Source: Candidatus Saccharimonadota bacterium (lineage in GTDB: Bacteria > Patescibacteriota > Saccharimonadia > Saccharimonadales > JAXHMH01). From it: a stretch of 64,000 nucleotides of DNA. The notes under the pieces are model-generated. The model was not told the origin of the DNA. It saw only the letters and a list, made by a program, of their open reading frames with translations, and did no database searches. Shown here piece after piece: positions 1 through 64,000 of the stretch. Numbering within the stretch: position 1 is the stretch's first letter; each line of letters starts with the position of its first letter. The stretch spans positions 152,379-216,378 of the forward strand of contig JAXHMH010000002.1 of assembly GCA_034521515.1 (NCBI GenBank). Reading direction: 5' to 3'. A program made the position numbers and the translations under genes.

Positions 1-3000
1 CGTCCGGTTGTCGTGTCGTAGTACATTGAGCCGAGATACGTATCGTTACCGTCATCTACTGGTGGGGTTGATGATCGGTCAAGTGTAAACAGGGTGACTG
101 AACCACCGGTGATACCGCCACCAATTTGGACATGGGATGGGGTTGTGGTGCTATCATTGCGCTGGAAGCTGAGGTTATCAATCCAGAAAGTACGCGCTGT
201 GGCATCTGTCTGGCGGATGATGAGGTCTGGGTTGGTTGCTGTAGTGCCGTCGGTAGTAATCGTGCAGGTAACCTTGGTCCAATCAGATGTCACGATAGTT
301 TGTGTGCTGTACGTATCACAAGCAACTGTGTTGCTACCGCCATCTCGTGAATACAAGACTTCGAGTGTATTGAATGTGCCAGAGTCTAGCCGCGCCGTGA
401 ACGATACCTGGTATGTGGTATTGACCACTGGGTTGCCAGATAGGTTGTTGCGGACGCCATGGTTGGCACTAGCCCCGGTTGTAACCTCGACACCTGCCTG
501 GCCTGTGACGTATTCGTCTGTTGTGGTTGTACGGCTAATTGTGCCTCCAGCTGGTGCGGCGGTCCAGTTTGTACTGAATGTACCGGCGGTTTCTGCGCCA
601 CCGTTGGCGGCCAGCTCTATACCGTAGTTATTTACACTAAATAGGTTGGTGCCGATTGATGTCTGGACCTCGAGAACGCCGCCCTCAATTGGGTTATCTG
701 GGTTGTTCCTGATTGTCAGACCATCGGCGCTGCCACCGACTCCGTTAAGCACAAGCTCTGCGCCACCTGCGCTGGTGAGGGTGTTATCATAGGCAGCTTG
801 TAGGGTTGTTGAGCTTGATGCTCCGGCCGCCGTCCAGTCAGAACCGTTCCAAATCATGGTGGCGGTTGTATTAGCACGCATGCCGATCTCATCGCCCACA
901 CCACCGCCATTTACGATCAAAGTAAAGTCATTGGAGCCGTTAGCTGCAGTAACATACACGACACGTCCGGCGGTTGTATTAGTTGGGTCGGGCAAGTCAA
1001 CATCCAGACCAGAAGCCGTGGCATCTACAACCACTACTCCGGTGCCGTCAACATTGGCTTGGGTAATTGTACAGTTGCTTGCGCAGTTTTGTGTGGCCGA
1101 AGTAGTGAAGCTCGGTGTACTAATCACGACTAGACCTTTGGCTCCCGTGCCAACTCCATCACCGCCACTCAGCAAGATATCACCGCCATTGGCATTACCT
1201 GTACCGGCTGCGTTACCGCCCTGCAACACCAGGTCGCCGCCACCGAACGCACTACCACCCGATCCAGCCGCACCGGCACTAACTGTTAGGTCATTGCCTA
1301 TTGTATTTGTGGTACGAGTTTCAACACTGATAGCTCGACCAGACCCTTCAGCTAATACAATGTTGCCGCCTGTATATGTATTGCCGTTAACAGCAAGTTT
1401 GTAAGTACCCGGTGACGAATAACCGATTGCAACGTTGCCGCTTGTGTCTATCAAGAATCTTTGGGCAACGCCAGATTGTGTCAAAGAGAACCTGTCGCTT
1501 GAGTCATTTTCAATATGCCAGTTTGTTGAGCCTTCTCGCCCAAGCATGAGAAGCGCCGCTCCAGTTGCGTCTGAATCAAGTAACAGACCAGCGTTGCCAG
1601 AATCATTACGTATGTGAAGTCCGGTACCGCCAAATGGCTGAAGAGGACTAGAAGTGCCAATACCTAACCTGCCATCATCCCGTACAAATAGAAGTGGGTC
1701 ACCGTCAGAGTTATCAGCTCTAAGTGACTGTGTTGCTGATGTGTTACCCGAGCTTCTAACATAAAGCTGTGCATCCGTAACGTAACCACCGCCAATTGAT
1801 ACGTTGCCATTTTGCTCAATAACCATCCGTGTCGCAAGTGACGTCGTACCTGAAGCAGTTGTATAGAAACGGATTCTTGAACCTTGTGCAGTATCTGACC
1901 AAGCTTCCGTTGCCTGCAACACCATGGCAGCCCGCGTGCCCGAGAAGCCCGTACCGTCATAACCTCGTCCGCTAAACTGAGCAAACGTGTCGTTTGCTTG
2001 TAAGGCTGTCGGGCTACCGATCGTTCCACCTGCTCGTCGACCTTGTATAAGCGGAATACCCCCGTACGCATCGTTAGATATATAGTTAGACCCTTCGCCT
2101 ACAACATGTAGGCTAAACTCTGGACTATCCGTACCTATACCAATGCGGCTGTTGGTGGTGTCGGCAGTAAATAGATTAGATGTGCCGGCGCTATCCTGGA
2201 TCTGGAAAGCGGTGGTAGAGTCGGTGGTGTTTTGGAAGAGTTGATCGTTGCCGGTGAAGGTTTGGTTGTTGCGGTCAAGTAGCGCCACGTTGCTAGTGAG
2301 GCGGGCATCTGCCAGGGTGCCGGTAGTGATATTGGTAGCGTTGAGGTCGGTGAGGAGTGAGCCGTCGCCGCTGAAGGATCCAGCGACGATGGTGCCAGAG
2401 ATATTAATGTTGCCGGTTTGTTGTGTGCCTGGTGTTGCACCTTGCAGAGCAACACAGTCCGTACAGCTGTTAGCTTGAGTAGCATCAACCCAGGTTGGGA
2501 GAGCACTCGCACCATTAGACTGGAGGACTTGACCGGTTGTACCGGTACCGGCGTTCTGGAAGGCACCGGTACTGGTTGTGCCGCCAGTTAGTAAGCCGTA
2601 GGCGGTGGTGGTGGCGATACCGGTGCCACCACGTTCTACGGTAAGTGTACCGGCAGTGAAGAAATTACCGGCATCAGCGTGAGAGACGTTTTGGAGGACA
2701 CCGGTACTAGTAATGCGGGTAGTGCCGCCAGTCATTAGGCTGCCAGATGTATTAATGTCGCCGCCTTGGACGTCCAAACGTTCGCCTGGACTGTCCGTGC
2801 CTATACCAATCCGTTCATTAGTAGTATCAACATTGAAGATTGGCGTGCCGCCATCCTGGTCAAGAATTTGGAAGCCAGTGGTCGAATCAGTGGTGTTTTG
2901 GAAGAGAGCTGAACCGGTGCTCAAATCACCGCGCAGAACATTACCAATGTTAAGTTCGTTATTAACTCCAACTGCGGAGGCATCAAGATCGTAACCGATA

Positions 3001-4616
3001 ATTATATTGTTGCTTCCGGTAGTAATGTTGTCTCCGGCCTGGTAACCAAACAGTATGTTGTTACTGCCCGTTACCAAGTTGCCGGCATTGTACCCAACGG
3101 CCGTGTTGCCGCTGTTCACAGAAACAGACGCGAGCGCCCCAGAACCCAGCGTCGTATTCGCTGTCCCCGTCGAGACAGCGCCCAGAGCGCTCGCGCCTAT
3201 TCCTGTGTTATTTGCACCTGAAGCGGTCGACCCACCAGCTCCATTACCGAAGAACAAACTACTTGTTGTCGCGTTAATACGCGCCAGTTCTGACCCAGAA
3301 GAATCCTGGAGCAGAACAAGCGGATTACTCATCGACTGCGTGCTGTGAGCACGGACAAGCAGCTGAGTCTGATCGGCACCGCCGACCACACTCAGACGCG
3401 CGTCTATATTCGCTGTTGATCCAACCTGCACTCTATTGTTTACTGCATCAACAAATAATGTATCGGTGTCAAATGCAACATTGCCATTACTGGCAATTTC
3501 TACACGTGTAATACCATTGGTTATCAAGTTTAAGGGGTGTGTATCATTGCTACCAATGACCATATCGGTACCAAACGTGTTGCCACCCTGTAGTACATTG
3601 CCTGCGGTATTAAACGATATAGTCTGCGACCAGCTGCTACCGTTCCAAATGAACGAACTACTACTACCCACAGAAACGGGGTTGCCATACATAGTAAATT
3701 CTGCACTGCCAACGTTGTTAACATATATAATCCGCCCGGAAGTAGTGTCGGTAGGTGTTGGCAATGTTAACGATTGGCTGGCAGTTGTCTGATTTACGTT
3801 AAACGTAGTCGCGACGTCAACGGTTGTTGCAGCGGATCCAATATTACCACCTGTGGCCCGATCGCTAATTGATATAGCGGTCAATAAAGTACTCGATGCA
3901 TTAGTAAAGGTACCGCCGGCACTAACGGTTAATCCTCCGTCAAATGTCCCCGAACCCTCAACGGTGAGATTACCGGTCTTAGACAATGTAAGTACATTTG
4001 ATCCATCGCCCTGAAGTTGTAATAAATTACCCGCACCGGTTTGATTTATGCGTAGTGCGGTGTTAGCAGAGTTAACTGCCTGTATTAAGCTCGGCGCCAG
4101 TTGTGCAAATTCATCAGCTGTCCGACCTTCAAGCCTGCCAGAGTCGAATGCATAAGGTACGGCGGTTAGTTTGATGCGCGGCGTCATCTCGCCGTCGCTT
4201 TCGACGTTCATGGTCAGCCACTTTTCTTCGCTCCAATCAATCGAACTACCAAAGCTAGTGACCGAACCAAGATTGGTGCTGAAGTAACCGTTACGGACTG
4301 TGACGCTTTGAGTTTCATTCCATATAGAGGTGCCAGTAGTAGCATCTTCGTATAAGTTAAATGCTATAGAGTAGCTACCATCAGAAACGACGTTACCGGA
4401 GTTATTGTATAAACGAGCTTGAAAATTCAGGGTATCAGAAAGCGCCGCATCAACCGTACTGGTGGCGGGCATGACAAGAAGCCCTGTTCCGAGGAGTGGA
4501 AGCAAGAGCATAAACACAGCAATAAATACGCTAATAAAGCTTAGCGGTATATGCCGAATGATTGTACAGAAACGCGAAAAAGCGTACCTGCCGACGCTGG
4601 GAATTGTCTTTGGCAT
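1..4616 (-). CDS. Giant secreted fibre-like surface protein, paralogue A (C-terminal part lies beyond the left window edge; >1538 codons visible)
   Basis: Absent from the supplied ORF track because it has no in-window stop. Manual reverse-complement translation from ATG 4616-4614 stays open to position 1. It begins MPKTIPSVGRYAFSRFCTIIRHIPLSFISVFIAVFMLLLPLLGTGLLVMPATS (N-terminal TM/signal anchor). Next comes LNFQARLYNNSGNVVSDGSYSIAFNLY..VTVRNGYFSTNLGSVT..EMTPRIKLTAVPYA, the same module that opens the genes at 10638-19385 and 51881-54343. Fibre motifs recur (TTAFQIQDSAGTSNLFTADTTNSRIGIGT; GTLADARLTSNVAL). A CBM4/9-like beta-sandwich (..TTYQVSFTARLDSGTFNTLEVLYSRDGG..WTKVTCTITT..FWIDNLSFQ) lies at about 100-620. 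The listed minus ORFs 386-601, 1664-2071, 2135-2566 and 3530-3724 are in a different frame. Confidence 0.85.
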   Translation of the reverse strand, partial: MPKTIPSVGRYAFSRFCTIIRHIPLSFISVFIAVFMLLLPLLGTGLLVMPATSTVDAALSDTLNFQARLYNNSGNVVSDGSYSIAFNLYEDATTGTSIWNETQSVTVRNGYFSTNLGSVTSFGSSIDWSEEKWLTMNVESDGEMTPRIKLTAVPYAFDSGRLEGRTADEFAQLAPSLIQAVNSANTALRINQTGAGNLLQLQGDGSNVLTLSKTGNLTVEGSGTFDGGLTVSAGGTFTNASSTLLTAISISDRATGGNIGSAATTVDVATTFNVNQTTASQSLTLPTPTDTTSGRIIYVNNVGSAEFTMYGNPVSVGSSSSFIWNGSSWSQTISFNTAGNVLQGGNTFGTDMVIGSNDTHPLNLITNGITRVEIASNGNVAFDTDTLFVDAVNNRVQVGSTANIDARLSVVGGADQTQLLVRAHSTQSMSNPLVLLQDSSGSELARINATTSSLFFGNGAGGSTASGANNTGIGASALGAVSTGTANTTLGSGALASVSVNSGNTAVGYNAGNLVTGSNNILFGYQAGDNITTGSNNIIIGYDLDASAVGVNNELNIGNVLRGDLSTGSALFQNTTDSTTGFQILDQDGGTPIFNVDTTNERIGIGTDSPGERLDVQGGDINTSGSLMTGGTTRITSTGVLQNVSHADAGNFFTAGTLTVERGGTGIATTTAYGLLTGGTTSTGAFQNAGTGTTGQVLQSNGASALPTWVDATQANSCTDCVALQGATPGTQQTGNINISGTIVAGSFSGDGSLLTDLNATNITTGTLADARLTSNVALLDRNNQTFTGNDQLFQNTTDSTTAFQIQDSAGTSNLFTADTTNSRIGIGTDSPEFSLHVVGEGSNYISNDAYGGIPLIQGRRAGGTIGSPTALQANDTFAQFSGRGYDGTGFSGTRAAMVLQATEAWSDTAQGSRIRFYTTASGTTSLATRMVIEQNGNVSIGGGYVTDAQLYVRSSGNTSATQSLRADNSDGDPLLFVRDDGRLGIGTSSPLQPFGGTGLHIRNDSGNAGLLLDSDATGAALLMLGREGSTNWHIENDSSDRFSLTQSGVAQRFLIDTSGNVAIGYSSPGTYKLAVNGNTYTGGNIVLAEGSGRAISVETRTTNTIGNDLTVSAGAAGSGGSAFGGGDLVLQGGNAAGTGNANGGDILLSGGDGVGTGAKGLVVISTPSFTTSATQNCASNCTITQANVDGTGVVVVDATASGLDVDLPDPTNTTAGRVVYVTAANGSNDFTLIVNGGGVGDEIGMRANTTATMIWNGSDWTAAGASSSTTLQAAYDNTLTSAGGAELVLNGVGGSADGLTIRNNPDNPIEGGVLEVQTSIGTNLFSVNNYGIELAANGGAETAGTFSTNWTAAPAGGTISRTTTTDEYVTGQAGVEVTTGASANHGVRNNLSGNPVVNTTYQVSFTARLDSGTFNTLEVLYSRDGGSNTVACDTYSTQTIVTSDWTKVTCTITTDGTTATNPDLIIRQTDATARTFWIDNLSFQRNDSTTTPSHVQIGGGITGGSVTLFTLDRSSTPPVDDGNDTYLGSMYYDTTTG

Positions 4617-4665
4617 TGTTTGCTTTTTGTTTGGTTTGAATTGTTTGTGTTGATTTTCGTTTTGG
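4617..4665 (-). promoter_or_regulatory. CA-rich 5' leader without a Shine-Dalgarno motif, directly upstream of the gene A start
   Basis: The minus strand reads ..ACACAAACAATTCAAACCAAACAAAAAGCAAACA-ATG. Equivalent CA-rich tracts precede ATG 19385 (..TAGATCAAAAACAAAACAAAAACAA-ATG) and ATG 54343 (..CCAAAACAAACCAAAAAACAAAAACAA-ATG). None has a GGAGG-like motif. Confidence 0.4.
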
Positions 4666-4977
4666 TGCCTTTACGACGAGGCATGTTTTGTTTTGAAAAT
4701 CATTTTTGTGTTCCAGCCCGGGTTACGAATCCGCGCTTTTTGGATCACGCCTTCAGTATCACCGAGCATCGGTATTGATACAACCCCTTTTCTATAAAAA
4801 ATTTGCTCATTTTTTAAGGCAATGTTTTGCAATATTTTGCAGCAATTTTTGTTGTGTTAATTATTACAGTTTTTTATACGGCCTGTGTTCTTAACACCTA
4901 CAACCTATTGTATTAACTATTACATCCAAAATAATACTGTTGTGTAAATCACAAATTTCTAAAATTTGCCCCAAAAG

Positions 4978-4986
4978 TTATCCACA
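4978..4986 (+). promoter_or_regulatory. TTATCCACA motif (perfect DnaA-box consensus 9-mer), copy 1, about 360 nt upstream of the gene A start
   Basis: aaaGTTATCCACAGcc read directly. It has the same orientation and a similar distal-upstream position as the copies at 19712-19720 and 54630-54638. Confidence 0.5.
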
Positions 4987-5066
4987 GCCATTTTTAAAAA
5001 TGTCTCAACCATTCTCGCATCTCTTACATTTTTTAAACAAAGTGCCCATAAAGCATTCGCTTGTCC

Positions 5067-8000
5067 TTAAAGTGCATAGTTTCCTGTGTATGTGTTGCGA
5101 TCATCTGTAATGCTTTCTTGCGTTCTTGTATCTAGCAAACTCCAATCTGTTCCATTATCGCTGCCGTAGATGTTCCACGTTATCGGATCTCTGTCTGGTA
5201 CATCATTTGCGGTTGCCCATCTATACCCATCAAAGGTTAACGTACTACCGGCTCCAGCATCGATATCAAGAATTGAGTTGCCTTCAGTTGAAGTGTCGTC
5301 ATTACTGAAGTTAAAGTCGAGCCATTTGGTGCCTGTGTTGCCGTCAATCGCATATTCGGGACCCTCGCTAGCTGGATTGCTGCCCCCCGGGTTTGTAGCA
5401 ATGGTTCCGCCTGGCCATATAACCGGACTACCATTTAATAACAACTCAAATTCCGATGCTTGAATTGCGATATCTGGCCCCTTGCGTTCTGTAATTTCCC
5501 AACGAACATAACGGTAGTTCTCGGTCGAAACCGGACTACAGCTACCGCCACCTGAGCCGCCTCCCTCGGGGGTTGTATCAAGCGGTTGTTTTACATTGTT
5601 TTGAAAGTGATTACCTAGACGCATACGGATGTCTGGACTGGGGTGACCCGACGAATATGTCAGGTTAATACTATTTAAAACACTTCCGCCATTATCTGGA
5701 AAAGTAGCGTTATAAGAATCATTAACAGAAACATGCGCCCAGGCGTATCGAGCACCCGCGTTTACCTCGTGTTCAACGCCGGACTGGATGTTGGCAATGC
5801 TCGTACTCGTGCCAAACTCAGCGGAACAAGCCACTTTATAATCCAGTCTGTAGTCAGCTAAGCCACTGCTGTCGATACTTATCCCCGTTAGATTGCGCGC
5901 CGAACCAAGGTCAATTAACTTAGAGTAGCTGGCCTCTCGCGGAACCGATTCAGTTCCAGCAAGATAGACATCATCTAGTTCATTATCACCACCATCACGC
6001 CCCCCTAGTACATATATCTTCCCTTGATCAGACGCTGGCGTGAGATATGCCCTGACTGATGGCAAATCAGTAGATTTACTCCATGCCCCAACACTGCCAT
6101 CCGCATGTATAGGCGCTCTATGAACATCATCAATCAAGCTAGAGCCATTCCCCTCTTGACCACCAATAACATACAGATTGCCGTTCACAGCCACAGACGC
6201 ATGCGCATTCCGAGCAATTGGAAAGCTTGTGGTGGTCTCCCAACTCCCTAGACTGCCAGCTTGGTTTATTGGTGCATATATAACCTCGTTAGTGCTATCA
6301 CTACCGTCCCAGCCACCAGTTATATAAACATGATCGTTGTATATGACTGCTTGGTGATTCCGTTGCGGAGCAGCAAAAGTATCACCTGTAGCCGTCCAGC
6401 TACCGAGTGATCCGTCGCCGTTGATCGGCGCACGATAAACGGTATCAAGATAAGTTGAATTATACCCGCCAAACACATACATATACCCATTGTGAGCAGC
6501 CACGGGCATCCTTTCTCTTGCAGAAGGTAAACTTGTAGTAGTACTCCAACTACCGAGTGACCCATCTGGACTAATCGGCGCGTACTGTACGTCGTCTAGA
6601 AAGGTACTACCCGACCAGCCCCCCGTTACATATAGGTACCCATTATAAACCGTAGAAGCATGTGAGTGACGTGTGTTGCTAAAACTAGTTGTTGTTTCCC
6701 ATTTACCAATGTTGCCGTTTTCATCAATTGGAGCAAACTTAACGTCATTCAATAAAGTATCAAAACCTCCGGCACCGCCCCTGGCTCCACCCGCAACATA
6801 TATATAACCATCATGAACGGTGGTCGTATGCAACCACCTCTCATCCATGGAGCTGCCAACGGCATGCATCTGTTGTATCTCATCCTCAGCTAATGCCCTG
6901 TTATATATACGGACATCGTCAACAGAGCCGGTCATAAAATCGTTTGAGCAATTAGGGCCATTACCCCCGAATCTGACCACTCCGTCTTCAACAGTACGCA
7001 GGGTGTATCCATCAGTCGTTACGGTTCCTGCAATCTCTCCATTTACAAACAAGGTTATCGTTTCTTCTGACTTATTGTAACTTGCTGCCAAATGATACCA
7101 CTGGTTCGTATCTAAAGTTGCACCAACTGCTCTTATGCCATCCGGGGAAGAATGACGGTACTGAAGATAATTAGTACTTCCGGGAGTTGTTCCTATAAAC
7201 TCCCAATTCCCGTTAGTGTATGGGTAACCAGCGGTTTTACTTACAATAGAAACCCGGTCATCTCCACAATTACTAGCCAAATTCTCAAAACTTTCAAGAT
7301 TCGCCCATACTGAAATCGTATAATCAGTTGTAAAATCTAATTCTGTGTTATTTAAGTCGTTTGTATAAATGTACTGATCCGTACCATCAAAGTAGTACGC
7401 GCTATTCGAGTTTCCGTAACGATCGGCCGTCAATGACGCACCGTTCACGACGGTACCGTGATTGTTATTAGCGGTACTGTCGTTGGCGTTGCCGTTCATC
7501 TCCCAATGCCCCTCAATTGACTGCTCAAGATTTTCTGCGTCAGCATTATTTTGCCACGCATTAATCGCACCCGAGCCACCATTGTTTATCTTTGCAGCCT
7601 GCACATCGTTATAACTTGTTGAGCCATTCCATCCACCCGCTATATACAAACGCTCTCCGTACAGCTCCATAGTGTGACCTTCTCTAGGGTTACTGAAACT
7701 ACTTGTTTCTTCCCATGACTCGATTGAGCCGTCTGGATTTATAGCAACGAGCTCTGTGGTGTCTAATTGAGTTCCGTCGTTTCCTCCGGCTGTGTACAAA
7801 AATCCTTTATACGCTACAACACCTGGGTCAAAACGCGCAGAACTTAAATTCGTACCTGATGTCCAGTTGTTAGTAATATCACCGTTGCTATCTATAGATG
7901 CGTATTGAACATCATCTAGGTTGGTTGCTCCATCATAGCCACCGATGATGTACATAGTTCCATTATAAATAAGTGATGCGTGCTGACGACGATCTGTAGC

Positions 8001-10634
8001 AAAGCCACTGGAGACTGTCGACCACGAGCCGATAGTGCCATCATTGTTTATTGATGCATATTCGACGTTGAAATAGTTATTTGATGAAGTCATACCCCCA
8101 GTGACATACATAAAACCTTGGTAAGCGTGCATATTATGGAAAGCTCTTGCCCCATTAAGACCTGTAGTCAGCGACCACGAGCCTATAGTGCCATCATTGT
8201 TTATTGACGAGTAATAAACGTTATTAGTATATCCCCCAACAAGTCCCCCTGATATGTACATGTACCCGTTGTATGCAACGGCTGCGTGCCAATTTTGTGA
8301 GACCGGTAAAGATGCGCTATTCCAACTACCGAAAGTTCCGTCTTCTCCAATCGTAGCCCACCGTATTGTATTGGAGCCGTTTGCGCCGCCCATTATATAA
8401 AGATTGTTGTCGTGCACCACACTAGTATGCCCAAAGCGTGCGTCTGTGAATGTACCTACATTTTGATAGCTCTCTATAACCCCAGCGGGGTTTATTTTGG
8501 TGTATTGTACATCATTAAATGCCGGTACGGTTCCGCCACCTGTAGAACCGCCGCCAACTATGTATATATTCCCGTTATCTACAACACTCGTATGCCCACC
8601 ACGAGCAGTCGTAAAGGAAGAACTATCATCTATCCACTCTCCAAGTGATCCGTCGCTTTTAATCTGCGCGTACTCCGTGCTATCAAGGTTTGAGTTTCCT
8701 CCCGTAACGTATAGATATCCGCCATCGGCAGCCATACTATGGAAACTTCTAGCAGTTACTAAACTAGCTGTATCTCTCCAAGCATTAATGGTTCCGTCTT
8801 GATTAATAGAGGCGTACTGAACATTGTTCGTTAACCCACCACTCGTACTACCACCGGCTATATATAAATGATCATTATAAGCGACAGCGGTATGTACATG
8901 GCGCGCATTAGTAAACTTCGCGCCCGCTCCTGCCCAAGCCCCAAGTGTTCCATCAGCCTGAATCTCAGCATATTGCACGTCATTTAGGCGCGTATTGCTT
9001 GCGTTCTGACCTCCTAAAACATATATGTACCCATTGTGAGCAACCGCTTCGTGATAACGACGAGGGGTCGTAAGTGATTCCGTTGCGGACCAGCTGCCAA
9101 GCGTACCATCACCGTTTATTAAAACGTAATACACATCGCCAAACGTGCTACTGCCATCCCAACCACCTAATATATACATATAGCCGTTATATACCACGGC
9201 ACTGAGACCGTTATTTATATTAGGTAAACTTGTGGTTGTAGCCCAAGCACCAAGCGTTCCGTCACCATTAATTGGCGCGTATTCAACGCTGTCAAATCTC
9301 GTAATTGTACCGTTGTCATCATATCCACCAAATACATACATGTAACCGTTGTACACAGCTGAGGCATGTGTCTGACGAGCGGTACCCAAACTCGTTGTAG
9401 AGCTCCAGGCTCCAGTTGAGCCTCCGCTAGGACTACTACGACTTATAGTATCCTGGTCAAAACTAACGCCACCCTCGTTATTACCAGTAGCAAAGTCGTC
9501 ACTGCTGGTAACCACTACACTTGGGTCAATACTTACAGGGTAACTTAGCTTATCTAGGCGGCTGGAGCGAACTGTTAAAGTGCCGTCCTGATACGTAAAG
9601 TGGGCGCGCCCTTCACTTGCTTCACGAACATTACCATCAACGGTCTCAAATATGACTGGACGAGGTATTACGAACGCCAGATGAGTTTTTTCACCGTTAG
9701 TGCGCGCTGCCAATACCTGCTCCTTATCAGCATCCGATCCAAAGCTAACATCACCAAACAGTGCTGGGTCTGCAGAATATACTCCAAGAGAACCATCCTC
9801 TAACAAACGTGCCTCTAGGGCTTCACCAAGATCTAAATCATAATTAAACACCAGCTCATCACCAACTGGTTCGGACAACACTATGTCTTCCTTAACACCG
9901 TTACTTTTGAGTGTATACGCAAGATATGCGTCCCTGTACTCCCGTAATGGAAACACTACGTGCCCATCATCTTGCTTACCAGTATTGGTTTCAAACAAAG
10001 GCGTCATAGTAAAGCCAGTTTCTAACTGTGTGTCATAAAACTTCATACCGCGCTCGCTGTCTCGGGCAATACTTGCCCCATAAAGTGGCAACGAACTTTC
10101 ATTCCCAGCACCAACCTTGCTAATTAGTTGTTCGATCGGGTCACCACTCATTTTATTTAAGGCTTGCTGGTTAAATACATAGGCATCGTCCTTGGAGTCA
10201 TAAGACATTTGTTTACCATAGCCCTTTGTTGGGCTTCCCAATAGAGCGTAAAGGTCATCGGCAAGATTGTAGCTACTCGATCTATCAAATATATAAAACG
10301 CCGGCACAGCTAATGTCGCGAACAACACAACAGCAATCGCTACCGCATTCACGCGTTGCCAGAGCTTCAGGCTTCCGGTCTGTGTTTGCTGACGCTTAAT
10401 CTGTTCTGGGCGTTTCCATCGGCTAACAATACTATAAATTGTATGTTTTACAACAGCAGTATTTTTTACATTTTTAACCCTGTTATATCCAGATCCATAC
10501 AAAGCAGTTTTGCCAAGATTTACACCTCGCCCACCCTTTGCAAGGTTAGACCTTGCAAAGGTGTTGTTAAGACTGCTTTTAAGGTTAGACAGGTAGAGTT
10601 TTCGGATAAGTGTTGTAAATTTATACATCTTCAT
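5067..10634 (-). CDS. Membrane-anchored protein with 18 Kelch repeats, a LamG (concanavalin A-like lectin) domain and a C-terminal discoidin (F5/8 type C) domain, 1855 aa
   Basis: ORF-track protein. TM helix VNAVAIAVVLFATLAVPAFYIF near aa 95-117. Twelve Kelch units of the form H.AV.YNGY.Y..GG....(about 50 aa) at about 9.35-7.55 kb. LamG_3-like block (..NNHGTVVNGASLTADRYGNSNSAYYFDG..VRIYNRALAEDEIQQMH) at about 7.46-6.86 kb. Six more Kelch units at about 6.83-5.96 kb. C-terminal discoidin-like block (YRYVRWEITERKG..ASEFELLLNG..YAIDGNTGTKWLDFNF) at about 5.54-5.07 kb. ATG 10634 lies 3 nt after the stop of the upstream gene. Confidence 0.9.
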   Translation of the reverse strand: MKMYKFTTLIRKLYLSNLKSSLNNTFARSNLAKGGRGVNLGKTALYGSGYNRVKNVKNTAVVKHTIYSIVSRWKRPEQIKRQQTQTGSLKLWQRVNAVAIAVVLFATLAVPAFYIFDRSSSYNLADDLYALLGSPTKGYGKQMSYDSKDDAYVFNQQALNKMSGDPIEQLISKVGAGNESSLPLYGASIARDSERGMKFYDTQLETGFTMTPLFETNTGKQDDGHVVFPLREYRDAYLAYTLKSNGVKEDIVLSEPVGDELVFNYDLDLGEALEARLLEDGSLGVYSADPALFGDVSFGSDADKEQVLAARTNGEKTHLAFVIPRPVIFETVDGNVREASEGRAHFTYQDGTLTVRSSRLDKLSYPVSIDPSVVVTSSDDFATGNNEGGVSFDQDTISRSSPSGGSTGAWSSTTSLGTARQTHASAVYNGYMYVFGGYDDNGTITRFDSVEYAPINGDGTLGAWATTTSLPNINNGLSAVVYNGYMYILGGWDGSSTFGDVYYVLINGDGTLGSWSATESLTTPRRYHEAVAHNGYIYVLGGQNASNTRLNDVQYAEIQADGTLGAWAGAGAKFTNARHVHTAVAYNDHLYIAGGSTSGGLTNNVQYASINQDGTINAWRDTASLVTARSFHSMAADGGYLYVTGGNSNLDSTEYAQIKSDGSLGEWIDDSSSFTTARGGHTSVVDNGNIYIVGGGSTGGGTVPAFNDVQYTKINPAGVIESYQNVGTFTDARFGHTSVVHDNNLYIMGGANGSNTIRWATIGEDGTFGSWNSASLPVSQNWHAAVAYNGYMYISGGLVGGYTNNVYYSSINNDGTIGSWSLTTGLNGARAFHNMHAYQGFMYVTGGMTSSNNYFNVEYASINNDGTIGSWSTVSSGFATDRRQHASLIYNGTMYIIGGYDGATNLDDVQYASIDSNGDITNNWTSGTNLSSARFDPGVVAYKGFLYTAGGNDGTQLDTTELVAINPDGSIESWEETSSFSNPREGHTMELYGERLYIAGGWNGSTSYNDVQAAKINNGGSGAINAWQNNADAENLEQSIEGHWEMNGNANDSTANNNHGTVVNGASLTADRYGNSNSAYYFDGTDQYIYTNDLNNTELDFTTDYTISVWANLESFENLASNCGDDRVSIVSKTAGYPYTNGNWEFIGTTPGSTNYLQYRHSSPDGIRAVGATLDTNQWYHLAASYNKSEETITLFVNGEIAGTVTTDGYTLRTVEDGVVRFGGNGPNCSNDFMTGSVDDVRIYNRALAEDEIQQMHAVGSSMDERWLHTTTVHDGYIYVAGGARGGAGGFDTLLNDVKFAPIDENGNIGKWETTTSFSNTRHSHASTVYNGYLYVTGGWSGSTFLDDVQYAPISPDGSLGSWSTTTSLPSARERMPVAAHNGYMYVFGGYNSTYLDTVYRAPINGDGSLGSWTATGDTFAAPQRNHQAVIYNDHVYITGGWDGSDSTNEVIYAPINQAGSLGSWETTTSFPIARNAHASVAVNGNLYVIGGQEGNGSSLIDDVHRAPIHADGSVGAWSKSTDLPSVRAYLTPASDQGKIYVLGGRDGGDNELDDVYLAGTESVPREASYSKLIDLGSARNLTGISIDSSGLADYRLDYKVACSAEFGTSTSIANIQSGVEHEVNAGARYAWAHVSVNDSYNATFPDNGGSVLNSINLTYSSGHPSPDIRMRLGNHFQNNVKQPLDTTPEGGGSGGGSCSPVSTENYRYVRWEITERKGPDIAIQASEFELLLNGSPVIWPGGTIATNPGGSNPASEGPEYAIDGNTGTKWLDFNFSNDDTSTEGNSILDIDAGAGSTLTFDGYRWATANDVPDRDPITWNIYGSDNGTDWSLLDTRTQESITDDRNTYTGNYAL

Positions 10635-10637
10635 AGC

Positions 10638-13600
10638 TTAGTACCTCGCCCTGTACTGGAAGCTTATATCCCCTACCCGGGCATAATTACCGTCAGTTGC
10701 AGTTAATCGAACTCTAAATACCACGACATCTCCGGCGGCTATATTACAGTCTTTTTCGTTTGCATTTAGTGCTGTTAGCGTCCAACTTCCATCCGCTGTC
10801 GCCGCGTTAGTCGTCGAACCACACTGTGTGCCATCTGCACCGAACAATGCCAGCTCCACTGAATCATTAACGGTGCTGCGCCAACCATACATCTTAATCG
10901 TGTCGTTTGAGATAAACCCGTCAAAGTTGCTCGGCATCTGATGTCGCACATAAATATCATAGTCCTGTGCAGTGCCTTGATCCGTAGTCCAGCTGTAATA
11001 GCTATGTTCGTCATTTGCATCTGCGCATACACCCAGGTTGGTGCTCCGTAGCGCACTGCCAGAACAGAAGTCGCTGGTCATCGTGCCCAGGTTGCTAGAA
11101 CCATCTGCCGTAATAGTAACTCCTGGATATTCTGGTGTTAATGTTGCTCTACCCGTAACTCCCGATTTTACGCTGCGGCTCCCCAGGCCAGCCCGTGGGG
11201 TGTACTCGGTGGTATCGTCGGCTATGCCGTTGAAGCTGATCCAGCCGTAGTTCTCGCTCCAGGCGTAGCCGGTGTATTCACCGGTGTCTGGGTCGTGTGT
11301 AACACCACCATCGGTTGGATCAAAGTTAATCCAGCCAGTGGAGGTGTTCCAGGCAAAGCCGGATAGCTCGCCAGTAGCTGGGTTACGGTTGACACCGTAG
11401 TCTGTTTCATCAGTGTTTAGGTAGGTGTGTTCACCGCCTCCTGTGTAGGTGCCAAAGCTAATCCAGCCGGTGGTTTCGCCCCAGGCCATGCCCTCTAAGT
11501 GGTCTGGGTAGACCCGTACGTCATAGATGGTGCCAGGCTCTAGGTTAATCCAGCCGGTGGCAGCGCTCCAGACATAGTGGTGTTCGCCATCTGAGGTTGG
11601 AGATACATCAAGTTCACCGCCAGTGAACTTCGGTGCATGAATAGTAGTGGTGCTTTGTAATTCTTGTTTGTCCTCATCATAACTAATCACACTTTGGTCA
11701 CCCGACCCAATACTTATACTACCCGACACGGTTATGTTTCCAGTAAAATTGCTGTGACCAGCAACCTTTAGTGCATCACCGTGCACAACCTCTTTAACAG
11801 CAACTCTATCATCGCCATCTTTAGCTACAGCTACAAATTTATTATTACCGTAAGTGATAGACTTCCATTCATTCCACGCCAAATCATCAACGTATTCGTA
11901 AGACCAGTTTATACCATCTAGGCTTGTAACAAAATTTGCATCCCAACGCGATACAGCAACAAACTTGCCTCCCCCGTAAGTGATAGACGAGAAGTCCATC
12001 ATGTAAGAAAATATAGCCTGTGACTGCTCCCAGTTAACCCCGTCACTAGAGACCAGTGCGTAAGGATGGTTGTACCCGCTTCTAAGTGCCACAAAGACAC
12101 CGTTACCATATGTTATTTTGTTAACTAAAGGGAGATCCGATGGAGTATTGTCTGTCCAACTCACTCCGTCTGTGGATACCATAATGCCATTATAAGCCAC
12201 CGCTACGAAGCGGCCGTTACCGTAGCTGACGGATCCCCAGGAGTTTTGTTCGGCAGCTGTTTGGGCGGTCCAGGTTTCGCCGTCAGGACTGGTCATAACG
12301 CGGTTGGTGCCATCACTGGAAACTGCCACAAACTGGTTATTACCATAGGTGACGGATCCCCAGGAGTTTTGTTCGGCAGCTGTTTGGGCGGTCCAGGTTT
12401 CGCCGTCAGGACTGGTCATGACGCGGTTGGTGCCGTTATCTGCAACTGCTACAAATGTGCCGTTTCCGTAGGTAACGGACTGCCAACCATTAGCTTCAGC
12501 GGCGGCGTGGGCGGTCCAAGTTTCGCCGTCAGGACTGGTCATGACGCGGTTGGTGCCGTTATCTGCAACTGCTACAAATGTGCCGTTTCCGTAGGTAACG
12601 GATTCCCAGTAGTTCTGTTCGGCGGCGGTATGCAGCGTCCAGTTGGTTTTGTCCACAGGTACTCCCTGAACCAACAACTTAGAGTTAGACGTATTGATAC
12701 CTCCTACACCAACATTCATTGCCGATGTGTCGGCACTTAACAAAGGAACGTTACTGGCATCTTGCACGATTAGCGCATTTTTTGAGGTAGCAGCAATAGT
12801 GTTACTTCCCTTAAATCTATTGTTGCCATTAAACTCACTACTGCCCTGTATATGCAGCGCCTTACCTTCAGCACTGCTGACCATAGTTTTACCCTTAGAA
12901 GATACTGCCACAAATGTGCCGTTACCGTAGGTGACGGACTGCCAAAAGTGTAGTTCAGGCGGGGCGTGGGCGGTCCAAGTTTCGCCATCTGGGCTGGTCA
13001 TAACGCGGTTGGTGCCGTCATAAGAAACCGCCACAAATTGGTTGTTGCCATATGTAACAGATTGCCAGGAGTTCTGTTCGGCAGCTGTTTGGGCGGTCCA
13101 AGTTTTGCCATCTGGGCTGGTCATAACGCGGTTGGTGCCGTTGGCTGCTACGGCTACGAATTGGTTGTTGGCGTAGGTGACGGAACGCCAACTGTTAGCT
13201 TCGGCAGCTGTTTGGGCGGTCCAAGTTTCGCCATCTGGGCTGGTCATAACGCGGTTGGTGCCGTTGGCTGCTACGGCTACGAATTGGTTGTTGGCGTAGG
13301 TGACGGAACGCCAACTGTTAGCTTCGGCAGCTGTTTGGGCGGTCCAAGTTTCGCCATCTAGGCTGGTCATAACGCGGTTGGTGCCGTCATAAGAAACCGC
13401 CACAAATTGGTTGTTGCCATATGTAACAGATTGCCAGGAGTTCTGTTCGGCAGCTGTTTGGGCGGTCCAAGTTTCGCCATCTGGCGATGTCATGACGCGG
13501 TTGGTGCCGCTGTTGGCAACTGCCACAAACTGGTCATTACCGTAGGTGACGGAACGCCAAAAGTTCTGTTCAGCGGCGGCGTGGGCGGTCCAAGTTTCGC

Positions 13601-16600
13601 CATCTGGGCTGGTCATAACGCGGTTGGTGCCGTCACTGGAAACTGCCACGTAGATGCCGTTTCCGTAGGTGACGGAATTCCAGAAATTTACTTCTGTGGA
13701 AGCGTGAGTAGTCCAGGTTTCACCACCTGATCCATATGTAAAGCCCGTTGCATCTACGTTTAGCCGTACTGAGGAGTTCCTACCACCAATGCCGACACTA
13801 CCTTTACCTTCTCCATACGAATTGACAAGTACATCCAGTTGGTGAAGTAACGGTGTAACAGATGTATCAGACGTGGATAAATTGGCTCGTACCTGTAGTT
13901 GACCGTCGGAGAGGTCAATACCATTTGTAATACCGGGTAATGAGCCGCCGCTGGTGAGGCTTTGCCAGCCACTGCCCCAGCTAACACCACCGTCAACCGA
14001 TACACGTGCCTCTAGCTCGAGCGTCGTATTAGCAGGTACAGTATCGACCCAGGTAACAGTGGAGCCACTAGCAATATCTACACCAGATAAGTCATAGGTC
14101 TCGGAAGTCCAACTACCAGTGCTCTCATATATTGGCTGGTTGGTATTGACCACCACAGCATCCAGCGCCATATCACTATCAAAACTGCTACCGGTCACGC
14201 CCTTAAACCGAATTTTTGTTGTACCCGCCGGAAAACTGACGTTAGCACTGTTCCAAACATCTGTACCTTGGTCTCCGATCACACTCCACTGCTCGCTCCA
14301 ACTGACACCATTATAACTTTCCAGCGACAATTCCATTGTCGTGTTGTCGTACATATTATAATTAAAATCAACGCTACCCCCGCCATGACTATCCATAGTG
14401 TACTCGATTAGAGCGGTTTGGGTCGGATAGTTGGAACCTGACGATTCAGTGTAGATGTACCAACTTCCATCGTAAGCTGCTGTCGGTCCAGTACCGGAAC
14501 TACCGGTGCCACCGCTATTACGGCTCCAGTCGAAATCATCGCCTGAAACATTAGTCCAGTTACCAAAGCCAGACTCAAAGCTTTCGCTATCCTCAATAGC
14601 TGGTGCTCCATAGGAGTTTACCGCCAGATTGACGCTACCGCCTACTGCATCCGTATTGGTTAGCGTACCTGTTTCCCACTCTGGCTGAGTAGTTTCAGTA
14701 ACATTAAAGTTGGAACTAGCGTTAACAGTTAAGTTGTTATTAAACAAGGATAGTTCTTGATCAACCGTGTCCTGGTTGAACAAATTAACACCTGAGGCGT
14801 TTTGGATTTGGAAGGCGGTTGGGGAGTTAGTGGTGTTTTGGATATTAACACCACCAGAGCTAGACCCTAGTACCAAGTTATTTTCTGTAGTGTCATAACT
14901 AATGACACCTTCGTTGCCTGCCGTACCTATATGTAGCGAGCCGGGACCAACAAACAGGTCTTGCCAGCGGGCAGTACTAGAGCCAAGACTGTAGGTGTTG
15001 TCAGTGCCGGGGAGTAGGTTGCCGTGTAGCACAGTGTCGCCCTGGGCGTTAACGGTTAGAGCATCGACAGTTGTGGTCGAGGTGTCCGTAGCCACAATAT
15101 TTGTGACTGTGGAAGTTGGGGAGTTGGCGGTGGATGCTGGGGAGCTGGTGCTGGAGGTTGGGGAGTTGGCGGTGGATGCTGGGGAGCTGGTGCTGGAGGT
15201 TGGGGAGTTGGCGGTGGAGGTTGGACTAGTGCATTCGCTTGTGCAGCCAGTAATATTGCCGGCTGCGTCGTATTTAGCCAAATAGGCATCAGCGGTACCG
15301 GCTCCATAACTATTGGTATATCCACCAGCTATGTAGCCGTCGTCATCAGTTTTAGCAACACTATAGAACCGGTCATTGGCGGTACCGCCAGCGGTACGGG
15401 ACCACTCTATACTGCCGCTATCGTCGTATTTAATAAGGTAGCCACTTTGGTTACCGGCACCGAAGCTATCGGTGTATCCAGCTGCCAGATAACTGCCGTC
15501 ATCGGCTTGAACGACGGAGTAGAGTGCATCAAAACCGGTGTCGCCGGCAGTGCGGGACCATTCTATGGTGCCGCTGCTGTCGTATTTGACTAGGTAAGCG
15601 TCATTACCACCAGCACCGAAGCTGTCAGTTCTTCCGGCTGCCAGGTAGCCGCCGTCGCTGGTTTGGATGACCTCAAGGAATCGGTCATTGCCGGTATCGC
15701 CGGCAGTGCGGGACCATTCTATGGTGCCGCTGCTGTCGTATTTGACTAGGTAGGCGTCATCGGCGCCGGCGCCGAAGCTCTCGGTTTCACCTGCTGCCAG
15801 GTAACCGCCATCATCAGTCTGAATAACGCTGAAGAATTGATCGTGCTGGGTGTCGCCAGCGGTACGTGACCACTCGATAGTACCGCTGCTGTCGTATTTG
15901 ACTAGGTAGGCGTTGTAGTTACTGGCGCCAAAGCTGATTGTGCTGCCGGCTGCCAGGTAGCCGCCGTCAGTAGTTTGTATAGCACTATAGAAGTAGTCCA
16001 AGCCTGTACCACCAGCGGTACGTGACCACTCGATAGCGCCGCTGTCATCGTATTTAATAATATAGGCGTCATTACTACCGGCACCAAAACTATCGGTTGA
16101 GCCTACAGCCAGGTAGCCGCCGTCGCTGGCTTGGATAACATGTTCAAAATAGTCTACTCCGGTATCACCAGCAGTACGGGACCACTCGATGCTACCGCTA
16201 TCGTCATATTTGACCATATAGCCGTCCAAACCGCCGGCACCGAAGCTATCAGTTCTTCCGGCTGCCAGGTAGCCGCCGTCGCTGGTTTGGATCACGCTGT
16301 GGAAACGATCATCTGTGGTATCGCCAGTAGCGAGCATAAAGGTTGTGGTCGCCACGGTTTGGTTGATACGTAAGGCATTTTGGTTTTGGTCGGTGTTTAT
16401 GATGGTAAGTTTGTCGGTTGGGGTGTTGGTGCCAATACCGATGCGTTGGTTGGTCGTATCGGCGGTGAGGATACTGGTGCCGGCGGCGTTTTGGATCTGG
16501 AAGGCGGTGGTGGAGTTGGAGGTGTTTTGGAATAGGGCTTGGCCGGTATTAGACAGGCTTAAGACTGTTTGGTTGTTGGCGAGGAGTTCTACGCCGTAAT

Positions 16601-19385
16601 TGTCCTGGGCGCCTATGACTACATTTGCACCGAATGTGTCACCACCTTGACTGATGTTGCCACTGGTATCTGTCACACAATCTAGCCAGGCACCGTTTTC
16701 GTAGCAACGGAAGGTGTTGGACGTGGTGTCGTAGTACATAGCACCGTTGACGCCGGTTGGGGAAGAAGAGTCAGAGCCAAGCACAAGGGCAGTGCCAGAA
16801 CCAAGAGATATGCGGTTATTAGTAGTGTTAGCGGTCAAGAGATTGGTAGTACCTGCGGCGTTTTGGATTTGGAAGGCAGTTGTAGAGTCTGTTTGGTTCT
16901 GGAATAGAGCCTGGCCTGTGACATCTAAGCCGGCATCTATAGTAACGGATGAGCCTGATTGGCTTATCATTGAATCTATTATGGTGTTGTTGTCATCAAA
17001 CACTGGGATAGTGCCGGCCGTGCCTGCATCTTCCACCCAAGAAATATGGATACTGCCATCACCTTCATTGCCTACCGAAGCCGTACCTCCAGCTGGCATA
17101 AGCGATGAGCCACCACCGCCAGCACCACCGCCACCGCAGCACGTTCCCGTACCCCCACCGGCGCCGCCGCCGTAATAGCCGCCGCCGCCGCCGCCGCCAG
17201 AATAGTAGTGATTAACAGCGTCACCACCCTGACCAAGGCTACCCGAACCGCCATCACCGCCACCGGCACCTCCGGCAGACTGCGTGCCGCCGCTACCACC
17301 AGGTTCACCACCTGCAGTTTGGCCATCATAACCATTGATGTCACCGCCATCACCGCCCAGTTTAGTACCATACGAACCACGACCGCCACCACCGCCAGCG
17401 ACCACCACACGATCTGTTAGGTCAGTCCCTCCTCGTCGTATGTCTGATGCGCCACCACCGCCACCACCGGCAGAAAGAGCACCACCAGCTGAACTACCAC
17501 CACCGTTCCAACCACCGTCTTTTACATCCGAACTACCCCCTTGTTCTCCAACATACATGTAGATTGTTTCCCCGGGAGTGACCTCGATAGTGCTAGTGAT
17601 AATTGCACCTGTACCACCGTTACTTGTAGCACCAGCAGCTCCCCTAACGTCCACGAACAATTCTGTTATACCCGCTGGTACGACAAACGGCTGTCCGTAT
17701 TTTTCGTGCTCAAAGGTTTGACTACCAGCCTCTCCCGGAGTTAATACAAATGTACCTGTCGTGTTGGGGAGTAAGTAGGCTTGATCCGCAGTCAATGTAG
17801 CCGATTGTATGGTCGCGCCGTAATTACTATAGCTACCGTCACCCAGCGTCAACAGGCCTTGCGTAACTGTGCCGCTGCTGGCGATCCTGCCTAGTGTCAA
17901 CCGTGCACCTGTTTCATTAAACGACGCGTTGACATTACCGTTGCTATCTTGCAGTTGTAATAAATCGGCGGTTTGTCCTGATGTGCCCTGAACAAGCAAA
18001 CCAGTATTGGCGCTTCCGCCTGTGGCAAGCGCGGTCTGAGCCGAGCTGTCAGCAGTGGAAAGCGTGTTTACACTGAGCGTGTTTGCCGGAGCAACGTTAT
18101 TTATGCCTACCTGCCCGGTGTTTGAGACGGTCATACGGATGGTGTCGTTTGTCTTGAAATTAACGTCACCGTCATTAACGGTACCGAGTACCATGGCAAC
18201 GCTGCCGCCAAGATCATTGCCACCTTGCAATATATCGCCGTAGCCTGCGGTACCCCCGATACAGTTGCCGGCAAACGTACAGACATTGTCACCGCTTTGC
18301 TGCAAGGTGCCGGTAAAGTTGGCCGTGGTGGCGTCATACAGTGCCACGTTCGAGCTTAGTCTGGCATCGGCCAGGGTGCCGGTGGTGATGTTGTCGGCGT
18401 TGAGGTTAGTAAGGAGTGAGCCGTCGCCGCTGAAGCTACCGGCGATGATGGTGCCGGTAAGGTTGATGTGGCCGGTTTGGGCGGTACCAGGAGTGGTACT
18501 TTGTAGCTCCACAAAGTCACCACCGCTGCCTCCCCCGTCATTAGCACAGAGTAAGACTCCAGAACTGTTGGTGGTTAGCTTACCGCCATTGTCGTAGGTG
18601 GAGCAGTCGAAGTCTTGCAGGGTGATGGAAGTGCCGTTAATAAGCAGGGTGTCGGCGGCGTCGTTGCCGAGGATGGTGTTACCGTTGACGGTTAGGTTGC
18701 CGCCTACAGTGGTGTTGTTGGTGACGTTCAGAGCCGTACCACTCGCACTGAGGGTGAGTTGGCCGGTGAAGGTTTGGTCACCTTGCAGTAAGGCTATGGT
18801 ACCACTGGCATCAGGTAGCAGGATTGATGGGTCGTTGGTGATGGAGCTGAAGTTGAGGGTGCCGCGGTTGGTGCCGTCGTCTTGGTTGAGTTGGCCGGCA
18901 CTGAGGGCGTGGGGTATGGCGGTTAGTTTGATTCTGGGAGTCATCTCACCATCCCAGGTGGGAGAGCCAGTACCGCCAATGTTCATACTGAGCCACAGGT
19001 CTTGATCCCAGTTGATATCTGGCAGGCTGGTGACGGAACCCAGGTTGACGCTGAAGTAGCCGTTGCGGACGGTGACTTGGTCAGTGCTGGTGCGGGTTTC
19101 GCGCCAAGCACAGCTGCCGGAACAGCTGCCTTGGGCGCCACCAGTGTTGGTGGCATGGTCGTGTAGTTTGAATTCTAGGTTGTAGGTACCGTCAGGCACT
19201 ATGTTGCCGGTACTGTTGTACAGACGGGCTTGGAAGTTGAGGTATTCACTGGTGGCGGCAGAGGTGGATTGCAGGGGTGGAATTAGGATAGACCAAACAA
19301 ACAAAAACAGCACAAACAATAGCCCTGATAGCCAGAGCTTGGCTGTGTTGAAAGGTAGGCGGTGTGACCGCTGTTTTTGGAACAT
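10638..19385 (-). CDS. Giant multidomain surface protein, paralogue C (about 2915 aa from the proposed start; the ORF extends to 19532)
   Basis: The start is placed at ATG 19385 (MFQKQRSHRLPF..) because the paralogues start at the equivalent point after the same CA-rich leader. Domain map, N to C, approximate nt: TM anchor LWLSGLLFVLFLFVWSILIPPL; shared N-terminal module (19.25-18.85 kb); fibre repeats; Gly-rich domain GAAG..GGWNGGG..GGGGGGASDIRRGGT..RVVVAGGGGG (17.70-17.04 kb); 7 x 52-aa SBBP-like blades (16.33-15.24 kb); Ser/Thr/Pro linker; MAM domain FESGFGNW..DDFDWSRNSGGTGSSGTGP..DMALDAVVV (14.60-14.14 kb); 7+7 blades W.SVTYGNG.FVAV..GTNRVMTSPDGETW (13.73-11.80 kb); four GW repeats (11.59-11.23 kb); C-terminal beta-sandwich. 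Confidence 0.9.
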   Translation of the reverse strand: MFQKQRSHRLPFNTAKLWLSGLLFVLFLFVWSILIPPLQSTSAATSEYLNFQARLYNSTGNIVPDGTYNLEFKLHDHATNTGGAQGSCSGSCAWRETRTSTDQVTVRNGYFSVNLGSVTSLPDINWDQDLWLSMNIGGTGSPTWDGEMTPRIKLTAIPHALSAGQLNQDDGTNRGTLNFSSITNDPSILLPDASGTIALLQGDQTFTGQLTLSASGTALNVTNNTTVGGNLTVNGNTILGNDAADTLLINGTSITLQDFDCSTYDNGGKLTTNSSGVLLCANDGGGSGGDFVELQSTTPGTAQTGHINLTGTIIAGSFSGDGSLLTNLNADNITTGTLADARLSSNVALYDATTANFTGTLQQSGDNVCTFAGNCIGGTAGYGDILQGGNDLGGSVAMVLGTVNDGDVNFKTNDTIRMTVSNTGQVGINNVAPANTLSVNTLSTADSSAQTALATGGSANTGLLVQGTSGQTADLLQLQDSNGNVNASFNETGARLTLGRIASSGTVTQGLLTLGDGSYSNYGATIQSATLTADQAYLLPNTTGTFVLTPGEAGSQTFEHEKYGQPFVVPAGITELFVDVRGAAGATSNGGTGAIITSTIEVTPGETIYMYVGEQGGSSDVKDGGWNGGGSSAGGALSAGGGGGGASDIRRGGTDLTDRVVVAGGGGGRGSYGTKLGGDGGDINGYDGQTAGGEPGGSGGTQSAGGAGGGDGGSGSLGQGGDAVNHYYSGGGGGGGYYGGGAGGGTGTCCGGGGAGGGGSSLMPAGGTASVGNEGDGSIHISWVEDAGTAGTIPVFDDNNTIIDSMISQSGSSVTIDAGLDVTGQALFQNQTDSTTAFQIQNAAGTTNLLTANTTNNRISLGSGTALVLGSDSSSPTGVNGAMYYDTTSNTFRCYENGAWLDCVTDTSGNISQGGDTFGANVVIGAQDNYGVELLANNQTVLSLSNTGQALFQNTSNSTTAFQIQNAAGTSILTADTTNQRIGIGTNTPTDKLTIINTDQNQNALRINQTVATTTFMLATGDTTDDRFHSVIQTSDGGYLAAGRTDSFGAGGLDGYMVKYDDSGSIEWSRTAGDTGVDYFEHVIQASDGGYLAVGSTDSFGAGSNDAYIIKYDDSGAIEWSRTAGGTGLDYFYSAIQTTDGGYLAAGSTISFGASNYNAYLVKYDSSGTIEWSRTAGDTQHDQFFSVIQTDDGGYLAAGETESFGAGADDAYLVKYDSSGTIEWSRTAGDTGNDRFLEVIQTSDGGYLAAGRTDSFGAGGNDAYLVKYDSSGTIEWSRTAGDTGFDALYSVVQADDGSYLAAGYTDSFGAGNQSGYLIKYDDSGSIEWSRTAGGTANDRFYSVAKTDDDGYIAGGYTNSYGAGTADAYLAKYDAAGNITGCTSECTSPTSTANSPTSSTSSPASTANSPTSSTSSPASTANSPTSTVTNIVATDTSTTTVDALTVNAQGDTVLHGNLLPGTDNTYSLGSSTARWQDLFVGPGSLHIGTAGNEGVISYDTTENNLVLGSSSGGVNIQNTTNSPTAFQIQNASGVNLFNQDTVDQELSLFNNNLTVNASSNFNVTETTQPEWETGTLTNTDAVGGSVNLAVNSYGAPAIEDSESFESGFGNWTNVSGDDFDWSRNSGGTGSSGTGPTAAYDGSWYIYTESSGSNYPTQTALIEYTMDSHGGGSVDFNYNMYDNTTMELSLESYNGVSWSEQWSVIGDQGTDVWNSANVSFPAGTTKIRFKGVTGSSFDSDMALDAVVVNTNQPIYESTGSWTSETYDLSGVDIASGSTVTWVDTVPANTTLELEARVSVDGGVSWGSGWQSLTSGGSLPGITNGIDLSDGQLQVRANLSTSDTSVTPLLHQLDVLVNSYGEGKGSVGIGGRNSSVRLNVDATGFTYGSGGETWTTHASTEVNFWNSVTYGNGIYVAVSSDGTNRVMTSPDGETWTAHAAAEQNFWRSVTYGNDQFVAVANSGTNRVMTSPDGETWTAQTAAEQNSWQSVTYGNNQFVAVSYDGTNRVMTSLDGETWTAQTAAEANSWRSVTYANNQFVAVAANGTNRVMTSPDGETWTAQTAAEANSWRSVTYANNQFVAVAANGTNRVMTSPDGKTWTAQTAAEQNSWQSVTYGNNQFVAVSYDGTNRVMTSPDGETWTAHAPPELHFWQSVTYGNGTFVAVSSKGKTMVSSAEGKALHIQGSSEFNGNNRFKGSNTIAATSKNALIVQDASNVPLLSADTSAMNVGVGGINTSNSKLLVQGVPVDKTNWTLHTAAEQNYWESVTYGNGTFVAVADNGTNRVMTSPDGETWTAHAAAEANGWQSVTYGNGTFVAVADNGTNRVMTSPDGETWTAQTAAEQNSWGSVTYGNNQFVAVSSDGTNRVMTSPDGETWTAQTAAEQNSWGSVSYGNGRFVAVAYNGIMVSTDGVSWTDNTPSDLPLVNKITYGNGVFVALRSGYNHPYALVSSDGVNWEQSQAIFSYMMDFSSITYGGGKFVAVSRWDANFVTSLDGINWSYEYVDDLAWNEWKSITYGNNKFVAVAKDGDDRVAVKEVVHGDALKVAGHSNFTGNITVSGSISIGSGDQSVISYDEDKQELQSTTTIHAPKFTGGELDVSPTSDGEHHYVWSAATGWINLEPGTIYDVRVYPDHLEGMAWGETTGWISFGTYTGGGEHTYLNTDETDYGVNRNPATGELSGFAWNTSTGWINFDPTDGGVTHDPDTGEYTGYAWSENYGWISFNGIADDTTEYTPRAGLGSRSVKSGVTGRATLTPEYPGVTITADGSSNLGTMTSDFCSGSALRSTNLGVCADANDEHSYYSWTTDQGTAQDYDIYVRHQMPSNFDGFISNDTIKMYGWRSTVNDSVELALFGADGTQCGSTTNAATADGSWTLTALNANEKDCNIAAGDVVVFRVRLTATDGNYARVGDISFQYRARY
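11225..11590 (-). repeat. Coding GW repeats (4 units: YVWSAATGWINL, GMAWGETTGWISF, GFAWNTSTGWINF, GYAWSENYGWISF)
   Basis: Read from the ORF translation. An almost identical block occurs in the decayed paralogue at about 50475-50895. Confidence 0.7.
11800..13735 (-). repeat. Two arrays of seven 41-aa (123-bp) Asp-box-like blades (W.SVTYGNG.FVAV...GTNRVMTSPDGETWTA..AAE.N.), separated by a fibre segment at about 12.65-12.88 kb
   Basis: Seven units counted in each array from the translation. The adjacent units 13119-13241 and 13242-13364 are identical apart from one base seen by eye (ctgggct vs ctaggct). Confidence 0.8.
15111..15224 (-). repeat. 42-bp tandem repeat (about 2.7 copies) encoding the Ser/Thr/Pro linker ..STANSPTSSTSSPA..
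   Basis: On the plus strand, ggaRgttggggagttggcggtggatgctggggagctggtgct is repeated head to tail (units at 15111, 15153 and a partial one at 15195). Confidence 0.85.
15240..16335 (-). repeat. Seven 52-aa (156-bp) SBBP-like beta-propeller repeats (D.F..VIQT.DGGYLAAG.TDSFGAG..DAYLVKYD.SG.IEWSRTAG.TG.)
   Basis: Seven units counted in the translation. The motif resembles the Pfam SBBP (seven-bladed beta-propeller) repeat, recalled from memory. Confidence 0.7.
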
Positions 19386-19711
19386 TTGTTTTTGTTTTGT
19401 TTTTGATCTACACGTTTTTTGTATTTTTGTTTTGGTAGATCTAGGGTTTAGTATGGCGGAATCTGGGTTGTATGACAAGAGGTATTCAAGGGAAAGCAAA
19501 GTCAGGTCTACGACAGCCGACAGACAGTGCAAATATACTGGTTCTTTGTGACATTATAGTTGTGATTTTTACATCCTTAGTTTCCAGATAACGGGGTTAA
19601 ACTGCAGGTTTAAATTAGTGTAGTAGCAAATATAAGATGACATGATATGGATGGGGTCGGTAGCACGCAAACAATGCACTAGCGCCCAAAATTGAACACA
19701 TAATGTATAAG

Positions 19712-19720
19712 TTATCCACA
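19712..19720 (+). promoter_or_regulatory. TTATCCACA motif, copy 2, about 330 nt upstream of ATG 19385 and just downstream of the rplU terminator
   Basis: taaGTTATCCACAGga. On the minus strand it sits between TTGATT and TATACA (TTGATTtttccTGTGGATAActTATACA, 16-nt spacing), a possible promoter. Confidence 0.5.
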
Positions 19721-19735
19721 GGAAAAATCAACAAT

Positions 19736-19766
19736 TTATAAAAAACACCGCAGGAACGCGGTGTTT
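19736..19766 (-). terminator. Rho-independent terminator after rplU
   Basis: The minus strand reads AACACCGC-gttcct-GCGGTGTT followed by TTTTTATAAA. The stems are at 19744-19751 and 19758-19765. Confidence 0.75.
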
Positions 19767-19793
19767 TCGTGAATCTTAGGTTCGTAGCTTGAG

Positions 19794-20102
19794 CTAAGCT
19801 ATTTTTGTCACCTTAATAACACTATGGCGCTGCCGGTGGCCGCGTGTTTTATGTACACGTTTTTTAGCTTTATATCTAATAGCTGTCACTTTGTCTGCTT
19901 TTACTTCCGGCTCAACCACCTCAGTTGTCACCTTAGACCCAGTTACCTCTGGCGTGCCAACAGTTGTTTTGTCGCCATCAATAACAAGAAGGGGTGTAAA
20001 CGTCGCAGTTTTGCCTTCTTGTTTGAGCAGCTCCACCTCAAGGGTTTCCCCTTCTACGACTAGGTACTGCTTGCCACCTGTCGCAATGATTGCTTTTTTC
20101 AT
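19794..20102 (-). CDS. rplU: 50S ribosomal protein L21
   Basis: MKKAIIATGGKQYLVVEGETLEVELL.. 102 aa, typical L21 N-terminus and size. Confidence 0.95.
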   Translation of the reverse strand: MKKAIIATGGKQYLVVEGETLEVELLKQEGKTATFTPLLVIDGDKTTVGTPEVTGSKVTTEVVEPEVKADKVTAIRYKAKKRVHKTRGHRQRHSVIKVTKIA

Positions 20103-20171
20103 ACAATTACTCTTACCTTTTGAAATGTTACCGATTGAGTCTAACAGAGAAGGGTATACTTGTCAAAAGTG

Positions 20172-23063
20172 TTAATCTTTGCTGATTTTAATAGCTAGCT
20201 CGATACCATCTACCTTCGCAATCGATTCAACCCCTCCTGCGCCATCCTTTGTGAGATGATTTGCAAGTGTCTCATGCTTAATGATATGGCTCTGTTCTTG
20301 TATCGATTGCTTGAGCTCGTCGTCATCTGTAGACAAACTGAGGGATATCCGATCATCCACCTCAAGTCCTGCCTGTTTACGTGCACTCTGTACGTGCCTT
20401 ATTACTTCACGCGCTAAACCTTCACGCTTAAGTTCGGGTGTGATATTGGTTTCAAGCTCGACCTTCATGTCTGTTTTCCCGCTTCCTTCACTTACCCACT
20501 CTTTTACGTTCAATTCTTCGGTGATTATTGCAGCTAGCTCTTGCACATTATCGCCAAGAAAAGCTTCCGCGCCGTCAACCCGAACTGTCTTCAACGGCTG
20601 GCGGACTTTGATACCGGCAGCAGCTCTCTGAGAAAGCCCTTCATTGATAACCCTTCTGGTATACGCCATCTGATCAATGATTACCTCATCTACTTTACCA
20701 ATTTGTGGCCAGTCAAGCAGATGTACAGATTCACCTTCGGTAAGCTTCTGATACAACTCTTCTGCTAAAAACGGTGTGAATGGAGCCAACACTATGCTTA
20801 AACGCACTAGAATATAATGCAGCGTCCTGTAGGCGTCAGACTTATCGGTATCGTCTTCGCTTTTCCAAAATCGCTTACGACTACGGCGAACATACCAGTT
20901 ACTAGCGTCATCAATAAACGGCAATATTGGTTTTACCGCATCAGCAAGCTCGTAGCGCTGCAAATTGGTCGCTATTTCTTGGGTTAATTGATGCACCCGA
21001 CTAATAACCCACACATCAAGCGGGTTCTTTAAGTCACCTAACGGATCTTTTAGCTCTCCGTTAAACTCCCATCCATCAACCTCAGCATACAGCGTAAAGA
21101 AATCATACATGTTCCAGATCATGCCAAGTTTACGAGCCATGTTACCAACATCTTTATCGCTTAACGCAAAATCCTCACCGTTGGTGAGCGGACTGGAAAG
21201 CATAAGCATCCTAAACGCGTCCGCGGAAAATTTATCCATTAACTCTACTGGATCAGTGTAGTTTTTAAGCTTTTTGCTCATCTTTTTTCCGTCGGCAGCA
21301 TTAATAAATCCGGTACAGATAAGATTTCTATATGGAGACTTGCCAAAAAGTGCCACATTCACAGCAGTTAAGCTGTAAAACCAGCCACGAGTTTGATCAA
21401 TTGCTTCGGTAATAAAGTCTGCTGGATAACCTTTCTCAAATTTTTCTTTGTTCTCAAACGGATAATGAAATTGAGCAAAGGGCATAGAACCGCTTTCAAA
21501 CCAACAATCCAGCACTTTACCGATGTGATGCATCTTAACCCCGTCACATTCAAACGTGATATCCATAACCATGGGCAAGTGATAGTCATCAAGCTTTTTA
21601 CCTGTTAACTGCTCGAATTCCTCATAGCTGCCGATTATTTTAACAACCTCTGTTCCATCATTCCGGATACCTTTCCAAACCGGTATAGGGGTTGCCCAAT
21701 AACGATCTCTGGATATATTCCAATCAGGGGCAGATTCTATAATGTTTTTAAAACGCCCTTCTTGAAGATGGCGCGGAACCCATCTTGTCTTATCGGTCGC
21801 CTCCTGCATTTCATGTTTTTGCGCCTGAATATCCATAAACCAACTTGGATGCGCCCGGTACATCAGTTTACTGCCGCAGCGATGACAGTGTGGATACTCA
21901 TGCTGTATGTAATCCACCTTTAACGCTTTGCCTTCTCGAACCAGTGTCTTGGCAATCTCTTTATTTACCTCCCAAATATTCTGAGCAAGCCAACGGCCTT
22001 CGGTATAATTTCCATTTTCATCTACTATAGAAACCATCGGCACATTTTCTTGCTTGCACAGTTCGTAATCCTCTTCACCGTAAGCTGGCGCTTCGTGAAC
22101 AATACCAGTTCCTTCTTCTGTGGTAACAAAGTCTGCCGCCAGCACCCTATGAGCATCCGGTCCACGATTTTCGAACAATGGACTATACTTACGTCCGATA
22201 AGTTCTCTGCCTTGTAGAGTTTTGAGTGTCTTATATGTTAACGGTTGATGCTTTTCGTCCGTCATGACTTTTGCAATAGTATCGCTGGCAATATAAAATT
22301 TCTTTCCTTGGTGCTCGATAAGCGAGTATTCAATACCGGGATTAAGCGCAATGGCAATATTTGCCGGTAGCGTCCATGGAGTAGTCGTCCATGTAAGCAA
22401 GTACTCATCGTCATCCTCCAACTGAAAGTAAACGTAAACGCTCGGATCGGTATCAAGCTGATAGCTGTTCTCCATAGCTACTTCTGATTTAGATATAGGT
22501 GTCGCGTCTTTCGTGCAGTATATAAGGATTTTTTCACCTTCGTAGATTTTCCCCTCTTGATGGAGTTTTTTAAATGCCCACCAGACCGATTCCATAAACT
22601 CATTGTCCATGGTTTTGTAAGCGCCTTCGAATTCCACCCACCGACCAATGCGATCGATTGTATCCTCCCACTCTGTGCCAGTTTTTACCATAGCTGCTCG
22701 GCAAGCTTGGACATAATCGTGAATACTGATTTTATCGCCAATTTCTTTTTTATTTTTTATACCTAGTTGATCCTCGACAAAAACTTCGGCAGGAAGCCCA
22801 TGACAATCCCAGCCCCACACCCGCTCTACGCGATAACCGTTCATGGCTTGGTACCGAGCGACCGTATCTTTAATAGTAGAAACAAGCAGGTGCCCATGAT
22901 GCGGACTACCTGTCAAAAACGGCGGGCCGTCATAAAACACAAAAGCATTGTCGGCCGGACGTTGCTCTACCGATTTTTCAAATGTCTTATTGTGCTTCCA
23001 TTGCCTAATGAGAGCTTTTTCGTATTCTGCTGCTTTGCGCCGTGTTCCATGCTTGAATTTCAT
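20172..23063 (-). CDS. ileS: Isoleucyl-tRNA synthetase (eukaryote-like type 2)
   Basis: FVFYDGPPFLTGSPHHGHLL (HIGH region), WGWDCHGLPAE and KMSKKLKNY (KMSKS). 963 aa. Confidence 0.93.
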   Translation of the reverse strand: MKFKHGTRRKAAEYEKALIRQWKHNKTFEKSVEQRPADNAFVFYDGPPFLTGSPHHGHLLVSTIKDTVARYQAMNGYRVERVWGWDCHGLPAEVFVEDQLGIKNKKEIGDKISIHDYVQACRAAMVKTGTEWEDTIDRIGRWVEFEGAYKTMDNEFMESVWWAFKKLHQEGKIYEGEKILIYCTKDATPISKSEVAMENSYQLDTDPSVYVYFQLEDDDEYLLTWTTTPWTLPANIAIALNPGIEYSLIEHQGKKFYIASDTIAKVMTDEKHQPLTYKTLKTLQGRELIGRKYSPLFENRGPDAHRVLAADFVTTEEGTGIVHEAPAYGEEDYELCKQENVPMVSIVDENGNYTEGRWLAQNIWEVNKEIAKTLVREGKALKVDYIQHEYPHCHRCGSKLMYRAHPSWFMDIQAQKHEMQEATDKTRWVPRHLQEGRFKNIIESAPDWNISRDRYWATPIPVWKGIRNDGTEVVKIIGSYEEFEQLTGKKLDDYHLPMVMDITFECDGVKMHHIGKVLDCWFESGSMPFAQFHYPFENKEKFEKGYPADFITEAIDQTRGWFYSLTAVNVALFGKSPYRNLICTGFINAADGKKMSKKLKNYTDPVELMDKFSADAFRMLMLSSPLTNGEDFALSDKDVGNMARKLGMIWNMYDFFTLYAEVDGWEFNGELKDPLGDLKNPLDVWVISRVHQLTQEIATNLQRYELADAVKPILPFIDDASNWYVRRSRKRFWKSEDDTDKSDAYRTLHYILVRLSIVLAPFTPFLAEELYQKLTEGESVHLLDWPQIGKVDEVIIDQMAYTRRVINEGLSQRAAAGIKVRQPLKTVRVDGAEAFLGDNVQELAAIITEELNVKEWVSEGSGKTDMKVELETNITPELKREGLAREVIRHVQSARKQAGLEVDDRISLSLSTDDDELKQSIQEQSHIIKHETLANHLTKDGAGGVESIAKVDGIELAIKISKD

Positions 23064-23324
23064 ATCTTTACCTCTTTATAAAACAAAAAGCCCCTACTGC
23101 TGCAGGAGCCGGCATGCGTGCCGTCGGTTCCATCCTGCTTGGGACTTTATTACCAGCTATAACGGGCTACGTGCCGTCGAGTTCTACTAGCTGCTTGCCC
23201 TTCGTAGCCTTGGGCGAAGTAGGGTTCTTCTCGCTCCCCTTCGCTACGATAGCGAAATTGTGGGTGATAACCACTATCCACCAGTTGGCGGAGGGATTTG
23301 CTCCAGTACTGCTATTTCAGTTTA
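23064..23324 (-). promoter_or_regulatory. Structured ileS 5' leader, T-box-like transcription attenuator (candidate)
   Basis: The 286-nt gap contains a possible promoter (TTGTCC, 17 nt, TAAACT at 23347-23319). A T-box-like sequence cAGGATGGAACCGACGG (rc of 23118-23145) compares with the canonical AGGGTGGTACCGCGG. An ATC-A lies in GGTTATCACCC. A terminator hairpin plus U-run ends 17 nt before the SD AAAGAGG. Caveat: the UGGA bulge does not match the A discriminator of the tRNA-Ile seen at 61457-61533. Confidence 0.4.
23081..23109 (-). terminator. Intrinsic terminator inside the ileS leader
   Basis: The minus strand reads GCTCCTGC-AGCA-GTAGGGGC (8 bp including two G-U pairs) followed by TTTTTGTTTT. 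Confidence 0.6.
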
Positions 23325-23349
23325 GCCTAAATAACCAAAGTGGACAAGT

Positions 23350-23610
23350 CTACAGATACGACGCCACCTCATCCATGAGGGGCAAATCTTCACCTTGCCA
23401 GACCTTCAGCGTTGATCCGTCATCTCGAAGTGCCAGAAGTGCTGGATATTGAACTATATCGTATATGCTCGCTGTTGCGCTACCCTCACGAGTATCAAGA
23501 CTTACCATCTCTATCTTTGTCTGTGGATGAAGTCGTTTAAACATCCCCACAAACTCATCAACTTTGCGGGCATATTCTGATACCGGTCGGTAAATAACCA
23601 AAAGTTTCAT
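23350..23610 (-). CDS. Small conserved hypothetical protein (86 aa; possibly a thioredoxin-like fold without CxxC)
   Basis: ORF MKLLVIYRPVSEYARKVDEFVGMFKRLHP.. preceded by a CA-rich leader (CCAAAAACCAAAAACC). No motif recognised with certainty. Confidence 0.6.
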   Translation of the reverse strand: MKLLVIYRPVSEYARKVDEFVGMFKRLHPQTKIEMVSLDTREGSATASIYDIVQYPALLALRDDGSTLKVWQGEDLPLMDEVASYL

Positions 23611-23765
23611 GTTGCTTAGTGTATAGGTTTTTGGTTTTTGGTTCCAGTAGATTGTCTTGATTTTTGGAACACATACTTCGCCACAGTCACTGTGGGGTGC
23701 GGCGAAGCAATGTTTTTAACGACACTTACTTTTTTAGGGTTTTGATGACCTGTGAGCAATAGGTA

Positions 23766-26573
23766 TTACGAACAACCGGTTGTCGATCCGCAAGATGTGC
23801 AAACATAGCAACTGCCGGATCTTTGTGTCTGATTACCGCAGTTATAGCACATAGGGGCTGCATCGTCTTGTTTGAGGGAGGTTTCTTGATCGCTGCCCGC
23901 GCTTACCGATGAACTCGGGGTTCTAGATATTTCTTCTGTTGGTGTCATCTGTCTAGGAGTAGACTCTGATGATTTAGCGTCTGGCAAGTCGGTCGTCTCT
24001 GAATCTTCACTGAGCAAACTGGTCTGCTCATCGCTTGGCATATCGTCGATTGACGCTAAGCCAAGCTCTAGACGATCATCAAATGACATATAGCTAAGTG
24101 CCATTCGCCTAAAAATGTAGTCTACCAGTGACGAAGCTGTCCGGATTTCTGGATCATCGGTTATACCGGCTGGTGCAAAACTGGTGCTCATGAATGTCTT
24201 TACGTAAGTCTTAAGCGGAACTCCATACTGAAGACCATGGCTCACCGATATAGCAAACGCATCCATGATGCCGCGCAACGTAGAGCCGTGTTTGGCAAAA
24301 TTAATGAAGACCTCGCCCGGCGTCCCATCTTCGTATTCTCCAATTGTGACATATCCTTTGGAGTCCGCAACCTTAAAGGAAAACGTCTTAGAGTTCCGAA
24401 CTTTTGGCATTTCGCGGCGAACAGCGCCTTTTAGTATAAACTTGTCGTTTACACCTTCTGTAGTTGTAATATTCTCATCAGTCTTGGCACTTTCTTTCTT
24501 GGCCATAGAAAGTGGCTGAGCAACTTTACAGTTATCACGGTAAATAGCTACCGCTTTAAGTCCTAGTTTCCATGCATCAATGTGCAATTGCTCAACGTCC
24601 TCAACCGAGACATCCTCCGGCATGTTGACTGTCTTACTGATAGCACCAGATATGAACGGCTGCACTGCACCCATCATCCTCACATGTCCGGAATAGTGAA
24701 TAGCGTTATCTCCCATGGAACAAGCAAAGACGTTTTTGTGTTCTTCCTTTAGATGCGGAGCACCTATTATTGTTTTTTCGACATCAATATAGTCGACAAT
24801 GTCGTCAATCTGCTTCTTGCTATAACCCATCGTTTTGAGTGCTCGTGGCACTGTGTGGTTCACGATACTCATGGTACCGCCACCAACCAGCTTTTTGAGT
24901 TTCACTAGACCAAGGTCTGGCTCAACACCCGTAGTATCACAGTCCATCATGAGACCAATTGTCCCAGTCGGTGCCAAAACACTAGCCTGAGAGTTACGTA
25001 CTCCATACAGTTGACCGAGTTCCACTGCTTCATCCCAAGCGCCAGCCGCAGCGCTCAATAGTTCTTCTCTAACTAGTCCGGCGTCAATTTTTGAAACCTC
25101 TTCACGGTGCATCTTAAGAACATTGAGCATTGCTTCGCGATCCTTATGAAAGCCTGCAAACGGTCCAACACGATTAGCTATCTTCGCGCTTGTAGCATAC
25201 GCCTGACCAGTCATAAGAGCTGTAATCGCAGCTGCTTGAGCACGACCATCATCTGAGTCATACGGAAGCCCTTGAGCCATCAATAAAGCTCCTAGGTTAG
25301 CATAGCCAAGGCCAAGCTCACGATACGCTCGAGCGTTTTTAGCGATGCTATCAGTCGGGTACTCACTGTAACCGACTAAAATTTCTTGGGCGGTAAACAC
25401 AAGCTCTACCGTGTGAATAAATGACTTAATATCAAAGGTACTGTCTTCGTTTAAGTACTTCAACAGATTGATGCTCGCTAGATTACAGGCTGAGTTGTCA
25501 AGATGCATGTATTCACTACACGGGTTACTTCCATTAATCCGACCCGCATTTGGAGCTGTGTGCCACTTGTTGACCGTCGTATCAAACTGCATTCCTGGAT
25601 CTGCGCATTCCCAAGCAGCCTTAGACATTTGCCTAAATAGCGTGCGAGCCTTTACAGTTTTTACTGTCTTTCCGGTGGTGACAGCCTTAAGATTCCAGTC
25701 ATCATCATTTTCAACTGCCTGCATAAACTCATCAGTTACACGAACTGAGTTGTTGGCGTTTTGGTATTGCACCGAGTGAATATCTTTACCATCTAGACTC
25801 ATGTCCCAGCCGGCAGCTTCGAGATCACGCGCTTTACGCTCTTCAAGTGCTTTACACCAGACAAATTCTTCTACGTCTGGATGATCAACATTCAAAATAA
25901 CCATTTTGGCAGCACGACGGGTCTTGCCGCCACTTTTAATTGCACCGGCTGAAGCATCAGCCCCCCGCATGAAACTAAGCGGTCCAGATGCAGAACCAGC
26001 ACTCTTACCCAAGGCTTCGGCAGAGGAACGCAAAGTACTAATATTAATACCTGAACCTGACCCGCCCTTGAAGATCATTCCTTCTTCTTTGTACCAGTTA
26101 AGAATCGAAGGCATTGTGTCTTCGACTGCCAAAATGAAACAAGCACTAGCCTGCTGCGAACGCTCCGGCGCACCAATATTAAACCAGACCGGTGAGTTAA
26201 ACGCCGCTCTTTGTGTAGCGAGGACATACTTTAACTCCTCTTGGAAATCTTCGGCTTCTGCATCATCGGTAAAGTAGCCCTCTTGGATACCATGCCGGGT
26301 TATCGTATCGACAACTCGATCGATTAAGTCACGCAAAGAAGCTTCACGGTCTTGAGTACCCGGAGTACCTGTAAAATATTTTTGAGCAACAATGTTTATT
26401 GCGTTTAGCGACCAGCCCTCCGGGAACGCCACGCCCTTTTGCTCGAAAACCGGCTTATTGGTCATCGGGTTCATGATTACAGAATCACGTTTAACCCAGT
26501 TTAATTGATCGTAAGCTTTGCTGTTTTGGGGTGTAAAAAGTCGCCTGTGCCCCAGGATTGTTGTTTGTCCCAT
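23766..26573 (-). CDS. nrdJ: Class II (adenosylcobalamin-dependent) ribonucleotide reductase with a C-terminal Cys4 zinc ribbon
   Basis: NPCSEYMHLDNSACNLASINL active-site region, the N-terminal ..AINIVAQKYF.. motif, and the C-terminus CYNCGNQTQRSGSCYVCTSCG. Confidence 0.92.
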   Translation of the reverse strand: MGQTTILGHRRLFTPQNSKAYDQLNWVKRDSVIMNPMTNKPVFEQKGVAFPEGWSLNAINIVAQKYFTGTPGTQDREASLRDLIDRVVDTITRHGIQEGYFTDDAEAEDFQEELKYVLATQRAAFNSPVWFNIGAPERSQQASACFILAVEDTMPSILNWYKEEGMIFKGGSGSGINISTLRSSAEALGKSAGSASGPLSFMRGADASAGAIKSGGKTRRAAKMVILNVDHPDVEEFVWCKALEERKARDLEAAGWDMSLDGKDIHSVQYQNANNSVRVTDEFMQAVENDDDWNLKAVTTGKTVKTVKARTLFRQMSKAAWECADPGMQFDTTVNKWHTAPNAGRINGSNPCSEYMHLDNSACNLASINLLKYLNEDSTFDIKSFIHTVELVFTAQEILVGYSEYPTDSIAKNARAYRELGLGYANLGALLMAQGLPYDSDDGRAQAAAITALMTGQAYATSAKIANRVGPFAGFHKDREAMLNVLKMHREEVSKIDAGLVREELLSAAAGAWDEAVELGQLYGVRNSQASVLAPTGTIGLMMDCDTTGVEPDLGLVKLKKLVGGGTMSIVNHTVPRALKTMGYSKKQIDDIVDYIDVEKTIIGAPHLKEEHKNVFACSMGDNAIHYSGHVRMMGAVQPFISGAISKTVNMPEDVSVEDVEQLHIDAWKLGLKAVAIYRDNCKVAQPLSMAKKESAKTDENITTTEGVNDKFILKGAVRREMPKVRNSKTFSFKVADSKGYVTIGEYEDGTPGEVFINFAKHGSTLRGIMDAFAISVSHGLQYGVPLKTYVKTFMSTSFAPAGITDDPEIRTASSLVDYIFRRMALSYMSFDDRLELGLASIDDMPSDEQTSLLSEDSETTDLPDAKSSESTPRQMTPTEEISRTPSSSVSAGSDQETSLKQDDAAPMCYNCGNQTQRSGSCYVCTSCGSTTGCS

Positions 26574-26757
26574 AATACCCTCACTTTTTTATGTCAGAGT
26601 GCCGTATATCACTCTAACGCTCTTATTAATGTTATTTTAAATTTTTATTTAGAGTTGATCGTCGCTCTCAAGACGATACCAGCTCCCCTCGAGCCTTTTT
26701 AGTTGACTTGTGCCAAAACTACAAGGCGCGCGGGCAACTGTTAAGTCACCCCTTGTG

Positions 26758-27231
26758 TTACTTAACGGTGCGGTTTGTTTTTTTCTCCTTGATTTGTAGG
26801 AGCTCTTTTTCGAAACCGGCTATATCTTTAAACCGACGATATACACTTGCGAATCGCACATACGCAACCTCATTTAGTCGTGCCAGTCCGTCCATTACCA
26901 TGTCACCTATTTTTCGACTTGATATCTCCGGATCACCACAGGCATAAATTTGCTGCTCTATGTCTGCTACAAGCCGCTCTAGCTGCAAACTGTTCACCGA
27001 TGTTTTTTCACATGCCCGATAAAGACCGGCCAGTAATTTATCACGACTAAACAGTTCTCTTGTGCCGTTACTCTTTACAACGATAATCTGTGGGCGCTCT
27101 ACCCGTTCATACGTTGTAAAACGATAGTGACAGCTGATGCATGCACGACGGCGACGAATTGATTCGCCTTCTGCCACGTCTCTAGATTCGATAACTTTTG
27201 TATCGACTTGTTGACACTGGCTGCATTTCAT
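26758..27231 (-). CDS. nrdR: Transcriptional repressor NrdR (zinc ribbon plus ATP-cone)
   Basis: MKCSQCQQVDTKVIESRDVAEGESIRRRRACISCHYRFTTYERVE.. 157 aa. Confidence 0.95.
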   Translation of the reverse strand: MKCSQCQQVDTKVIESRDVAEGESIRRRRACISCHYRFTTYERVERPQIIVVKSNGTRELFSRDKLLAGLYRACEKTSVNSLQLERLVADIEQQIYACGDPEISSRKIGDMVMDGLARLNEVAYVRFASVYRRFKDIAGFEKELLQIKEKKTNRTVK

Positions 27232-27280
27232 ATTGCATACCTCCTTTGTTCAAACTGAACGTACTATCACTATATTCTAA

Positions 27281-27296
27281 TCGCTATATATAGTGC
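27281..27296. promoter_or_regulatory. NrdR box upstream of nrdR(-nrdJ)
   Basis: tcgCTATATATAGTGc matches the published 16-bp palindrome consensus acaCwAtATaTwGtgt at all ten core positions. It lies 50-65 nt upstream of the nrdR ATG (27231) and overlaps AT-rich -10-like hexamers. Confidence 0.65.
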
Positions 27297-27351
27297 CTAT
27301 ACACCCCAGCATAACCCCACGAATAGCGGTTTGCAAGAAAATAACGTCGTA

Positions 27352-28698
27352 TTATTTACTAGATTTTTTGCCAGAATCATTATCCTGGGATTTTTGGGCT
27401 TTTTTCTTGAGGCGTCGCAAAAAAGAAGGTTTTTCAAGCTCCTCATCGTCTTCACCAGAATCCGAAAAGGTGTCCGGTTTTGAATTACTTTTTTCTTCAG
27501 AGTCGGTTTGTTTAGCCTCTTGATCAAGTGCCCAGATATTCGGCATGGGAGAATCTTTGTGAAAGTCATCGTGCTTATTTTCATCGTTATTAAGATCCAT
27601 ATTGATATCTTTGATATCTCCGTCTTCGGCCTTAACGTCTCCAGTCTGTGCTGAAGAAGGTTGCACGGAATCATCACGTTCTGCCTCATCCCCGTTGTCT
27701 TCTTCTGCTAAACCTTGGCGTAAGTGTGTTCGGTTGGTAAAGTAGGTTGCGTCAAACCCAGTTGCAACCACCGTAATTATGATCTCACCTTCAATCTCCG
27801 GACTAATGGTGGCTCCGAAAATAATGTTTGCGTCAGGATCGGCAGCTGCGGTAATCGTCTCGGCAGCAGTATTAATCTCGTGCATTGACATATCGCTGCC
27901 ACCTATAACGTTGAAAAGAATGCCACGTGCCCCATCAATGGAGACTTCCAGTAACGGTGATTCAATTGCCTGCTGAGCAGCTTGCGGTGCTCGGTTCTCT
28001 CCACTGGCACGTCCTATACCCATGAGAGCAGAACCTGCGTTGCTCATGACTGCTTTAACGTCAGCAAAATCCAAGTTTATAAGACCATGTACTGTAATAA
28101 GGTCGGATATTCCTTGGACGCCTTGCCTCAGAACGTCATCAGCCACTCTAAAGGCTTCTAGAAGCGGTGTTTGTCGATCGATTGTCTGCAGAAGTCGATC
28201 ATTCGGTATAACAATCAATGTGTCAACCGCCTCTCTGAGCTTATCAACTGCGGTTTCTGCGTTTCTGCGTCGCTTCTCACCTTCAAAAGCAAACGGCTTA
28301 GTAGCAAACCCGACAACGAGTGCTCCAGCATCACGGGCAGCATGCGCCACAACGTGACCGGCACCGCTACCTGTACCGCCGCCAGCACCTATGGTTATAA
28401 ATACCATATCCGAGTTACTTAACGCCTGGGTAATCTCATCCTTTGACTCTTGGGCAGCTTCTTCGCCAACCTTGGGGTCGGCTCCCGCTCCAAGTCCGCG
28501 TGTCGTATCTTTACCAATATGAATTTTTGTTTGTGCTTTAGAGTGATGAAGTGCTTGCGCGTCAGTATTAACTGCGATAAATTCGACACCCTCTATACCG
28601 GCGTCAACCATCCGATTAATGGCAGCCCCACCGGCACCACCAACACCGACTACTTTAATACGGGCGTAGGTTTCGATAGCAGGAGCAACTTGTGGCAT
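27352..28698 (-). CDS. ftsZ: Cell division GTPase FtsZ
   Basis: [26 protein letters not shown], a long acidic linker and the C-terminal peptide [10 protein letters not shown]. Confidence 0.96.
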
Positions 28699-28809
28699 AC
28701 GTGGTTAACCTCTTCCTCTAGATGTTATATCAGGAGTATACCCGAACAGCTCCAAGTGTTCAATAATACCCACCTGACCTTTTTTGAACATCGGGATATA
28801 TTTAACCAT

Positions 28810-30045
28810 CTAACTGCGACGGAACTTCTTGATAATGCCTTCAACGAAACCAAATACCCGAGAGTTCGGTTCACCGGATACGTTAGAATCATGGGGCAAT
28901 AAAAACATATCAAGCAACATAAGACCGACCGTAGTGGCGTATGTTGGGCTTTCCACTGTATCAACCAGACCATTTAATGGTTGCAAGCGACCAACTCTAG
29001 CCGATAGTTGCAGTTTTTCCTTGGTAAAGTCAGCGATTCCTGGCATATTTGATGTTCCGCCTACAACAACTACTCCACCAGGAAGCTTTCTGGAGCGTTG
29101 TATCTTTTTCAACTCTTTTTCAACCATCTCTAGTAATTCCTCTACTCGTGCTTCTGTAATGTCGTACACATCCTCGACCGGAAAGTAGTGTTGTTTGTTT
29201 TCAAAATCAACTTTTACGTTTTTTAAACCCCCGGAAGGTTTGTTTAGTGTGGCGTGTTTTACCTTTACGAGCTCTGCAATTTCTAGGTCAGTCTTTAGCC
29301 CTATCGCCAAATCGTTAGTGATATGTAAACCACCAACCGGTATAACCGCTACATGGTGTACTTCTCCGTCTTCTATGACTGCTAGATTAGTCGTTCCTGC
29401 ACCAATATCAAGAACCAGGGTGCCTGCCTCTTTTTGCTGCCTGTTAAGTACAGCTTCTGCCGCTGCAAGACTGGAAACCGTATAGTTTGAAGCAGTCAAG
29501 TTAGTTTTTTCTAACACCATGTCCAAACTTTTTAGATTTGGAGCTATCGCTGTCACAATATGTGTATCAACCTCTAGCCGCACTCCGTGCATACCCACTG
29601 GATCTTTGATGTTGTCCTGCCCGTCCAATCTGTAGTTTTTGGCAAAAACTTGAATAATCTCTCTGTTTGGCGGTAATTGAACAATTGTTGCAGCTTCTTC
29701 TGCTCTAAGCCTGTCTTCAGCTGTAATTTCTTTATTAGCTGCACTAATCGCCACGACACCTCTGGAGTTCATGCCAGCCACATGGGCACCGTTAATATTA
29801 GCCGTAGCGTGACGTATCTGTACACCAGATACACGTTCTGCCTCTGTAACAGCTTTTGTGACAGCATCAGCGACTTCCTCAACATGAACAGTCACTCCTT
29901 TACGCATACCGGTATTTATTGCACTGCCGTGCCCGATGATCGTAGGTTTAGATGCATCTTGCTGATCCACCATACCAACAACACAGCGAACAGTATGTGT
30001 TCCTATGTCGAGACCTATAAAATGATTGGGCGATTGTTCGCGCAT
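28810..30045 (-). CDS. ftsA: Cell division protein FtsA
   Basis: Actin-fold motifs IGLDIGTHTVRCVVG and LDIGAGTTNLAVI, located upstream of ftsZ. Confidence 0.92.
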   Translation of the reverse strand: MREQSPNHFIGLDIGTHTVRCVVGMVDQQDASKPTIIGHGSAINTGMRKGVTVHVEEVADAVTKAVTEAERVSGVQIRHATANINGAHVAGMNSRGVVAISAANKEITAEDRLRAEEAATIVQLPPNREIIQVFAKNYRLDGQDNIKDPVGMHGVRLEVDTHIVTAIAPNLKSLDMVLEKTNLTASNYTVSSLAAAEAVLNRQQKEAGTLVLDIGAGTTNLAVIEDGEVHHVAVIPVGGLHITNDLAIGLKTDLEIAELVKVKHATLNKPSGGLKNVKVDFENKQHYFPVEDVYDITEARVEELLEMVEKELKKIQRSRKLPGGVVVVGGTSNMPGIADFTKEKLQLSARVGRLQPLNGLVDTVESPTYATTVGLMLLDMFLLPHDSNVSGEPNSRVFGFVEGIIKKFRRS

Positions 30046-30108
30046 GCTGGCAGTATAGCAACCACTTGTCGATTCTTCTAGCGGTTAGTGTCAACCTGAG
30101 TACAGATT

Positions 30109-30879
30109 TTATGAAAGAGTCGTTAGAATTTCGTAACCATCGTCCGTGATTAATACGCTGTGTTCAAAATGGGCAGCCAGCGAACCGTCCGCAGTTACAA
30201 CTGTCCAACCGTCTTCTGCCATCACAACGTGATGCGCGCCAAGAGTCGCCATAGGCTCGATCGCAATAGTCATGCCAGCCTGTAGAGTAGGTCCGGTGTT
30301 TTGGAGCCCATAATTAGGAATATTCGGCTCTTCGTGGAGTTTGTGTCCGACTCCGTGGCCAACCAAATCCCGCACTATACCGTATCCTCCTCGTTCTAGG
30401 CTTTGTTGTACAGCGAAACCGATATCACCCACTCTCACGCCATCGCGCACCACATCAATACCGGCCAGCAGTGATGCTTCGGTGTCTTTTATGAGCCGGG
30501 TAACTGATGGTTTTTTAGCGTTCCCTGCGATAACACTGATGGCAGAATCAGTGATCATGCCTTTATACGTCACACCGAAATCCATACTTACAATATCGCC
30601 TTCTTCAATTACTCGGTTTGCTCGCGGGATACCGTGAACAACCTCTTCATTAATCGAAACACACAGAACGTCAGGAAAGCTATCAGATCCCCCGGGGTAG
30701 CCAAGAAAGCTTGGTTTACCGCCAAGCCGTTTTAGTTCATCTCGAGCAATATCAGCAAGCTGTTTAGTCGAAACACCTGGAGCCACTTTATTACGTAGTA
30801 ACTGATGCACGGTTGCAAGTATTTTACCTGACTCACGCATATGTTTGATTTCTGTATCTGTCTTGACTTGCGTAAACAT
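30109..30879 (-). CDS. map: Methionine aminopeptidase type I
   Basis: 256 aa with HGIP.., ..D.G....G...D.. and HGVGHKLHEEP metal-ligand motifs. Confidence 0.93.
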   Translation of the reverse strand: MFTQVKTDTEIKHMRESGKILATVHQLLRNKVAPGVSTKQLADIARDELKRLGGKPSFLGYPGGSDSFPDVLCVSINEEVVHGIPRANRVIEEGDIVSMDFGVTYKGMITDSAISVIAGNAKKPSVTRLIKDTEASLLAGIDVVRDGVRVGDIGFAVQQSLERGGYGIVRDLVGHGVGHKLHEEPNIPNYGLQNTGPTLQAGMTIAIEPMATLGAHHVVMAEDGWTVVTADGSLAAHFEHSVLITDDGYEILTTLS

Positions 30880-30888
30880 GCTAATAGT

Positions 30889-31425
30889 CTAGCCCTGTTT
30901 TATTGTCTGCACGATTTCACTATGTACTGTCTGTATTGGACGCTCTCCGTTTATAGTATGCACCGTTACACCTGCATCCTTAAATTCCTCGAGTATCGGC
31001 AAAATTGACTCCTTATATTCAGAAAACCGCTCACTTATAGCATCGTGATGGTCATCCTGTCGACCACGCTCTATAAGCCTGCTCCTCACCACTTCTTCCG
31101 TAGCAGTCAGATGTACAACGTGGGTTATTTTAAGTTGACCATGCTTGGCTTGGCTCAACAGCCAATCGGCTTGCTTAATCGTCCGCGGGAACCCATCAAG
31201 TACAAACTCTTGTTTTATATCTATCAGGCTAAAAATTTTATTCACCAGTGCAATTATCTCTTTGTCGGCTAACAATTGGCCGGCTAACATCTCTTTGCGT
31301 CTTTCGCCCGCTATCAACATTCTCAAGAATTCACCGGTAGACAACCATGGCAGCCCAAGTTCATCAGCCAACATCCTGCCCTGCATACTCTTACCTGAAC
31401 CGGCCACTCCCATAAATATAATCAT
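30889..31425 (-). CDS. adk: Adenylate kinase (short form)
   Basis: P-loop GVAGSGKS and VLDGFPRT. 178 aa. 4-nt overlap with the upstream gene. Confidence 0.85.
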   Translation of the reverse strand: MIIFMGVAGSGKSMQGRMLADELGLPWLSTGEFLRMLIAGERRKEMLAGQLLADKEIIALVNKIFSLIDIKQEFVLDGFPRTIKQADWLLSQAKHGQLKITHVVHLTATEEVVRSRLIERGRQDDHHDAISERFSEYKESILPILEEFKDAGVTVHTINGERPIQTVHSEIVQTIKQG

Positions 31426-31898
31426 GTGTTGAGCTTTCCTTTCACAACTTTTGCTATACGTCCACCATCAGCAGAAACACCAACTCGGTCTTTCACAGCC
31501 TTTATCACCCGACCCATGTCTTTGACGTCTTTTGCTTCAGTAGAAGCAATCACTTCGTCGACGATAGCTTGTAGTTCACTATCTGTGATTTGCTTAGGCA
31601 AATATTTTTCTATGGCGGATTTCTCGGCTAGCTCCGCTTCAGCATTTTGGGTGTTTCCGCCATCTTTATACATGTCTGCACTTTCCTGGCGACGTTTCAC
31701 TTCTTTTTGTAATACTTGAATGACTTCCTCATCCGGCAAACCCTTATCGCGCGCCGCTTTTTCGATTTCAGCATCTAAAATAACGCTCTTCAAGCCTTGA
31801 AGCGTAACTGTCAGCGTCTTATCACCAGCCAGCATAGCAGTTTTTAAGTCTTGGTTAATTTGTTCTTTTACGCTCATATTTCTCCGAAAGTGTATCAA
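31422..31898 (-). CDS. yqeY: GatB/YqeY domain protein
   Basis: KEQINQDLKTAMLAGDK..LQGLKS..YLPKQITDSELQAIVDEVI, typical YqeY pattern. Confidence 0.85.
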   Translation of the reverse strand: MIHFRRNMSVKEQINQDLKTAMLAGDKTLTVTLQGLKSVILDAEIEKAARDKGLPDEEVIQVLQKEVKRRQESADMYKDGGNTQNAEAELAEKSAIEKYLPKQITDSELQAIVDEVIASTEAKDVKDMGRVIKAVKDRVGVSADGGRIAKVVKGKLNT

Positions 31899-32067
31899 AG
31901 ATTCCCTGTATTTAATACGGACTCAATTAATTTTACAGCACTTACCCGGATGCGTCGCTTGCACGCAAGCATGAGCAATACCTAAATAACAACAAAATAA
32001 CTAAACATCACGCGGCCAATTAGCATATCCGAGAAAATGTCATATTACGCTGATAGATTACCTAGTT

Positions 32068-32283
32068 TTAGCGCTGGCCAAGTTTTAGTTTTTTAACTTT
32101 ATCAGCTTTACGAGCGCGTCGAACAATAGCTTTTTGGCGACGATCTCGTTTGCTCATAGGCTTCTCATAATATTGCGATTGTTTCGCAACGAGGATAATC
32201 CCGGACTGCTGCACTTTACGTGTAAAACGTCGCAGCATATTTTCCAGTGGCTCTTTAGAATCTTTACGTGTTACTTGAATCAT
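32068..32283 (-). CDS. rpsU: 30S ribosomal protein S21
   Basis: ..LENMLRRFTRKVQQSGI..YYEKPMSKRDRRQKA.. 71 aa. Confidence 0.92.
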   Translation of the reverse strand: MIQVTRKDSKEPLENMLRRFTRKVQQSGIILVAKQSQYYEKPMSKRDRRQKAIVRRARKADKVKKLKLGQR

Positions 32284-32321
32284 GTGATGTATTGTAGTCT
32301 AACAGAGGAAGAATTGCAACC

Positions 32322-32615
32322 CTACAGCGTGTTTTGTTGCCTTTTTTGATTATGACGTTGCGATTTTAACACTATACTTTGTAACTCTTTGAATATAGTG
32401 AAGTGTTTATTGGTGTGATATATCTTGGTATTGCCTTGTTTTTCTGATATCAGAAAGCCTATTTTCTCAAGACGTTTGAGCTCACGTTGTATATTACCTG
32501 CATCTTCCTTAATAAGTTTTGCAAGCCCTCTCACGTGCGTTTTGAAGTCGGGGTACTTGGCGTACACCACGATTATCTTTCGCCTAACTCTGGATGTAAT
32601 GAATACGTCTAACAT
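32322..32615 (-). CDS. Small winged-helix transcriptional regulator (ArsR/MarR-like)
   Basis: 97 aa. HVRGLAKLIKEDAGNIQRELKRLEKIGFLISEKQGNTKIY fits an HTH-plus-wing pattern. Confidence 0.6.
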   Translation of the reverse strand: MLDVFITSRVRRKIIVVYAKYPDFKTHVRGLAKLIKEDAGNIQRELKRLEKIGFLISEKQGNTKIYHTNKHFTIFKELQSIVLKSQRHNQKRQQNTL

Positions 32616-32704
32616 AAGCTTTTATTGTCATTAGAACAACGTGACTGTAGTATACCTCCCACTTTCTCACATTTCAACAGCTTTTCATCAGACTGACCAA
32701 TATA

Positions 32705-34669
32705 ATGAACTATACTGGGTGTATGTATTATTACGAAGTCTGGGTGGCAAGCCAGCGATTCCACGGCGACAAACCGTTAACCTATGCTTCAAAGATGAAT
32801 CTTGCTCGAGGTACTTTGGTTGTCGTTCCATTACAGCAACAACCAGTTATCGGTATTGTCATTGAGCAAAGTAACGAGCCAAGTTTTAAAACTAAAGAAA
32901 TTTCCCGACAAATAGGATCAAACTCTTTACCTGACCCATTGATTAAACTTATCGATTGGCTGCGGCTATACTATCCTGCTTCGCTTGGAGGCTTATTGCA
33001 GGCTTTCCTTCCAAGTACGCTACTTAAAACAAGTCGACTCAAAGAAACCACAGACCGGGCAGTCAAATCGTTCCAGCCGAAAATCGAATTACCTAAACTT
33101 ACTGCCGAACAAGAATCGGCAATCTCAACCATAGAATCTTCGAACCAAACAACTACTCTTATACATGGCGACACTGGTAGCGGTAAAACACGAGTATACA
33201 TTGAACTGGTTCGTAAAGCTTTTGCAAAACAACAGTCATCAATTATCCTGACCCCCGAGATCGGGCTTACGCCACAACTTGCTCAGACTTTTCTAGATAC
33301 GTTTGGCGACCGGGTTGTAGTGCTGCACTCCGGACTCACTGCAGCACAAAGACGAGATATTTGGCTCCGTGTACTCGAAAGCGATGAACCATTAATTGTC
33401 GTCGGTACGCGCTCGGCATTGTTCGCCCCAATCAAAAAAGTTGGCTTAATCGTTATCGACGAAATGCATGACCAAGCATATAAACAAGAATCCGCACCAT
33501 ATTATCAAGCCACCCGTGTTGCTGGGCAACTAGCAAAACTACATCAATCTAAACTCATAATGGGCTCCGCGACTCCTCCTGCTGCTGATTATTATTTACT
33601 CCAGAAAAAAGGCGTTCCGATTGTTCGCATGTCAGAATCCGCTATAGGCAGAATCCGTCCGGCAGACATAGAAACAGTAAAACTAGAAAATCGGGAGCAC
33701 TTTACAAGATCGGCTCACCTTTCCAATCAGTTAATAAAACACGTTGAAACGGCACTGGCAAACAACGAACAATCAATCATATTCTTAAACCGCCGCGGAA
33801 CAGCTCGTGTCGTGCTGTGCCAACGGTGTGGGTGGCAATCACTTTGCCCTCGGTGTGACATAACCCTTACATACCACGGGGACTCGCACCGAGTTCTGTG
33901 CCATACATGCGGTCACAATACGGTTGCACCTCCAGTTTGCCCAAGCTGCAATAACCACGACATTAGTTTTAAAAGTATTGGCACGAAATACCTTGTAGAC
34001 GAACTCATGCGCATATTCCCAAAAGCTCGCGTTCAACGATTTGATACCGATAGTACGAAATCAGAAAGGTTAGAACAGCAATACAAACAGGTTAAGTCCG
34101 GCAAAATTGATATACTGGTTGGAACGCAGTTACTTAGCAAAGGTCTTGATTTGCCGCAATTGAGTGTTATTGGTGTTGTTCTAGCAGATACCGGTTTGCT
34201 TATTCCCGATTTCACGGCTAACGAGCTCACATATCAACAACTAACTCAGATTATGGGTCGTGTTGGACGCGGGCACCGCCACGGACATATCGTTATTCAG
34301 AGTTATCACCCAGACAACCCTGCCATCAAAACGGCCATCCAACGAGACTACCAGGCGTTTTATGAGCAAGAGATCGCCGAACGGAAACAATACAACTTCC
34401 CGCCCTTTGTGTTCCTCCTTAAGCTAGCTTGTATGCGAGCGAACAACACAAGTGCTCAAAATGCTTGTAACAGCTTGGCGGAAAGCCTAGGTCGGCAACA
34501 TCCAAAATTGGAAATTATTGGACCAACCCCAGCATTCCATGCCAAACAGAACAATAAATTTCGTTGGCAGCTTATCGTTAAATCATCCAGCCGCCAAGTG
34601 CTAACAGAGATTATTAGAGAACTACCGACAAATTGGTCGTATGATATTGATCCAGCAAATTTATTATAG
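32705..34669 (+). CDS. priA: Primosomal protein N' (replication restart helicase PriA)
   Basis: LTAEQESAI, HGDTGSGKTRVY (Walker A), DEMHD and the Cys-rich CQRCGW..CPRCD..CHTCGH..CPSC region. The true start may be a few codons downstream (MYYYEVWV). Confidence 0.92.
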   Translation: MNYTGCMYYYEVWVASQRFHGDKPLTYASKMNLARGTLVVVPLQQQPVIGIVIEQSNEPSFKTKEISRQIGSNSLPDPLIKLIDWLRLYYPASLGGLLQAFLPSTLLKTSRLKETTDRAVKSFQPKIELPKLTAEQESAISTIESSNQTTTLIHGDTGSGKTRVYIELVRKAFAKQQSSIILTPEIGLTPQLAQTFLDTFGDRVVVLHSGLTAAQRRDIWLRVLESDEPLIVVGTRSALFAPIKKVGLIVIDEMHDQAYKQESAPYYQATRVAGQLAKLHQSKLIMGSATPPAADYYLLQKKGVPIVRMSESAIGRIRPADIETVKLENREHFTRSAHLSNQLIKHVETALANNEQSIIFLNRRGTARVVLCQRCGWQSLCPRCDITLTYHGDSHRVLCHTCGHNTVAPPVCPSCNNHDISFKSIGTKYLVDELMRIFPKARVQRFDTDSTKSERLEQQYKQVKSGKIDILVGTQLLSKGLDLPQLSVIGVVLADTGLLIPDFTANELTYQQLTQIMGRVGRGHRHGHIVIQSYHPDNPAIKTAIQRDYQAFYEQEIAERKQYNFPPFVFLLKLACMRANNTSAQNACNSLAESLGRQHPKLEIIGPTPAFHAKQNNKFRWQLIVKSSSRQVLTEIIRELPTNWSYDIDPANLL

Positions 34670-34714
34670 TAAAAGTTCCTCTGTTAACCTGTTTGCGATA
34701 TACTAAATAGCAAG

Positions 34715-35290
34715 ATGAATAAAAATAGTATAATTGCCTTACCGAATCGACATCTACGTGAGCGCTCTAAGCGAGTTGGTTACATAAGCTCTGAGGTTAA
34801 ACAACTAATTGACGATATGAAGGCTGCAACACTCGACTGGGAGGACAGCCGAGAACATGAGGTCGGAGTTGCACTTGCAGCAGCACAGGTTGAGCAGCTT
34901 CTACGCATCATAATTGTGCGTGATAATTTTGACGATAAAAACAATCGTGAATTTAGCGTATTTATCAATCCGCAAATCAGTAAATACGAAGGCATCATTG
35001 AGGAAGATTATGAGGGCTGTTTAAGCGTAAAAGATATTTATGGCAAAGTGCCGCGTCATACAAAGGTGAAAGTCAAAGCACTTGATGAAACCGGTCAACC
35101 TATAAGAGTAACGGCTGAGGGCTTTTTGGCTCGCGTCTTTCAGCACGAAATCGACCACAATAACGGCATAATGTTCATCGACCACATAAAAGACGATCCT
35201 AGCGCCTTTTTCAGACTCGAATCTGACGGTAAATTAATCAAACTTGATTATGATAAAGACATCAAAGACAACCCTAAACTCTGGCAGTAA
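34715..35290 (+). CDS. def: Peptide deformylase
   Basis: EGCLSV and HEIDH motifs. Confidence 0.93.
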   Translation: MNKNSIIALPNRHLRERSKRVGYISSEVKQLIDDMKAATLDWEDSREHEVGVALAAAQVEQLLRIIIVRDNFDDKNNREFSVFINPQISKYEGIIEEDYEGCLSVKDIYGKVPRHTKVKVKALDETGQPIRVTAEGFLARVFQHEIDHNNGIMFIDHIKDDPSAFFRLESDGKLIKLDYDKDIKDNPKLWQ

Positions 35291-36215
35291 AATTGTTTTC
35301 TTCGGAAACGAACGGTTGGCAACCGGAGTCTCTACCGAAGCACCAGTTTTAACTGATCTAATAGAAGCAGGTTATGACGTGACTGCCATTGTAGCCAATT
35401 ACGAGATGGGGTGTTCTCGCAAGACTCAGACTTTAGAAGTTCAAAAAATCTCAGAAGAACACAATATCCCAATTTTATTCCCAGATAAGCCGACCCGAAT
35501 AAAAGATCAGCTGATTAATTTTCATGCCGAGATTGCGGTACTAGCAGCCTATGGCAAGATTATCCCCCAAAGCATCATAGATGTTTTCCCTAAAGGTATT
35601 GTCAATATCCACCCTTCACTATTACCGCTCCATCGTGGATCAACCCCAATTGAAAGTGTAATTTTAGCCGGAGAGGAGAAAACCGGTGTATCACTCATGA
35701 GTCTGGTTAGCGCTATGGATGCCGGTCCTGTGTACAGCCAGTCTGAGGTAGAGCTCAGTGGCACGGAGACAAAGCAAGAGCTGGCAGACTCTCTAGGCAG
35801 TATTGGCGGATCAATGCTTCGTGAATTATTACCAGACATATTAAACGACAGTGTAGTCGCACTGCCCCAAGACGCAGATAGCGCAACCTACGACAGCCTT
35901 ATTCAAAAAAGTGATGGGGTTATTGACTGGCATAAATCAGCAGTTCAGCTTGAAAGAGAAATTCGAGCATTTTCCGCCTGGCCTGGTAGCCGTACAGAAA
36001 TTGCCGAAAAAGATGTCATCATCACAAAAGCACAAACCAAACCAAAGAAACCAGGATCCGCACCTGGTTCTGTCTCAGTAACCGATGACAACGCTCTGCT
36101 TGTACAAACATCAGACGGCTCGTTGTGTATAGAGCGCCTAAAACCTGCCGGTAAACGCGAGATGTCCGCAAAAGAATTCTTGCTAGGTTACGGAAACCAA
36201 ATTTTTACAAAATAG
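35244..36215 (+). CDS. fmt: Methionyl-tRNA formyltransferase
   Basis: KIVFFGNERLA.., NIHPSLLPLHRGSTPIE. Overlaps the def 3' end; the exact start is uncertain. Confidence 0.9.
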   Translation: MIMIKTSKTTLNSGSKIVFFGNERLATGVSTEAPVLTDLIEAGYDVTAIVANYEMGCSRKTQTLEVQKISEEHNIPILFPDKPTRIKDQLINFHAEIAVLAAYGKIIPQSIIDVFPKGIVNIHPSLLPLHRGSTPIESVILAGEEKTGVSLMSLVSAMDAGPVYSQSEVELSGTETKQELADSLGSIGGSMLRELLPDILNDSVVALPQDADSATYDSLIQKSDGVIDWHKSAVQLEREIRAFSAWPGSRTEIAEKDVIITKAQTKPKKPGSAPGSVSVTDDNALLVQTSDGSLCIERLKPAGKREMSAKEFLLGYGNQIFTK

Positions 36216-36228
36216 GGGTTATAATTGA

Positions 36229-36570
36229 CTATTGAGACGGTTGATCGTGCTGAGCACTATCTTCAGCAGCAGCTACAATTTGTGGAGCACTGGCTTTGAC
36301 TTCAGCTTTTAGCTTTTCCAGCTCCTCGGCGACAACTTTTTTATAGTCAGGGAAATTGCTTTCTAACCACTTTAAGGCGCCTGTTTCGTCACTGCTGTCA
36401 ATAAAGCTTTCAAACTCGTCAAGTTGCTCATTGCTCATCTGTTCAGCTAGCCGTACACCGACACGCATCTCTAATGTTTCATAAATATGAGCCAGCATTT
36501 TATTCTTCTCTTCATTTGGCAGAGATCCTAAGCCAAGTTCTACAAGTAAGTTATTATCAAGTTTAAACAT
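36229..36570 (-). CDS. Conserved hypothetical protein (113 aa, helical, acidic)
   Basis: ORF MFKLDNNLLVELGLGSLPNEEKNKMLAHIYE.. No family assigned with confidence. Confidence 0.6.
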   Translation of the reverse strand: MFKLDNNLLVELGLGSLPNEEKNKMLAHIYETLEMRVGVRLAEQMSNEQLDEFESFIDSSDETGALKWLESNFPDYKKVVAEELEKLKAEVKASAPQIVAAAEDSAQHDQPSQ

Positions 36571-36604
36571 GTATCTCCTTCCTTAATGGTACTATTCTAC
36601 CATT

Positions 36605-38029
36605 TTAAACCAACACGTAGGCAATAAGCAGTAATACGAGTATAAAAATTGCGCCCATGAAACCTTGTTGAGCTGCTTGTTTATATAGTTCTGATTGCTG
36701 CTCGTCCTGAGTTTTATTGTTTAATTTACTACTATTAACAGTATCCTGTCTAACACTTAAAGAACCCGGTGTTTGTTGTAATATTGACCCTACTGATACC
36801 GCTCCAGGTTGCGATTTATTGGTAGCCTCGTCACGGACTTCGTGGCTACGTTCATAGACACGCTCTACTGGTGCATCCACCTCAGCGGCGGCAAGCATTT
36901 CCTTAAGAACTTTTTCCGGATTTTCATGCTTATTCTCGTACTCGCGGACTTTTTCAGCAAACCGCCTTGCAACCGTTTCTGTCTTTGATGCTTTTTCAGC
37001 TTCTTGGTACTGCGGCACACGACGCTCCGGTGTGTCAACCGTTTGGCTTTTTGGTGGTGATTTCTCAAACGCTGATGGATGATATTGCTTGTATTCTGGG
37101 GTTGTACTAGGATGCGGCCGCTCGCTAATTTTATTCTCTATCGGCTTACCCTTATACTCGGTCTGCATCTGTTCTGCCATGGATTCATACCGAGCAACTT
37201 GTTGACGTAATGCATCGGTCTGTTCTTTAGCCTCACGTGCTTGTTTTTCTTGTTGCCGGTTCTGTTTATGTACACGCTCAAGCTCATCACCCTGTTTGTG
37301 CGTGCGCTTCTTTAGACGCCGATCGGCACGCTTTCTGGCCACTTTTTCGGTACGTAGATCAGCTTCTGTTGCACCCCTAAAAACTTCGCGTTTTGCTGGC
37401 GCATCTGTCTCGTACCCTTCTGCTTGCAGCTCTGTGACCGTATCTGTAGTATCTACCTCTAAATCGTTTTTCTCATCCTCATATCGACGTTGCATCTCTT
37501 CTACCGGAAACGCCGGATACGGTGTAAACTCCTCGTCGTCAACTGATAATGACGACTCATGCGTTTCATCGGCGTTAACAACAGACTCCTGTTTAGGATA
37601 CTTACCCGGCTCATGACTTGCCGCAACACTGTCTTCTTGCGAGTCCAGAAAGTCTTCATGAGAAGTCTCGGCAGATTTATTTCCGACGAAATATTGTTCA
37701 CTTCCGATAAATTGTCCGCTTTCACTATAATAATCGTCTAAATTCTTGGCGGGCAACGATTCACGCTCATCGCTAGGTATAGCCTCACTGTTTTCATTTC
37801 TTACAACGTCCAAACCGACAAACTTACCAAAAAAACGCCGTAAAACACCTTTTTTATTGTCAGGCTCCTCTGGCTGATCTTCTTTTTGTTCAGATCGAGC
37901 AAGCCAGGATGCTACAAAACTTGGCCACTTGCGTGTCTTCTTTTTACCGAGCCGCTTTTCTTCATCAGTTTCGTCCGTTGAATCTTCATAATATTGCGAA
38001 CGCTCAAAATTCTCCATAACAGCGTACAA
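36605..38029 (-). CDS. Tail-anchored, highly charged low-complexity protein (474 aa)
   Basis: E/K/Q-rich sequence with a coiled-coil-like stretch (KQNRQQEKQAREAKEQTDALRQQVARYE). A single TM helix sits at the extreme C-terminus (GFMGAIFILVLLLIAYVLV). Confidence 0.65.
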   Translation of the reverse strand: MYAVMENFERSQYYEDSTDETDEEKRLGKKKTRKWPSFVASWLARSEQKEDQPEEPDNKKGVLRRFFGKFVGLDVVRNENSEAIPSDERESLPAKNLDDYYSESGQFIGSEQYFVGNKSAETSHEDFLDSQEDSVAASHEPGKYPKQESVVNADETHESSLSVDDEEFTPYPAFPVEEMQRRYEDEKNDLEVDTTDTVTELQAEGYETDAPAKREVFRGATEADLRTEKVARKRADRRLKKRTHKQGDELERVHKQNRQQEKQAREAKEQTDALRQQVARYESMAEQMQTEYKGKPIENKISERPHPSTTPEYKQYHPSAFEKSPPKSQTVDTPERRVPQYQEAEKASKTETVARRFAEKVREYENKHENPEKVLKEMLAAAEVDAPVERVYERSHEVRDEATNKSQPGAVSVGSILQQTPGSLSVRQDTVNSSKLNNKTQDEQQSELYKQAAQQGFMGAIFILVLLLIAYVLV

Positions 38030-38077
38030 TTATACAATTTTTACTCGTGATATTCAAATTACAAACTGCAGCATTGT

Positions 38078-39835
38078 TTATAACGTCCGGGCAACCGCTT
38101 CACGCGTGAACAACTCTACTCTGTCGCCTTCTTGTAAATCTATTTTTGACTTGGTTGCTAAACTCATGCCGCACATTTCACCCTCAATAATCTCTTTGGC
38201 ATCCTGAGGGCCACGCTTAAGATTAGTCACCTCTACTTCTGTCAACTCTTCACCGTCACGTATAATTCGAGCAAGAGCTGGAACGGTTAGCTTCCCTTTA
38301 GTTACCTCACCGCCACAGATAATTTCCGTTTTTGTTGTTTTAAATACACCTTTTATGAGAAGTCTGCCTAGGTCGGTTTCGACAATTTTTGGTGCAAGTA
38401 GCTTTGTGAGCTCTTCTTTTACATCATCTATCAATTCATAAATTATACTGTACAAACGAATCGGCAACTTGTCCCTGTTAGCCAACCGTTTAACATCCGG
38501 AGGTACTGCCACATTAAAACCATAAATAATAGCACCACTCGTCTGAGCAACATGGACATCATTCTTATTGACAGCACCGACACCGGAACTGACAATCCGC
38601 ACCGCCACTTCACTAGTATCAAGCGCCCTTAGGCTGTCTAGTACCGATGTTAAAGAGCCCTGAACATCAGCCTTAACAATAACATTTAGCTCAGTGAGCT
38701 CATTGGCCCGGTTAATCATACGAATCATCTCTGAACTATTGATATCTAGCAGACCGCCAGATGATTGTCGTTTTGCACCCTCATTGGCTGCAGCTTGCCT
38801 TGCTGTTTTTTCATCTTTTTTAGCTTCAAATTCGTCGCCAAACTCTGGCAACGACTTAAAGCCGGTAATTATAACTGGAGTTGAAGGAGTTGCCTCTTTG
38901 ATTGGCTTGCCAGTGGTGGTCTCTAGATTACGCACGCGCGCATAAGCTGATCCGGCAGTGACGTAGTCCCCGGGATGTAAAACACCGGCCTCCACCAACG
39001 CTATAGCTACCGGTCCGCGACCCTGCTCCATATGAGATTCGATGACCAGACCGCGCGCTGGAACATCAACATCAGCACGCAAATCCTCGACATCTGCCAC
39101 AAGTAGCACCATATCAAGTAACTTATCAATGCCGGTCTTCTGCAAAGCACTCACTTCAACGGTTATGGTTTCGCCGCCCCACTCCTCAACCAGAAGGTCA
39201 TGTTCAGACAATTGTTGCTTAATCCGATTAGCATCAGCTTCCGGCTTATCAATCTTATTTATGGCAACAACAATCTTTACACCGGCTTTGCGGGCATAGC
39301 GAATTGCCTCGATTGTCTGTGGCTTAATACCATCATCTGCTGCCACGACCAATATAACTACGTCGGTTAGCTGTGCTCCATGCTCCCTGAGCGCTGCAAA
39401 AGCTTCATGACCCGGTGTATCCAAAAACGTGATGTCGCGATCGCTGTGCCGTATCTGATAGGCAGAAATATGCTGAGTGATACCACCGGCTTCACCCTTA
39501 ACTTCATCGCTCTCACGGATAGCGTCCAGTAAGCTAGTTTTGCCGTGATCAACATGACCCATAACAGCCACAACCGGTGGCCGTCCAGTAGCTTTATCGC
39601 TCATTTTTTGCTTGGTTCGGCCTTGTGACTCCTCTGCTACCTTATGTGTTAACTCCACATCAAGGTCAAGTTCACCGACGATAATCTGCGCGGTATCAAA
39701 ATCAATGCGCTCATTAAGAGTCGCCATGATACCGTTTTTCATTAGCTCAGTAATCAGCTGCGTTACCGGTATCTTTAGCCGTTCAGCCAGCGAGCCGACG
39801 GTAATCATGTCTTCGACTTCAATTTTTGTTGCCAT
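38078..39835 (-). CDS. infB: Translation initiation factor IF-2 (short N-terminus)
   Basis: VMGHVDHGKTSLLDAIR, DTPGHEAF and NKID motifs. Confidence 0.95.
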   Translation of the reverse strand: MATKIEVEDMITVGSLAERLKIPVTQLITELMKNGIMATLNERIDFDTAQIIVGELDLDVELTHKVAEESQGRTKQKMSDKATGRPPVVAVMGHVDHGKTSLLDAIRESDEVKGEAGGITQHISAYQIRHSDRDITFLDTPGHEAFAALREHGAQLTDVVILVVAADDGIKPQTIEAIRYARKAGVKIVVAINKIDKPEADANRIKQQLSEHDLLVEEWGGETITVEVSALQKTGIDKLLDMVLLVADVEDLRADVDVPARGLVIESHMEQGRGPVAIALVEAGVLHPGDYVTAGSAYARVRNLETTTGKPIKEATPSTPVIITGFKSLPEFGDEFEAKKDEKTARQAAANEGAKRQSSGGLLDINSSEMIRMINRANELTELNVIVKADVQGSLTSVLDSLRALDTSEVAVRIVSSGVGAVNKNDVHVAQTSGAIIYGFNVAVPPDVKRLANRDKLPIRLYSIIYELIDDVKEELTKLLAPKIVETDLGRLLIKGVFKTTKTEIICGGEVTKGKLTVPALARIIRDGEELTEVEVTNLKRGPQDAKEIIEGEMCGMSLATKSKIDLQEGDRVELFTREAVARTL

Positions 39836-39886
39836 GCCCGTCTCTCCTTTCTGACTATTACACCGCTACATGTTATTTATTCTGCC

Positions 39887-40951
39887 TTATTTTGTGTCCT
39901 TGAGACTCAAGGCTATTTTGCGAGCCTCGGTATCAATATCCAGCACCTTGAATTTCTTCTTTTCATTGAGCTGGAATATTTTTTCCGGATCAACGCCGTC
40001 GTCATCGCTCATTTCTGAGACATGTACCAACGCTTCTACTGATGGGCTTAGCTGCACAAACGCACCAAATGGTGTTATGCGCGTAACTTTACCTTCTACC
40101 GTCTCACCCTTTTTGAAGGCTTTCACTTCATTAAGCCATGGATCCTCTTGCATCTGCTTAAGACTCAAACTTAGGCGATCTTTATCAATAGAGATAATCT
40201 TGGCTTCTACCGTATCACCTACCTTAAGGTAATCCCTTGGGTCTTCTACTCGTTCCCAGGATATTTCTGAGATGTGAATTAGCCCTTCAATGCCATCGAC
40301 GTTCACAAATGCTCCGAAGTCAATCACGCCAGTTATAACGCCTTCTACTTTGTCGCCGACTTTCAGTTTAGCAAAGCGGTCTTGCATATCGTCCTTGATT
40401 GCCTCTTTTTCAGAAAATATAAGCTTGTTGTCCTTACGGCTTATGTCAAGTATACGTACCCTGATTGGTTTATTGACCAATTGGTTGAGCTTCTGGAGTA
40501 TCTCATCTTTATCTGCTCCTGATACGCGCGGATAATGACCGGCAGCCAGTTGTGACACCGGCAAGAACCCTCGTAAGCCTTCAAGCTCCACAAGCAATCC
40601 GCCTCGGTTAGCATCATAAGCTGTCACCTCAATAATCTCCTGATTATCGAACACCTTCTGCAGCTCATCCCAACCGCGATCCTTTGCAGCTCGGCGCATG
40701 CTTAGTAACGCAAAACCTTCTTCCATTTCTGGGTCGATCACACTGGTAGTAACCGTCTGACCTTCCTCTAGTTGTTGACCGTGGCTTATTTCGCGTCGCA
40801 GAATAACTCCGACGCCATTGGGCCCCAAATCAACCCATACCTCGTGCTTGCGCACTGAGGTCACCTTTCCTTCTACGACATCTCCAGTTTTTAGCTGGGG
40901 AATATCCATGGACGCTAGCAACTCGTCCATTGTAATGCTAGATTTTGACAT
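39887..40951 (-). CDS. rpsA: 30S ribosomal protein S1 (four S1 domains)
   Basis: Repeated S1 motifs (G.VV.GKV..V....V.VDLG, G.I.G.ITGVIDFGAFV). The start is moved to ATG 40951 (MSKSSITMDE..), about 10 nt after AAAGGAGG. The ORF-track start 41050 adds 33 implausible residues. Confidence 0.88.
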   Translation of the reverse strand: MSKSSITMDELLASMDIPQLKTGDVVEGKVTSVRKHEVWVDLGPNGVGVILRREISHGQQLEEGQTVTTSVIDPEMEEGFALLSMRRAAKDRGWDELQKVFDNQEIIEVTAYDANRGGLLVELEGLRGFLPVSQLAAGHYPRVSGADKDEILQKLNQLVNKPIRVRILDISRKDNKLIFSEKEAIKDDMQDRFAKLKVGDKVEGVITGVIDFGAFVNVDGIEGLIHISEISWERVEDPRDYLKVGDTVEAKIISIDKDRLSLSLKQMQEDPWLNEVKAFKKGETVEGKVTRITPFGAFVQLSPSVEALVHVSEMSDDDGVDPEKIFQLNEKKKFKVLDIDTEARKIALSLKDTK

Positions 40952-41124
40952 GTATCCCATGCCTCCTTTATAAGTATTTCCACCAAGCACGACGCAACAT
41001 CGTGCTTGAAAGATTGATACCAGTATATCTGTTCCACCCCTAGAAGTCAAAGCTTTGTACGTAAAATGGACTTTACCCTACTTGAGCTTTGCAGATTAAG
41101 ACTAAAACCTTATACTTCACGTAT

Positions 41125-41949
41125 ATGTATCTAGCGATTGATATTGGAGGGACAAAGACACTTCTGGCGGTATTTTCCGCTGATGGCAAGGTGGTTGAAT
41201 CTTTAAAGTTCCCCACCCCACCCGCCTATCAAGACTTCTTAACAGAGCTTGAGGTAACATTCAATAAACTAAAGAAACGTACATACAAAGGCGCGGCGAT
41301 GGCGATTCCTGGACGGATAAACCGCCAAACCGGAGTCGCTGAGGCGTTTGGCAACTTAGCCTGGAAGGACGTACCCCTAAAACACGATATCGAAGGTATT
41401 ATTGGCTGCAAACTTATAATTGAAAACGACGCCAAAGTGGCCGGGTTGTCGGAAGCACGGCTACTGCCGGATTTTAAGCGAGTTTTATACATAACCATCA
41501 GCACCGGGATTGGTGGCGCGCTCATAACTAAAGGTAAGATTGACCAAGGACTTAAAGATGCTGAAATCGGGCAAATTATTATGGAGCACGATGGCGAACT
41601 GATGCGCTGGGAAGAATTCGCCTCTGGCAAAGCTATTGTGGCAAAGTTTGGCAAGCGAGCCAGCGACATTGCAGCCGATGATAATTCCACCTGGTATATT
41701 GTAGCCCGCAATATTGCAATCGGCCTGATTGACGTGATTGCCATGCTCACTCCTGACGCGATTGTAATTGGCGGCGGTGTTGGCAGCCATCTACCAAAGT
41801 TCCAGAACCGCCTTGAAGCAGAGCTTAGAGTTTATGAAAACGATCTTTTGCACGTACCACCGATATTTCAAGCCAAACACCCCGAAGAAGCGGTTGTTTA
41901 TGGCTGTTATGAGCTCGTTAAGGACGCTAATTATGAAACAGTTAGTTGA
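41125..41949 (+). CDS. ROK-family sugar kinase (glucokinase-like)
   Basis: MYLAIDIGGTKTLLAVF.. and ..ENDAKVAGLSE.. motifs. Start chosen at the Met preceding the DIGGT motif. Confidence 0.75.
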   Translation: MYLAIDIGGTKTLLAVFSADGKVVESLKFPTPPAYQDFLTELEVTFNKLKKRTYKGAAMAIPGRINRQTGVAEAFGNLAWKDVPLKHDIEGIIGCKLIIENDAKVAGLSEARLLPDFKRVLYITISTGIGGALITKGKIDQGLKDAEIGQIIMEHDGELMRWEEFASGKAIVAKFGKRASDIAADDNSTWYIVARNIAIGLIDVIAMLTPDAIVIGGGVGSHLPKFQNRLEAELRVYENDLLHVPPIFQAKHPEEAVVYGCYELVKDANYETVS

Positions 41950-42436
41950 GTCGCTGCGCAAAGACTTTCCTCATTTAAGCTTTCGGCAAGCTTCAACTTC
42001 TTGTTGGTCCCCAGCAAAGAAAGAAGTTAGCTACACCATTAAAGGTGACCAGACTATAGGTGCCTGGGGATTGTTACATGAGCTCGGTCACGCGTTACTG
42101 GAGCACGACACCTACCGATCAGATGTAGAGCTAGTCCTCAAAGAAGTAGACGCCTGGGATAAAGCCTTAGAAATTGCGCCAATCTATAATCAGCAAATCG
42201 ATGACGAACACGTACAAGACTGCCTTGACACATATCGTGATTGGCTAAATCAACGCAGCACCTGCCCGGAGTGTGGTATGAACGGTTTGCAGCATACACC
42301 CAGGCTTTACAGGTGCATTAACTGTGTAGCTTCATGGGAAGTGTCGCCTTCACGTTTTTGCCGACCCTACAGGCAAAAGAAAAGGGTTAAAAATAAAACA
42401 TCGCTTGCAGCTAAACCACAAGTGATGTTTCAGTAG
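41933..42436 (+). CDS. Small HExxH protein with a C-terminal zinc ribbon (putative metallopeptidase-like)
   Basis: The in-frame ATG at 41933 gives MKQLVESLRK.. with LHELGHALLEH and CPECG..CINC. It overlaps the ROK gene stop by 17 nt. The upstream part of ORF 41768-42436 overlaps the ROK gene and is discounted. Confidence 0.6.
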   Translation: MKQLVESLRKDFPHLSFRQASTSCWSPAKKEVSYTIKGDQTIGAWGLLHELGHALLEHDTYRSDVELVLKEVDAWDKALEIAPIYNQQIDDEHVQDCLDTYRDWLNQRSTCPECGMNGLQHTPRLYRCINCVASWEVSPSRFCRPYRQKKRVKNKTSLAAKPQVMFQ

Positions 42437-42611
42437 ATAACTAGCAGACCCCAGGTACTCAAACTTCATCGCACTTACCGGCTTAAAGGTAGGAGTAATT
42501 TTGCTAGGATTTACTGTAGTGGCGGGGCGGGTGCGAGAAGCGACCGGAAGCGTACTTTTCGTTGTACGCTGAGGACGTATCACAGCAAGCCAACTCGGCA
42601 ATACAGTGAAT

Positions 42612-42655
42612 AGAAAAAGAAAAACCACTTGGTTTACCCAAGTGGTTCTCTTTTG
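42612..42655. terminator. Bidirectional intrinsic terminator (stronger on the minus strand, after the KGG gene)
   Basis: AACCACTTGG-tttac-CCAAGTGGTT (42623-42647), flanked by AAAAAGAAAAA on one side and CTCTTTT on the other. Confidence 0.8.
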
Positions 42656-42667
42656 CGCCTAGTAAAA

Positions 42668-42865
42668 TTAGGCGGCTTTTTTGGTTCGGCGGCTTATACG
42701 ACCACCCTTTGCGCCAGCCAATCGGGCTAGATCACGGTCGGCATAAAAGCCACCAGTTTTGCCTTTTTTACCGCCTGCGGCACCGATTTTTGCATAAAAA
42801 TCTGCACCGTATTTAGTCTTGTTAGTTGTTGCGGCTGCTTGACCACCTGCTTTAGTTCCTGCCAT
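42668..42865 (-). CDS. Small KGG-repeat/YciG-like stress-induced protein (65 aa)
   Basis: MAGTKAGGQAAATTNKTKYGADFYAKIGAAGGKKGKTGGFYADRDLARLAGAKGGRISRR.. preceded by AAGGAG 7 nt upstream. The longer ORF-track version (to 43090) lacks an RBS and has an implausible N-terminus. Confidence 0.7.
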   Translation of the reverse strand: MAGTKAGGQAAATTNKTKYGADFYAKIGAAGGKKGKTGGFYADRDLARLAGAKGGRISRRTKKAA

Positions 42866-43132
42866 TTTTTGCTCCTTCTCGTGCGCGCTTATGTGGACGG
42901 CACATCTTGGGCGTAAACTTCCGGTTCGTGGCGCCACCGTACCAAAAAGTACGCTTCTGCTCCGATCCTCAGTCTCCATCCCAAGCTGCCCTCGCCCACA
43001 AAACCGCTTCACAGTGGTTAATGGTTGATTTATAATTGTCTCCCTCACTTGTGAGGCTCCCGAGAGAAATAAAAAGAGTCCGCCCGCCAAACATATGGTG
43101 GATGAACCCTCTTATCCCTATCGAATGCGCTT

Positions 43133-43161
43133 ATACTAACACTTCATTGCGGTAATGTCAA
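43133..43161 (-). promoter_or_regulatory. Sigma-70-like promoter (TTGACA, 17 nt, TAGTAT) giving a ~260-nt leader for the KGG gene
   Basis: The minus strand reads ttataaTTGACAttaccgcaatgaagtgtTAGTATaagcg. The -35 is rc of 43156-43161 and the -10 is rc of 43133-43138. Confidence 0.55.
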
Positions 43162-43188
43162 TTATAAAATGTGCTATAGAGTACCCTC

Positions 43189-43222
43189 GACTAAACGCGC
43201 CAGTCGAGTGGCGCGTTTAGTC
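43189..43222. repeat. REP-like palindrome type 1, copy 1 (GACTAAACGCGCCA-gtcgag-TGGCGCGTTTAGTC)
   Basis: 14-bp perfect stem. The core TAAACGCGCCAGTCGAGTGGCGCGTTTA recurs at 54775-54802 with one base difference. Confidence 0.85.
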
Positions 43223-43277
43223 AGATATGTCCTTTTTTACTACACAGAGGGATATAGCCTTATCCCGATTATTTCTT

Positions 43278-43977
43278 GCAAAGGTCTGACCTTTGCGAGT
43301 GTTATGTGTCCGCTAGTAAAACTTTTATGCTTTCTAGTTGATGTTTGTGGTCTTCGTAATCCTCAATAAAGTTTTCGTAACTTTCAGTGCCGTCAAAAAG
43401 TTCTAAGATACGTCCTGGCTTCACCCAATCACTACGCCATCCGTTAATGTAATATGGTAAACTCGAGAATTCCCAACTTTTATATGATTCAGGATTAAGG
43501 TGTATGTATCGCGAGATGTGTAAAAGGTATGCATCTTCAAGAATATGAGAAGCCTTATAAACACCTTGGAGCAAATGCCCTACTCTAACGTGCCGCTTAT
43601 TGAAGTATGTTGTATATGAGCTCGTCACTTTTTGCATCATTTTAGCTATAGCTTTTGGATCGGAGTTTAGGTAAAACAACAGGTGGAAATGATTTGGCAT
43701 CAAGCAAAACGCTAACAGCTCAACCCTTTCAGCGTAGCTTTCGTATATATTTCCGCGATCGTCTTTGTGCTCTTCTGGGCTAAGATAACGCTTTAGCAAA
43801 TTCAGAAATACTGCGTAATCTTGATCGTCTATAAAAATATTCCGCTTCTCTACGCCACGGTTGTAAACATGATAAAAAGACTGTTCTACGTACTGCTTTA
43901 CAGCATTCTTCGATGGCATACGTGTAATATACTTGATTCCTACCCCTCTTGCAAAGGTCAGACCTTTGCAAGAGGGG
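43278..43977 (-). mobile_element. RAYT/IS200-like unit: Y1 transposase gene flanked by inverted copies of a type 2 palindrome
   Basis: GCAAAGGTC-t-GACCTTTGC at 43278-43296 lies 6 nt past the stop. CCCCTCTTGCAAAGGTC-a-GACCTTTGCAAGAGGGG at 43943-43977 lies 24 nt upstream of the start. The central t/a difference shows the two copies are mutually inverted. Confidence 0.75.
43302..43919 (-). CDS. REP-associated tyrosine transposase (RAYT) / IS200-like HUH Y1 transposase, 205 aa
   Basis: YHVYNRGVEKRNIFIDDQDYAVFLNLL.., HUH motif in LMPNHFHLLF, and catalytic Tyr context ISRYIHLNP. Confidence 0.85.
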   Translation of the reverse strand: MPSKNAVKQYVEQSFYHVYNRGVEKRNIFIDDQDYAVFLNLLKRYLSPEEHKDDRGNIYESYAERVELLAFCLMPNHFHLLFYLNSDPKAIAKMMQKVTSSYTTYFNKRHVRVGHLLQGVYKASHILEDAYLLHISRYIHLNPESYKSWEFSSLPYYINGWRSDWVKPGRILELFDGTESYENFIEDYEDHKHQLESIKVLLADT

Positions 43978-45864
43978 TAAGGGTTGCTCGGTAGTAGGTT
44001 TTGTTTGCTTTTACTGCTGTTAACAACAGTGTGAGGGGTTAGTTGGTGGTGGTTATGGTGATGTAGTCAAAACGGTAGGTTTTGTTAGGTTCAAGAGGGG
44101 TGTTGGAACCGACTTTAAAGCCGTCGGCTGTGCGTTCTATGTACAGATCTAGCCCGGTACTACCGGCACCTACCGGCATAAGATTGACCCGTGGTATGGC
44201 GTCATCTACCGATTCTGCAAAGAGTACTTTTGCAAGTATTCCCTTCTCTATCTCAACGCCCTCGTTAGTCGTAAAGGTAATTGTTCCGGCCATGTCAGTA
44301 CCCTCTAGATCGACAGAGCCCTTATCGCCCTGCAGTACCCCACCAAGCTCTATAGCTGGTGTCTCGGTTGTGTGGCTGAGTATACGTCCGCCAACGGTTA
44401 GGTTGCTGGTAACGGTGGCGGTTTTAACGGTAAGATTGTTCTCTACCGTTAGGTTGCCTTGGACGGTGGCGTTGCCAGTGACGGTTAGATTAGAGATGAC
44501 GGCTGGGCCAGATACGTTGAGCATCGGCACGCTCAGGGCGTTGCCTTGTAGGTCGCTTACGTCGGTGTCTTGTATGCCTGGTAGGTAGGTTTCTGGTTGC
44601 ATGAACAGTTCAATGGTGCCAATCTCGGTTGGGTCAGTGTTGGTGTAATCTTCCAGAGCATAACCGATGATACGGGTGGCGCTGGTGGCTTTGCGGCCAA
44701 CACCAGGGTGCTCTAGGCTAATGGTTATAGGATCGCCTGCCTTGATGTTGCCGTTCTCGGTGGTGACTTTAACTGGCACACGACCAGCCAGTGCCACCTC
44801 TACTGAATGAGGCGCGTCAGCAAGATCCGGGTTATCTTTCCAGCCCAGGACAAATCCAGGGTCTGTAGAGACAACTCCCATAAGTGGTGCACTGCCGTCA
44901 GCAACCGTTGTATAACGGCTATGGTTAGTATCTGCTGATACGATAGTACCTGGCTCAATCATTTCTGTGGCGCCGTAGAGTTCTGCAATATCAAAGGCGT
45001 TGGCGGTAATTGAACCGTCTGCACGGATTGTACCAGCCGCAGTACTGCAGTCGTCCGCACTGTCGTCACTGACACAGAGCCCGCCCTGCACTTCTAGCGT
45101 GGTGTCGGCACTGGCAGTACCAATACCGACGTAGCCGGTTAAATTATTCACATGCAGTAGTGAGCTCATATTTAGCTCGTGTATTTCTATCTCATCTAAG
45201 GCCATGTCACCTGTAAAGCTAGAGCCTCGGATACCTACAAAGCGGATATCAACAACACCAGAGAGTTCGGATAGGTCTACTGTCTCCTCAAACCACTCAT
45301 CGCCCTGGTCACCACTCATTGACCACTGTTCTTCCCACAGACCGCCGTCTTCCGAGGTTTCTAGACGGAGTTCACCCATACTCGCCCCGTACATATGATA
45401 GTAGAAGCTAATATCAAAGCCGTCAGGATACAAGCTGGTATCAATATTACTGGCGTAGTCAAGAATGGCTTGATCGTCTTGTGCAACTGGATCTGAAGTT
45501 TCGTAGTAAACATACCAGCTCGTGCCGTCCGCGCCACTCGACGGGCCGGTACCAGAGCTTGTTGTGGTGCCACTATTACGTGTCCAGTCCTGGTCATCAC
45601 CGGCAGCGTTCACCCAATCATCAAAACTGGCCTCAAAAGTAGAGTTGCTAATAGTGCTTGCGACAAGCCGGTCAGCTACGTTTAATCCGCCTAACACATC
45701 AAGCTTAGACTGCGGGTTAGCCACACCGATGCCGACGTTGCCGCTATTTGGTTGTAGTAGCAGGTTTTGACCGGACTGGATCTTTGGAACTTCTAGCATG
45801 CCTTGGATGGAAGCGTTAGTAACAACATTCGCAGTCGAGTCAGGTCTGTCTGGTTGTCGAGGAA

Positions 45865-47830
45865 TTTCATGTCGATGGCGGTGAGAGTCGGCGTCGTCAC
45901 TTGCCACGTAAGCATAGGTACCGTCGATGTGGACGCTGCGGGCGCCGTTCAGGTTGGTGGAGGTGTGGCTGCCCAGTTCGGTCAGATTGGCGGGGTCGGA
46001 GATGTCGATGGCGGTCAGGGAGCCGGCATTTCCACTGGCCACGTAGGCGTATGAGCCGTCGATGTGGACGCTGCGGGCGCCGTTCAGGTTGGCGGAGGTG
46101 TGGCTGTCCAGTTCCACCAGGTTATTCGGGTCGGAGATGTCGATGACGGTCAGGGAGTCGGCATACCAGCTGGCCACGTAGGCGTATGAGCCGTCGATGT
46201 GGACGCTGTAGGCGCCGTTCAGGTTGGCGGAGAGTGCGGCCGTCCAGCTCGACCAGGTTGATTCGGGTCGGAGACGCTCGATGACGGCCAGGGAGTCGGC
46301 ATAACAGCTTGCCACGTAGGCGTACGAGGCGGTCGACGTGGACGCTGCGGGCGCCGTCCAGGTTGGCGGAGGTGTGGCTGTCCAGTTCTACCAGGTTATT
46401 CGGGTCGGAGATGTCGATGGCGGTCAGGGAGTCGGCATCCCTGCTGGTCACGTAGGGCGTATGAGCCGTCGATGTGGACGCTGCGGGCGCCGTTCAGGTT
46501 GGCGGAGGTGTGGCTGTCCAGTTCCACCAGGTTACTCGGGTCGGAGATGTCGATGGCGGTCAGGGAGCCGGCAGAATAGCTTGCCACGTAGGCGTATGAG
46601 CCGTCGATGTGGACGCTGTTGGCACCGCCCAGGTTGGCGGAGGTGTGGCTGTCCAGTTCCACCAGGTTACTCGGGTCGGAGATGTCGATGGCGGTCAGGG
46701 AGGCGGCGTATTCGCTGGCCACGTAGGCGTACTGAGCCGTCGATGTGGACGCTGTTGGCGCGGTTCAGGTTGGCGGTGCTGAGGGAGTTTAGTTGTGCGA
46801 ATGAGTTCTGGCGGATCGAGCCGTTGACGTTCAATCGGTTCTGAAACGGTCACTTGACCCCGGGTATGTTTACTGGTGACTCGCGTGATGTCGATGGCGG
46901 TCAGGGAGTCGGCAGTTTCACTGGCCACGTAGGCGTATGAGCCGTCGATGTGGACGCTTTGGGCGTCTTCCAGGTTGGCGGAGGTGTGGCTGCCGAGTTC
47001 GGTCAGGTTACTCGGGTCGGAGATGTCGATGGCGGTCAGGGAGTCGGCGTATTCGCTGGCGACGTAGGCGGTGGTGCCGTCGATGGGACGCTGCGAGCAT
47101 AGTACAGGTTGGCGGAGGTGTGGCTGTCTAGTTCGACCAGGTTATTCGGGTCGGAGATGTCGATGACGGTCAGGGAGTCGGCATTCCTGCTGGCGACGTA
47201 GGCGTATGAGCCGTCGATATAGACGCTGTTAGCACCGTTCAGGTTGGTGGTGCTGATGCTATCCAGCTCTACCAGGTTGGACGGGTCGGAGATGTCGATG
47301 GCGGTCAGGGAGTCGGCATAAAAGCTTACCACGTAGGCGTATGAGCCGTCGATATAGACGCTGTTGGCGCCTTCCAGGTTGGCGGAAGTGTAGCTGTCCA
47401 GCTCTACCAGGTTGGACGGGTCGGAGATGTCGATGGTGGTCAGGGAGTCGGCGTATTCGCTGGCGACGTAGGCGGTGGTGCCGTCGATGTGGACGCTGTT
47501 GGCGCGGTTCAGGTTGGCGGAGGTGTGGCTGTCTGAGCTCGACCAGGTTGGATTCGGGTCGGAGATGTCGATGGCGGTCAGGGAGTCGGCATCCCTGCTC
47601 GCGACGTAGGCGGTATGAGCCGCTCGACTGTGGACGTCGGAGGCGGCGTCCAGGTTGGCGGAGGTGTGGCTGTCTAGCTCGACCAGGTTATTCGGGTCGG
47701 AGATGTCGATGGCGGTCAGGGAGTCGGCATCCCTGCTCGCCACGTAGGCGTATGAGCCGTCGATGTGGACGTCGGAGGCGGCGTCCAGGTTGGCGGAGGT
47801 GTGGCTGTCTAGTTCGGTCATATCGTACCC
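45865..47830 (-). repeat. About 14 tandem 135-bp (45-aa) LVIVD-type beta-propeller repeats (DSLTAIDISDPNNLVELDSHTSANLNGARSVHIDGSYAYVAS..A), several with frameshifts
   Basis: Head-to-tail units read on the plus strand (..cacgtaggcgtatgagccgtcgatgtggacgctg..ggtcggagatgtcgatggcggtcaggg..). Examples of lesions are cacgtagggcg (extra g near 46450) and gtcgatgggacgctg (1-nt loss near 47085). The array is visibly more G+C-rich than the neighbouring core genes (not computed). Confidence 0.8.
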
Positions 47831-48419
47831 CGAACCCTGTGTGTCCACACGGAGAATGTCTGTACTAGTGCTGTTTTGTACGCGCAGGGCGTTGGCGTTA
47901 GGGGTACTAGATTTGAATAACACATCACCGTCAACATCAAGGCTCGCTTGTGGGCTAGAGGTGTTAACCCCAACGCGATTATTCTGCGTATCAGCCGTGA
48001 ATAGATTATCCCCGGCGGCGTTTTGAATTTGGAAGGCGGTGGCGCTGTCTGTTTTCGCTCTGGAACAATACATCGCCTGCTACATGCAGTTTAGCCTGTG
48101 GGTTATCTGTGCCGATTCCCATGTCGCCAGTAAGAGTCATATTGCCAATGAATTCGCTGTCTCCGGCAACCTTTAGTGCGTTCCCTGGTGCGACTTGGCT
48201 GACCATAGCATGGTTACGGTTGTCGCCAAAGTCGCTATCAGAGATTGCTACAAATCTTCCATTTCCATATACAACACCCAGCCACGTACTGGCATCTGCT
48301 GTCACCGTCTCCCACGTAATACCATCAACAGATGTCGCAACATGGGCAGGGGTGCCACCAATTGCATCACCGCTAGCTATCGCAACGAAAGTATTATTCC
48401 CATGGGTTATGGTTAACCA

Positions 48420-50170
48420 GTAAAGCGTGTTAAGTGAAGTGTCTTGGACTGATGTCCAGGTTTCGCCGTCGGAGCTTGTCATAACGCGGTTGGTGCCACT
48501 ATATGCTACGGCTACAAACGTACCGTTGCCGTAGGTGACAGAGCGCCAGCTGTTAGCTTCGGCGGCGGCGTGAGCGGCCAGGTTTCGCCGTCGCTGGAAG
48601 TCATGACACGGTTGGTACCGTCATCAGCTACGGCTACAAACGTACCGTTGCCGTAGGTGACAGAGCGCCAGCTGTCAGCTTCGGCGGCGGCGTGAGCGGT
48701 CCAGGTTTCGCCGTCGGAGCTTGTCATAACGCGGTTGGTGCCACCTACACGCTACGGCTACAAACGTACCGTTGCCGTAGGTGACAGAGCGCCAGCTGTT
48801 AGCTTCGGCGGCGGCGTGAGCGGTCCAGGTTTCGCCGTCGCTGGAAGTCATGACACGGTTGGTACCGTCATCAGCTACGGCTACAAACGTACCGTTGCCG
48901 TAGGTGACAGAGCGCCAGCTGTTAGCTTCGGCGGCGGCGTGAGCGGTCCAGGTTTCGCCGTCGGAGCTTGTCATAACGCGGTTGGTGCCATCGTGAGCAA
49001 CCGCAACAAATGTACTATTACCATAAGCAACGTCACTCCAATCCGCAGGGATGCCTGTATATGGTACCCACGCGGTGCTTGTCATTTCGGCAGCCACATA
49101 CAATCTTGCGTCTGTGGTCTCAGCCGACCCTACTGATAGACTCATGGAGCTTGTGTTCGCGTTAAGTAGCGTACTGTTCCCCGCGGCATTCTGCACGGTG
49201 AAGCTACTCGTAGAGTCTGCTTTTACATTAACGCTGCCATTCAAGCTCGTTCTGCCCTGGACATTCAATGCTAAACCTTCTGAAATGTCACTCGTCATGA
49301 CGCGGTTGGTGCCACTGCTTGCAACAGCGACGAAGCGACCGTTGCCGTACGTAAATGAGTTCCACCAGTTGGCCTCAACAGCGGAATATGGAGTCCAGAG
49401 TAAGGCCGTCTGGGGAGGTCATAACGATACTTTTCGCGGCAATTGCTATAAATGTACCATTTCCATACGCCACATTATCCCACGCATCAAGTTTGCTATC
49501 TGGCGTATTCGCAAACCAGGTTACGCCGTCGGTACTCGTCATAACACGGTCGCTTGACTCACTGCTGCCACCATTCCCTGCTACTGCAACAAAGAGACCA
49601 TCGCCATAGGTGACCGACTGCCAATCATTGTCTACCACGGCAGTCTGAGTAACCCAGCTAACACCGTCAGAACTGGTCATAACGTGATTAGTGCCATCGC
49701 CTGTCACAGCCACATAAACACCATTGCCATAGGTAACTGAGCTCCAGTAGTTGGCTTCAGCGGCGGTACGGGTGGCCGACGTTTCGCCGTCTGGGAGGTC
49801 ATGACGTGGTTGGTGCCACTGCTTGCCACCGCCACAAACTGGCCGTTGCCATAGGTGACGGATTGCCAGCGCCAGCTTCGGCGGCGGTGACGGGGGTGGC
49901 CCAGGTTATGCCGTCTGGGGAGGTCATGACGCGGTGCTGGGGTGCCTTCCCAGGAAACTGCGACGAAGGTGCCGTTGCCGTAGGTGACAGAGCGCCAGCT
50001 GTTAGCTTCGGCGGCGGTACGGGCAGTCCATGTTTCGCCGTCTGGGGAGGTCATGACGCGGTTGGTGCCACTGCTTGCGACGGCCACGAAGATGCCGTTG
50101 CCATAGGTGACGGATTGCCAGCTGTTAGCTTCGGCGGCGGTACGGTGGTCCCCACGTTTCGCCACCGGTA
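48420..50170 (-). repeat. About 14 tandem 123-bp Asp-box-like blade repeats, the same family as 11800-13735, interrupted by frameshifts
   Basis: Fragments translate to ..WRSVTYGNGTFVAVADDGTNRVMTSSDGETWTAHAAAEANS.. across four or more different ORF pieces. Confidence 0.8.
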
Positions 50171-53100
50171 CCATACGTAAAGCTTGTTGCATCTACGTTT
50201 AATCGTGCTATCGGATTATTGCTGCCAATCCCAACACTCATATTCTGAGTATCGGCAGTAAACAGGCTGGAACCAGAAGTATTTTGAATCTGGAAAGCTT
50301 CTGTGGTATCAGTGCCGTTCTGAATCACTACACCGCCGGTTGTACTCCCTAATACAAGGTTGTTGGTCTGGTTATCAAAGTGCATGGTGCCGTAGTTAGT
50401 GCTGTCTGTGCCTACCTTGATGGTGGATGAGGCTTCGAGGACACCGGTCTTAACACTGCGGCTACCCAGGCCAGCTCGTGGGGTGTACTCAGTCGTGTCA
50501 TCGGCTATGCCGTTAAAGCTGACCCAGCCGTAGTTCTCGCTCCAGGCGTAGCCGGTGTATTCACCGGTGTCTGGGTCGTGAGTGACACCACCGTCGGTTG
50601 GGTCCAGGTTAATCCAACCAGTAGCGGTGTTCCAGGCAAAGCCGGATAGTTCACCGGTGGTTGGGTTACGGTTGACACCGTAGTCTGTTTCATCTGTGTT
50701 GGCGTAGGTGTGCTCACCGCCTCCTGTGTATGTACCAAAGCTAATCCAGCCGGTGGTTTCGCCCCAGGCCATGCCTTCTAGGTGGTCTGGGTAGACGCGG
50801 ACGTCATACATCGTGCCAGGCTCTAGGTTAATCCAGCCAGTTGCAGCACTCCAGACGTAGTGATGTTCGCCGTCTGAGGTTGGGGAGACGTCTACTTCCC
50901 CACCAGTGAACTTTGGTGCGTGAACGGTTGTGGTGACTCTGCACCTCTTCTTTGGTGGTGTCGTAGCCGAGGGTAGGCGTCGTTGCCATGACTGTGCCAA
51001 TGTTGCATGGAGTTTGGCACGGACGTAGACGTCTTGCCGACGGTTGGTGCTCGGAGCCAAGGTCGTAGGTGTCATCCGCGCTTGGTCGTAGGATTAGAGT
51101 TAATACCGGCGTTTACTGTCAGTGTGTTAGATGAGTTGGTGCCAAGTACCGTATTACCGTCTACGTCTACGTTGGTAGTAAAGCTGCCTCCGGCCGGTTA
51201 CATCAAGATCACCGCCGGCTAGAATAAGATCGTTGCTGGTGTCTAGGGTAAGTGTGCCGGTGCCTTGGAGGAGTGTGGAGTCAACCACGTTCTGAGCAGC
51301 GTCGAACATAGCTAGACGGTTGGCGGTGCCAAGAGCCGGTGACTAGGCTACCACCGTCACTCGAAGTCACCCGTAGTTATTTGTGTGCCGTTAACCCGGT
51401 AGACGCCGGTTGTGTTTACATCTCCGTCGACATCCAGGGTGTATTGTGGGCTGATGACTGGAGCCATGGTCGACTCTGAGGTGTGGGCGTTGGTGGTGCC
51501 GACTCGCATCGTAGACTGTGGGGCGTGCTGGTGCCGAACTGGTGGTGTACCAGGGGAGTACCAGCGTGAGGCGCCGTCAACTGGTGGTACCGGGCCGACT
51601 TAGCTGCATTGGTGGGGAGATGGAGCCGTTTGAGCGTCGTTGGAGCCGGATCGTTATAGCGGACAGCTGACTGCTGGTGCCATGATGGTAGCAGTCGGCA
51701 GCATCAGCCATCAGGCGAGCCTGCACGCCTGCGGCGTTTTGGATTTGGAAGGCGGTGGTGGAGTTGGAGGGTGTCGAGTAGGGCTTCGCCGGTATTCAAC
51801 GGCTTAAGACTGTATGGTCTGTGGCGAGGAGTTCTAGCCGTAATTGTCCTGGGCGCTGTGACTCGTTTGCACCGAATGTGTCACCACCTTGACTGATGTT
51901 GCCACTGGTATCTGTGACACAATCTAGCCAGGCACCGTTTTCGTAGCAACGGAAGGTGTTGGACGTGGTATCGTAGTACGTGGCGCCGTTGACGCCGGTT
52001 GGGAGAAGAGTCAGAACCAAGCACAAGGGCAGTGCCAAACAATCGATATACGATTATTAGTGGTGTTAGCGGTAAGAGATTGGTAGTACCTGCGGCGTTT
52101 TGGATTTGGAAGGCAGTTGTAGAGTCTGTTTGGTTCTGGAATAGAGCTTGGCCGGCGACATCTAAGCCAGCATCTATAGCAACGGTTGAACCTGATTGGC
52201 TTATCAATGAGTCTATAACGGTGTTGTTATCATCAAACACTGGGATAGTGCCGGCAGTACCTGTGCCTACTGCCCAAGAAACATGAATACTGCCATCGCC
52301 CTCATTTCCTACCTCCACACCCATACCGGCGGGTACAAGCGATGACCCGCCGCCACCGCCGCCGCCACTATAAGTGCTTCCACCAGAGTCACCGGCACCG
52401 CCACCGTAATAACCGCCGCCACCGCCGCCACCGGCTGTATAACTAGTACATGTTGGGCAAGCATCGCCACCTACACCAAGTACACCATCTTCGCCATCGC
52501 CGTTGCCGGCACCACCTTCAGTTTGCGTACCTCCCTCGCCAGGATAACCACCATTCTGGCCAGCTTGTCCATTATGGTCACCGCCATGTCCGCCGTATTT
52601 ATTACCGTACCAGCCACTACCGCCGCCGCCGCCACCAGCAACCACGATACGATCGGTTAAGCCCGTACCTCCGCGACGTATATCGGTTGCACCACCACCG
52701 CCACCGCCAGTACGAAAATCGCTGTAACTATCTCCTCCACCGTTCCAGCCACCTGTAGGCGTACCTCCCGCGCCTCCTACGTAAAAATACAACGTCTCTC
52801 CTGGCGTAACATCCATGGTGCCAGATACAATTGCACCATCGCCGCCTCCAGTACCACTTTCAGCTGATACACCCCCTTCAGCACCTCGTAATTCAACAAA
52901 AATCTCGGTAACGCCAGCTGGTACGGTAAACTGTTGCATAGCCGACACGGACTCAAAAGTTTGACTACCAGCCTCTCCCGGAGTTAATACAAACGTACCT
53001 GTCGTATTGGGTAGTAAGTATGCCTGATCTGCAGTCAATGTAGCCGATTGTATGGTCGCACCGTTATTACTGAACCCGTCACCCAGCGTCAACAGGCCTT

Positions 53101-54629
53101 GCGTAACTGTGCCACTACTAGCAATTCTACCTAGTGTCAACCGTGCACCTGTTTCATTAAACGACGCGTTGACATTGCCGTCGCTATCTTGCAGCTGTAA
53201 TAAATCGGCGGTTTGTCCTGATGTGCCCTGCACAAGCAGGCCAGTATTGGTGCTTCCGCCTGTGGCAAGCGCGGTCTGAGCCGAGCTGTCAGCAGTGGAA
53301 AGCGTGTTTACACTGAGCGTGTTTGCCGGAGCAACGTTATTTATGCCTACCTGCCCGGTGTTTGAGACGGTCATACGGATGGTGTCGTTCGTCTTGATAT
53401 TCACATCACCGTCATTAACGGTACCGAGTACCATGGCAACGCTGCCGCCAAGATCATTGCCCCCTTGCAATATATCGCCGTAGCCTGCGGTGCCCCCTAT
53501 ACAATTGCCGGCAAACGTACAGACATTGTCACCGCTTTGCTGCAAGGTGCCGGTAAAGTTGGCCGTGGTGGCGTCATACAGTGCCACGTTCGAGCTTAGT
53601 CTGGCATCGGCCAGGGTGCCGGTGGTGATGTTTGTCGCGTGAAGGTCGGTCAGGCCGGAGCCGTCGCCCTCAAAGCTGCCGGCAATGATGGTGCCGGTGA
53701 GGTTGATGTGGCCGGTTTGGGGAGTGCCTGGAGTGGAGGCTTGTAGTAAAGCAAGCGTCCCACTGGCATCAGGTAGCAGAATTGATGGGTCGTTGGTGAT
53801 GGAGCTGAAGTTGAGGCTGCCGCGGTTGGTGCCGTCGTCTTGGTTGAGCTGGCCGGCACTTAGGGCGTGGGGTATGGCGGTTAGTTTGATTCTGGGGGTC
53901 ATCTCACCATCCCAGGTGGGAGAGCCAGTACCGCCGATGTTCATACTGAGCCATAGGTCTTGGTCCCAGTTGATGTCTGGCAGGCTGGTGACGGAACCCA
54001 GGTTGACGCTGAAGTAGCCGTTTCTAACCGTGACTTGGTCAGTGCTGGTGCGGGTTTCGCGCCAGGCACAGCTGCCGGAACAGCTGCCTTGGGCGCCACC
54101 AGTGTTGGTGGCATGATCGTGTAGTTTGAATTCTAGGTTGTAGGTGCCGTCAGGGACTATGTTGCCGGCACTGTTGTACAGACGGGCTTGGAAGTTGAGG
54201 TATTCACTAGTGGCGGCAGAGGTGGATTGCAGGGGTGGAATTAGGATTGACCAAACAAACAAAAACAGCACAAACAATAGCCCTGAGAGCCAGAGCTTGG
54301 CTGTGTTGAAAGGTAGGCGGTGTGACCGCTGTTTTTGGAACATTTGTTTTTGTTTTTTGGTTTGTTTTGGTTTTTTGTTTAAAAACCGTGACTTCATTAT
54401 CCTTCACTTAACAGATAGTATCAAGGGTGAATGTACACATAATTAACTCAATTATAAATCAATTATTTTTATCAAATTAATATAATTATATGTTGTTATT
54501 AGTACTACTACATCGACCTTTCTTACCTGTTTTTGTATAAAATATACTGTACGTATAATTGTTTTTATATATAAAATATTGATGTATTTATAACTACTAC
54601 ACTATAATTTCATAGAATTATTGTAATGG

Positions 54630-54638
54630 TTATCCACA
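54630..54638 (+). promoter_or_regulatory. TTATCCACA motif, copy 3, about 290 nt upstream of ATG 54343
   Basis: atgGTTATCCACAAgc. On the minus strand TTGTTGgctTGTGGATAAccatTACAAT (16-nt spacing) resembles a promoter with the motif in its spacer. It sits at the edge of a ~250-bp strongly AT-rich tract (54400-54660). Confidence 0.5.
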
Positions 54639-54689
54639 AGCCAACAAGACAAACTATCCATTTTTAAAGCAGTTTTAAGCCATCACCCT

Positions 54690-54730
54690 CTAACCCGACT
54701 GACAAGGTCAAACCTTGTCAGTCGGGTTAG
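54690..54730. repeat. REP-like palindrome (CTAACCCGACTGACAAGGT-caa-ACCTTGTCAGTCGGGTTAG), related to type 2 through its AAGGT/ACCTT core
   Basis: 19-bp perfect stem read directly. Confidence 0.8.
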
Positions 54731-54774
54731 GGTTTATCATTTAAGTTTAATATCCAAGTGTAGTACGTCTTATC

Positions 54775-54802
54775 TAAACGCGCCAGTCGACTGGCGCGTT
54801 TA
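54775..54802. repeat. REP-like palindrome type 1, copy 2 (TAAACGCGCCAGTC|GACTGGCGCGTTTA)
   Basis: Perfect 28-bp palindrome, identical to 43192-43219 except for one central base. Confidence 0.85.
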
Positions 54803-55066
54803 CTGTACGCAAGCAAACCTACTCGGTTGCTTCATATGAGCCACTTTGCATTAAAAAATATGGGCGGTTCTGCGCACTACTGTATGAGTCCTCACAAGGG
54901 CTTTGTACCATAGGAAACAAATAAAACAGACAGGATTTAAACCCACTGGGTTAAGTTATATTGTCGATCCCTACTACAAAAAATACTTTACTTAACTAAG
55001 TTTATTAGTTTTTGGAGCATGTGTTCCATTTTGTTAAGGGTGTATCTAACTTCGGTTTTGGTATGC

Positions 55067-55081
55067 CAAGGTCTGACCTTG
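55067..55081. repeat. Short type 2-like palindrome CAAGGTC-t-GACCTTG
   Basis: Read directly. It shares the AAGGTCnGACCTT core with 43278-43296 and 43951-43969. Confidence 0.6.
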
Positions 55082-55131
55082 TCAGTAGATACGATCATTT
55101 TCCTTCCGGGAAAATAGCACGGTCCGCAAAG

Positions 55132-55162
55132 AAAAAAGACCTCCTGTTCGGAGGTCTTTTTT
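55132..55162. terminator. Bidirectional terminator-like hairpin (A6-GACCTCC-tgttc-GGAGGTC-T6)
   Basis: Stems at 55138-55144 and 55150-55156, flanked by A and T runs. Confidence 0.65.
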
Positions 55163-55257
55163 ATAATTTGGCGCCCCAAGGTCAAGCCTAAAGTTTTAGG
55201 CTTGACCGGCTATTTTCGATTATTTTCTTCTTGGGAAAATAGCACGGCGCATATGCC

Positions 55258-55291
55258 TTTAAAAGAGAAAAGCCATCCTATTCGGATGGCT
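55258..55291 (-). terminator. Rho-independent terminator immediately after 5S rRNA
   Basis: The minus strand reads AAGCCATCC-gaata-GGATGGCTT followed by TTCTCTTTT. Confidence 0.8.
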
Positions 55292-55301
55292 TATTCTATA
55301 A

Positions 55302-55413
55302 TTTGGCGCCGTGCTATTTTCCCAGGGGTGAACCCCAAGTATTGTAACCGCTGCGAGGCTTAACTGCTGTGTTCGGCATGGGAACAGGTGTCTCCCTCGC
55401 GCTATGGGCACCA
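55302..55413 (-). rRNA. rrf: 5S ribosomal RNA (about 112 nt)
   Basis: The minus strand reads TTGGTGCCCATAGCGCGAGGGAGACACCTGTTCCCATGCCGAACACAGCAGTTAAGCC..GGGAAAATAGCACGGCGCCAA. It has the conserved CCCATGCCGAAC..GTTAAGC core, and helix I pairs the two ends. Confidence 0.93.
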
Positions 55414-55428
55414 ACGACGACAGTCGTT

Positions 55429-55490
55429 GAGTTAAAAGTGAAAAGTAACAAGTTAAAAGTCTTTATACCTTAAAACTTTAACACTTTGTA
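55429..55490 (-). repeat. AU-rich hairpin element, family 2, in the 23S-5S spacer
   Basis: agttaaaagtgaaaagtaacaagttaaaagtctttataccttaaaactttaac.. is homologous by eye to the 23S insertion at 59797-59868 (shared aagttaaaag..ctttata..ttaaaacttta). Confidence 0.6.
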
Positions 55491-55654
55491 CTCGCGCCGA
55501 CAGGCGCTTGTTGATGTCCATTTATATCATTTGTGATAATACGGCAATTTAGCCGTATATCATTCGTGATGTATCGCACGTCTGATGTGAAATGTTAAAG
55601 CCCTTCGACAATGCTCAGGGCAGGCAAACCCAGCTAAAATTCTTGAGACTCCGT

Positions 55655-55794
55655 AATCTGATTACAGACTACTTCGCTCAGGAATTTCTACTGGACAGGC
55701 ATGGTGTGTGATACACACCAACAACTAGTCAATCCCCGCACCAAAGTCTTGATGCTACACAATCTGGTTACAGACTGCTTCGCTACAGGATTTT
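55655..55794 (-). repeat. Two ~33-nt direct repeats in the 23S-5S spacer
   Basis: aatctgattacagactacttcgctcaggaattt (55655-55687) and aatctggttacagactgcttcgctacaggatttt (55761-55794). Confidence 0.7.
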
Positions 55795-55964
55795 GTGCGG
55801 GATAAATGCACTTTCCTCCATAACGATCAGGCTTATGCAGATAAACTGCGACCTGATTGTTATGGTCGTAAAAAGTCAATGGGACTATTAGTACTTCTCA
55901 CCTCAATGCGTCACCGCACTTTCAGTTAAAGCCTATCAAACTGATCGTCTTTCAGTGTCCTCTA

Positions 55965-56131
55965 GGAGCCTGCCTGCAAAACTTACTCTGGCTAAAACCA
56001 GTATATTTTGGGCTGCAAAATATAAAATGTTCGTCAACGTACCTTATAGGTATGCATCCTCGCATTTTAACTTTTTCGCTCCAAAATCTACCAAGTTTTA
56101 CCTTGATAAGTAAGCCTTACAGGCAGGCTCC
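55965..56131 (-). other. 167-nt hairpin insertion in 23S at the helix-98-equivalent site, closed by 12-bp perfect inverted repeats
   Basis: GGAGCCTGCCTG (55965-55976) and CAGGCAGGCTCC (56120-56131). The flanks align by eye with E. coli ..TCCCTGAC..|..GAAGACGACGACGTTGATAGGC. Confidence 0.7.
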
Positions 56132-56245
56132 AGGGAAATCTAATCTTGGGTGAGGCTTCGCGCTTAATATGCTTTCAGCGCTTATCCTTTCCGCACATAG
56201 CTACCCAACCATGCCATTGGTATGACAATTGGTACACCAGCGGTG

Positions 56246-56277
<32 letters not shown>

Positions 56278-56330
56278 CTCCCCTCAAATTTCCTATCGTC
56301 CACAGCGGATATAAACCGAACTGTCTCACG

Positions 56331-57133
56331 CGTGTACATCTTAAGGTGTTCATGTCTTAAGACTTATCCTCCATTACTGAAGGCACGGACTATATCTTCA
56401 CCCTTCTTTATGTATTAAAGTTAGGGGCTGACGTATTATAGGTCACTGGTTGTGAGTCCTATCTCTCTGTCTGGTCTAGTGACAGATCAGTCTCTACGGG
56501 GACAAGTAAGCCACGCTCCTGCAAAAAAGTGATGACTTGTGCGTATCCGTTAGTGCGTTTCTTTGAATAGTTAAATGTAGCGGTCTTATCGACCAGCTCA
56601 CTTAACCGCACCAACCTTCTGGCGGTCATTTTTCGTTGCTCGGGATGTTGTTTGATTAATCTCAAGACATCTCTAGCGAGCACTTTTTTGAGTCGAAGAA
56701 AGGGATACAGAAGCAACAATACATGTTCTACTTCTCTTAAGCCGACTATGGTGTATTCGCTCATCCCGTCAGGGCGTCGGCGAACATATCCGTAGCCTAG
56801 CTGCTCCTTCAGCCAAAGGAGAAAATCTTGATGGTTTGTTTTCTGGTAGAAAACAACACTAACTCTAATCTGAAAACCCAATCGATAATCCTTGCGGCTT
56901 ATCAATTGCGCCATAATTGAGCCATCTCCATCTAAGAATCCAGCTATGTAGGCCTTTTCTTCATCTTGCATGGTCATTACTGTCTTCCCTCGGTATTGCC
57001 CTCTGGATCGTTCGTTTATCCAGGTGGGGTTTCACCGATATTAGTCAGATTTAGTGTTTTTTTCGCTATAAAGCGAAGATGCGATGTACATCAACACATT
57101 ACCACTTTTCAGTGGTAGAACGCAATGTAATTT
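56331..57133 (-). mobile_element. Group I intron (about 803 nt) in 23S inserted after the U2593 equivalent (the I-CreI-type site)
   Basis: The conserved exon GGGTTCAGAACGT ends at 57134 and resumes as CGTGAGACAGTTCGG at 56330. The 5' exon ends in U and the insert ends in G, as expected for group I. The insert contains a LAGLIDADG ORF. Confidence 0.8.
56459..56977 (-). CDS. Single-motif LAGLIDADG homing endonuclease (I-CreI-like), 172 aa, intron-encoded
   Basis: KAYIAGFLDGDGSIMAQL.., size and context. This is the only convincing ORF within the rRNA genes. Confidence 0.88.
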   Translation of the reverse strand: MTMQDEEKAYIAGFLDGDGSIMAQLISRKDYRLGFQIRVSVVFYQKTNHQDFLLWLKEQLGYGYVRRRPDGMSEYTIVGLREVEHVLLLLYPFLRLKKVLARDVLRLIKQHPEQRKMTARRLVRLSELVDKTATFNYSKKRTNGYAQVITFLQERGLLVPVETDLSLDQTER

Positions 57134-57141
57134 ACGTTCTG

Positions 57142-57188
<47 letters not shown>

Positions 57189-57202
57189 AAGATGCTCCAC
57201 CT

Positions 57203-57237
<35 letters not shown>

Positions 57238-57269
57238 AGCGCCGTCTATGTGAACTATTGGGCGCTATA

Positions 57270-57301
<32 letters not shown>

Positions 57302-57519
57302 GTGCGTCGTCGATCCCACGTTCATGTACAAATGTACGTACGACGGGTCACTAGCTCCCACTTTCGTGTCTGTTTGGCTCGTAGGCCTCACAGTCAAGCT
57401 GGCTTATGCGCTTGCACTATCAGTTCGATTTCCATCCGAACTTAGCCAACCTTTGAACGCCTCCGCTACTCTTTAGGAGGCAACCGCCCCAGTTAAACTA
57501 CCCACCAGACACTGTTCCC

Positions 57520-57650
57520 GAACCGGAAATTACCAACAATTTCCGGTTCAGTTAACGGCTGACAGTATACAGACAACAGTCTTTAAACTGTTTACTGTTA
57601 ACCATCTACTGTTAACCTGCGGAAAATTGTTAACAATTTTCGGCTCAGGT
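57520..57650 (-). other. ~130-nt insertion in 23S domain V built from hairpins
   Basis: AACCGGAAATTaccaacAATTTCCGGTT and CGGAAAATTGTTAACAATTTTCGG hairpins lie between conserved GAAATACCACCC and GGAACAGTGTCTGGTGGGTAGTTT. Confidence 0.6.
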
Positions 57651-57769
57651 GAGTACAAGATCGTAACAAGGGTGGTATTTCACCGGTGGCTCCACCTACG
57701 CTAGCGCGTAGGCTTCAAAGCCTCCCACCTATCCTACACATGTTACGACCCGGCACAATGTCAAGCTGT

Positions 57770-57801
<32 letters not shown>

Positions 57802-58771
57802 GCGGACAGACGGCATCTTTACCGTCAATGCACTTTCACCGAGCTCTTCGTCGAGACAGTGCCCAAATCATTACTCCATTCGTGCGGGTCAGAACTTACC
57901 TGACAAGGAATTTCGCTACCTTAGGACGGTTATAGTTACCGCCGCCGTTCACTGGGGCTTCAGTTCGCACCGTGAAGCGCTCCCCTTAACCTTCCAGCAC
58001 CGGGCAGGAGTCAGCCCCTATACATCCACTTTCGTGTTAGCAGAGACCTGTGTTTTTGGTAAACAGTTGCTTGGGCTCCTTAGCTGCGGCCCCGTCACAC
58101 TATCTACCACGATAGTGCCCTTTTGTAGGGGTCAGCTTCCTTCTGATTTGTTTGTCTCGAGTATTACTCGTTTATACAGGTCCTTGCAAGAAGTTAAAAA
58201 CTTGCATGAACTACTGTTTTGATCTCGTTTTCAAAAGAAAACTGGCTTTACATGTCACACGTGATAAACACTGTGACGGGGCAGACCTTATCCCGAAGTT
58301 ACGGTCGCTGTATTGCCGAGTTCCTTGACGAAGATTCACTCGTACGCCTTGGTCTTCTCGACCTGAGCACCTGTGTCGGTTTGCGGTACGGATAGCCATG
58401 CACATAAGTTTGGAAGCTTTTCTGGTCAGCACTCTCACAAGAATCAGCCTGTTAAGGCCTCTCATTCGTGGTTGTTACGCCACTTAGACGGGTATAACCA
58501 TGAACCCGCTCCTGCTAACATGCCGCGCACTCCAAACAATACAAGACTAGTACGGGAATATTAACCCGTTGTCCATCGCCTACGCTACGCGCCTCGGCTT
58601 AGGACCGACTAACCCTGGGACGATTACCGTGGCCCAGGAAACCTTGCTCTTTCGGCGGGCAGGATTCTCACCTGCCTTATGGTTACTCATTCCAACATTC
58701 TCACTTGATACCGCTCCACCAGACCTTACGATCTAACTTCAGCGCAATATCAACGCTCCTCTACCGCTCGC

Positions 58772-58901
58772 GCGATGCGCAAGAAACTCCAGAAACCAAA
58801 AACCAAAATTCAGAGAAAGACCAAAAATCAAAGATTTGAAAATTGAAGTTGAGACTTATCTGAAATTTGAAGTTTGAGGTTTGAAATTTCTTGCGCATCG
58901 C
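58772..58901 (-). other. 130-nt IVS-like hairpin in 23S (helix-45-like site) closed by 15-bp perfect inverted repeats
   Basis: GCGATGCGCAAGAAA (58772-58786) and TTTCTTGCGCATCGC (58887-58901). The interior consists of CAAA/TTTG-rich complementary arms. Confidence 0.7.
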
Positions 58902-59518
58902 ACAAGCCCATATCTTCGGTGCTATGCTTTAGCCCCGTTACATTTTCCGCGCGAGATCTCTTGACGAGTGAGCTGTTACGCACTCTTTAAATGAATGGCT
59001 GCTTCTAAGCCAACATCCTCGTTGTTTAAGAAATCTCACCTCGTTTCCCACTTAGCATAGACTTGGGGACCTTAGATGATGGTCTGGGCTGTTTCCCTTT
59101 CGAGCGCCGAGCTTAGCCCCGGCGTTCTGACTGCTGTAGTTCCACTGATGGTATTCGTAGTTTGTCAAGGGTGGGTACGATCACTCGCCCCAGTCCGAAA
59201 CAGAGCTCTACCCCCATCAGCTACCGTACAACGCTAGCCCTAAAGCTATTTCGAGGAGAACCAGCTATCTCCAGGTTCGATTGGCATTTCACCGCTAACC
59301 ACAGGTCATCCGAGCATGTTGCAATATGCGACGGTTCGGTCCTCCACGTAGTTTTACCCACGCTTCAACCTGCCCATGGTTAGGTCACCTGGTTTCGGGT
59401 CTACTCCGCATAACTAAATCGGCCTATTCAGCCTCGCTTTCACTACGCCTCCGTCAAATGACTTAGGCTTGCTATGCAGAGTAACTCGTTGGATCGTTCT
59501 ACAAAAAGCACGCCGTCA

Positions 59519-59602
59519 CCCTGCAGTAGACTTTCGATCAGTTTTGCTACGCAAAACCGTATCCATTCGCAAAGCGAATGGCATCGAAAGCTCACTGCAG
59601 GG
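59519..59602 (-). other. ~84-nt extension of the helix-25-equivalent hairpin of 23S
   Basis: CCCTGCAGT (59519-59527) and ACTGCAGGG (59594-59602) close an extra hairpin where E. coli has a short helix (GGGAGCACGCTTAGGCGTGTGACTGCG). Confidence 0.55.
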
Positions 59603-59665
59603 CTCCGACTCCTTGTACGCACACAATTTCAGGTTCTATTTCACTCCCCTTCCGGGGTTCTTTTA

Positions 59666-59696
<31 letters not shown>

Positions 59697-59789
59697 ATCG
59701 TAAGATATATTTAGCCTTGGGACGTGGTCGTCCCGGATTCAGTCAGGGTTTCACGTGTCCCGACCTACTCGACATACGGCTCGCGCTTT

Positions 59790-59878
59790 GCACGAGCAAG
59801 TTAAAAGCCGAAAGTTAAAAGTTAAAAGCCCTAAGACTTTATACTTTAAAACTTTATATACTTTTCACTCGCTTGTGC
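59790..59878 (-). repeat. AU-rich hairpin insertion, family 2, in 23S domain I
   Basis: gcacgagcaagttaaaagccgaaagttaaaagttaaaagccctaagactttatactttaaaactttatatacttttcactcgcttgtgc. It is homologous to the spacer element 55429-55490 and lies just 5' of the conserved ..GAGTAGGTCGGGACACGTG. Confidence 0.65.
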
Positions 59879-60134
59879 TCCGCACAAGCCCTACAAATAT
59901 AAGGTTAGCGAGACTTGGCATACCGGGCTTTCACCGTCTCTGGCGGAACTTTCCAATTCCTTCTGCTCGCCTCGCTAATTTCTGACCTTATGCAGACTAA
60001 TGGTAGCGTCTGCAGCCTTATGCAAAGACTGAATAAATTCAGTTCCTGCAAAAGGTTGTTTGTAGTGTCACAACCCCCATTATGCATTAGCCTACCAGCC
60101 TTACCGGCTGCATCTCGCTTCGCTCGAGCTAATG

Positions 60135-60209
60135 CAATAGATGATAGTTGATAGATGATAGTTGATAACAAATGTCATTAACTATTAACTATTTTCCTAT
60201 TAACTATTG
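60135..60209 (-). repeat. AU-rich hairpin insertion, family 1, in 23S domain I
   Basis: caatagatgatagttgatagatgatagttgataacaaatgtcattaactattaactattttcctattaactattg. The ends CAATAG../..CTATTG are complementary. It is homologous to the 16S insertion at 63829-63904. Confidence 0.7.
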
Positions 60210-61141
60210 CTCTAGCTTGTCGAACAAAGTGAGACACAGCTGGAGCATAAAAGGTTTGGGCTCTTCCGCGTTCGCTCGCCACTACTAACGGAATCGTTGT
60301 TTACTTTCTCTTCCTCGAGGTACTAAGATGTTTCAGTTCCCCCGCTTACCGCCATATAGCCTATGAATTCAACTATAGGTGACTAGACATGACTCTAGCC
60401 GGGTTTCCCCATTCGGAAATCTTCGGTTCAAAGCTTAGTCAGCAGCTCCCCGAAGCTTATCGCAGCTCCTCGCGTCCTTCATCGGTATCTTACGTCAAGG
60501 CATCCTTTGTGTGCGCTTGTGTAACTTTTTACGATTCCACAACTTGTAACACTTTAGCCTACCGTCCAGCAAAGCTGGCCGCACTGCTAAAGCTCTTGAG
60601 GTATTGCTTTGTCAGAAACTGTGCTACTCCTTCACCGTATTAATATACGGCACAGTCCGTTGCTTGTTTCTTCCGTGCACTGCACTCAAGTACGAAGTTA
60701 TGGGTCATTAAGTGCAATCCTTCTTCGCTTCCAAAGGAAGCTACGAAGGACCGTTCATAGCCTAAAAGGCGACGAACGGTTGACTAGTTGTTGGTAATTA
60801 CCAACTACTCACAACTTCGCATCGCGCTGACTGCTCGCCAGCAGAGCTGCCGATCTGTCATCACTTTTGGCGCATCACTGCGTCAGTTACTCCGATACTC
60901 GCTCACCGTACTATTAGTACGACTCGCTCCGTTTCTCATAACTTCCTTGTGCTGCATCCAAATGCAATAGTTGTGTTGCCGTTTGCCTTATTTCTCATTT
61001 CTTTACATCAGATTGTTAAGATACAAACTCAAGACATCCCCACTGTAAGAATATATCTTGCTGCGTATAGAACTTGAGTTTACGTTTCTGGCTTGGCGGT
61101 TTAGACGTCAAACAAATGACCTAAACTCAAGCAGCCAGAAC

Positions 61142-61170
61142 ATCTTATCACCATTAACAGAGGCGGTCAA
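61142..61170 (-). promoter_or_regulatory. Possible sigma-70-like promoter for 23S-5S (TTGACC, 17 nt, TAAGAT)
   Basis: The minus strand reads gggTTGACCgcctctgttaatggtgaTAAGATgttctg. It would give a ~600-nt hairpin-rich leader. Weak evidence. Confidence 0.25.
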
Positions 61171-61291
61171 CCCTATTCTGCTGTAAAACTTCCTACAACT
61201 TAACTCCTAAAACAGTGTGTTTACTCGCACAAAGACGGTTGGCTTGTCTTATTCCTCCGTTTACGCTAGAATTACCGGAGTAATTTTGCAT

Positions 61292-61368
61292 GGGGCAATA
61301 GCTCAGTTGGCTAGAGCACCTGCTTTGCAAGCAGGGGGTCCGGGGTTCGAGTCCCCGTTGCTCCACCA
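61292..61368 (+). tRNA. tRNA-Ala (anticodon UGC), CCA encoded
   Basis: GGGGCAATAGCTCAGTTGGCTAGAGCACCTGCTTTGCAAGCAGGGGGTCCGGGGTTCGAGTCCCCGTTGCTCCACCA. It has the G3:U70 pair, anticodon loop tTTGCAa and GTTCGAGTC T-loop. Confidence 0.95.
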
Positions 61369-61456
61369 AAAATTACACTCAAACAAGGCCGGTCGGCTAA
61401 GTTGGCCGGAGAGCGTTACCGAGGATATACTTTTACAAACATTGAGTTTTTCTGAT

Positions 61457-61533
61457 GGGGCTATAGCTCAGTTGGTTAGAGCGCGTCACTGATAATGACG
61501 AGGTCGATGGTTCGAGTCCACCTAGCCCCACCA
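61457..61533 (+). tRNA. tRNA-Ile (anticodon GAU), CCA encoded
   Basis: GGGGCTATAGCTCAGTTGGTTAGAGCGCGTCACTGATAATGACGAGGTCGATGGTTCGAGTCCACCTAGCCCCACCA. Confidence 0.95.
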
Positions 61534-61562
61534 AAAATATTCAATATATTGACTTCAAGCGT

Positions 61563-61593
61563 AGCGCCTAATGACGAGGTCGATGGTTCGAGT
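61563..61593 (+). other. Truncated duplicate of the tRNA-Ile 3' half (pseudo-tRNA fragment)
   Basis: agcgccTAATGACGAGGTCGATGGTTCGAGTaactc. 25 nt (61569-61593) are identical to tRNA-Ile positions from the 3' anticodon stem to the T-loop. The 3' T-stem and acceptor are missing. Confidence 0.8.
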
Positions 61594-61616
61594 AACTCAT
61601 TTGCCCACAAATTAAA

Positions 61617-61640
61617 ACATCCTATATAGGGTGTTTTTTA
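61617..61640 (+). terminator. Rho-independent terminator after the tRNA pair
   Basis: ACATCC-tatata-GGGTGT followed by TTTTTT. Confidence 0.7.
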
Positions 61641-61647
61641 ACTACAG

Positions 61648-61992
61648 CTAGATAACAGTTACTACAACTATAAAAATCACTGCTATATGCAGTGCTTGAT
61701 CAACATGAATACCGTATAGCCCCTCTTCCTTGCCTAATTTTTTGTGCAGCCACTTTGATGCTTTGCCAAAATCAATTAACCAGTGAGCCGACCCAATGAT
61801 AGCTGCTGCCAAAATACTGCCTGATAATAGTCCCGCAATTATCGCGTGAATAAACGCATGAGAGGTCAAAGCATGTATGCCCATAGGGTCAAGGAATATG
61901 AGTTGCTTTTTGGCTGCCATATGCTGACTCTGTAGACCAAAGTCCGCTAGGTAGTGCCCTGCGATCAACGTAAGTAGTAGTACAAAATCCAT
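61648..61992 (-). CDS. Small integral membrane protein (114 aa), DUF3307-like
   Basis: MDFVLLLTLIAGHYLADFGLQSQ.. (H.LADF.LQ motif recalled for DUF3307), with 3-4 hydrophobic helices. Confidence 0.6.
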   Translation of the reverse strand: MDFVLLLTLIAGHYLADFGLQSQHMAAKKQLIFLDPMGIHALTSHAFIHAIIAGLLSGSILAAAIIGSAHWLIDFGKASKWLHKKLGKEEGLYGIHVDQALHIAVIFIVVVTVI

Positions 61993-62032
61993 AAAGCCCC
62001 CATTGCCTGTCCGTCTAAGTATACACCGGAAC

Positions 62033-62072
62033 TAAAAAGAGCCCATCTCGCAATGTTGGGCTCTTTTCTTTT
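62033..62072. terminator. Bidirectional terminator between the 16S trailer and the membrane-protein gene
   Basis: AGAGCCCA-tctcgcaatgt-TGGGCTCT (62038-62064), with AAAAA on the left and TTTCTTTT on the right. Confidence 0.65.
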
Positions 62073-62262
62073 CGCTATACAGCGAACGGCTTCTCGTCTC
62101 ATTTTACTGAGAATTTGGTCTCTTCCTCGGGAAGAGCAGCCGGAGCGTCGGATTTATTCCGCGCGCCACGCGATGAGAAACCCTGAAAGGGTGTCTCATA
62201 CCCGTTAAAAACCTAAGTAGTGCAAATCGAACGTCATATTCGGGTACAGAACTGCTATCTTG

Positions 62263-62361
62263 CCCCTCACCACTTCCGTTGACAATCCTTCGCTTTTGAA
62301 AGTATGGCCATAAGGACATATCTTCCAAGCATTTAAGATTTTCACTAGAAGTGGTGAGGGG
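62263..62361. other. 14-bp perfect long-range inverted repeat enclosing 71 nt in the 16S trailer (candidate structured RNA)
   Basis: CCCCTCACCACTTC (62263-62276) and GAAGTGGTGAGGGG (62348-62361). Confidence 0.4.
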
Positions 62362-62520
62362 AAACGTACATTGCCAGTACTGTGTTTACAATGTACCAAG
62401 ATCGACCTAGCTAAAGCCTATCGGCTAGTCGTTAGTCGCCGGTCGCTAGTAGCTAGAAAAACTAGTGACTAGAGACTTTTGACTAGAGACTAACCAAGCT
62501 TCGCTTGGTTTTCTCCCTAG

Positions 62521-64000
<1,480 letters not shown>

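Follow-up and report, generated by a model that had tools for sequence, protein, structure and literature searches.

A conserved DnaA-box-type element in the putative control region of giant surface-protein genes of Saccharimonadia

Giant genes in the window and their upstream boxes

The 64-kb stretch of DNA analysed here, referred to as the window, derives from a Saccharibacteria-type (CPR) genome and carries three minus-strand genes whose products have an N-terminal domain in common. Gene C (10638..19385, minus strand; 2915 aa) contains EPTP and MAM domains and shares its N-terminal domain with gene A (1..4616, minus strand; ATG at 4616) and gene D (51881..54343, minus strand; 820 aa). Gene A exceeds 1538 aa, contains a CBM_4_9 domain and is absent from the list of open reading frames because its coding region runs off the start of the window; gene D carries an ALK/LTK glycine-rich domain. 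Over the N-terminal ~230 aa, D and C are 99% identical, and the N-terminal domains of A and C share 45% identity. The DNA sequences of C and D align at 95.6% identity as far up as 13 nt 5' of the ATG, beyond which point the two cannot be aligned. Directly after C lies gene B (5067-10634, minus strand), which encodes Kelch repeats and has neither the shared N-terminus nor the upstream box described below; C and B probably belong to one operon. The neighbours are housekeeping genes: ileS and rplU lie immediately upstream of C, followed by nrdJ, nrdR, ftsZ, ftsA, map, adk, priA, def, fmt, infB and rpsA. The region directly upstream of D is occupied by rRNA genes.

In the giant proteins, a transmembrane or signal segment precedes the common N-terminal domain, which is followed by binding modules that differ from one protein to the next (CBM_4_9, MAM, EPTP and ALK/LTK glycine-rich, with Kelch in B). 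Barring one sub-threshold match, the N-terminal domain belongs to no Pfam or NCBIfam family. That match, of the gene A N-terminus to NF053851 (Bdello_MAT_N), has E=1.7e-7 and 31 bits, against a curated cut-off of 60 bits, and gene C has no match to the same family. A conserved N-terminus combined with varied C-terminal binding domains is likewise found in the mosaic adhesive trimer (MAT) fibre genes of Bdellovibrio, again an organism that lives on bacteria (PMC10769870). It is reasonable, if unproven, to regard the giant proteins as adhesin fibres for contact with a host.

In the first-pass annotation of this DNA, a 9-mer had been pointed out in the same orientation upstream of A, C and D, and a search of both strands of the window confirmed it: TTATCCACA has three matches, all on the plus strand, at 4978-4986, 19712-19720 and 54630-54638. 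The annotation had noticed no further copy, and our exhaustive search likewise found none elsewhere in the window on either strand. Three copies compare with 0.42 expected, and three or more were reached in 1 of 100 dinucleotide shuffles of the window. A 10-mer, GTTATCCACA, starting at 4977, 19711 and 54629, is common to all three sites. In gene orientation (minus strand), box A (4977..4987, core 4978-4986) and box C (19711..19721, core 19712-19720) both read cTGTGGATAAc, and box D (54629..54639, core 54630-54638) reads tTGTGGATAAc. The distance to the start codon, earlier put at 290-360 nt, is 335 nt for C and 295 nt for D, as claimed; box A is slightly farther away, 370 nt 5' of its ATG. The only 10-mer shared by the upstream regions of A, C and D is TGTGGATAAC; otherwise they have just a CA-rich tract before the ATG in common. 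In a Markov simulation, the chance that any 10-mer would be common to the three regions was 0.0066. An upstream transcription unit ends just before each of the boxes: box A lies directly beyond the stop codon of gene B, box C directly beyond the rplU terminator hairpin (about 19740-19764), and box D ~50 nt beyond a long hairpin (54688-54732) that is itself 3' of the 5S rRNA gene.

Conservation and DnaA-box character of the element

Related loci were fetched via the N-terminal domain, 76 from one-genome-per-species assemblies and 46 from metagenomes, giving 122 loci and 1.28 Mb in total, with usable upstream sequence in 119. The sources are metagenome-assembled genomes, with duplicates across the collections (L004/L085, L008/L088 and L080/L081), and the start codons and promoters assigned across the loci are predictions. 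All close relatives of the N-terminal domain belong to Saccharimonadia assemblies; neither collection holds a relative of the source genome close enough for footprinting, the top N-terminal identity being 64%.

Between -700 and -100 of the 119 loci, strict TTATCCACA was matched 43 times against 0.81 expected (P~1e-57), and the relaxed form TTWTNCACA 66 times against 4.4 expected; expected counts were taken from the rate in the remainder of the 1.28 Mb of fetched loci. The 9-mer thus proved neither common nor randomly placed. In the interval 100-700 nt 5' of genes that encode this N-terminal domain it is enriched ~50-fold, and the enrichment is present in genomes and metagenomes taken separately. 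The box is found in 51 of the 64 loci closest to the window genes, compared with just 9 of the 55 distant ones (Omnitrophota, other CPR and DPANN archaea). Outside the upstream intervals, 15 strict matches occur in 1.28 Mb, which is near chance frequency, and at least one of these lies 409 nt 5' of another giant gene (2296 aa). The surroundings of the box cannot be aligned between loci, and across 47 instances of class 1, one of the two arrangements described below, the conserved part is c-TGTGGATAA-cT alone. Enrichment together with unalignable flanks rules out both chance and shared ancestry as the source of the boxes. The box is a real element that is specific to this giant-gene family and kept upstream of its members, orthologues and paralogues alike, in many Saccharimonadia genomes. 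Complete genomes with the module include OY970327.1, OY970151.1 and JALRHH010000001.1.

The claim that the 9-mer equals the classical DnaA-box consensus, published as TTATnCACA (PMC5742627, PMC4447404), held for the core, for its variants and for its flanks. The consensus TTATNCACA is matched by the three perfect copies of TTATCCACA in the window, and 42 of the 65 unique upstream instances are perfect. By core, these 65 divide into TGTGGATAA (42), TGTGGAAAA (12), TGTG[C/T]ATAA (8) and double variants (3), and nearly all variants are TTATGCACA, TTATACACA or TTTTCCACA. When one-mismatch upstream variants were collected by an unbiased search, 11 of the 15 fell within the 4 of 27 substitutions that TT(A/T)TNCACA allows (P=6e-7); the tolerated positions are 3 (A/T) and 5 (any base), the same as those DnaA tolerates. 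The flanks are biased as well, with C at -1 in 41/65, C at +1 in 38/65 and T at +2 in 50/65. Inspection of the E. coli oriC sequence showed that boxes A and C have their 11-mer, CTGTGGATAAC, in common with both R1 and R4; R1 and R4 are the perfect, highest-affinity boxes of that origin (PMC5742627), whose TTATnCACA pattern the present loci follow. Unlike R1 and R4, the boxes described here are single, lie outside an origin, have no low-affinity boxes, DNA-unwinding element or dnaA beside them, and are linked to the promoters of surface-protein genes. Neither dnaA nor dnaN was found near the boxes in the window or in the 122 loci, and no cluster of at least three boxes within 400 bp occurs anywhere in 1.4 Mb. 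Single boxes at three separate loci agree with the earlier view that the 9-mer is a shared regulatory element rather than an origin.

Among the instances, 47 are forward and 18 reverse; the box occurs in both orientations and therefore acts on DNA, not in RNA. Column conservation in class 1 revealed no dyad partner of the box, and there was no raised consensus match for an adjacent second DnaA box at offsets of +/-11 to 13 in the related loci. Judged by its sequence, the box is an asymmetric, monomer-type site. The DnaA of E. coli favours boxes that come in twos, 2-3 bp apart, and occupies only 13 of 32 perfect single boxes in vivo (PMC11317965). Such pairing does not define a box but has a bearing on whether it is occupied. 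We also considered a CRP/FNR-type site (TGTGA-N6-TCACA), as which TGTGGATAACTTTACA might be read. This was rejected: in class 1 no right half-site is conserved, and the ATAA that would occupy the centre of such a site is mostly fixed, three of its bases being invariant and the fourth only A or T.

The predicted promoter and the elements between box and promoter

Class-1 loci have a conserved promoter of the form cTTGnnn-17-(G/C)ATAAT or CATACT, in which the first base of the -10 element is G or C, not T, and the spacer frequently contains CTGTT. Conservation places the predicted proximal promoters on the minus strand at 4755..4783 for A (TTGTAT-17-GATACT), 19450..19478 for C (TTGTCA-17-CATACT) and 54396..54424 for D (TTGATA-17-GATAAT), and with them the putative transcription start sites at about 4748, 19443 and 54389, respectively. 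The D promoter overlaps an upstream ATG at 54397 that is spurious, the gene starting at 54343. Box and -35 element are about 200-214 bp apart, with a median of 205 bp and clusters at 197-204, 209-214 and 221-228 bp. Locus C is an outlier with the longest distance in the set (242 bp). In contrast to this nearly constant interval, the -10 element may be anywhere between 34 and 370 nt from the ATG.

When 37 modules were aligned, two degenerate palindromes, E1 and E2, with the consensus cGTtGT-N7-ACAAC, emerged between box and promoter. The ACAAC half of E1 is mainly 42-43 bp from the box and otherwise 53-54 bp, the interval between E1 and E2 is 82-92 bp, and E2 precedes the -35 element by 70-73 bp in 19 of 29 loci and by 82-85 bp in 5, with single loci at 62 and 93 bp. 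On the minus strand at A, E1 (TTTGTGATTTACACAAC, 4939..4955) has its ACAAC starting at box+43, and in E2 (4851..4867) this half begins at box+131, which is 72 nt short of the -35 element. E2 of C (GATGTAAAAATCACAAC, 19559..19575, minus strand) has ACAAC at box+157, 85 nt before the -35 element, and E1 of C is ambiguous, with ACTAC at box+96. At D (minus strand), E1 (54581..54597) shows ACATC at box+53 and E2 (54492..54508) ACAAC at box+142, again 72 nt before the -35 element. Spacings shift by steps of ~11 bp, and in a Rayleigh test of the box-to-promoter distance the peak lies at a period of 10-10.5 bp (R=0.45, which overstates independence as the loci are related). The two observations together suggest a constraint on the helix face, the relatedness of the loci keeping this suggestive.

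The palindromes were compared with several familiar types of element. As RNA hairpins or terminators they were rejected, because the arms paired no better than expected from shuffled columns (five core pairs, p = 0.6-1.0). No compensatory changes are seen in the arms, and E1 and E2 have the look of sites for proteins, not of hairpins in RNA; none of the regions upstream of A, C and D matches an Rfam family at its gathering score. Weak DnaA boxes do not account for them either: E1 and E2 match the box at only 5-8 of 9 positions in a few loci, and the sole weak signal, at +37, is found in 5 of 47 instances. Nor is exact GTTGT-N7-ACAAC a genome-wide operator, as only 2 copies occur in 1.4 Mb; with two mismatches, the 52 matches in the window against 36 expected are uninformative. 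In five loci (L077, L078, L080, L082 and L094), the box follows the rplU stop and is itself followed, at the E1 position, by a GC-rich hairpin with a T-run; this hairpin is probably the rplU terminator. More generally, in at least 12 loci the box is situated 7-27 nt beyond the stop of an upstream gene on the same strand, often rplU.

The predicted leader of C (19386..19443, minus strand) begins with a 5' stem-loop, UAGAUCUAC...GUGUAGAUC, and continues as a CA-rich tract to the AUG, without a Shine-Dalgarno sequence; folding of this leader has z = -5.3. That predicted for D (54344..54389, minus strand) has a GGUUUUU/AAAAACC stem, again followed by a CA-rich tract.

A second arrangement, class 2, of which the window holds no example, is found in other genomes at a second, tandem paralogue. 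Here the box is inverted, reads aagTTATNCACAgga and stands 19 nt upstream of TTTACA-18-TACAAT, so that it is centred near -60, a typical position for an activator. Besides the box, both classes contain CTGTT in the promoter spacer and a leader rich in CA, which supports one regulator for the whole gene family.

A proposed phased control region and its possible regulator

We propose, with a probability of roughly 0.55, that the 9-mer is a functional, deeply conserved DnaA-type operator that anchors a helically phased control region of putative adhesin-fibre genes, with DnaA itself as the inferred binder. The box, (c)CTGTGGATAACT(t), would form the distal end of a multi-part control region of the giant surface-protein genes, which in class 1 would run from the end or terminator of the upstream gene through box, E1, E2, promoter and leader to the ATG. 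E1 would be set at +42/43 or +53/54 and E2 71-72 bp before the -35 element (82-85 in a minority), followed by a specialised sigma70-type promoter, TTG-17-(G/C)ATAAT, and, between promoter and ATG, by a 5' stem-loop and a CA-rich leader lacking a Shine-Dalgarno sequence. The spacing steps of ~11 bp imply that the box-bound protein, the factor or factors bound at the E elements and RNA polymerase are probably positioned on defined faces of the helix, and they could assemble into a nucleoprotein complex in which the DNA is looped or wrapped. The most likely occupant of the box appears to be DnaA, the initiator of replication, in the role of a transcription factor, in which case its occupancy would tie expression of the fibre-gene set to growth and replication state. 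We favour positive or architectural control over repression, a sign of regulation that we infer because the class-2 box is at an activator position and the class-1 box resembles an upstream activating site. More tentatively, and with clearly less than even confidence, DnaA may have been recruited in Saccharimonadia as a master regulator of host-attachment fibre genes. Each gene would then have a single high-affinity box, permanently occupied, that anchors a helically phased, enhancer-like complex together with the factor that binds the E palindromes.

DnaA-regulated promoters usually have their boxes at or near the promoter, and ~240 bp from the start site is unusual. Could the box instead belong to some other, dedicated regulator that by coincidence recognises the same sequence as DnaA and acts perhaps together with the factor at E1/E2, leaving DnaA irrelevant or a bystander? 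The target set is very narrow, comprising giant genes only, the box is single, unlike the pairs bound in vivo in E. coli (PMC11317965), and the region contains other conserved elements, namely E1/E2, the CTGTT in the spacer and a TTGTGTWCA-like element. We nevertheless consider this unlikely, as the 11-mer is the same as that of E. coli R1 and R4 and the substitutions match the tolerance of DnaA; moreover, canonical DnaA would be expected to bind such a site anyway, and regulators of the ordinary dimeric kind do not usually have asymmetric sites of monomer type. A different role, that of a roadblock or insulator in which box-bound DnaA halts read-through from strong neighbours (rplU, rRNA or a giant gene), would suit the boxes found shortly after upstream stops, in some loci before the hairpin and T-run, and the position of the window boxes after the rplU terminator (C), the post-5S hairpin (D) and the stop of B (A). 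There is also a precedent in E. coli, where a DnaA box was reportedly found by Schaefer and Messer in 1988 (cited in PMC11317965) to block asnC transcripts; as at the end of asnC, the box here is single and directly past an upstream gene, but it is phased to a downstream promoter and is also found inverted beside a promoter. The gap between the box and the gene before it can be anything between 7 and >1000 nt, whereas the distance to the downstream promoter is fixed and quantised, the class-2 box directly adjoins the promoter in inverted orientation, and ordinary intrinsic terminators are present too, all of which make the roadblock improbable as the explanation. A roadblock role could coexist with the phased operator.

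The first-pass annotation had placed the box within a 16-nt promoter spacer, which would make it an operator inside a distal promoter and give the giant genes a leader of 290-360 nt. The hexamers are indeed present as TTGATT-16-TATACA at C and TTGTTG-16-TACAAT at D, and TACA recurs 3-8 nt past the box in some loci and is conserved as CTTTACA in class 2. They are not conserved as a promoter: among the 47 class-1 instances no -35/-10 pair occurs at a constant distance, neither hexamer is present at copy A, TATACA does not end in the invariant T, and it is another promoter, 200-240 bp downstream, that is strongly conserved. We therefore hold the spacer operator to be very improbable. Fewer chances still are given to replication-control sites, whether a secondary origin or datA/DARS-like sites of DnaA titration or reactivation, whose position at giant genes would be incidental. 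The boxes are of the perfect, high-affinity type and each adjoins about 200 bp of AT-rich DNA, but they are single and unclustered in the 1.4 Mb, with neither dnaA nor dnaN nearby; three copies lie within 64 kb next to rplU, rRNA genes and a giant gene, and the strict phasing to a promoter and the constant tie to one gene family would be hard to reconcile with such a function.

The operator proposed here, with DnaA as its likely binder, has parallels in known systems. At sites other than the origin, DnaA is well documented as a regulator of transcription (PMC4447404, PMC11317965), and in the DnaA-box regions of B. subtilis and the compact regulon of E. coli, boxes likewise lie outside oriC and upstream of genes, whose expression is thereby coupled to the initiator (PMC4447404, PMC2533591, PMC11317965). 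Known DnaA regulons consist of replication, nucleotide and cell-cycle targets with clustered or paired and often imperfect boxes at the promoter, whereas here one perfect box per gene stands either ~240 bp upstream in phase or near -60, and the targets are giant putative adhesins. The Caulobacter DnaA regulon includes podJ and gcrA. DnaA binds its boxes through domain IV, in which the base-contacting residues of the E. coli protein are R399, D433, H434, T435 and H439. In the araO2-araI system of E. coli, phase-dependent DNA looping takes place over about 210 bp. Similarly, the box lies ~200-214 bp from promoter-proximal elements and the spacing changes in steps of ~10.5-11 bp, although the proteins are others and a loop here would be hypothetical. 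E1 and E2 at fixed positions suggest a multi-protein assembly, unlike the simple two-site loop of araO2-araI. We know of no report of DnaA-box control of MAT genes.

For Saccharibacteria and Patescibacteria, a full-text literature search retrieved no account of how such genes are regulated, of their promoters or of DnaA boxes. That DnaA acts as a transcription factor is already known; what is new is the single perfect box per gene, placed ~240 bp from the start site with phasing or at -60, and such control over a giant surface-protein family in a minimal episymbiont. Ultra-small episymbiotic bacteria, Saccharibacteria among them, encode very few transcription factors and, to our knowledge, how they regulate their genes is almost entirely undescribed. 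The module described here is a cis-regulatory one with base-pair-level architecture, kept across deeply diverged lineages and situated at the genes for the likeliest host-contact proteins. If DnaA binds, the universal replication initiator would double as a lifestyle regulator in a minimal genome and would link cell-cycle state to host attachment. Should the reading of DnaA as master regulator hold, giant-adhesin display would be coupled to replication and growth, a logic undescribed for DnaA or for the candidate phyla radiation, and if another protein binds, the module would provide a handle for finding a new regulator. Saccharibacteria are transformable and able to carry reporters, which makes the prediction directly testable (PMC10633639). 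As parts for expression constructs, the conserved promoter and leader could be of use as well.

Promoters and leaders of the giant genes

The predicted promoters of A, C and D, the three giant surface-protein genes of the window (minus strand; 4755-4783, 19450-19478 and 54396-54424, respectively), share with those of 34 related loci a signature consisting of a -10 element that begins with G or C rather than T, a CTGTT 3-4 nt past the -35 and a TTGTGTWCA-like element 6-8 nt upstream of the -35. For rplU, which also lies in the window, the promoter is of the ordinary type (TTGACA-17-TAGACT). The unusual signature of the giant-gene promoters may point to recognition by an alternative sigma factor or to an additional factor.

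The leaders that follow (minus strand; C, 19386-19443; D, 54344-54389; A, 4617-4748) resemble those of most related loci. Whether the DnaA-type box lies about 200-214 bp upstream of the promoter (class 1) or is inverted and 19 nt upstream of the -35 (class 2), the leaders have no Shine-Dalgarno sequence and are CA-rich, with AAAACAAA and CCAAAAC. A short stem-loop is located at their 5' start, the stem varying by locus (GAUCU/AGAUC or GGUUU/AAACC), and the predicted fold of the C leader has a z of -5.3. Together, these features suggest a common translation or stability signal. Directly 3' of the -10 in C (19436-19441) and in class-2 promoters (e.g. L016, L025, L027, L028 and L032) is AGATCT, which includes GATC and is followed about 30 nt further on by a second AGATC. 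In E. coli, the 6-mer AGATCT has been reported to be a site specific for ATP-DnaA; at these promoters, it may represent nothing beyond the leader stem.

Gene order and the N-terminal domain

The order ileS, rplU, box and giant gene (in the window, at 19794-23063 and the adjoining box and gene C) is kept in many Saccharimonadia genomes (loci L006, L010, L017, L018, L033, L077, L080, L082, L086, L092 and L093), often with just 7-27 nt between the rplU stop codon and the box. The N-terminal domain shared by the giant genes (3867-4616 in A) is also found at the head of large proteins from other CPR classes, Omnitrophota and DPANN archaea (L040-L076), and weakly resembles the N-terminal domain of the mosaic adhesive trimer (MAT) fibres of Bdellovibrio. 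We propose that it may be a widespread fibre anchor module of small, host-dependent cells.

Gene D and its downstream reading frames

Downstream of D (820 aa) lies a series of ORFs on the same strand that encode EPTP, LVIVD and MAM domains (44039-51075). These ORFs align to the middle and 3' portions of C, and D therefore resembles a broken or decaying C-like giant gene, whose 5' end, at 95.6% nucleotide identity to that of C, looks recently homogenised with it. The region (43302-54343) also contains an IS200-type Y1 transposase gene at 43302-43919.

The rRNA locus

The 16S (62521-64000) and 23S (57065-60531) rRNA genes, both on the minus strand, are separated by about 2 kb containing tRNA-Ala(tgc) and tRNA-Ile(gat) on the plus strand (61292-61533); both tRNAs thus run in the antisense direction relative to the rRNA genes, an unusual arrangement for an rrn locus. 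The 23S match measures 3467 nt against a 2925-nt model, which implies that some 540 nt have been inserted; the insert may be an intron or an intervening sequence. Inside the match is a plus-strand ORF (57686-58222).

Follow-up and report, generated by a model that had tools for sequence, protein, structure and literature searches.

Short palindromes on either side of a putative Y1 transposase gene in a Saccharibacterial contig raise the question of whether the RAYT/REP partnership extends to the ultra-small bacteria of the CPR and, if so, in what form. Work on RAYT/REP systems has, to our knowledge, concentrated almost wholly on Proteobacteria and Cyanobacteria, whose REPs can number in the hundreds. 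A literature search turned up no published system of this kind in the CPR, in agreement with the remark in an initial annotation of this DNA that such systems are not a described CPR feature. The window referred to throughout is the whole stretch of DNA analysed, 64 kb in length.

The Y1 gene and its protein

The locus is built around a single open reading frame, assigned by its Pfam match, its predicted fold and its invariant residues:

43302..43919, minus strand: RAYT-type HUH/Y1 endonuclease gene, ORF of 205 aa

The initial annotation had described a 205-aa HUH/Y1 protein with the motifs NHFHLL and RYIHLNP and had assigned it to the RAYT type, and both statements hold for this ORF. The protein passes the threshold of the Pfam Y1_Tnp model (33.7 bits against a cut-off of 23) and falls below that of the NCBIfam RAYT equivalog model REP_Tyr_transpos (42.4 bits, cut-off 80). 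The Pfam scan detected no domain besides Y1_Tnp, the distal helix-turn-helix domains Bac_DnaA_C, HTH_23 and HTH_28 being absent. By motif reading, the predicted catalytic residues are the HUH motif H77-F78-H79 and Tyr138, which lies within RYIHLNP; NHFH (residues 76–79) and RYIHLNP (Y138) are invariant among 26 homologues compared. Further motifs are GHLFQG and, in the tail, an invariant S152-S153 pair.

A search of PDB sequences with the single protein sequence returned noise only, and a profile search was required; this aligned the HUH and Y-x3-NP motifs of the protein with HMH and YIYINP of 4ER8. Foldseek, run on an AlphaFold2 model of good confidence (pLDDT 89.4), ranked 4er8_A, the E. coli TnpA-REP protein, at the top (E = 3.6e-7; TM-score 0.58 normalised to the query and 0.71 to the target), followed by the TnpA proteins of IS608 and ISDra2. 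Pfam, profile and fold evidence all favour TnpA-REP, and the structural model and motif alignments together show a predicted RAYT fold equipped with the RAYT catalytic motifs.

Hairpins flanking the gene

Two hairpins and a promoter-like site surround the gene:

43941..43979, no strand assigned: upstream cognate hairpin, with 19-bp perfect arms at 43941-43959 and 43961-43979 and the core TTGCAAAGGTC-N-GACCTTTGCAA
43275..43299, no strand assigned: downstream cognate hairpin, CTTGCAAAGGTC T GACCTTTGCGAG
43926..43954, minus strand: promoter-like site found by consensus scan, with -35 TTGCAA, a 17-nt spacer and -10 TATATT

The cognate palindrome on both sides of the Y1 gene is TTGCAAAGGTC-N-GACCTTTGCAA, present upstream as GCAAAGGTCAGACCTTTGC (43951-43969) and downstream as GCAAAGGTCTGACCTTTGC (43278-43296). 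The upstream hairpin is centred 41 nt ahead of the ATG and folds with a dG of -21.5 kcal/mol (z = -9.4); the initial annotation had placed it correctly but had given its stem as 17 bp, and the perfect arms measure 19 nt. The downstream hairpin begins 3 nt past the stop codon, and no T-run follows either hairpin. The two copies had also been described as mutually inverted, which they are in the window, an orientation defined solely by the central base and one arm mismatch; read on the gene strand, the central base is T upstream and A downstream, a polarity that recurs in the Saccharibacterial relative L003. When AAGGTCNGACCTT was searched with at most one mismatch, 5 matches were found in the window, compared with 0.15 expected. 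The palindromes of the window fold as stable single-stranded DNA hairpins (z of -5 to -11), with the exception of the short copy at 55067-55081 (z = -2.4).

The -35 box TTGCAA of the promoter-like site sits within the gene-proximal arm of the upstream hairpin, and the ATG lies 6 nt beyond the -10 box TATATT, a distance that implies a leaderless mRNA. A site of like geometry can be made out in L003 and in a second relative, L001. Judged by its boxes and spacing, the site is a putative promoter, in which case the upstream hairpin would provide the -35 box of the Y1 gene's own promoter. Because this box is embedded in the hairpin, binding of the protein there probably autoregulates its expression.

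Conservation of the gene-hairpin association

The gene-hairpin association is conserved across the Saccharibacteria and throughout a CPR-wide family. Two other Saccharibacteria genomes have an orthologue bordered by the same palindrome, with proteins 83% and 61% identical to that of the window. In L003 the orthologue (76% DNA identity) has an identical palindrome on each side, and in L001 it has palindrome variants, including an inverted doublet. The classical RAYT/REP layout proposed for the window, with the gene between cognate palindromes, is thus also seen at these orthologues. In the window, the neighbours of the Y1 gene are a gene for a KGG-repeat protein and a surface-protein gene. L003 retains this synteny, with the ROK, Zn and KGG genes as well as the upstream surface-protein gene, and a surface-protein domain upstream of the Y1 gene is also kept in L001 and L026; in all, the position of the Y1 gene is conserved in four Saccharibacteria loci. 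At another locus, L017, the protein is only 36% identical, yet the palindrome is the same as that of the window.

Within the CPR, the RAYT family comprises 192 clusters at 50% identity (E < 1e-30). Both flanks could be compared at 68 homologous CPR loci; at 49 of these (72%) a word of 13 nt or longer recurs on the two sides of the gene, whereas the controls gave 5 of 576 for random intervals and 8 of 375 for neighbouring ORFs (1–2%). Roughly half of the loci have their two flanking copies in inverted orientation and the other loci in direct orientation, and doublets contain both. Across 30 lineage-specific hairpin units, GG-N5-CC inside the stem is invariant and compensatory changes occur at 8 of 10 stem pairs; the accompanying pairing figure of 91% follows partly by construction, as the units had been pre-selected as palindromes. 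A 5' GT[AG]G guide at the hairpin foot is absent from these 30 units, and no base outside the stem is conserved. Protein identity and hairpin distance showed no significant global correlation (Spearman -0.08; 303 of 2000 permutations as extreme).

In-frame hairpin copies are found within the ORF in about half of the homologous loci, at two fixed positions that correspond to window residues ~50–55 and ~145–148 and fall in loops of the AlphaFold2 model; the window's own gene has no such internal copy. Of the homologue ORFs, the 80 that can be read to a stop codon are all intact; a further three are cut off by contig ends. The Y1 gene occurs once in the 64-kb window and once at each locus examined, and between genomes the homologues are 35–65% identical, in contrast to near-identical copies.

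Dispersed hairpin copies

Away from the gene, the window contains three dispersed copies:

54690..54730, no strand assigned: long hairpin, a diverged family member with the core CAAGGT-CAA-ACCTTG (dG -24.3 kcal/mol, z = -11.4)
55067..55081, no strand assigned: short family member, CAAGGTCTGACCTTG, which folds weakly on its own
10535..10561, no strand assigned: family member, CCTTTGCAAGGT TAG ACCTTGCAAAGG

The first two are the related hairpins listed in the initial annotation, which had missed the third. The long hairpin occupies the spacer between a 5S rRNA gene and gene D, and the copy at 10535..10561 falls either in the leader of ORF 5067..10634 or just inside the start of this ORF as predicted. 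Three perfect copies occur elsewhere in the L001 genome, all of them intergenic. Overall, 7 distant copies were found in 248 kb, compared with 0.63 expected, and the density of copies away from the gene is about one per 35–50 kb; at 13 of 18 long loci there is no distant copy within 5–10 kb. This very low number indicates that no large-scale REP proliferation is under way. A scan of a genome-contig collection that excludes the source genome matched GCAAAGGTCNGACCTTTGC at only 21 stretches. A scan of viral contigs for the family palindrome and for the 28-bp palindrome discussed below produced no match, and Rfam searches of both intergenic regions at permissive thresholds returned hairpin-driven sub-threshold matches only. 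As a separate observation, ACCTTTGCAAC is part of each inverted end of an rve-type IS in L003.

A probable domesticated RAYT and its alternatives

The explanation we hold with considerable confidence is that the 205-aa ORF encodes an endonuclease for single-stranded DNA, an HUH/Y1 enzyme of the RAYT (TnpA-REP) type that has been domesticated and whose single-copy gene resides in a REPtron-like locus. Domestication is proposed because the ORFs are intact, a single copy is present in the window and synteny is kept. Weighing against this explanation are the NCBIfam score below cut-off, the lack of a GT[AG]G guide, the scarcity of distant copies, the weak link between protein and hairpin divergence, the palindrome shared with the distant L017 and the mixed orientation of the flanking copies. 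Judged by analogy to TnpA-REP of E. coli and TnpA of IS608, the protein would bind the hairpin extruded on single-stranded DNA and, with His77 and His79 holding a metal, would cleave and rejoin the DNA beside the hairpin through a 5'-phosphotyrosine link on Tyr138. Extending the same analogy, this predicted nuclease activity may occasionally copy hairpins to new sites, mostly near the gene.

An alternative is that the palindromes are ordinary operators, terminators or mRNA stabilisers whose adjacency to a Y1 gene is incidental. The upstream copy does overlap a -35 box, operators are typically perfect palindromes, and the downstream copy lies directly behind the stop codon, where a hairpin could stabilise the mRNA, as hairpins 3' of genes can do in the case of E. 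coli REP sequences. What makes this improbable is the distribution of the palindromes: a matching pair accompanies 72% of the family loci in very distant lineages, whereas this is not so for neighbouring genes, and the sequence of the stem is lineage-specific while GG-N5-CC stays constant. Copies placed in frame within the ORF, moreover, cannot act as terminators or operators, and neither flanking hairpin has the T-run of a terminator.

It is quite improbable that the locus is an active IS200/IS605-type insertion sequence, with the hairpins as left- and right-end recognition structures of a unit that transposes as a whole. The protein does share its fold with IS608 and ISDra2 TnpA, subterminal hairpins on both sides are a hallmark of that family, and the direct copies at about half of the loci resemble the ends of IS608. 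However, the Y-x3-NP signature of the protein differs from the Y-x3-Q of IS200 transposases (PMC6006769, Table 1), the gene is found once in the window and once at each locus, its chromosomal position is conserved in the four Saccharibacteria loci, and the hairpins are also found alone and within the ORF. The intact stop-reaching ORFs, and homologues that diverge between genomes instead of forming near-identical copies, argue against it as well. A further candidate, prompted by the rve-type IS of L003, was that the palindromes are remnants of abutted IS ends; it was rejected as a general account, as the window lacks an rve homologue and the palindromes follow the Y1 gene from lineage to lineage.

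If the locus does encode a domesticated RAYT, it is tempting to go one step further, to an ancient and vertically inherited CPR lineage of RAYTs that recognises GG-N5-CC instead of GTAG and whose few hairpins, held at its own gene, are continually re-homogenised. This is a tentative extension, and we consider it possible but doubtful. Under it, the flanking and the two in-frame copies would be near-identical within a genome and different between genomes, because cutting and joining by the enzyme itself would drive their concerted evolution. Were this so, the locus would represent a self-maintaining 'copy-and-replace' system for hairpins in streamlined genomes, with autoregulation built in by way of the promoter-overlapping hairpin.

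A second palindrome near the family hairpins

Two copies of another, 28-bp palindrome lie 11.6 kb apart:

43192..43219, no strand assigned: 28-bp palindrome, copy 1, TAAACGCGCCAGTCGAGTGGCGCGTTTA
54775..54802, no strand assigned: 28-bp palindrome, copy 2, perfect, 44 nt from the hairpin at 54690-54730

The pair reported in the initial annotation is real, with 27 of 28 bases identical between the copies and 0 expected by chance. Copy 1 is separated by 55 nt from the downstream RAYT hairpin and precedes by ~30 nt the -35 box in the promoter of the KGG-protein gene, and the order of palindrome and hairpin at copy 2 mirrors that at copy 1. The 28-bp palindrome is a second low-copy palindrome, both copies of which sit 44–55 nt from a family hairpin, and it may belong to a composite, BIME-like module. 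When the two modules of palindrome plus hairpin were aligned, the spacers showed weak similarity with one CCCGAYT stretch, too little to serve as proof of a common composite unit.

The annotation had raised the possibility that paralogue D arrived or was copied within a hairpin-bounded unit, or else that such elements mark recombination boundaries. Stated in full, the RAYT gene, surface-protein fragments and paralogue D would form an 11.6-kb segment that moved or was duplicated whole, with the 28-bp palindromes at its ends. This view draws on the near-identity of the copies, on the mirror-image arrangement of the modules with the 28-bp palindromes outermost, and on the character of the enclosed 44–54.4 kb, whose sequence is highly repetitive and shows paralogy with the giant gene at 10638..19532, including a 617-nt stretch of 95.6% identity. 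It is nonetheless very improbable. Only two copies are visible, and the paralogy ends short of them, with limits at 54356 and near 48454 or 45869: the homology of D to the giant gene stops at 54356, 330–420 bp before the long hairpin and the 28-bp palindrome, and nothing comparable to these is present upstream of the giant gene, whose own borders lack the palindrome. Comparison with the syntenic relative L003 at this locus shows RAYT-KGG synteny with no 28-bp palindrome between the two genes, and the palindrome is absent from every other fetched locus and from the viral contigs. The raised G+C content of 44–54.4 kb equals that of the giant gene family, on which ground the idea of a foreign island was rejected. 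Finally, wherever two copies lie in permissive intergenic DNA, some stretch is bound to be 'enclosed'. The 28-bp palindrome delimits no demonstrable mobile segment.

Significance

A known bacterial repeat system extends to the CPR in a non-canonical form. These ultra-small genomes hold a large RAYT family in which the association of gene and hairpin is conserved and the hairpin population is minimal, a combination that fits a function of the domesticated enzyme-hairpin pair different from the spreading of repeats. The pair may serve autoregulation, the local processing of DNA, or the maintenance of hairpins, including those within the enzyme's own reading frame. The dozens of lineage-specific hairpins that share one GG-N5-CC constitute a comparative data set on how a Y1 nuclease reads its hairpin, and the family supplies, in compact form, candidates for sequence-programmable nucleases acting on single-stranded DNA. 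It can also serve as a marker of recombination-permissive intergenic DNA in the annotation of CPR genomes.

Comparison with known systems

Rickettsia palindromic elements offer a parallel for the in-frame copies, as these short palindromic repeats likewise enter protein-coding genes in frame without destroying them. They are 100–150 bp in length and are not concentrated at one gene, and we know of no pairing of these elements with a Y1 nuclease.

The TnpA proteins of the IS200/IS605 family, such as those of IS608 and ISDra2, have the same fold and recognise imperfect hairpins at both ends of a gene-bearing unit on single-stranded DNA. Members of this group (subclass 1.1) carry Y-x3-Q and are multi-copy, mobile and often accompanied by tnpB, none of which is observed here.

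Among the RAYTs, subclass 2.4 (Bertels Group 4), from Cyanobacteria and Bacteroidetes, is known for in-frame REPs within tnpA-REP, a feature said to be unique to it (PMC6006769). The CPR family resembles it in having flanking plus in-frame copies at about half of the homologous loci, although the window's gene has no internal one. The two differ in their motifs (WQ and YIxNNP in subclass 2.4, FQ and YIHLNP here), in the sites of insertion, which lie between HUH and Y in subclass 2.4 but before HUH (~55) and after the Y motif (~145) here, and in the hairpins, which in subclass 2.4 are long or of the 'double foot' type with GT[AG]G.

Subclass 2.1 (Bertels Group 1; the TIRYTs of De Nocera et al.) has the signature NH[YF]H / FQ / Y[IV]HLNP (PMC6006769, Table 1). 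NHFH, FQ and YIHLNP, together with the SS proximal tail, match it exactly here, a membership given by motifs only. Proteins of this subclass have a median length of 238 aa and a distal HTH or DnaA_C-like domain, and their genes are reported to have no REP-like sequences nearby and to carry terminal inverted repeats with GGGG[AT][CG]A[CG] instead (PMC6006769). The protein of the window, in contrast, has 205 aa and Y1_Tnp as its sole detected domain, and self-complementary hairpins flank its gene.

The closest relative by structure is E. coli TnpA-REP (RAYT, YafM; PDB 4ER8), a member of subclass 2.2 (Quentin et al. 2018, PMC6006769), which is also a single-copy HUH/Y1 protein with Y-x3-NP. Sequence identity is only ~13%, the motifs NHFH and FQ of the CPR protein correspond to DHLH and WE in the E. 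coli enzyme, and the CPR protein has an extra C-terminal helical tail of ~60 aa. The E. coli hairpins carry a 5' GT[AG]G guide, replaced here by GG-N5-CC within the stem, and number in the hundreds per genome, whereas handfuls to tens are expected here. The E. coli REPtron is nevertheless organised likewise, with the gene bracketed by cognate palindromes and copies elsewhere in the genome. The CPR system is of the RAYT/REPtron type but non-canonical, combining the lack of a GTAG guide and a low copy number with catalytic motifs like those of subclass 2.1.

A RAYT gene between copies of one hairpin

The initial annotation placed a REP-associated tyrosine transposase (RAYT) gene between copies of one palindrome, and this arrangement is present in the window. 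The upstream copy lies where it was described, with a stem of 19 bp rather than 17 bp. The features considered here are as follows.

RAYT gene, hairpins, and 28-bp palindromes in the window
43302..43919, minus strand: RAYT-type ORF, 205 aa, with NHFHLL and RYIHLNP motifs
43941-43979, upstream on the gene strand: RAYT hairpin with 19-nt perfect arms, core TTGCAAAGGTC-N-GACCTTTGCAA
43275-43299, 3 nt past the stop codon: downstream RAYT hairpin, a shorter copy of the upstream palindrome
54690-54730: dispersed long hairpin of the family
55067-55081: dispersed short hairpin of the family
10535-10561: dispersed hairpin of the family, absent from the initial annotation
43192-43219 and 54775-54802: 28-bp palindrome TAAACGCGCCAGTCGA(G/C)TGGCGCGTTTA, none expected by chance

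With one mismatch or fewer allowed, the 64-kb window contains AAGGTCNGACCTT five times, against 0.15 copies expected. As single-stranded DNA, the window hairpins and the 28-bp palindromes fold far better than shuffled controls, the short hairpin at 55067-55081 being the exception. Within predicted ORF 5067..10634, the hairpin at 10535-10561 would fall among codons 1-35 and be translated as TFARSNLAKG. The predicted protein is basic and of low complexity ahead of its first hydrophobic helix (~residue 95); the true start may therefore lie downstream, leaving this hairpin extragenic.

The 205-aa protein scores 33.7 bits against the Pfam Y1_Tnp model (cut-off 23) and 42 bits against the NCBIfam equivalog model for REP-associated tyrosine transposases (cut-off 80). 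A single-sequence search of PDB sequences returned no match; the top match of a profile built from 26 homologues was E. coli TnpA-REP (4ER8), with HFH aligned opposite HMH and YIHLNP opposite YIYINP. An AlphaFold2 model built from the same alignment (mean pLDDT 89.4) also retrieved 4er8_A as its top Foldseek match in the PDB (E = 3.6e-7, target-normalised TM 0.71), with the IS608, ISDra2, and IS200 transposases ranking next. More than 7,900 proteins (90% clustering) match the window protein at E < 1e-3, the named ones being ~204 aa long and from Saccharibacteria and Parcubacteria; among 50%-identity representatives, 192 match at E < 1e-30 and 6,812 at E < 1e-10.

Conservation of the gene-hairpin pairing

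The closest relative on record, the saccharibacterial locus L003 (83% identical in protein and 76% in DNA to the window RAYT gene), has its gene flanked on either side by the window's palindrome, in matching central-base polarity. Its neighbouring genes also match those of the window (a ROK kinase, a zinc-finger protein, a KGG-repeat protein, and a surface-protein C-terminus), and the remaining intergenic sequence has diverged. In L001, from a more distant Saccharimonadales genome (61% identical), variant palindromes stand at the gene: an inverted doublet upstream (CTGCAAAGGTCAGACCTCCGC - 25 nt - GCGGAGGTCTGACCTTTGCA) and CTGCAAAGGTCTGACCTTCGCAG downstream.

The pairing extends well beyond these genomes. 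In a script-based scan of 80 metagenome loci encoding homologues (35-58% identity), nearly every gene had a hairpin 25-80 nt ahead of its start codon and another 5-80 nt past its stop, the two matching one another within a locus. When the 200 nt upstream and 200 nt downstream were compared strictly outside the ORF, 49 of 68 genes had a word of 13 nt or more in common between the two flanks, against 5 of 576 random intervals drawn from those contigs and 8 of 375 neighbouring ORFs. The RAYT/REP reading of the window is supported, and it carries over to a family found across CPR, whose hairpins are non-canonical.

Hairpin anatomy and copies within the gene

Thirty lineage-specific 27-nt hairpin units, chosen as palindromes, align without gaps; invariance is confined to four columns (G10, G11, C17, and C18, or GG-N5-CC). 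Both sides have changed in 8 of 10 stem pairs (e.g. AAAGG/CCTTT, CAGGG/CCCTG, GAGG/CCTC, ATAGG/CCTAT), giving a covariation score of 0.707 against 0.19 for shuffles and at most 0.16 for slid controls. Stem pairing of 91% is partly by construction, because the units were selected as palindromes; what is informative is the invariant GG/CC together with the diversity of all remaining positions. The foot of the hairpin carries no conserved tetranucleotide in the 30 units, and these hairpins are therefore not canonical GT[AG]G REPs.

Roughly one homologous locus in two also carries in-frame copies of its own palindrome within the ORF. Two sites recur, at window residues ~50-55 and at ~145-148, directly past HLNP, and both are loops in the AlphaFold2 model; copies occasionally span the 3' terminus of the reading frame as well. 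Every one of the 80 ORFs with a stop codon is intact (196-244 aa), and three others are truncated by contig ends. The window's own RAYT gene has no internal hairpin copy. A MAG contig labelled Bdellovibrionales (L017; G+C 33%) encodes at 807-1523, minus strand, a 238-aa homologue that is 36% identical to the window protein and holds, in frame, three copies of precisely the Saccharibacteria TTGCAAAGGTCNGACCTTTGCA palindrome, encoding CKGPTFA; horizontal transfer, mis-binning, or convergence are possible explanations.

Dispersal away from the gene

Counted with locus-specific cores, copies at a distance of over 300 nt from the gene are rare yet well above chance. A first count yielded 13 core matches at ~8 sites in 415 kb, and shorter cores yielded 7 copies in 248 kb against 0.63 expected, three of the seven in the window. 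Other contigs of the L001 genome hold three perfect copies, each intergenic; one adjoins the compensatory variant CTGCAGAGGTCAGACCTCTGCAG. The family therefore does spread, at a low density of roughly one copy per 35-50 kb, which over a 0.7-1 Mb genome would amount to handfuls to tens of copies. Exact matches to GCAAAGGTCNGACCTTTGC number only 21 stretches in 185,579 species-representative genomes, the source genome not being among these.

The 28-bp palindrome and the neighbouring repeats

The reported pair of 28-bp palindromes is real. Each has a family hairpin 44-55 nt away, giving two mirror-image composite modules with weak spacer similarity; they may be part of a BIME-like mosaic. The further proposal that the palindromes bound an 11.6-kb mobile or duplicated unit is not supported. 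Paralogue D (51881..54397) is homologous to the giant gene (10638..19532) up to 54356, and the inner end of this similarity falls near 48454 or 45869, in no case at a palindrome. Also against such a unit, the flanks of the giant gene hold nothing similar, the syntenic spacer of L003 has no 28-bp palindrome, no other fetched locus and no viral contig carries it, and the elevated G+C at 44-54.4 kb (0.54-0.57) is similar to the giant gene's 0.52. The 44-54.4 kb region is repeat-rich and plausibly recombination-prone, independently of the palindromes.

The 10 kb beside the RAYT gene (44039-54397) consist of arrayed ORF fragments, paralogues of the 2964-aa giant gene, with tandem repeats of 135 nt and 123 nt; over 617 nt, identity to the 5' end of the giant gene is 95.6% (18782-19398 vs 53740-54356). 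The array resembles a cassette store or a surface-protein gene duplicate in decay.

Neighbouring genes

The mechanical 140-aa ORF at 42668-43090 is probably over-extended; the conserved KGG-repeat protein has 65 aa, starts at 42865 (MAGTKAGG...), matches a 65-aa L003 gene, and has a good promoter-like site at 43161-43133. In L003, an rve-integrase insertion sequence (866-1955) separates the RAYT and KGG genes, with ACCTTTGCAAC, one half of the RAYT palindrome, present in each of its inverted ends; these ends may mimic, derive from, or target the RAYT hairpin.

Directly past the 5S gene, a module is duplicated (55092-55175 / 55217-55310, ~74% identity), each copy holding GGGAAAATAGCACGG, complementary to the 5S 3' end, then a different terminator-like hairpin, then ATAATTTGGCGCC. 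The 23S rRNA match (57065-60531) spans 3467 nt against a 2925-position model and therefore holds ~540 nt of insertion(s); a 178-aa ORF (57686..58222) lies on the opposite strand. Between the minus-strand 16S and 23S genes, ARAGORN and Rfam both place tRNA-Ala(TGC) and tRNA-Ile(GAT) on the plus strand (61292-61368, 61457-61533), so that these spacer tRNAs appear antisense to the rRNA genes.

Proposed working and comparison with known systems

The analysis establishes the fold and motifs, the conserved gene-hairpin pairing, the invariant GG-N5-CC, sparse dispersal, and intact, single-copy genes in a syntenic position. By analogy with TnpA-REP and IS608 TnpA, the RAYT protein would bind the hairpin on single-stranded DNA and would cut and rejoin beside it via Tyr138, His77 and His79 holding the metal; such events would occasionally seed new hairpin copies, mostly nearby. 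The gene-proximal arm of the upstream hairpin contains the -35 box (TTGCAA) of a promoter-like site, followed by a 16-17 nt spacer, a -10 box, and the ATG 6-8 nt further. The geometry, shared by the window, L003, and L001, would fit a leaderless mRNA and a gene that may be autoregulated through hairpin binding.

Some JGI annotations call homologues 'REP element-mobilizing transposase RayT', and the protein label is thus already in databases; the hairpin system is, as far as we could find, undescribed so far. CPR is mentioned in neither Quentin et al. 2018 (PMC6006769) nor Bertels et al. 2017 (PMC5581495), and a full-text literature search combining RAYT terms with CPR names returned nothing relevant. 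TnpA-Y1 proteins fall into 12 subclasses (Quentin et al. 2018), and the authors regard in-frame REP insertions within the gene as a feature of subclass 2.4 alone, where they lie between HUH and Y and accompany other motifs and GT[AG]G hairpins; 'atypical secondary structures' are reported for subclasses 2.6 and 3 (PMC6006769). In Groups 1 and 4, flanking 16-mers are only modestly repeated (Bertels et al. 2017). Subclass 2.1 (Bertels Group 1 / TIRYT) is described as without REP-like sequences and with a distal HTH domain (PMC6006769); the window protein is without that domain by Pfam and carries the motif signature of this subclass (NHFH, FQ, YIHLNP, and an SS tail).

Follow-up and report, generated by a model that had tools for sequence, protein, structure and literature searches.

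A fragmented giant surface-protein locus in a Candidatus Saccharibacteria MAG, probably explained by a poor local consensus

Giant surface proteins of Saccharibacteria and other members of the Candidate Phyla Radiation, including P0124 (3,203 aa) and P0128 (2,656 aa), as well as the LVIVD-array protein P0125 (1,927 aa), are encoded by single intact ORFs, unlike the locus described here, paralogue D, with which they share an N-terminal module, TAFQIQN linker modules, 41-aa blades, a W-x-GW domain and LVIVD blades of near-identical consensus. The best relative of this type is only 38-53% identical over parts of D, and therefore none of these proteins represents its orthologue; likewise, no orthologue of D was found in the GTDB representative genomes, the JGI metagenomes or the protein collection. 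Bacterial mutation is deletion-biased, and spontaneous bacterial indels concentrate in homopolymers. Long-read assemblies, for their part, acquire frameshifts and indel errors where collapsed alleles differ in internal repeats or nearby variants (PMC8445201), and genes can be pseudogenised by long-read errors (PMC12007338).

The window, i.e. the whole stretch of 64,000 nucleotides analysed, is part of a 706-kb contig of a Candidatus Saccharibacteria MAG. The pieces of D were deposited by NCBI as separate proteins, MDZ7744319-MDZ7744330 (locus tags U5K77_00955 onward), and the termini of the locus match MDZ7744330.1 (838 aa) and MDZ7744319.1 (758 aa), both from a Candidatus Saccharibacteria MAG. 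The locus is read from 54397 to 44039, and its features, together with the paralogue used as reference, are as follows:

44039..54397, minus strand: whole locus of paralogue D, which once repaired encodes one protein of ~3,390 aa
52081..54397, minus strand: clean 5' part of D, with the start codon, a signal/TM leader, the conserved N-terminal domain and the glycine-rich ALK_LTK_GRD
45835..52080, minus strand: indel-rich block of D, to which the 21-23 net frame switches and the mapped indels of 1-2 nt (at least 30) are confined
51760..52147, minus strand: segment of D ~91% identical to paralogue C, with an exact 74-nt repeat common to both at 52074-52147, then eight small deletions
50151..50937, minus strand: open stretch of D comprising a W-x-GW-type repeat domain and a linker, part of MDZ7744328.1
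48198..50163, minus strand: arrays of 123-nt (41-aa) beta-propeller blades of D (SVTYGNGxFVAV...TSxDGxTW), matching EPTP and DUF6242
45742..47845, minus strand: LVIVD array of D, ~15 blades of 135 nt (Pfam PF08309, 142 bits)
44039..45834, minus strand: clean 3' part of D, with a MAM domain and a C-terminal Peptidase_G2/IMC-like region, ~600 open codons
10638..19385, minus strand: intact paralogue C (U5K77_00835, 2,915 aa as annotated), the reference for the lesions of D

Stitched along the best frame path, D yields a product of 3,386 aa with zero stop codons (~3,390 codons in the repaired gene), in which several domains are recognised above the Pfam gathering cut-offs, including (i) the ALK/LTK glycine-rich domain (PF12810, 70.1 bits, cut-off 24.5); (ii) the LVIVD repeats (PF08309, cut-off 20.2), with 141.9 bits over 7 stretches of the stitched middle and 62.7 bits in the 3' ORF; and (iii) the MAM domain of the 3' part (PF00629, 70.3 bits, cut-off 26.4). 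In the same 3' part, PF11962 (Peptidase_G2/intramolecular-chaperone C-terminal domain) scores 19 bits, below its gathering cut-off of 25, and the likeness of the C-terminus to this family is a resemblance only. The predicted order of the protein would be leader, conserved N-terminal domain, glycine-rich domain, linker modules, 41-aa propeller blades, LVIVD propeller, MAM domain and tail-fibre-like C-terminus.

The minus strand of D (54403-44042) breaks up into 17-20 open stretches, each at least 50 codons long, whose frames change from one to the next. A Viterbi frame tracker based on codon usage, with paralogues A and C as its training set and switch penalties of 10-14, returned 21-23 net switches in D, whereas each control (A, B, C, IleRS, RNR and IF-2) gave 0-1. 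The initial annotation had thus described a real fragmentation of the middle of D but understated it: its count of at least 12 disruptions was too low, since at least 30 indels of 1-2 nt were mapped individually, every one between 52080 and 45835, and the true total is probably 40 or more. These limits also replace the previously proposed 46300-52050. Both end ORFs are open, as had been stated, but damage enters each of them: the final ~65 codons of the 838-codon ORF, annotated to 51881, lie off the frame of C, and the 758-codon ORF contains two compensated frameshift tracts (~46277-46233 and 45885-45835). The tracker placed zero switches in the 5' 2.3 kb (52081..54397) and zero in the 3' 1.8 kb (44039..45834), confining them to 6,246 of the 10,356 nt of D (the central 60%); under uniform placement, the probability of such confinement is ~1.5e-5 with 22 events and 1.6e-9 with 40.

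Within the block, lesions occur at a density of ~1 per 150-200 nt inside otherwise conserved units and consist of indels only, without larger deletions. The repaired path across the block (~2,040 codons) contains zero in-frame stops. A random substitution in this path produces a stop in ~2.55% of cases, which limits selection-free substitutions to ~118 at most (95% bound) and implies an indel-to-substitution ratio of ~0.3 or more. Most mapped indel sites lie outside homopolymers, and runs of 5 or more bases are nearly absent from the block (0.16 per kb). An inserted G after TCGA was seen twice, the length of a short run is altered at a few lesions (e.g. CCCC becomes CCC near 49800, and a GG is reduced to G at 51856), and several clusters of same-sign indels fall within 20 nt, sum to 3 and restore the frame.

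The sign of the indels shifts along the block. The small differences from C reported near 51.72-51.90 kb were recovered among eight mapped events (52073, 52039, 52003, 51863, 51856, 51836, 51800 and 51771; 11 nt in all), and 8 of 8 at 52.07-51.77 kb are deletions, whereas 12 of the 14 events mapped in the LVIVD array, its divergent 206-nt blade set aside, are insertions and the other two deletions. Tandem repeats are absent from D at 52.1-50.9 kb. Further along, the W-x-GW stretch, 88% identical to C 11167-11670 at a different position in the protein, is bordered by insertions at 50955 and 50936 on its 5' side and by a frame switch at ~50150 on its 3' side, and the propeller blades include a 246-nt super-repeat (48454-48990; 98% identity) with copies differing by 3 substitutions, one inserted G and one lost A. 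In the LVIVD array, where one blade carries 71 extra nt, frame-restoring clusters comprise (i) +G, +G and +C at 47628-47613; (ii) +CC and +C at 47551-47535; and (iii) +G, +C and +T at 46277-46233. Two lesions first picked out by eye in repeat units hold up, the extra g in CACGTAGGGCG, present once, at 46449, against 8 copies of CACGTAGGCG, and the lost t in GTCGATGGGACGCTG, present once, at 47079, against 7 copies of GTCGATGTGGACGCTG. At conserved columns of the array, singleton mismatches are 5-fold more frequent where an indel lies within 8 nt than elsewhere (10/100 vs 22/1073; Fisher p = 1.7e-4).

Paralogues A, B and C are all intact, A as a single open frame of more than 1,556 codons that leaves the window edge, and so are the neighbouring genes def, fmt, those for a ROK kinase, FtsZ, adenylate kinase, YqeY, IF-2, IleRS and RNR, and others; every housekeeping gene tested was intact, and the errors are, as had been noted, not window-wide. 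C has 123-nt repeats similar to those of D, yet stays intact. Comparison of D with C discloses 95.6% identity over 617 nt with zero gaps at the 5' end, followed by 82%, ~91% at 52.3-51.76 kb and 88% for the domain placed elsewhere in the protein, with exact shared stretches of up to 138 nt; these identities form a mosaic that records earlier recombination of the paralogues with each other. The propeller blades reach only 70-75% identity to their equivalents in C, and nothing in C, or in the part of A that the window covers, corresponds to the LVIVD array, which makes up about one third of the block. Measured against C, D has a dN/dS of 0.29 across the broken stretch 52309-51760, compared with 0.24 for the intact part beside it and 0.045 for the relocated domain (50954-50450); as C is a paralogue, old divergence dilutes any signal of relaxed selection in these values.

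An independent Logan assembly, of run SRR26473340, reproduces two parts of the window:

2081..11270: Logan contig SRR26473340_195492, 100% identity with zero gaps (9,190 nt)
19369..23723: Logan contig SRR26473340_12126, 100% identity with zero gaps (4,355 nt)

The agreement outside D is therefore exact over a total of 13.5 kb. SRR26473340_195492 stops 30 nt into an exact repeat common to C and D, and SRR26473340_12126 stops 30 nt into the repeat common to their 5' ends; since both breaks lie exactly k-1 = 30 nt into C/D repeats, D-type sequence is present in the read set. Logan indexes products cut at contig edges, and among the D products predicted from the deposited sequence none of five was found (the edge products 44039-45949, 50125-50553 and 49704-50000, and P0156 and P0157), compared with 6 of the 11 non-D genes tested. 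This absence is negative evidence, which presupposes that contig ends were predicted correctly and that genes were called there; some contig breaks in Logan, e.g. 23723 and 2081, were not predictable.

Altogether, the lesions of the block probably reflect a consensus that was left unpolished, or into which variants were collapsed, in a repeat-rich segment, and D most likely encodes, in one intact gene, a giant cell-surface protein of ~3,390 aa. The initial annotation had listed unpolished indels or collapsed strain variation as the third of three unranked explanations, and it is this one that the evidence favours over an inactivated paralogue or a cassette archive. The central 6.2 kb would have been deposited with a poor local consensus, the rest of the 706-kb contig being accurate; the middle of D may have been covered by few or noisy long reads, or by reads from several strain variants that differ there, in which case polishing would have failed locally and left behind insertions and deletions of 1-2 nt at random positions, along with small clusters of misalignment, so that gene callers divided one gene among 12 predictions. 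The pattern of lesions, their clean flanks, the intactness of the other paralogues and the match to the second assembly are direct observations, whereas we infer the sequencing and assembly history and the restoration of the ORF by reads. The placement of the block favours an artefact over decay, because the clean 3' 1.8 kb would be untranslatable if the shifts were real. The same reading is supported by the indel-only spectrum, the dN/dS values, the mostly non-homopolymeric and partly clustered indels with mismatches concentrated around them, the restriction of the damage to D, and the lack of the predicted D products in Logan. Several observations qualify this account: the presence of similar repeats in the intact C implies that repeats alone do not explain the failure of the consensus in D, the damaged part at 52.1-50.9 kb lacks tandem repeats, and the change of indel sign along the block is not predicted by a single simple error model.

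That D could instead be a real pseudogene, inactivated in the population and gathering small indels, with the 838-codon 5' ORF perhaps giving a truncated secreted protein, is unlikely. The deposited gene is broken in at least 21 places next to three intact paralogues, a redundancy that makes the loss of one copy plausible; its 5' ORF still has start, leader and domains; and the eight lesions relative to C, all deletions, recall the deletion bias of bacterial mutation. Recent inactivation is nevertheless hard to reconcile with more than 30 indels and zero nonsense codons, with a dN/dS that resembles the intact part and is not relaxed, with a 3' end that is lesion-free despite lying downstream of more than 20 frameshifts, and with lesions restricted to 60% of the gene (P ~1e-5). 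Most of the indels are also non-homopolymeric, unlike spontaneous bacterial ones, insertions outnumber deletions in the LVIVD array, the D fragments were not found in the Logan assembly, and groups of three +1 insertions, packed into 20 nt and together restoring the frame, would be senseless in a gene that is already dead.

The mosaic identity and long exact stretches shared with C would also fit a non-expressed cassette archive in the middle of D that donates to C or A by segmental gene conversion, as in pilS, vls and msp2, a reading we consider very improbable. Such a mosaic is expected in any paralogous surface-protein family, and D departs from an archive in three defining features: it has its own ATG, leader and upstream region, being neither promoterless nor 5'-truncated; indels of 1-2 nt interrupt its units, and a donated tract would often frameshift the recipient; and its homology to C is partial, some modules being 88-91% identical but the LVIVD array lacking any target there or in the part of A that the window covers. 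The modest identity of its blades to those of C points the same way. Equally hard to credit is a variant in which the indels are real and the middle of D serves as an untranslated, unusually indel-prone reservoir of blades and domains, kept between an intact start and an intact 3' end, that recombines with the expressed A and C and varies the host-contact surface. Phase variation by slipped-strand events at simple repeats, or programmed frameshifting with ribosome read-through, borders on the implausible: a few lesions do alter the length of a short run (e.g. those near 49800 and at 51856), against the absence of long homopolymer or short-repeat tracts at the lesions and the non-repetitive context of most of them, and we know of no precedent for more than 20 programmed shifts within one gene.

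The fragmentation of D is thus most likely an ordinary matter. If it is an artefact, the twelve 'hypothetical proteins' MDZ7744319-MDZ7744330 would be pieces of one giant surface protein, and counts of pseudogenes and small ORFs in such MAGs would be inflated precisely at the hypervariable surface genes that are key to episymbiont-host contact; the D locus itself probably varies among strains of the population that was sampled. Real indels, which are unlikely on present evidence, would make D an odd case of indel-only decay or a candidate donor archive, and the reservoir reading, if true, would add the Candidate Phyla Radiation, for the first time, to the groups with antigenic variation from silent donors.

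D resembles the decaying pseudogenes of Mycobacterium leprae, Rickettsia and Sodalis in being one paralogue with many frameshifts among intact relatives, but differs from them in lacking nonsense codons and larger deletions, in its unrelaxed dN/dS, in its clean ends and in an indel-to-substitution ratio at least several-fold above the usual. With Neisseria pilS, Borrelia vls, the Anaplasma msp2 pseudogenes and Mycoplasma genitalium MgPar it shares repeated segments whose homologue is part of an expressed surface-protein gene located elsewhere in the genome, and evident past recombination between copies; unlike these systems, D has its own start and leader, its cassettes are out of frame, a third of the block is targetless, and it is a single copy and not a donor array. 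Compared with long-read and collapsed-haplotype assembly errors (PMC8445201, PMC12007338), the lesions of D are unusual in occupying one 6.2-kb block of one gene in 64 kb and in being mostly non-homopolymeric, but they agree with such errors in that they comprise indels only, break one long repeat-containing ORF into same-strand fragments and form some local clusters beside variant positions, with the remaining assembly accurate, and it is among these cases that, by inference, we place D.

The disruption of D, one of the giant minus-strand surface-protein genes (A to D) of the window, is real in the deposited sequence, a 706,252-bp GenBank contig of a Candidatus Saccharibacteria MAG. On the minus strand, 17-20 open stretches in shifting frames cover 54403 to 44042, and a three-state Viterbi path with codon log-odds trained on A and C registers 21-23 frame switches at switch penalties 10-14, compared to 0-1 in the controls A, B, C, IleRS, RNR and IF-2, confirming the fragmentation reported in the initial annotation. 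Five ORF fragments between the two ends of D entered GenBank as hypothetical proteins of their own (U5K77_00960 to 01000).

Features of the window, in window coordinates
4670 to beyond the left end of the window, minus strand: A, open, >1,556 codons
5067-10634, minus strand: B, Kelch/LamG protein, 1,855 aa
10638-19385, minus strand: C, 2,915 aa as annotated
38078-39835: IF-2 (MDZ7744313.1)
54397-44039, minus strand: D, giant gene disrupted in its middle
44039-46315, minus strand: 758-aa ORF at one end of D (MDZ7744319.1, U5K77_00955)
51881-54397, minus strand: 838-aa ORF at the other end of D (MDZ7744330.1)
55.3-64 kb: rRNA operon

Every frame switch of D lies within 52080-45835, a block wider, and with more numerous lesions, than the broken middle first described; the two ends are not simply open as had been claimed, out-of-frame tracts being present in both end ORFs. 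The two lesions originally quoted as examples stand, each as a lone deviant against 7-8 consensus copies. The indels comprise (i) eight deletions, 11 nt in total, in the nucleotide alignment with C (52073, 52039, 52003, 51863, 51856, 51836, 51800 and 51771), in a block otherwise ~91% identical to C; (ii) two insertions in the same type of alignment, at 50955 and 50936; (iii) insertions relative to the 135-nt unit consensus of the LVIVD propeller blades, at 47628, 47623, 47613, 47551 (2 nt), 47535, 46732, 46457, 46332, 46277, 46260 and 46233, and deletions at 47085 and 45885; and (iv) one +4 and several single-base changes in the 123-nt propeller blades. Further indels are placed approximately, at ~50150, ~49935-49794, ~49386, ~48753, ~48581, ~48053 and ~45835. 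In addition, protein-level matches to C and to the giant relative P0128 disclose compensated shifts at 51091-50938 overlooked by the frame tracker. At 48454-48990 of the propeller array, a 246-nt two-blade super-repeat (TRF period 247) shows 98% identity; 3 substitutions, a +G and a -A separate its copies. One LVIVD blade (46690-46895) measures 206 nt instead of 135; its 71 extra nt form a divergent loop, in contrast to the 1-2 nt lesions in the rest of the block.

Window-wide frameshifting, considered for the pairs def/fmt and ROK with its downstream ORF, was rejected, as Pfam identifies separate complete genes, and an alternative genetic code was dropped, since D is broken by changes of frame and has no stop in the repaired frame. 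Across the 64-kb window, A/T runs number 136 of 5 nt, 54 of 6 nt, 3 of 7 nt and none of 8 nt or longer, a cliff that could reflect natural avoidance or a trace of sequencing chemistry; the hint of nanopore data was not relied on, the intact genes arguing against systematic run compression.

A, B and C, all three intact, follow one another head to tail in 1-19532 (minus strand), with only 3 nt between B and C. Directly 3' of D is an IS200/Y1-type transposase gene (43302-43919, 205 aa, MDZ7744318.1), incomplete in the independent Logan assembly of run SRR26473340; this suggests that the element is multi-copy or that a contig breaks at this place. At 54688-54732, between D and the 5S gene and ~300 nt 5' of the D start, there is a perfect 20-bp inverted repeat (CTCTAACCCGACTGACAAGG...CCTTGTCAGTCGGGTTAGGG); in the promoter/terminator scan around D, promoter counts were at chance level. 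Within the rRNA region, tRNA-Ala(tgc) and tRNA-Ile(gat) map to the plus strand (61292-61533) inside a 2-kb 16S-23S spacer, opposite to the flanking minus-strand 16S (62521-64000) and 23S (57065-60531) genes. These tRNAs normally travel with the rRNA genes, and the orientation could represent a real rearrangement or a local misassembly. The 23S match extends over 3,467 nt against a 2,925-nt model. At its 3' end, or immediately beyond it, a LAGLIDADG endonuclease ORF (56459-56977) is enclosed by a weak group I intron match (56367-57143; 35.7 bits with E 2.4e-6, short of the gathering score), with the 5S gene 1.65 kb beyond; CPR bacteria commonly carry such introns in their rRNA genes.

Joined along the frame path, D translates into 3,386 aa uninterrupted by a stop, comprising in order a leader, a conserved N-terminal module that also occurs in A, in C and in further Saccharibacteria giants, a glycine-rich domain of ALK/LTK type, TAFQIQN linker modules, a W-x-GW repeat domain, 41-aa EPTP/DUF6242-type propeller blades, ~15 LVIVD blades and a MAM domain; similarity of the C-terminal region to Peptidase_G2/IMC is weak. 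The same modules occur in single intact ORFs, P0124 (3,203 aa), P0125 (1,927 aa) and P0128, and the LVIVD blades of P0125 follow a consensus nearly that of D. No orthologue of D was found in the collections searched, including GTDB representative genomes and JGI metagenomes, in which the D-specific 3' protein retrieved only LVIVD fragments of 37-52% identity; a representative search with 51093-50128 returned the NCBI fragment P0154 at 100% and all other matches at ≤60% identity. Direct protein searches likewise gave no close relative, but they list only matches of ~0.55-1.75 times the query length, so that short Logan partial proteins are invisible to them and their silence is not evidence; even the NCBI fragments of D (P0154-P0158) and gene C are missing from two of them. 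The literature search returned nothing on the locus tag, the protein accession prefix or the SRA run. The LVIVD array at 46000-48000 has 61% G+C and a strong GC skew, where the genome region around it has ~45% G+C (overall, 52-61% for D and 51-53% for C), and its blades may be a recent acquisition or a product of biased conversion.

The lesions span 6,246 of the 10,356 nt of D, with none in the 5' 2.3 kb or the 3' 1.8 kb (P = 1.5e-5 for 22 uniformly placed events falling in that block). In the 3' part ~600 codons stay open, and the MAM domain is matched strongly there; real shifts upstream would have left this part untranslatable and hence unprotected. The ~2,040 repaired codons contain zero in-frame stops, and since ~2.55% of random substitutions in them would create one, at most ~118 unselected substitutions can have accumulated, versus more than 30 indels; the indel-to-substitution ratio of D is several-fold above that usual for bacterial pseudogenes. 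Measured against C, the broken block has a dN/dS of 0.29, the intact part next to it 0.24, and 50954-50450 only 0.045. Spontaneous bacterial indels concentrate in homopolymers; those of D lie mostly outside them. A genuine pseudogene would accord with the intactness of C, which carries similar repeats, and with an indel bias that shifts along the block, from deletions only at 52.07-51.77 kb to mostly insertions in the LVIVD array, yet we regard it as unlikely. Phase variation or programmed frameshifting of D is excluded in practice, given the lack of repeat tracts at the lesions and the number of shifts.

A silent archive of cassettes in the middle of D, one of the options initially raised, is highly improbable, because the defining features that were tested fail: D is neither promoterless nor 5'-truncated, indels put its units out of frame, and C offers no target for the LVIVD array, a third of the block. 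C and D do share a mosaic: the first 617 nt (54356-53740 in D, 19398-18782 in C) are 95.6% identical without gaps, identity falls to 82% over the following 2 kb, a 505-nt domain at different positions in the two proteins (50954-50450 in D, 11670-11167 in C) is 88% identical, and exact shared stretches reach 138 nt. This pattern indicates past gene conversion or domain shuffling among paralogues, nothing beyond ordinary recombination.

In the Logan assembly, protein B is present on a contig equal to window 2081-11270, and a second contig equals 19369-23723, both without mismatches or gaps. Both end exactly 30 nt (k-1, k = 31) into exact C/D repeats (11241-11297 with 50524-50580; 19330-19398 with 54288-54356), hence D-type sequence is in the read set and contig ends are predictable. 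As Logan indexes products cut at the contig edge, reads identical to the deposited D should yield edge products 44039-45949, 50125-50553 and 49704-50000, together with P0156 and P0157; exact look-ups found none of these five in Logan, which also breaks at unpredicted places, and recovered neither D end ORF, against 6 of 11 non-D genes tested. Such look-ups are purely negative, since under an artefact the window would not encode the products that Logan really has, which cannot then be looked up; the absence, negative and indirect, agrees with the rest of the evidence.

Their location, kind, selection pattern and context lead us to see the lesions as non-biological, and the break-up of D, a repeat-rich surface-protein gene that varies between strains, is most likely an artefact of the local consensus. 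Several clusters of same-sign indels, each within ≤20 nt, amount to 3 nt in all (+G,+G,+C; +CC,+C; +G,+C,+T), a G is inserted after TCGA twice, and conserved columns show a 5-fold excess of singleton mismatches ≤8 nt from indels (p = 1.7e-4). Misalignment of reads that are heterogeneous or noisy produces clusters of this kind: exactly such errors are documented in a collapsed long-read assembly, in internally repetitive genes (PMC8445201), and genes pseudogenised by long-read errors are described as well (PMC12007338).

Follow-up and report, generated by a model that had tools for sequence, protein, structure and literature searches.

The window analysed here, a stretch of 64,000 nucleotides, carries two paralogous Saccharibacteria genes, C and D, whose products are modular surface proteins anchored in the membrane. 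Both genes point the same way and are separated by 35 kb, an interval that includes ileS. The product of C comprises, in this order, an N-terminal anchor domain, a glycine-rich domain (GRD), beta-propeller-like repeats, a MAM domain and WxSVTYGNG (EPTP-like) repeats. Paralogue D is registered at NCBI under the accession MDZ7744330.1 (838 aa, 'glycine rich domain-containing protein'). It comes with an upstream region, a start codon and a signal anchor of its own, and the remainder that follows it contains WxSVTYGNG repeats, tandem LVIVD repeats of 135 nt and, in addition, a MAM and a C-terminal domain. Promoter hexamers are present upstream of both C and D, yet they are no commoner there than in shuffled sequence. 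The genes and their main parts are:

10638-19532, minus strand: paralogue C, an intact giant surface protein of 2964 aa with a probable start ATG at 19385
51881-54343, minus strand: open reading frame of paralogue D, from ATG 54343 (MFQKQ...) to the stop at 51881 (a longer frame runs from 54397)
44039-51749, minus strand: 3' remainder of the D locus, without colinearity to C

The two genes share a tract of ~2.9 kb that begins ~16 nt 5' of the ATG (C 19385, D 54343) and extends to C 16502 / D 51750. A sequence-only reading had proposed that they are mosaics, with near-identical flanks around a divergent Gly-rich cassette, and both sliding-window identity and segmentation bore this out. The nucleotide identity profile is clearly non-flat: windows are 93-100% identical between C 19397 / D 54355 and C 18800 / D 53758, after which there is a large gap, a short dip to 73-80% and then 90-100% identity until C 17740 / D 52985; over the cassette (C 17717-17054 / D 52960-52291) identity is 56-79%, and past the Gly-rich domain it returns, as that reading had held, to 83-100% down to C 16510 / D 51760. 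A penalised multi-change-point segmentation rendered five blocks:

D 53760-54368 (C 18802-19410), minus strand: block 1, signal-anchor and conserved Saccharibacteria N-terminal domain; mismatch 4.6%, dS 0.17, ω 0.05
D 53633-53759, minus strand: block 2, a patch of 127 nt, 25% divergent from C, dS 0.57
D 52952-53632 (C 17709-18392), minus strand: block 3, beta-rich stalk; mismatch 4.8%, dS 0.19, ω 0.05
D 52256-52951, minus strand: block 4, the D cassette, a complete ALK/LTK-type glycine-rich (TG) domain; mismatch 35%
C 17019-17708, minus strand: block 4, the C cassette, a paralogous glycine-rich domain
D 51750-52255 (C 16502-17018), minus strand: block 5; mismatch 7.3%, dS 0.18, ω 0.35

A two-breakpoint likelihood scan placed the limits of the cassette at C 17708 / D 52951 and at C 17018 / D 52255, with 2-lnL intervals of 13-14 nt (about ±10 nt) and a mismatch of 35% between the two breakpoints versus 6.8% beyond them; its log-likelihood ratio was 144, the maximum across 100 permutations being 10.3. 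The differences between C and D are spatially clustered, significantly and with sharp breakpoints, and these breakpoints are domain limits, the 35% block matching the glycine-rich domain exactly. The tract ends fall at repeated family motifs, the 3' end at a repeated AFQIQNAAG motif. Within the first ~190 aa, the differences STG/SAG and RGT/RGS had been listed correctly, and a further one, I/L, lies just 5' of an indel described below.

Both cassettes match Pfam PF12810 (ALK_LTK_GRD) above its curated gathering score of 24.5 bits, that of D with 74.0 bits (profile positions 12-199 of 243) and that of C with 53.9 bits (positions 13-196 of 243). No direct sequence match to solved structures was obtained, and a fold search was required. 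Modelled with AF2 (pLDDT 92.9, pTM 0.91), the D cassette has the predicted fold of the ALK/LTK TG domain, a TNF-like beta-sandwich with a glycine-rich subdomain. In Foldseek searches of the PDB its top 21 matches were LTK/ALK TG/GRD structures (E 6e-9 to 8e-6, TM 0.44-0.55; for 7nx1, E 5.9e-9 and TMq 0.54), and the next-best were phage proteins of the tail tip and the fibre (9D93, 7YPX); the latter suggest for the modelled GRD a role in cell-surface recognition, possibly through host or substrate binding. The TG domain of ALK/LTK binds a cytokine ligand. The cassettes resemble that domain (PF12810; 7NX1, 7NX4, 7LS0, 7N00) in the Pfam match of both and in the predicted fold of that of D; on the other hand, identity is only 18-24% and the bacterial GRD belongs to a membrane-anchored surface protein without a kinase. 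The C and D cassettes are reciprocal best matches, with an amino acid identity of 55-65% and eight in-frame indels in their alignment, yet the distance between them is nearly as large as that to GRDs in other phyla.

The blocks differ not only in amino acid divergence but also in synonymous divergence. The NG86 dS is 0.17, 0.19 and 0.18-0.23 in the flanks (~0.18) versus 1.22 in the cassette, where ω is 0.26, compared with ~0.05 in the flanks of blocks 1 and 3. When only identical non-Gly codons are considered, 23 of 204 fourfold sites (11%) differ in the flanks and 16 of 35 (46-51%) in the cassette (Fisher p=6e-6). The blocks are therefore of different age, which points to recombination. The step is no alignment artefact of Gly runs, since identity has fallen to 57% in the very first 60 nt of the cassette from its 5' boundary, a window of non-repetitive beta-strand sequence. 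The dS could also be inflated by a local hot spot of mutation in the GGN-rich DNA, although the sharpness of the step in non-Gly sequence argues against it. Moreover, synonymous divergence is equal across all the flanks, the frameshifted part included (p=1), which supports one single event for the flanks.

Cassette exchange, gene conversion and focused diversification of the Gly-rich module had been put forward together as explanations. The dS step and the sharp, domain-matching boundaries favour the first two, while the third is unsupported, because diversification would lift dN and leave dS, and ω in the cassette is only 0.26. Diversification in situ without recombination, by positive selection, a diversity-generating retroelement (DGR) or slippage hypermutation, would be in keeping with a divergent block that is the putative ligand-binding domain, with the slippage-prone nature of GGN-rich DNA and the in-frame indels of the alignment, and with the abundance of DGRs in Patescibacteria. 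It is nevertheless largely refuted, and we hold it to be very improbable: cassette dS is up seven-fold, the fourfold sites of conserved non-Gly codons approach saturation, the entire 690-nt domain is divergent instead of a short variable region, and the window contains no template repeat or extra GRD copy. A DGR is unlikely because the mismatches lack an adenine bias, A making up 25-27% of them in either copy within a balanced spectrum. No inverted repeats or invertase-type sites that would define an inverton or shufflon flank the cassette. Nor does D look like a programmed antigenic or phase-variation cassette, since it has a 5' region, an ATG and a signal anchor of its own and lies in direct orientation to C.

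Near the N-terminal part, the sequence-only reading had noticed a block of ~104 aa present in C only. Such a block exists, although the alignment gives it 94 codons:

18507-18788, minus strand: C-only block of 94 codons (282 nt), without counterpart in D

It is bounded by an LQ/LQ codon repeat (CTGCAAG ... CTACAAAG). Near-identity does not resume directly past it, as had been claimed; instead, the site of the absence adjoins block 2 (D 53759-53633), which encodes LQASTPGTPQTGHINLTGTIIAGSFEGDGSGLTDLHATNITTG. A third paralogue (window 3-4670) was uninformative as an outgroup for this patch, being equidistant (76-77%) from C and D. In other Saccharibacteria homologues, the linker that follows the N-terminal domain occurs in both short (D-like) and long forms. 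The LQ/LQ microhomology, together with the lack of the Cys-linker in D, mildly favours a derived deletion or replacement in D.

The 5' and 3' parts of the D locus are under different constraint. The D frame is homologous to that of C down to ~52075, where a 1-nt deletion breaks it and leaves the last ~65 aa of the 838-aa product out of frame, and the shared tract reaches 51750 only with frameshifts allowed. Below that position block 5 of D has eight 1-2-nt deletions relative to C, and from there down to 44 kb the locus contains at least 19 frame changes. No frameshift was found in 1471 nt of D flank versus 8 in the 335 nt downstream (P ~6e-16), and dN in D is about six-fold higher downstream of the frameshift (6.6-fold, p=1.6e-5) at equal dS. 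The 5' 2.3 kb of D has thus been kept under purifying selection, so that a truncated, GRD-tipped protein of ~760 aa is probably still made. Some of the frameshifts could be consensus errors of the metagenome-assembled genome (MAG) instead of decay, because indels are many relative to substitutions in the 3' region of D (8 versus ~26).

The source is a MAG, and the 3' region of D, which contains tandem repeats, has an unusually high density of 1-2-nt deletions, all on the D side. This raises the question of an assembly artefact: the D locus or its 5' end would be a consensus in which strain variants or paralogous reads were collapsed or joined as a chimera, and both the mosaic and the frameshifts would come from mis-assembly. 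We consider this improbable. A collapse or chimera would give identity or random error, whereas the flanks are 4-5% different, mostly at synonymous sites, with an ω of 0.05, and the cassette is an intact domain with a high-confidence model. Paralogue C, with comparable internal repeats, shows 0 frameshifts over its 2964 codons, the post-frameshift region of D has an excess of nonsynonymous substitutions as well as indels, and the adjacent housekeeping genes and rRNAs are intact.

The mosaic was identified from two sequences, C and D, of one genome. Searches of a 5.8-billion-protein database, of GTDB species genomes and of JGI metagenome contigs rendered no strain-level relatives that would provide population evidence for cassette exchange; the closest matches, ~50-65% identical, were restricted to the ~200-aa N-terminal domain, and the protein searches covered matches up to ~1.75x the query length, so that cassettes within other giant proteins may have been missed. 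An exact-sequence contig look-up with D gave no match. A GRD was found behind the N-terminal domain in 0 of 91 homologous loci examined, and neither these loci nor the protein database, the GTDB genomes or the JGI metagenomes yielded a third sequence with colinear flanks and a cassette.

On the whole, we think it probable that a fairly recent recombination made the flanks near-identical, that the GRD and the patch have an older history, and that the 3' part of D decayed later. A single, fairly recent non-reciprocal recombination, either gene conversion or partial duplication, would have homogenised the 5' 2.9 kb of C and D, dS ~0.18 ago. Inside the tract lie two segments with a different and far older history, the complete GRD (dS ~1.2) and the 127-nt patch beside the 94-codon indel (dS ~0.6). 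A diverged allele or paralogue may have supplied them afterwards, through a double crossover within the conserved flanks; it can also be the case that they escaped homogenisation, being too divergent to pair. The 3' 8 kb of D would have been lost afterwards to frameshifts, while purifying selection continued to act on its 5' part with the anchor, stalk and GRD. Only conversion-type products would be viable, because crossing over at direct repeats would remove 35 kb, ileS included. The comparison of two sequences is compatible both with a cassette swapped into a recent duplicate and with flanks homogenised around an old cassette.

The second of these possibilities leads to a sub-variant that differs in the order of events: C and D would be old paralogues, each with a GRD, duplicated long ago (dS above 1), of which only the flanks were converted later, the GRD being skipped either because strand exchange is not sustained at ~62% identity or because selection maintains a difference between the heads. 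Outside the shared tract the genes are indeed old and rearranged, with MAM domains of 44% amino acid identity, repeats ~75% identical and one block of the D remainder 88% identical to C 11167-11670 (dS 0.63, ω 0.05), and because of this it is the 95% flanks that are the anomaly. The reciprocal best matches of the cassettes and their shared, unusual GC3 (0.38-0.39 in both, versus 0.54-0.64 in the flanks) fit this order as well. It requires, on the other hand, two or three separate tracts of the same age (dS 0.17, 0.19 and 0.18-0.23) or one discontinuous tract, and we regard it as quite possible, though short of probable.

Recombination mosaics in paralogous surface-protein genes are already well known, and the general surprise is modest. 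In the giant1-5 cluster of Apilactobacillus kunkeei, dS varies blockwise along the genes, a pattern ascribed to short tracts of recombination within genes; the binding domains at the N-terminus are exchanged, and copies are near-identical in some segments (PMC12863079). The genes described here share with that cluster a small genome with several very long genes for extracellular proteins, blockwise dS, the exchange of a binding domain and segments that are almost the same in both copies. They differ from it in phylum (Saccharibacteria) and in domains (ALK/LTK-type GRD, LVIVD, MAM and EPTP-like repeats), and in that the comparison is between two paralogues of one genome, C and D, of which D is partly decayed. 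Gene-conversion mosaics of surface or receptor-binding proteins include Neisseria pilE/pilS, Borrelia vlsE, Anaplasma msp2 and Mycoplasma MgPa, as well as the host-range cassettes of phage tail fibres. As in these systems, conserved flanks surround a divergent binding segment in C and D, the exchange between copies in one genome would be non-reciprocal, and one copy is partly non-functional. Unlike their silent cassettes, D is not promoter-less, a single alternative cassette is visible, and the flanks of C and D have diverged by 4-5%, which argues against frequent, ongoing exchange; there is no sign of programmed switching.

Saccharibacteria are obligate epibionts, and to our knowledge little is understood of how they recognise their hosts. 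It is conceivable, although we think it unlikely, that C and D form a two-locus system for variation in host recognition, in which near-identical flanks are maintained as recombination substrates and GRD heads and the indel module can move between the intact C and a truncated reservoir, D. If true, such a system would change the host cell or surface ligand that is bound, like cassette switching in phage tail fibres. The preferred account, a recent recombination of the 5' tract with an older history of the GRD and patch, has a narrower implication: the exchanged unit would be a whole putative ligand-binding domain, and the two genes may show alternative binding heads on the same stalk. The swapped unit in giant surface proteins of Saccharibacteria can then be a complete ALK/LTK-type GRD on a conserved anchor and stalk, of which the C and D cassettes are two natural variants. 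With a whole domain swapped and the anchor-stalk-GRD part of D kept by selection after the decay of its 3' region, the GRD becomes a candidate specificity determinant.

The C/D mosaic is real and well delimited. The genes concerned lie on a 706-kb contig of a metagenome-assembled "Candidatus Saccharibacteria bacterium":

3-4670, minus strand: third family member, leaving the window at its left end (>1556 aa), with a C-terminal CBM_4_9 domain
10638-19532, minus strand: paralogue C, an intact ORF of 2964 aa
44039-51749, minus strand: 3' D locus (3' 8 kb), with WxSVTYGNG repeats, 135-nt LVIVD tandem repeats, MAM and a distinct C-terminal domain
51881-54397, minus strand: paralogue D, an ORF of 838 aa (NCBI MDZ7744330.1, "glycine rich domain-containing protein")

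The C protein runs from an N-terminal signal-anchor through a conserved domain, a beta-rich stalk, the glycine-rich domain (GRD) and propeller-like repeats to MAM and WxSVTYGNG (EPTP-like) repeats; the domain behind the signal-anchor recurs, at 35-65% identity, at the N-terminus of many proteins in Saccharibacteria. In the third member, the N-terminal domain shows 34% identity, and its own copy of the TPGTxQTGxINxxGT...NITTGTLADARL module is 76-77% identical in nucleotides to C and to D. A gene for an 1855-aa Kelch-repeat, laminin-G-type surface protein (5067-10634, minus) starts 4 nt before the stop codon of C, so that the giant genes look co-transcribed, as judged from this arrangement. The giant surface-protein genes (1-19500 and 44000-54400) have a GC content of 51-61%, versus ca. 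44-46% in housekeeping genes, and favour C at third positions (GC3 0.64 for the N-terminal domain); GRD cassettes show the opposite (GC3 0.38, T-rich).

In a global nucleotide alignment of C and D read through a 60-nt sliding window, identity starts a little upstream of the ATG at 93-100%, falls into a large gap in D, returns to 90-100%, drops to 56-79% in the glycine-rich region and is 83-100% beyond it. The profile is thus the mosaic proposed by the sequence-only reading and not a flat one. A two-breakpoint likelihood scan placed the cassette limits at C 17708-17018 / D 52951-52255; mismatch is 35% between these limits and 6.8% elsewhere (log-likelihood ratio 144, the highest value from 100 permutations being 10.3; support intervals 13-14 nt). 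Penalised multi-change-point segmentation of the alignment gave five blocks, from the 5' end:

Block 1, C 19410-18802: mismatch 4.6%
Block 2, holding the indel, C 18801-18393 / D 53759-53633: mismatch 25%
Block 3, C 18392-17709: mismatch 4.8%
Block 4, the cassette: mismatch 35%
Block 5, C 17018-16502 / D 52255-51750: mismatch 7.3%

The indel, estimated by eye at ca. 104 aa, comprises 94 codons (282 nt, C 18788-18507), and the near-identity expected to follow it does return, but not at once, block 2 intervening as a second divergent segment (dS 0.57).

Nei-Gojobori estimates on the C/D codon alignment set the segments apart in synonymous divergence:

N-terminal flank: dS 0.17, ω 0.05
Middle flank: dS 0.19, ω 0.05
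In-frame downstream flank: dS 0.23, ω 0.16
Cassette: dS 1.22, dN 0.32, ω 0.26

Because glycine runs can be misaligned, fourfold sites were also counted at third positions of non-Gly codons with the same amino acid in C and D; of these, 23 of 204 flank sites and 16 of 35 cassette sites differed (Fisher p=6e-6). The first window past the 5' boundary of the cassette is already at 57% identity, in ordinary beta-strand sequence (FVVPAGITELFVDVRGA versus FTVPAGVTEIFVELRGA). This step indicates a difference in evolutionary depth, beyond mere amino-acid change, and supports a recombinational mosaic. Of the readings first offered (cassette exchange, gene conversion or focused diversification), the recombinational ones are favoured by it, while diversification in situ is opposed both by the step and by the balance of mismatches. 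The step speaks against positive selection acting in situ on the cassette and, together with the balanced mismatch spectrum, against a diversity-generating retroelement; in that spectrum, A makes up 25-27% of mismatches in either copy. Inverted repeats bracketing the cassette were looked for and none was found.

The GRD starts and ends where the cassette breakpoints fall. Both cassettes exceed the gathering score of Pfam PF12810, the ALK/LTK glycine-rich domain (D 74 bits, C 53.9 bits). Modelled with AlphaFold2 from a 61-sequence alignment, the D cassette reaches a mean pLDDT of 92.9 and a pTM of 0.91; the model's best 21 Foldseek matches in the PDB are LTK and ALK TG/GRD structures (7nx1, E 5.9e-9, TM 0.54), followed by the mycobacteriophage Bxb1 tail tip and the cyanophage Pam3 fibre. 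On the predicted structure, the swapped unit is an entire domain whose fold serves elsewhere to bind ligands or receptors, and by analogy this would be its function here. Among 341 collected proteins, each cassette has the other as its best hit (52-58% identity by BLAST, 65% by global alignment), but the two are only slightly closer to one another than to GRDs of other phyla, external homologues of either reaching 38-55% identity at most, mainly over the first ca. 100 residues. The protein searches covered matches up to ca. 1.75 times the query length and may have missed GRDs within other giant proteins. Among 91 related loci, drawn from genomes and metagenomes, there was no case of a GRD following the conserved N-terminal domain.

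C/D homology starts ca. 16 nt upstream of the MFQKQ ATG (C 19385, D 54343), upstream regions being unrelated, and ends at C ca. 16500 / D ca. 51750, within the repeated family motif AFQIQNAAG, of which D has two copies (52089-52125 and 51728-51764). The indel is edged by a short LQ/LQ codon repeat (CTGCAAG ... CTACAAAG), and the divergent patch beside it stops at the conserved NITTGTLADARL motif. From these edges it is reasonable to infer that recombination was guided by motifs common to the family modules. Between C and D, which are oriented as direct repeats, lie 35 kb that include ileS and other housekeeping genes, so that only non-reciprocal (conversion-type) products would be viable.

C and D are most likely old family members of different build. 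The equal dS across the flanks suggests a single event, a conversion or duplication that would have made their 5' 2.9 kb alike at ca. dS 0.18; the GRD and, separately, the indel patch would have older coalescences. These could have been replaced later through crossovers in the conserved flanks, the donor being a diverged allele or paralogue, or could have been skipped by the homogenising event, ca. 62% identity being unable to pair. This history rests on two sequences, and fits either order of events and either copy as derived. A further common block (C 11167-11670 / D 50450-50954; 88% nucleotide identity, dS 0.63, ω 0.05) represents a third divergence depth and shows that the mosaic reaches beyond the 5' tract.

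Below ca. 52075, a 335-nt stretch of D lacks 1-2 nt at eight places compared with C, and the rest of the locus, as far as 44039, has at least 19 frame changes and is not colinear with C. There is some room for part of these frameshifts being consensus errors of the MAG in a badly polished region rather than decay of a giant gene, given that the indel-to-substitution ratio is high and every indel is a deletion in D; a dN excess and a frameshift-free upstream flank fit real relaxation instead. Where the shared tract is frameshifted, dS (0.176) equals that of the other flanks (p=1), while dN is 0.061 versus 0.009-0.010 upstream (p=1.6e-5), and the upstream 1471 nt of the D flank have no frameshift (P ca. 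6e-16 if the downstream rate applied). These differences point to genuinely relaxed constraint in the 3' part and to continuing purifying selection on the anchor-stalk-GRD part, and therefore a truncated, GRD-tipped protein is probably still produced. The tandem 135-nt units at 45869-47816 (LVIVD beta-propeller repeats, 80-87% identical, GC ca. 61%) vary among copies by many small indels; C has repeats similar to those of the D 3' locus and is itself intact. Directly downstream of the D locus end lies an IS200-like Y1 transposase ORF (PF01797, 33.7 bits; 43302-43919, minus). On the other side of D is an rRNA operon:

55301-64000, minus strand: rRNA operon, with 16S at 62521-64000+, 23S at 57065-60531 and 5S at 55301-55415

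The 16S-23S spacer holds tRNA-Ala and tRNA-Ile, called on the opposite (+) strand (61292-61533), and an ORF for a 114-aa membrane protein (61648-61992). The match to the 23S model (2925 nt) extends over 3467 nt, implying insertion(s) of ca. 540 nt. Between the 5S gene and the 3' end of the 23S, at 56459-56977, there is an ORF of the LAGLIDADG type (172 aa, motif IAGFLDGDGS).

Mosaicism is widespread among bacterial genes for surface proteins. The C/D locus resembles the giant1-5 extracellular-protein genes of Apilactobacillus kunkeei in its block-wise dS variation, which there results from short intragenic recombination tracts, N-terminal binding domains being exchanged as well (PMC12863079). 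It differs from classical programmed cassette systems in that D possesses a 5' region and a start codon of its own, a single alternative cassette is visible here, and the C/D flanks are 4-5% diverged. A literature search found nothing specific on gene conversion in Saccharibacteria. The main interest of the locus lies in the ALK-like GRD as a putative exchangeable binding head in the surface proteins of an epibiont.
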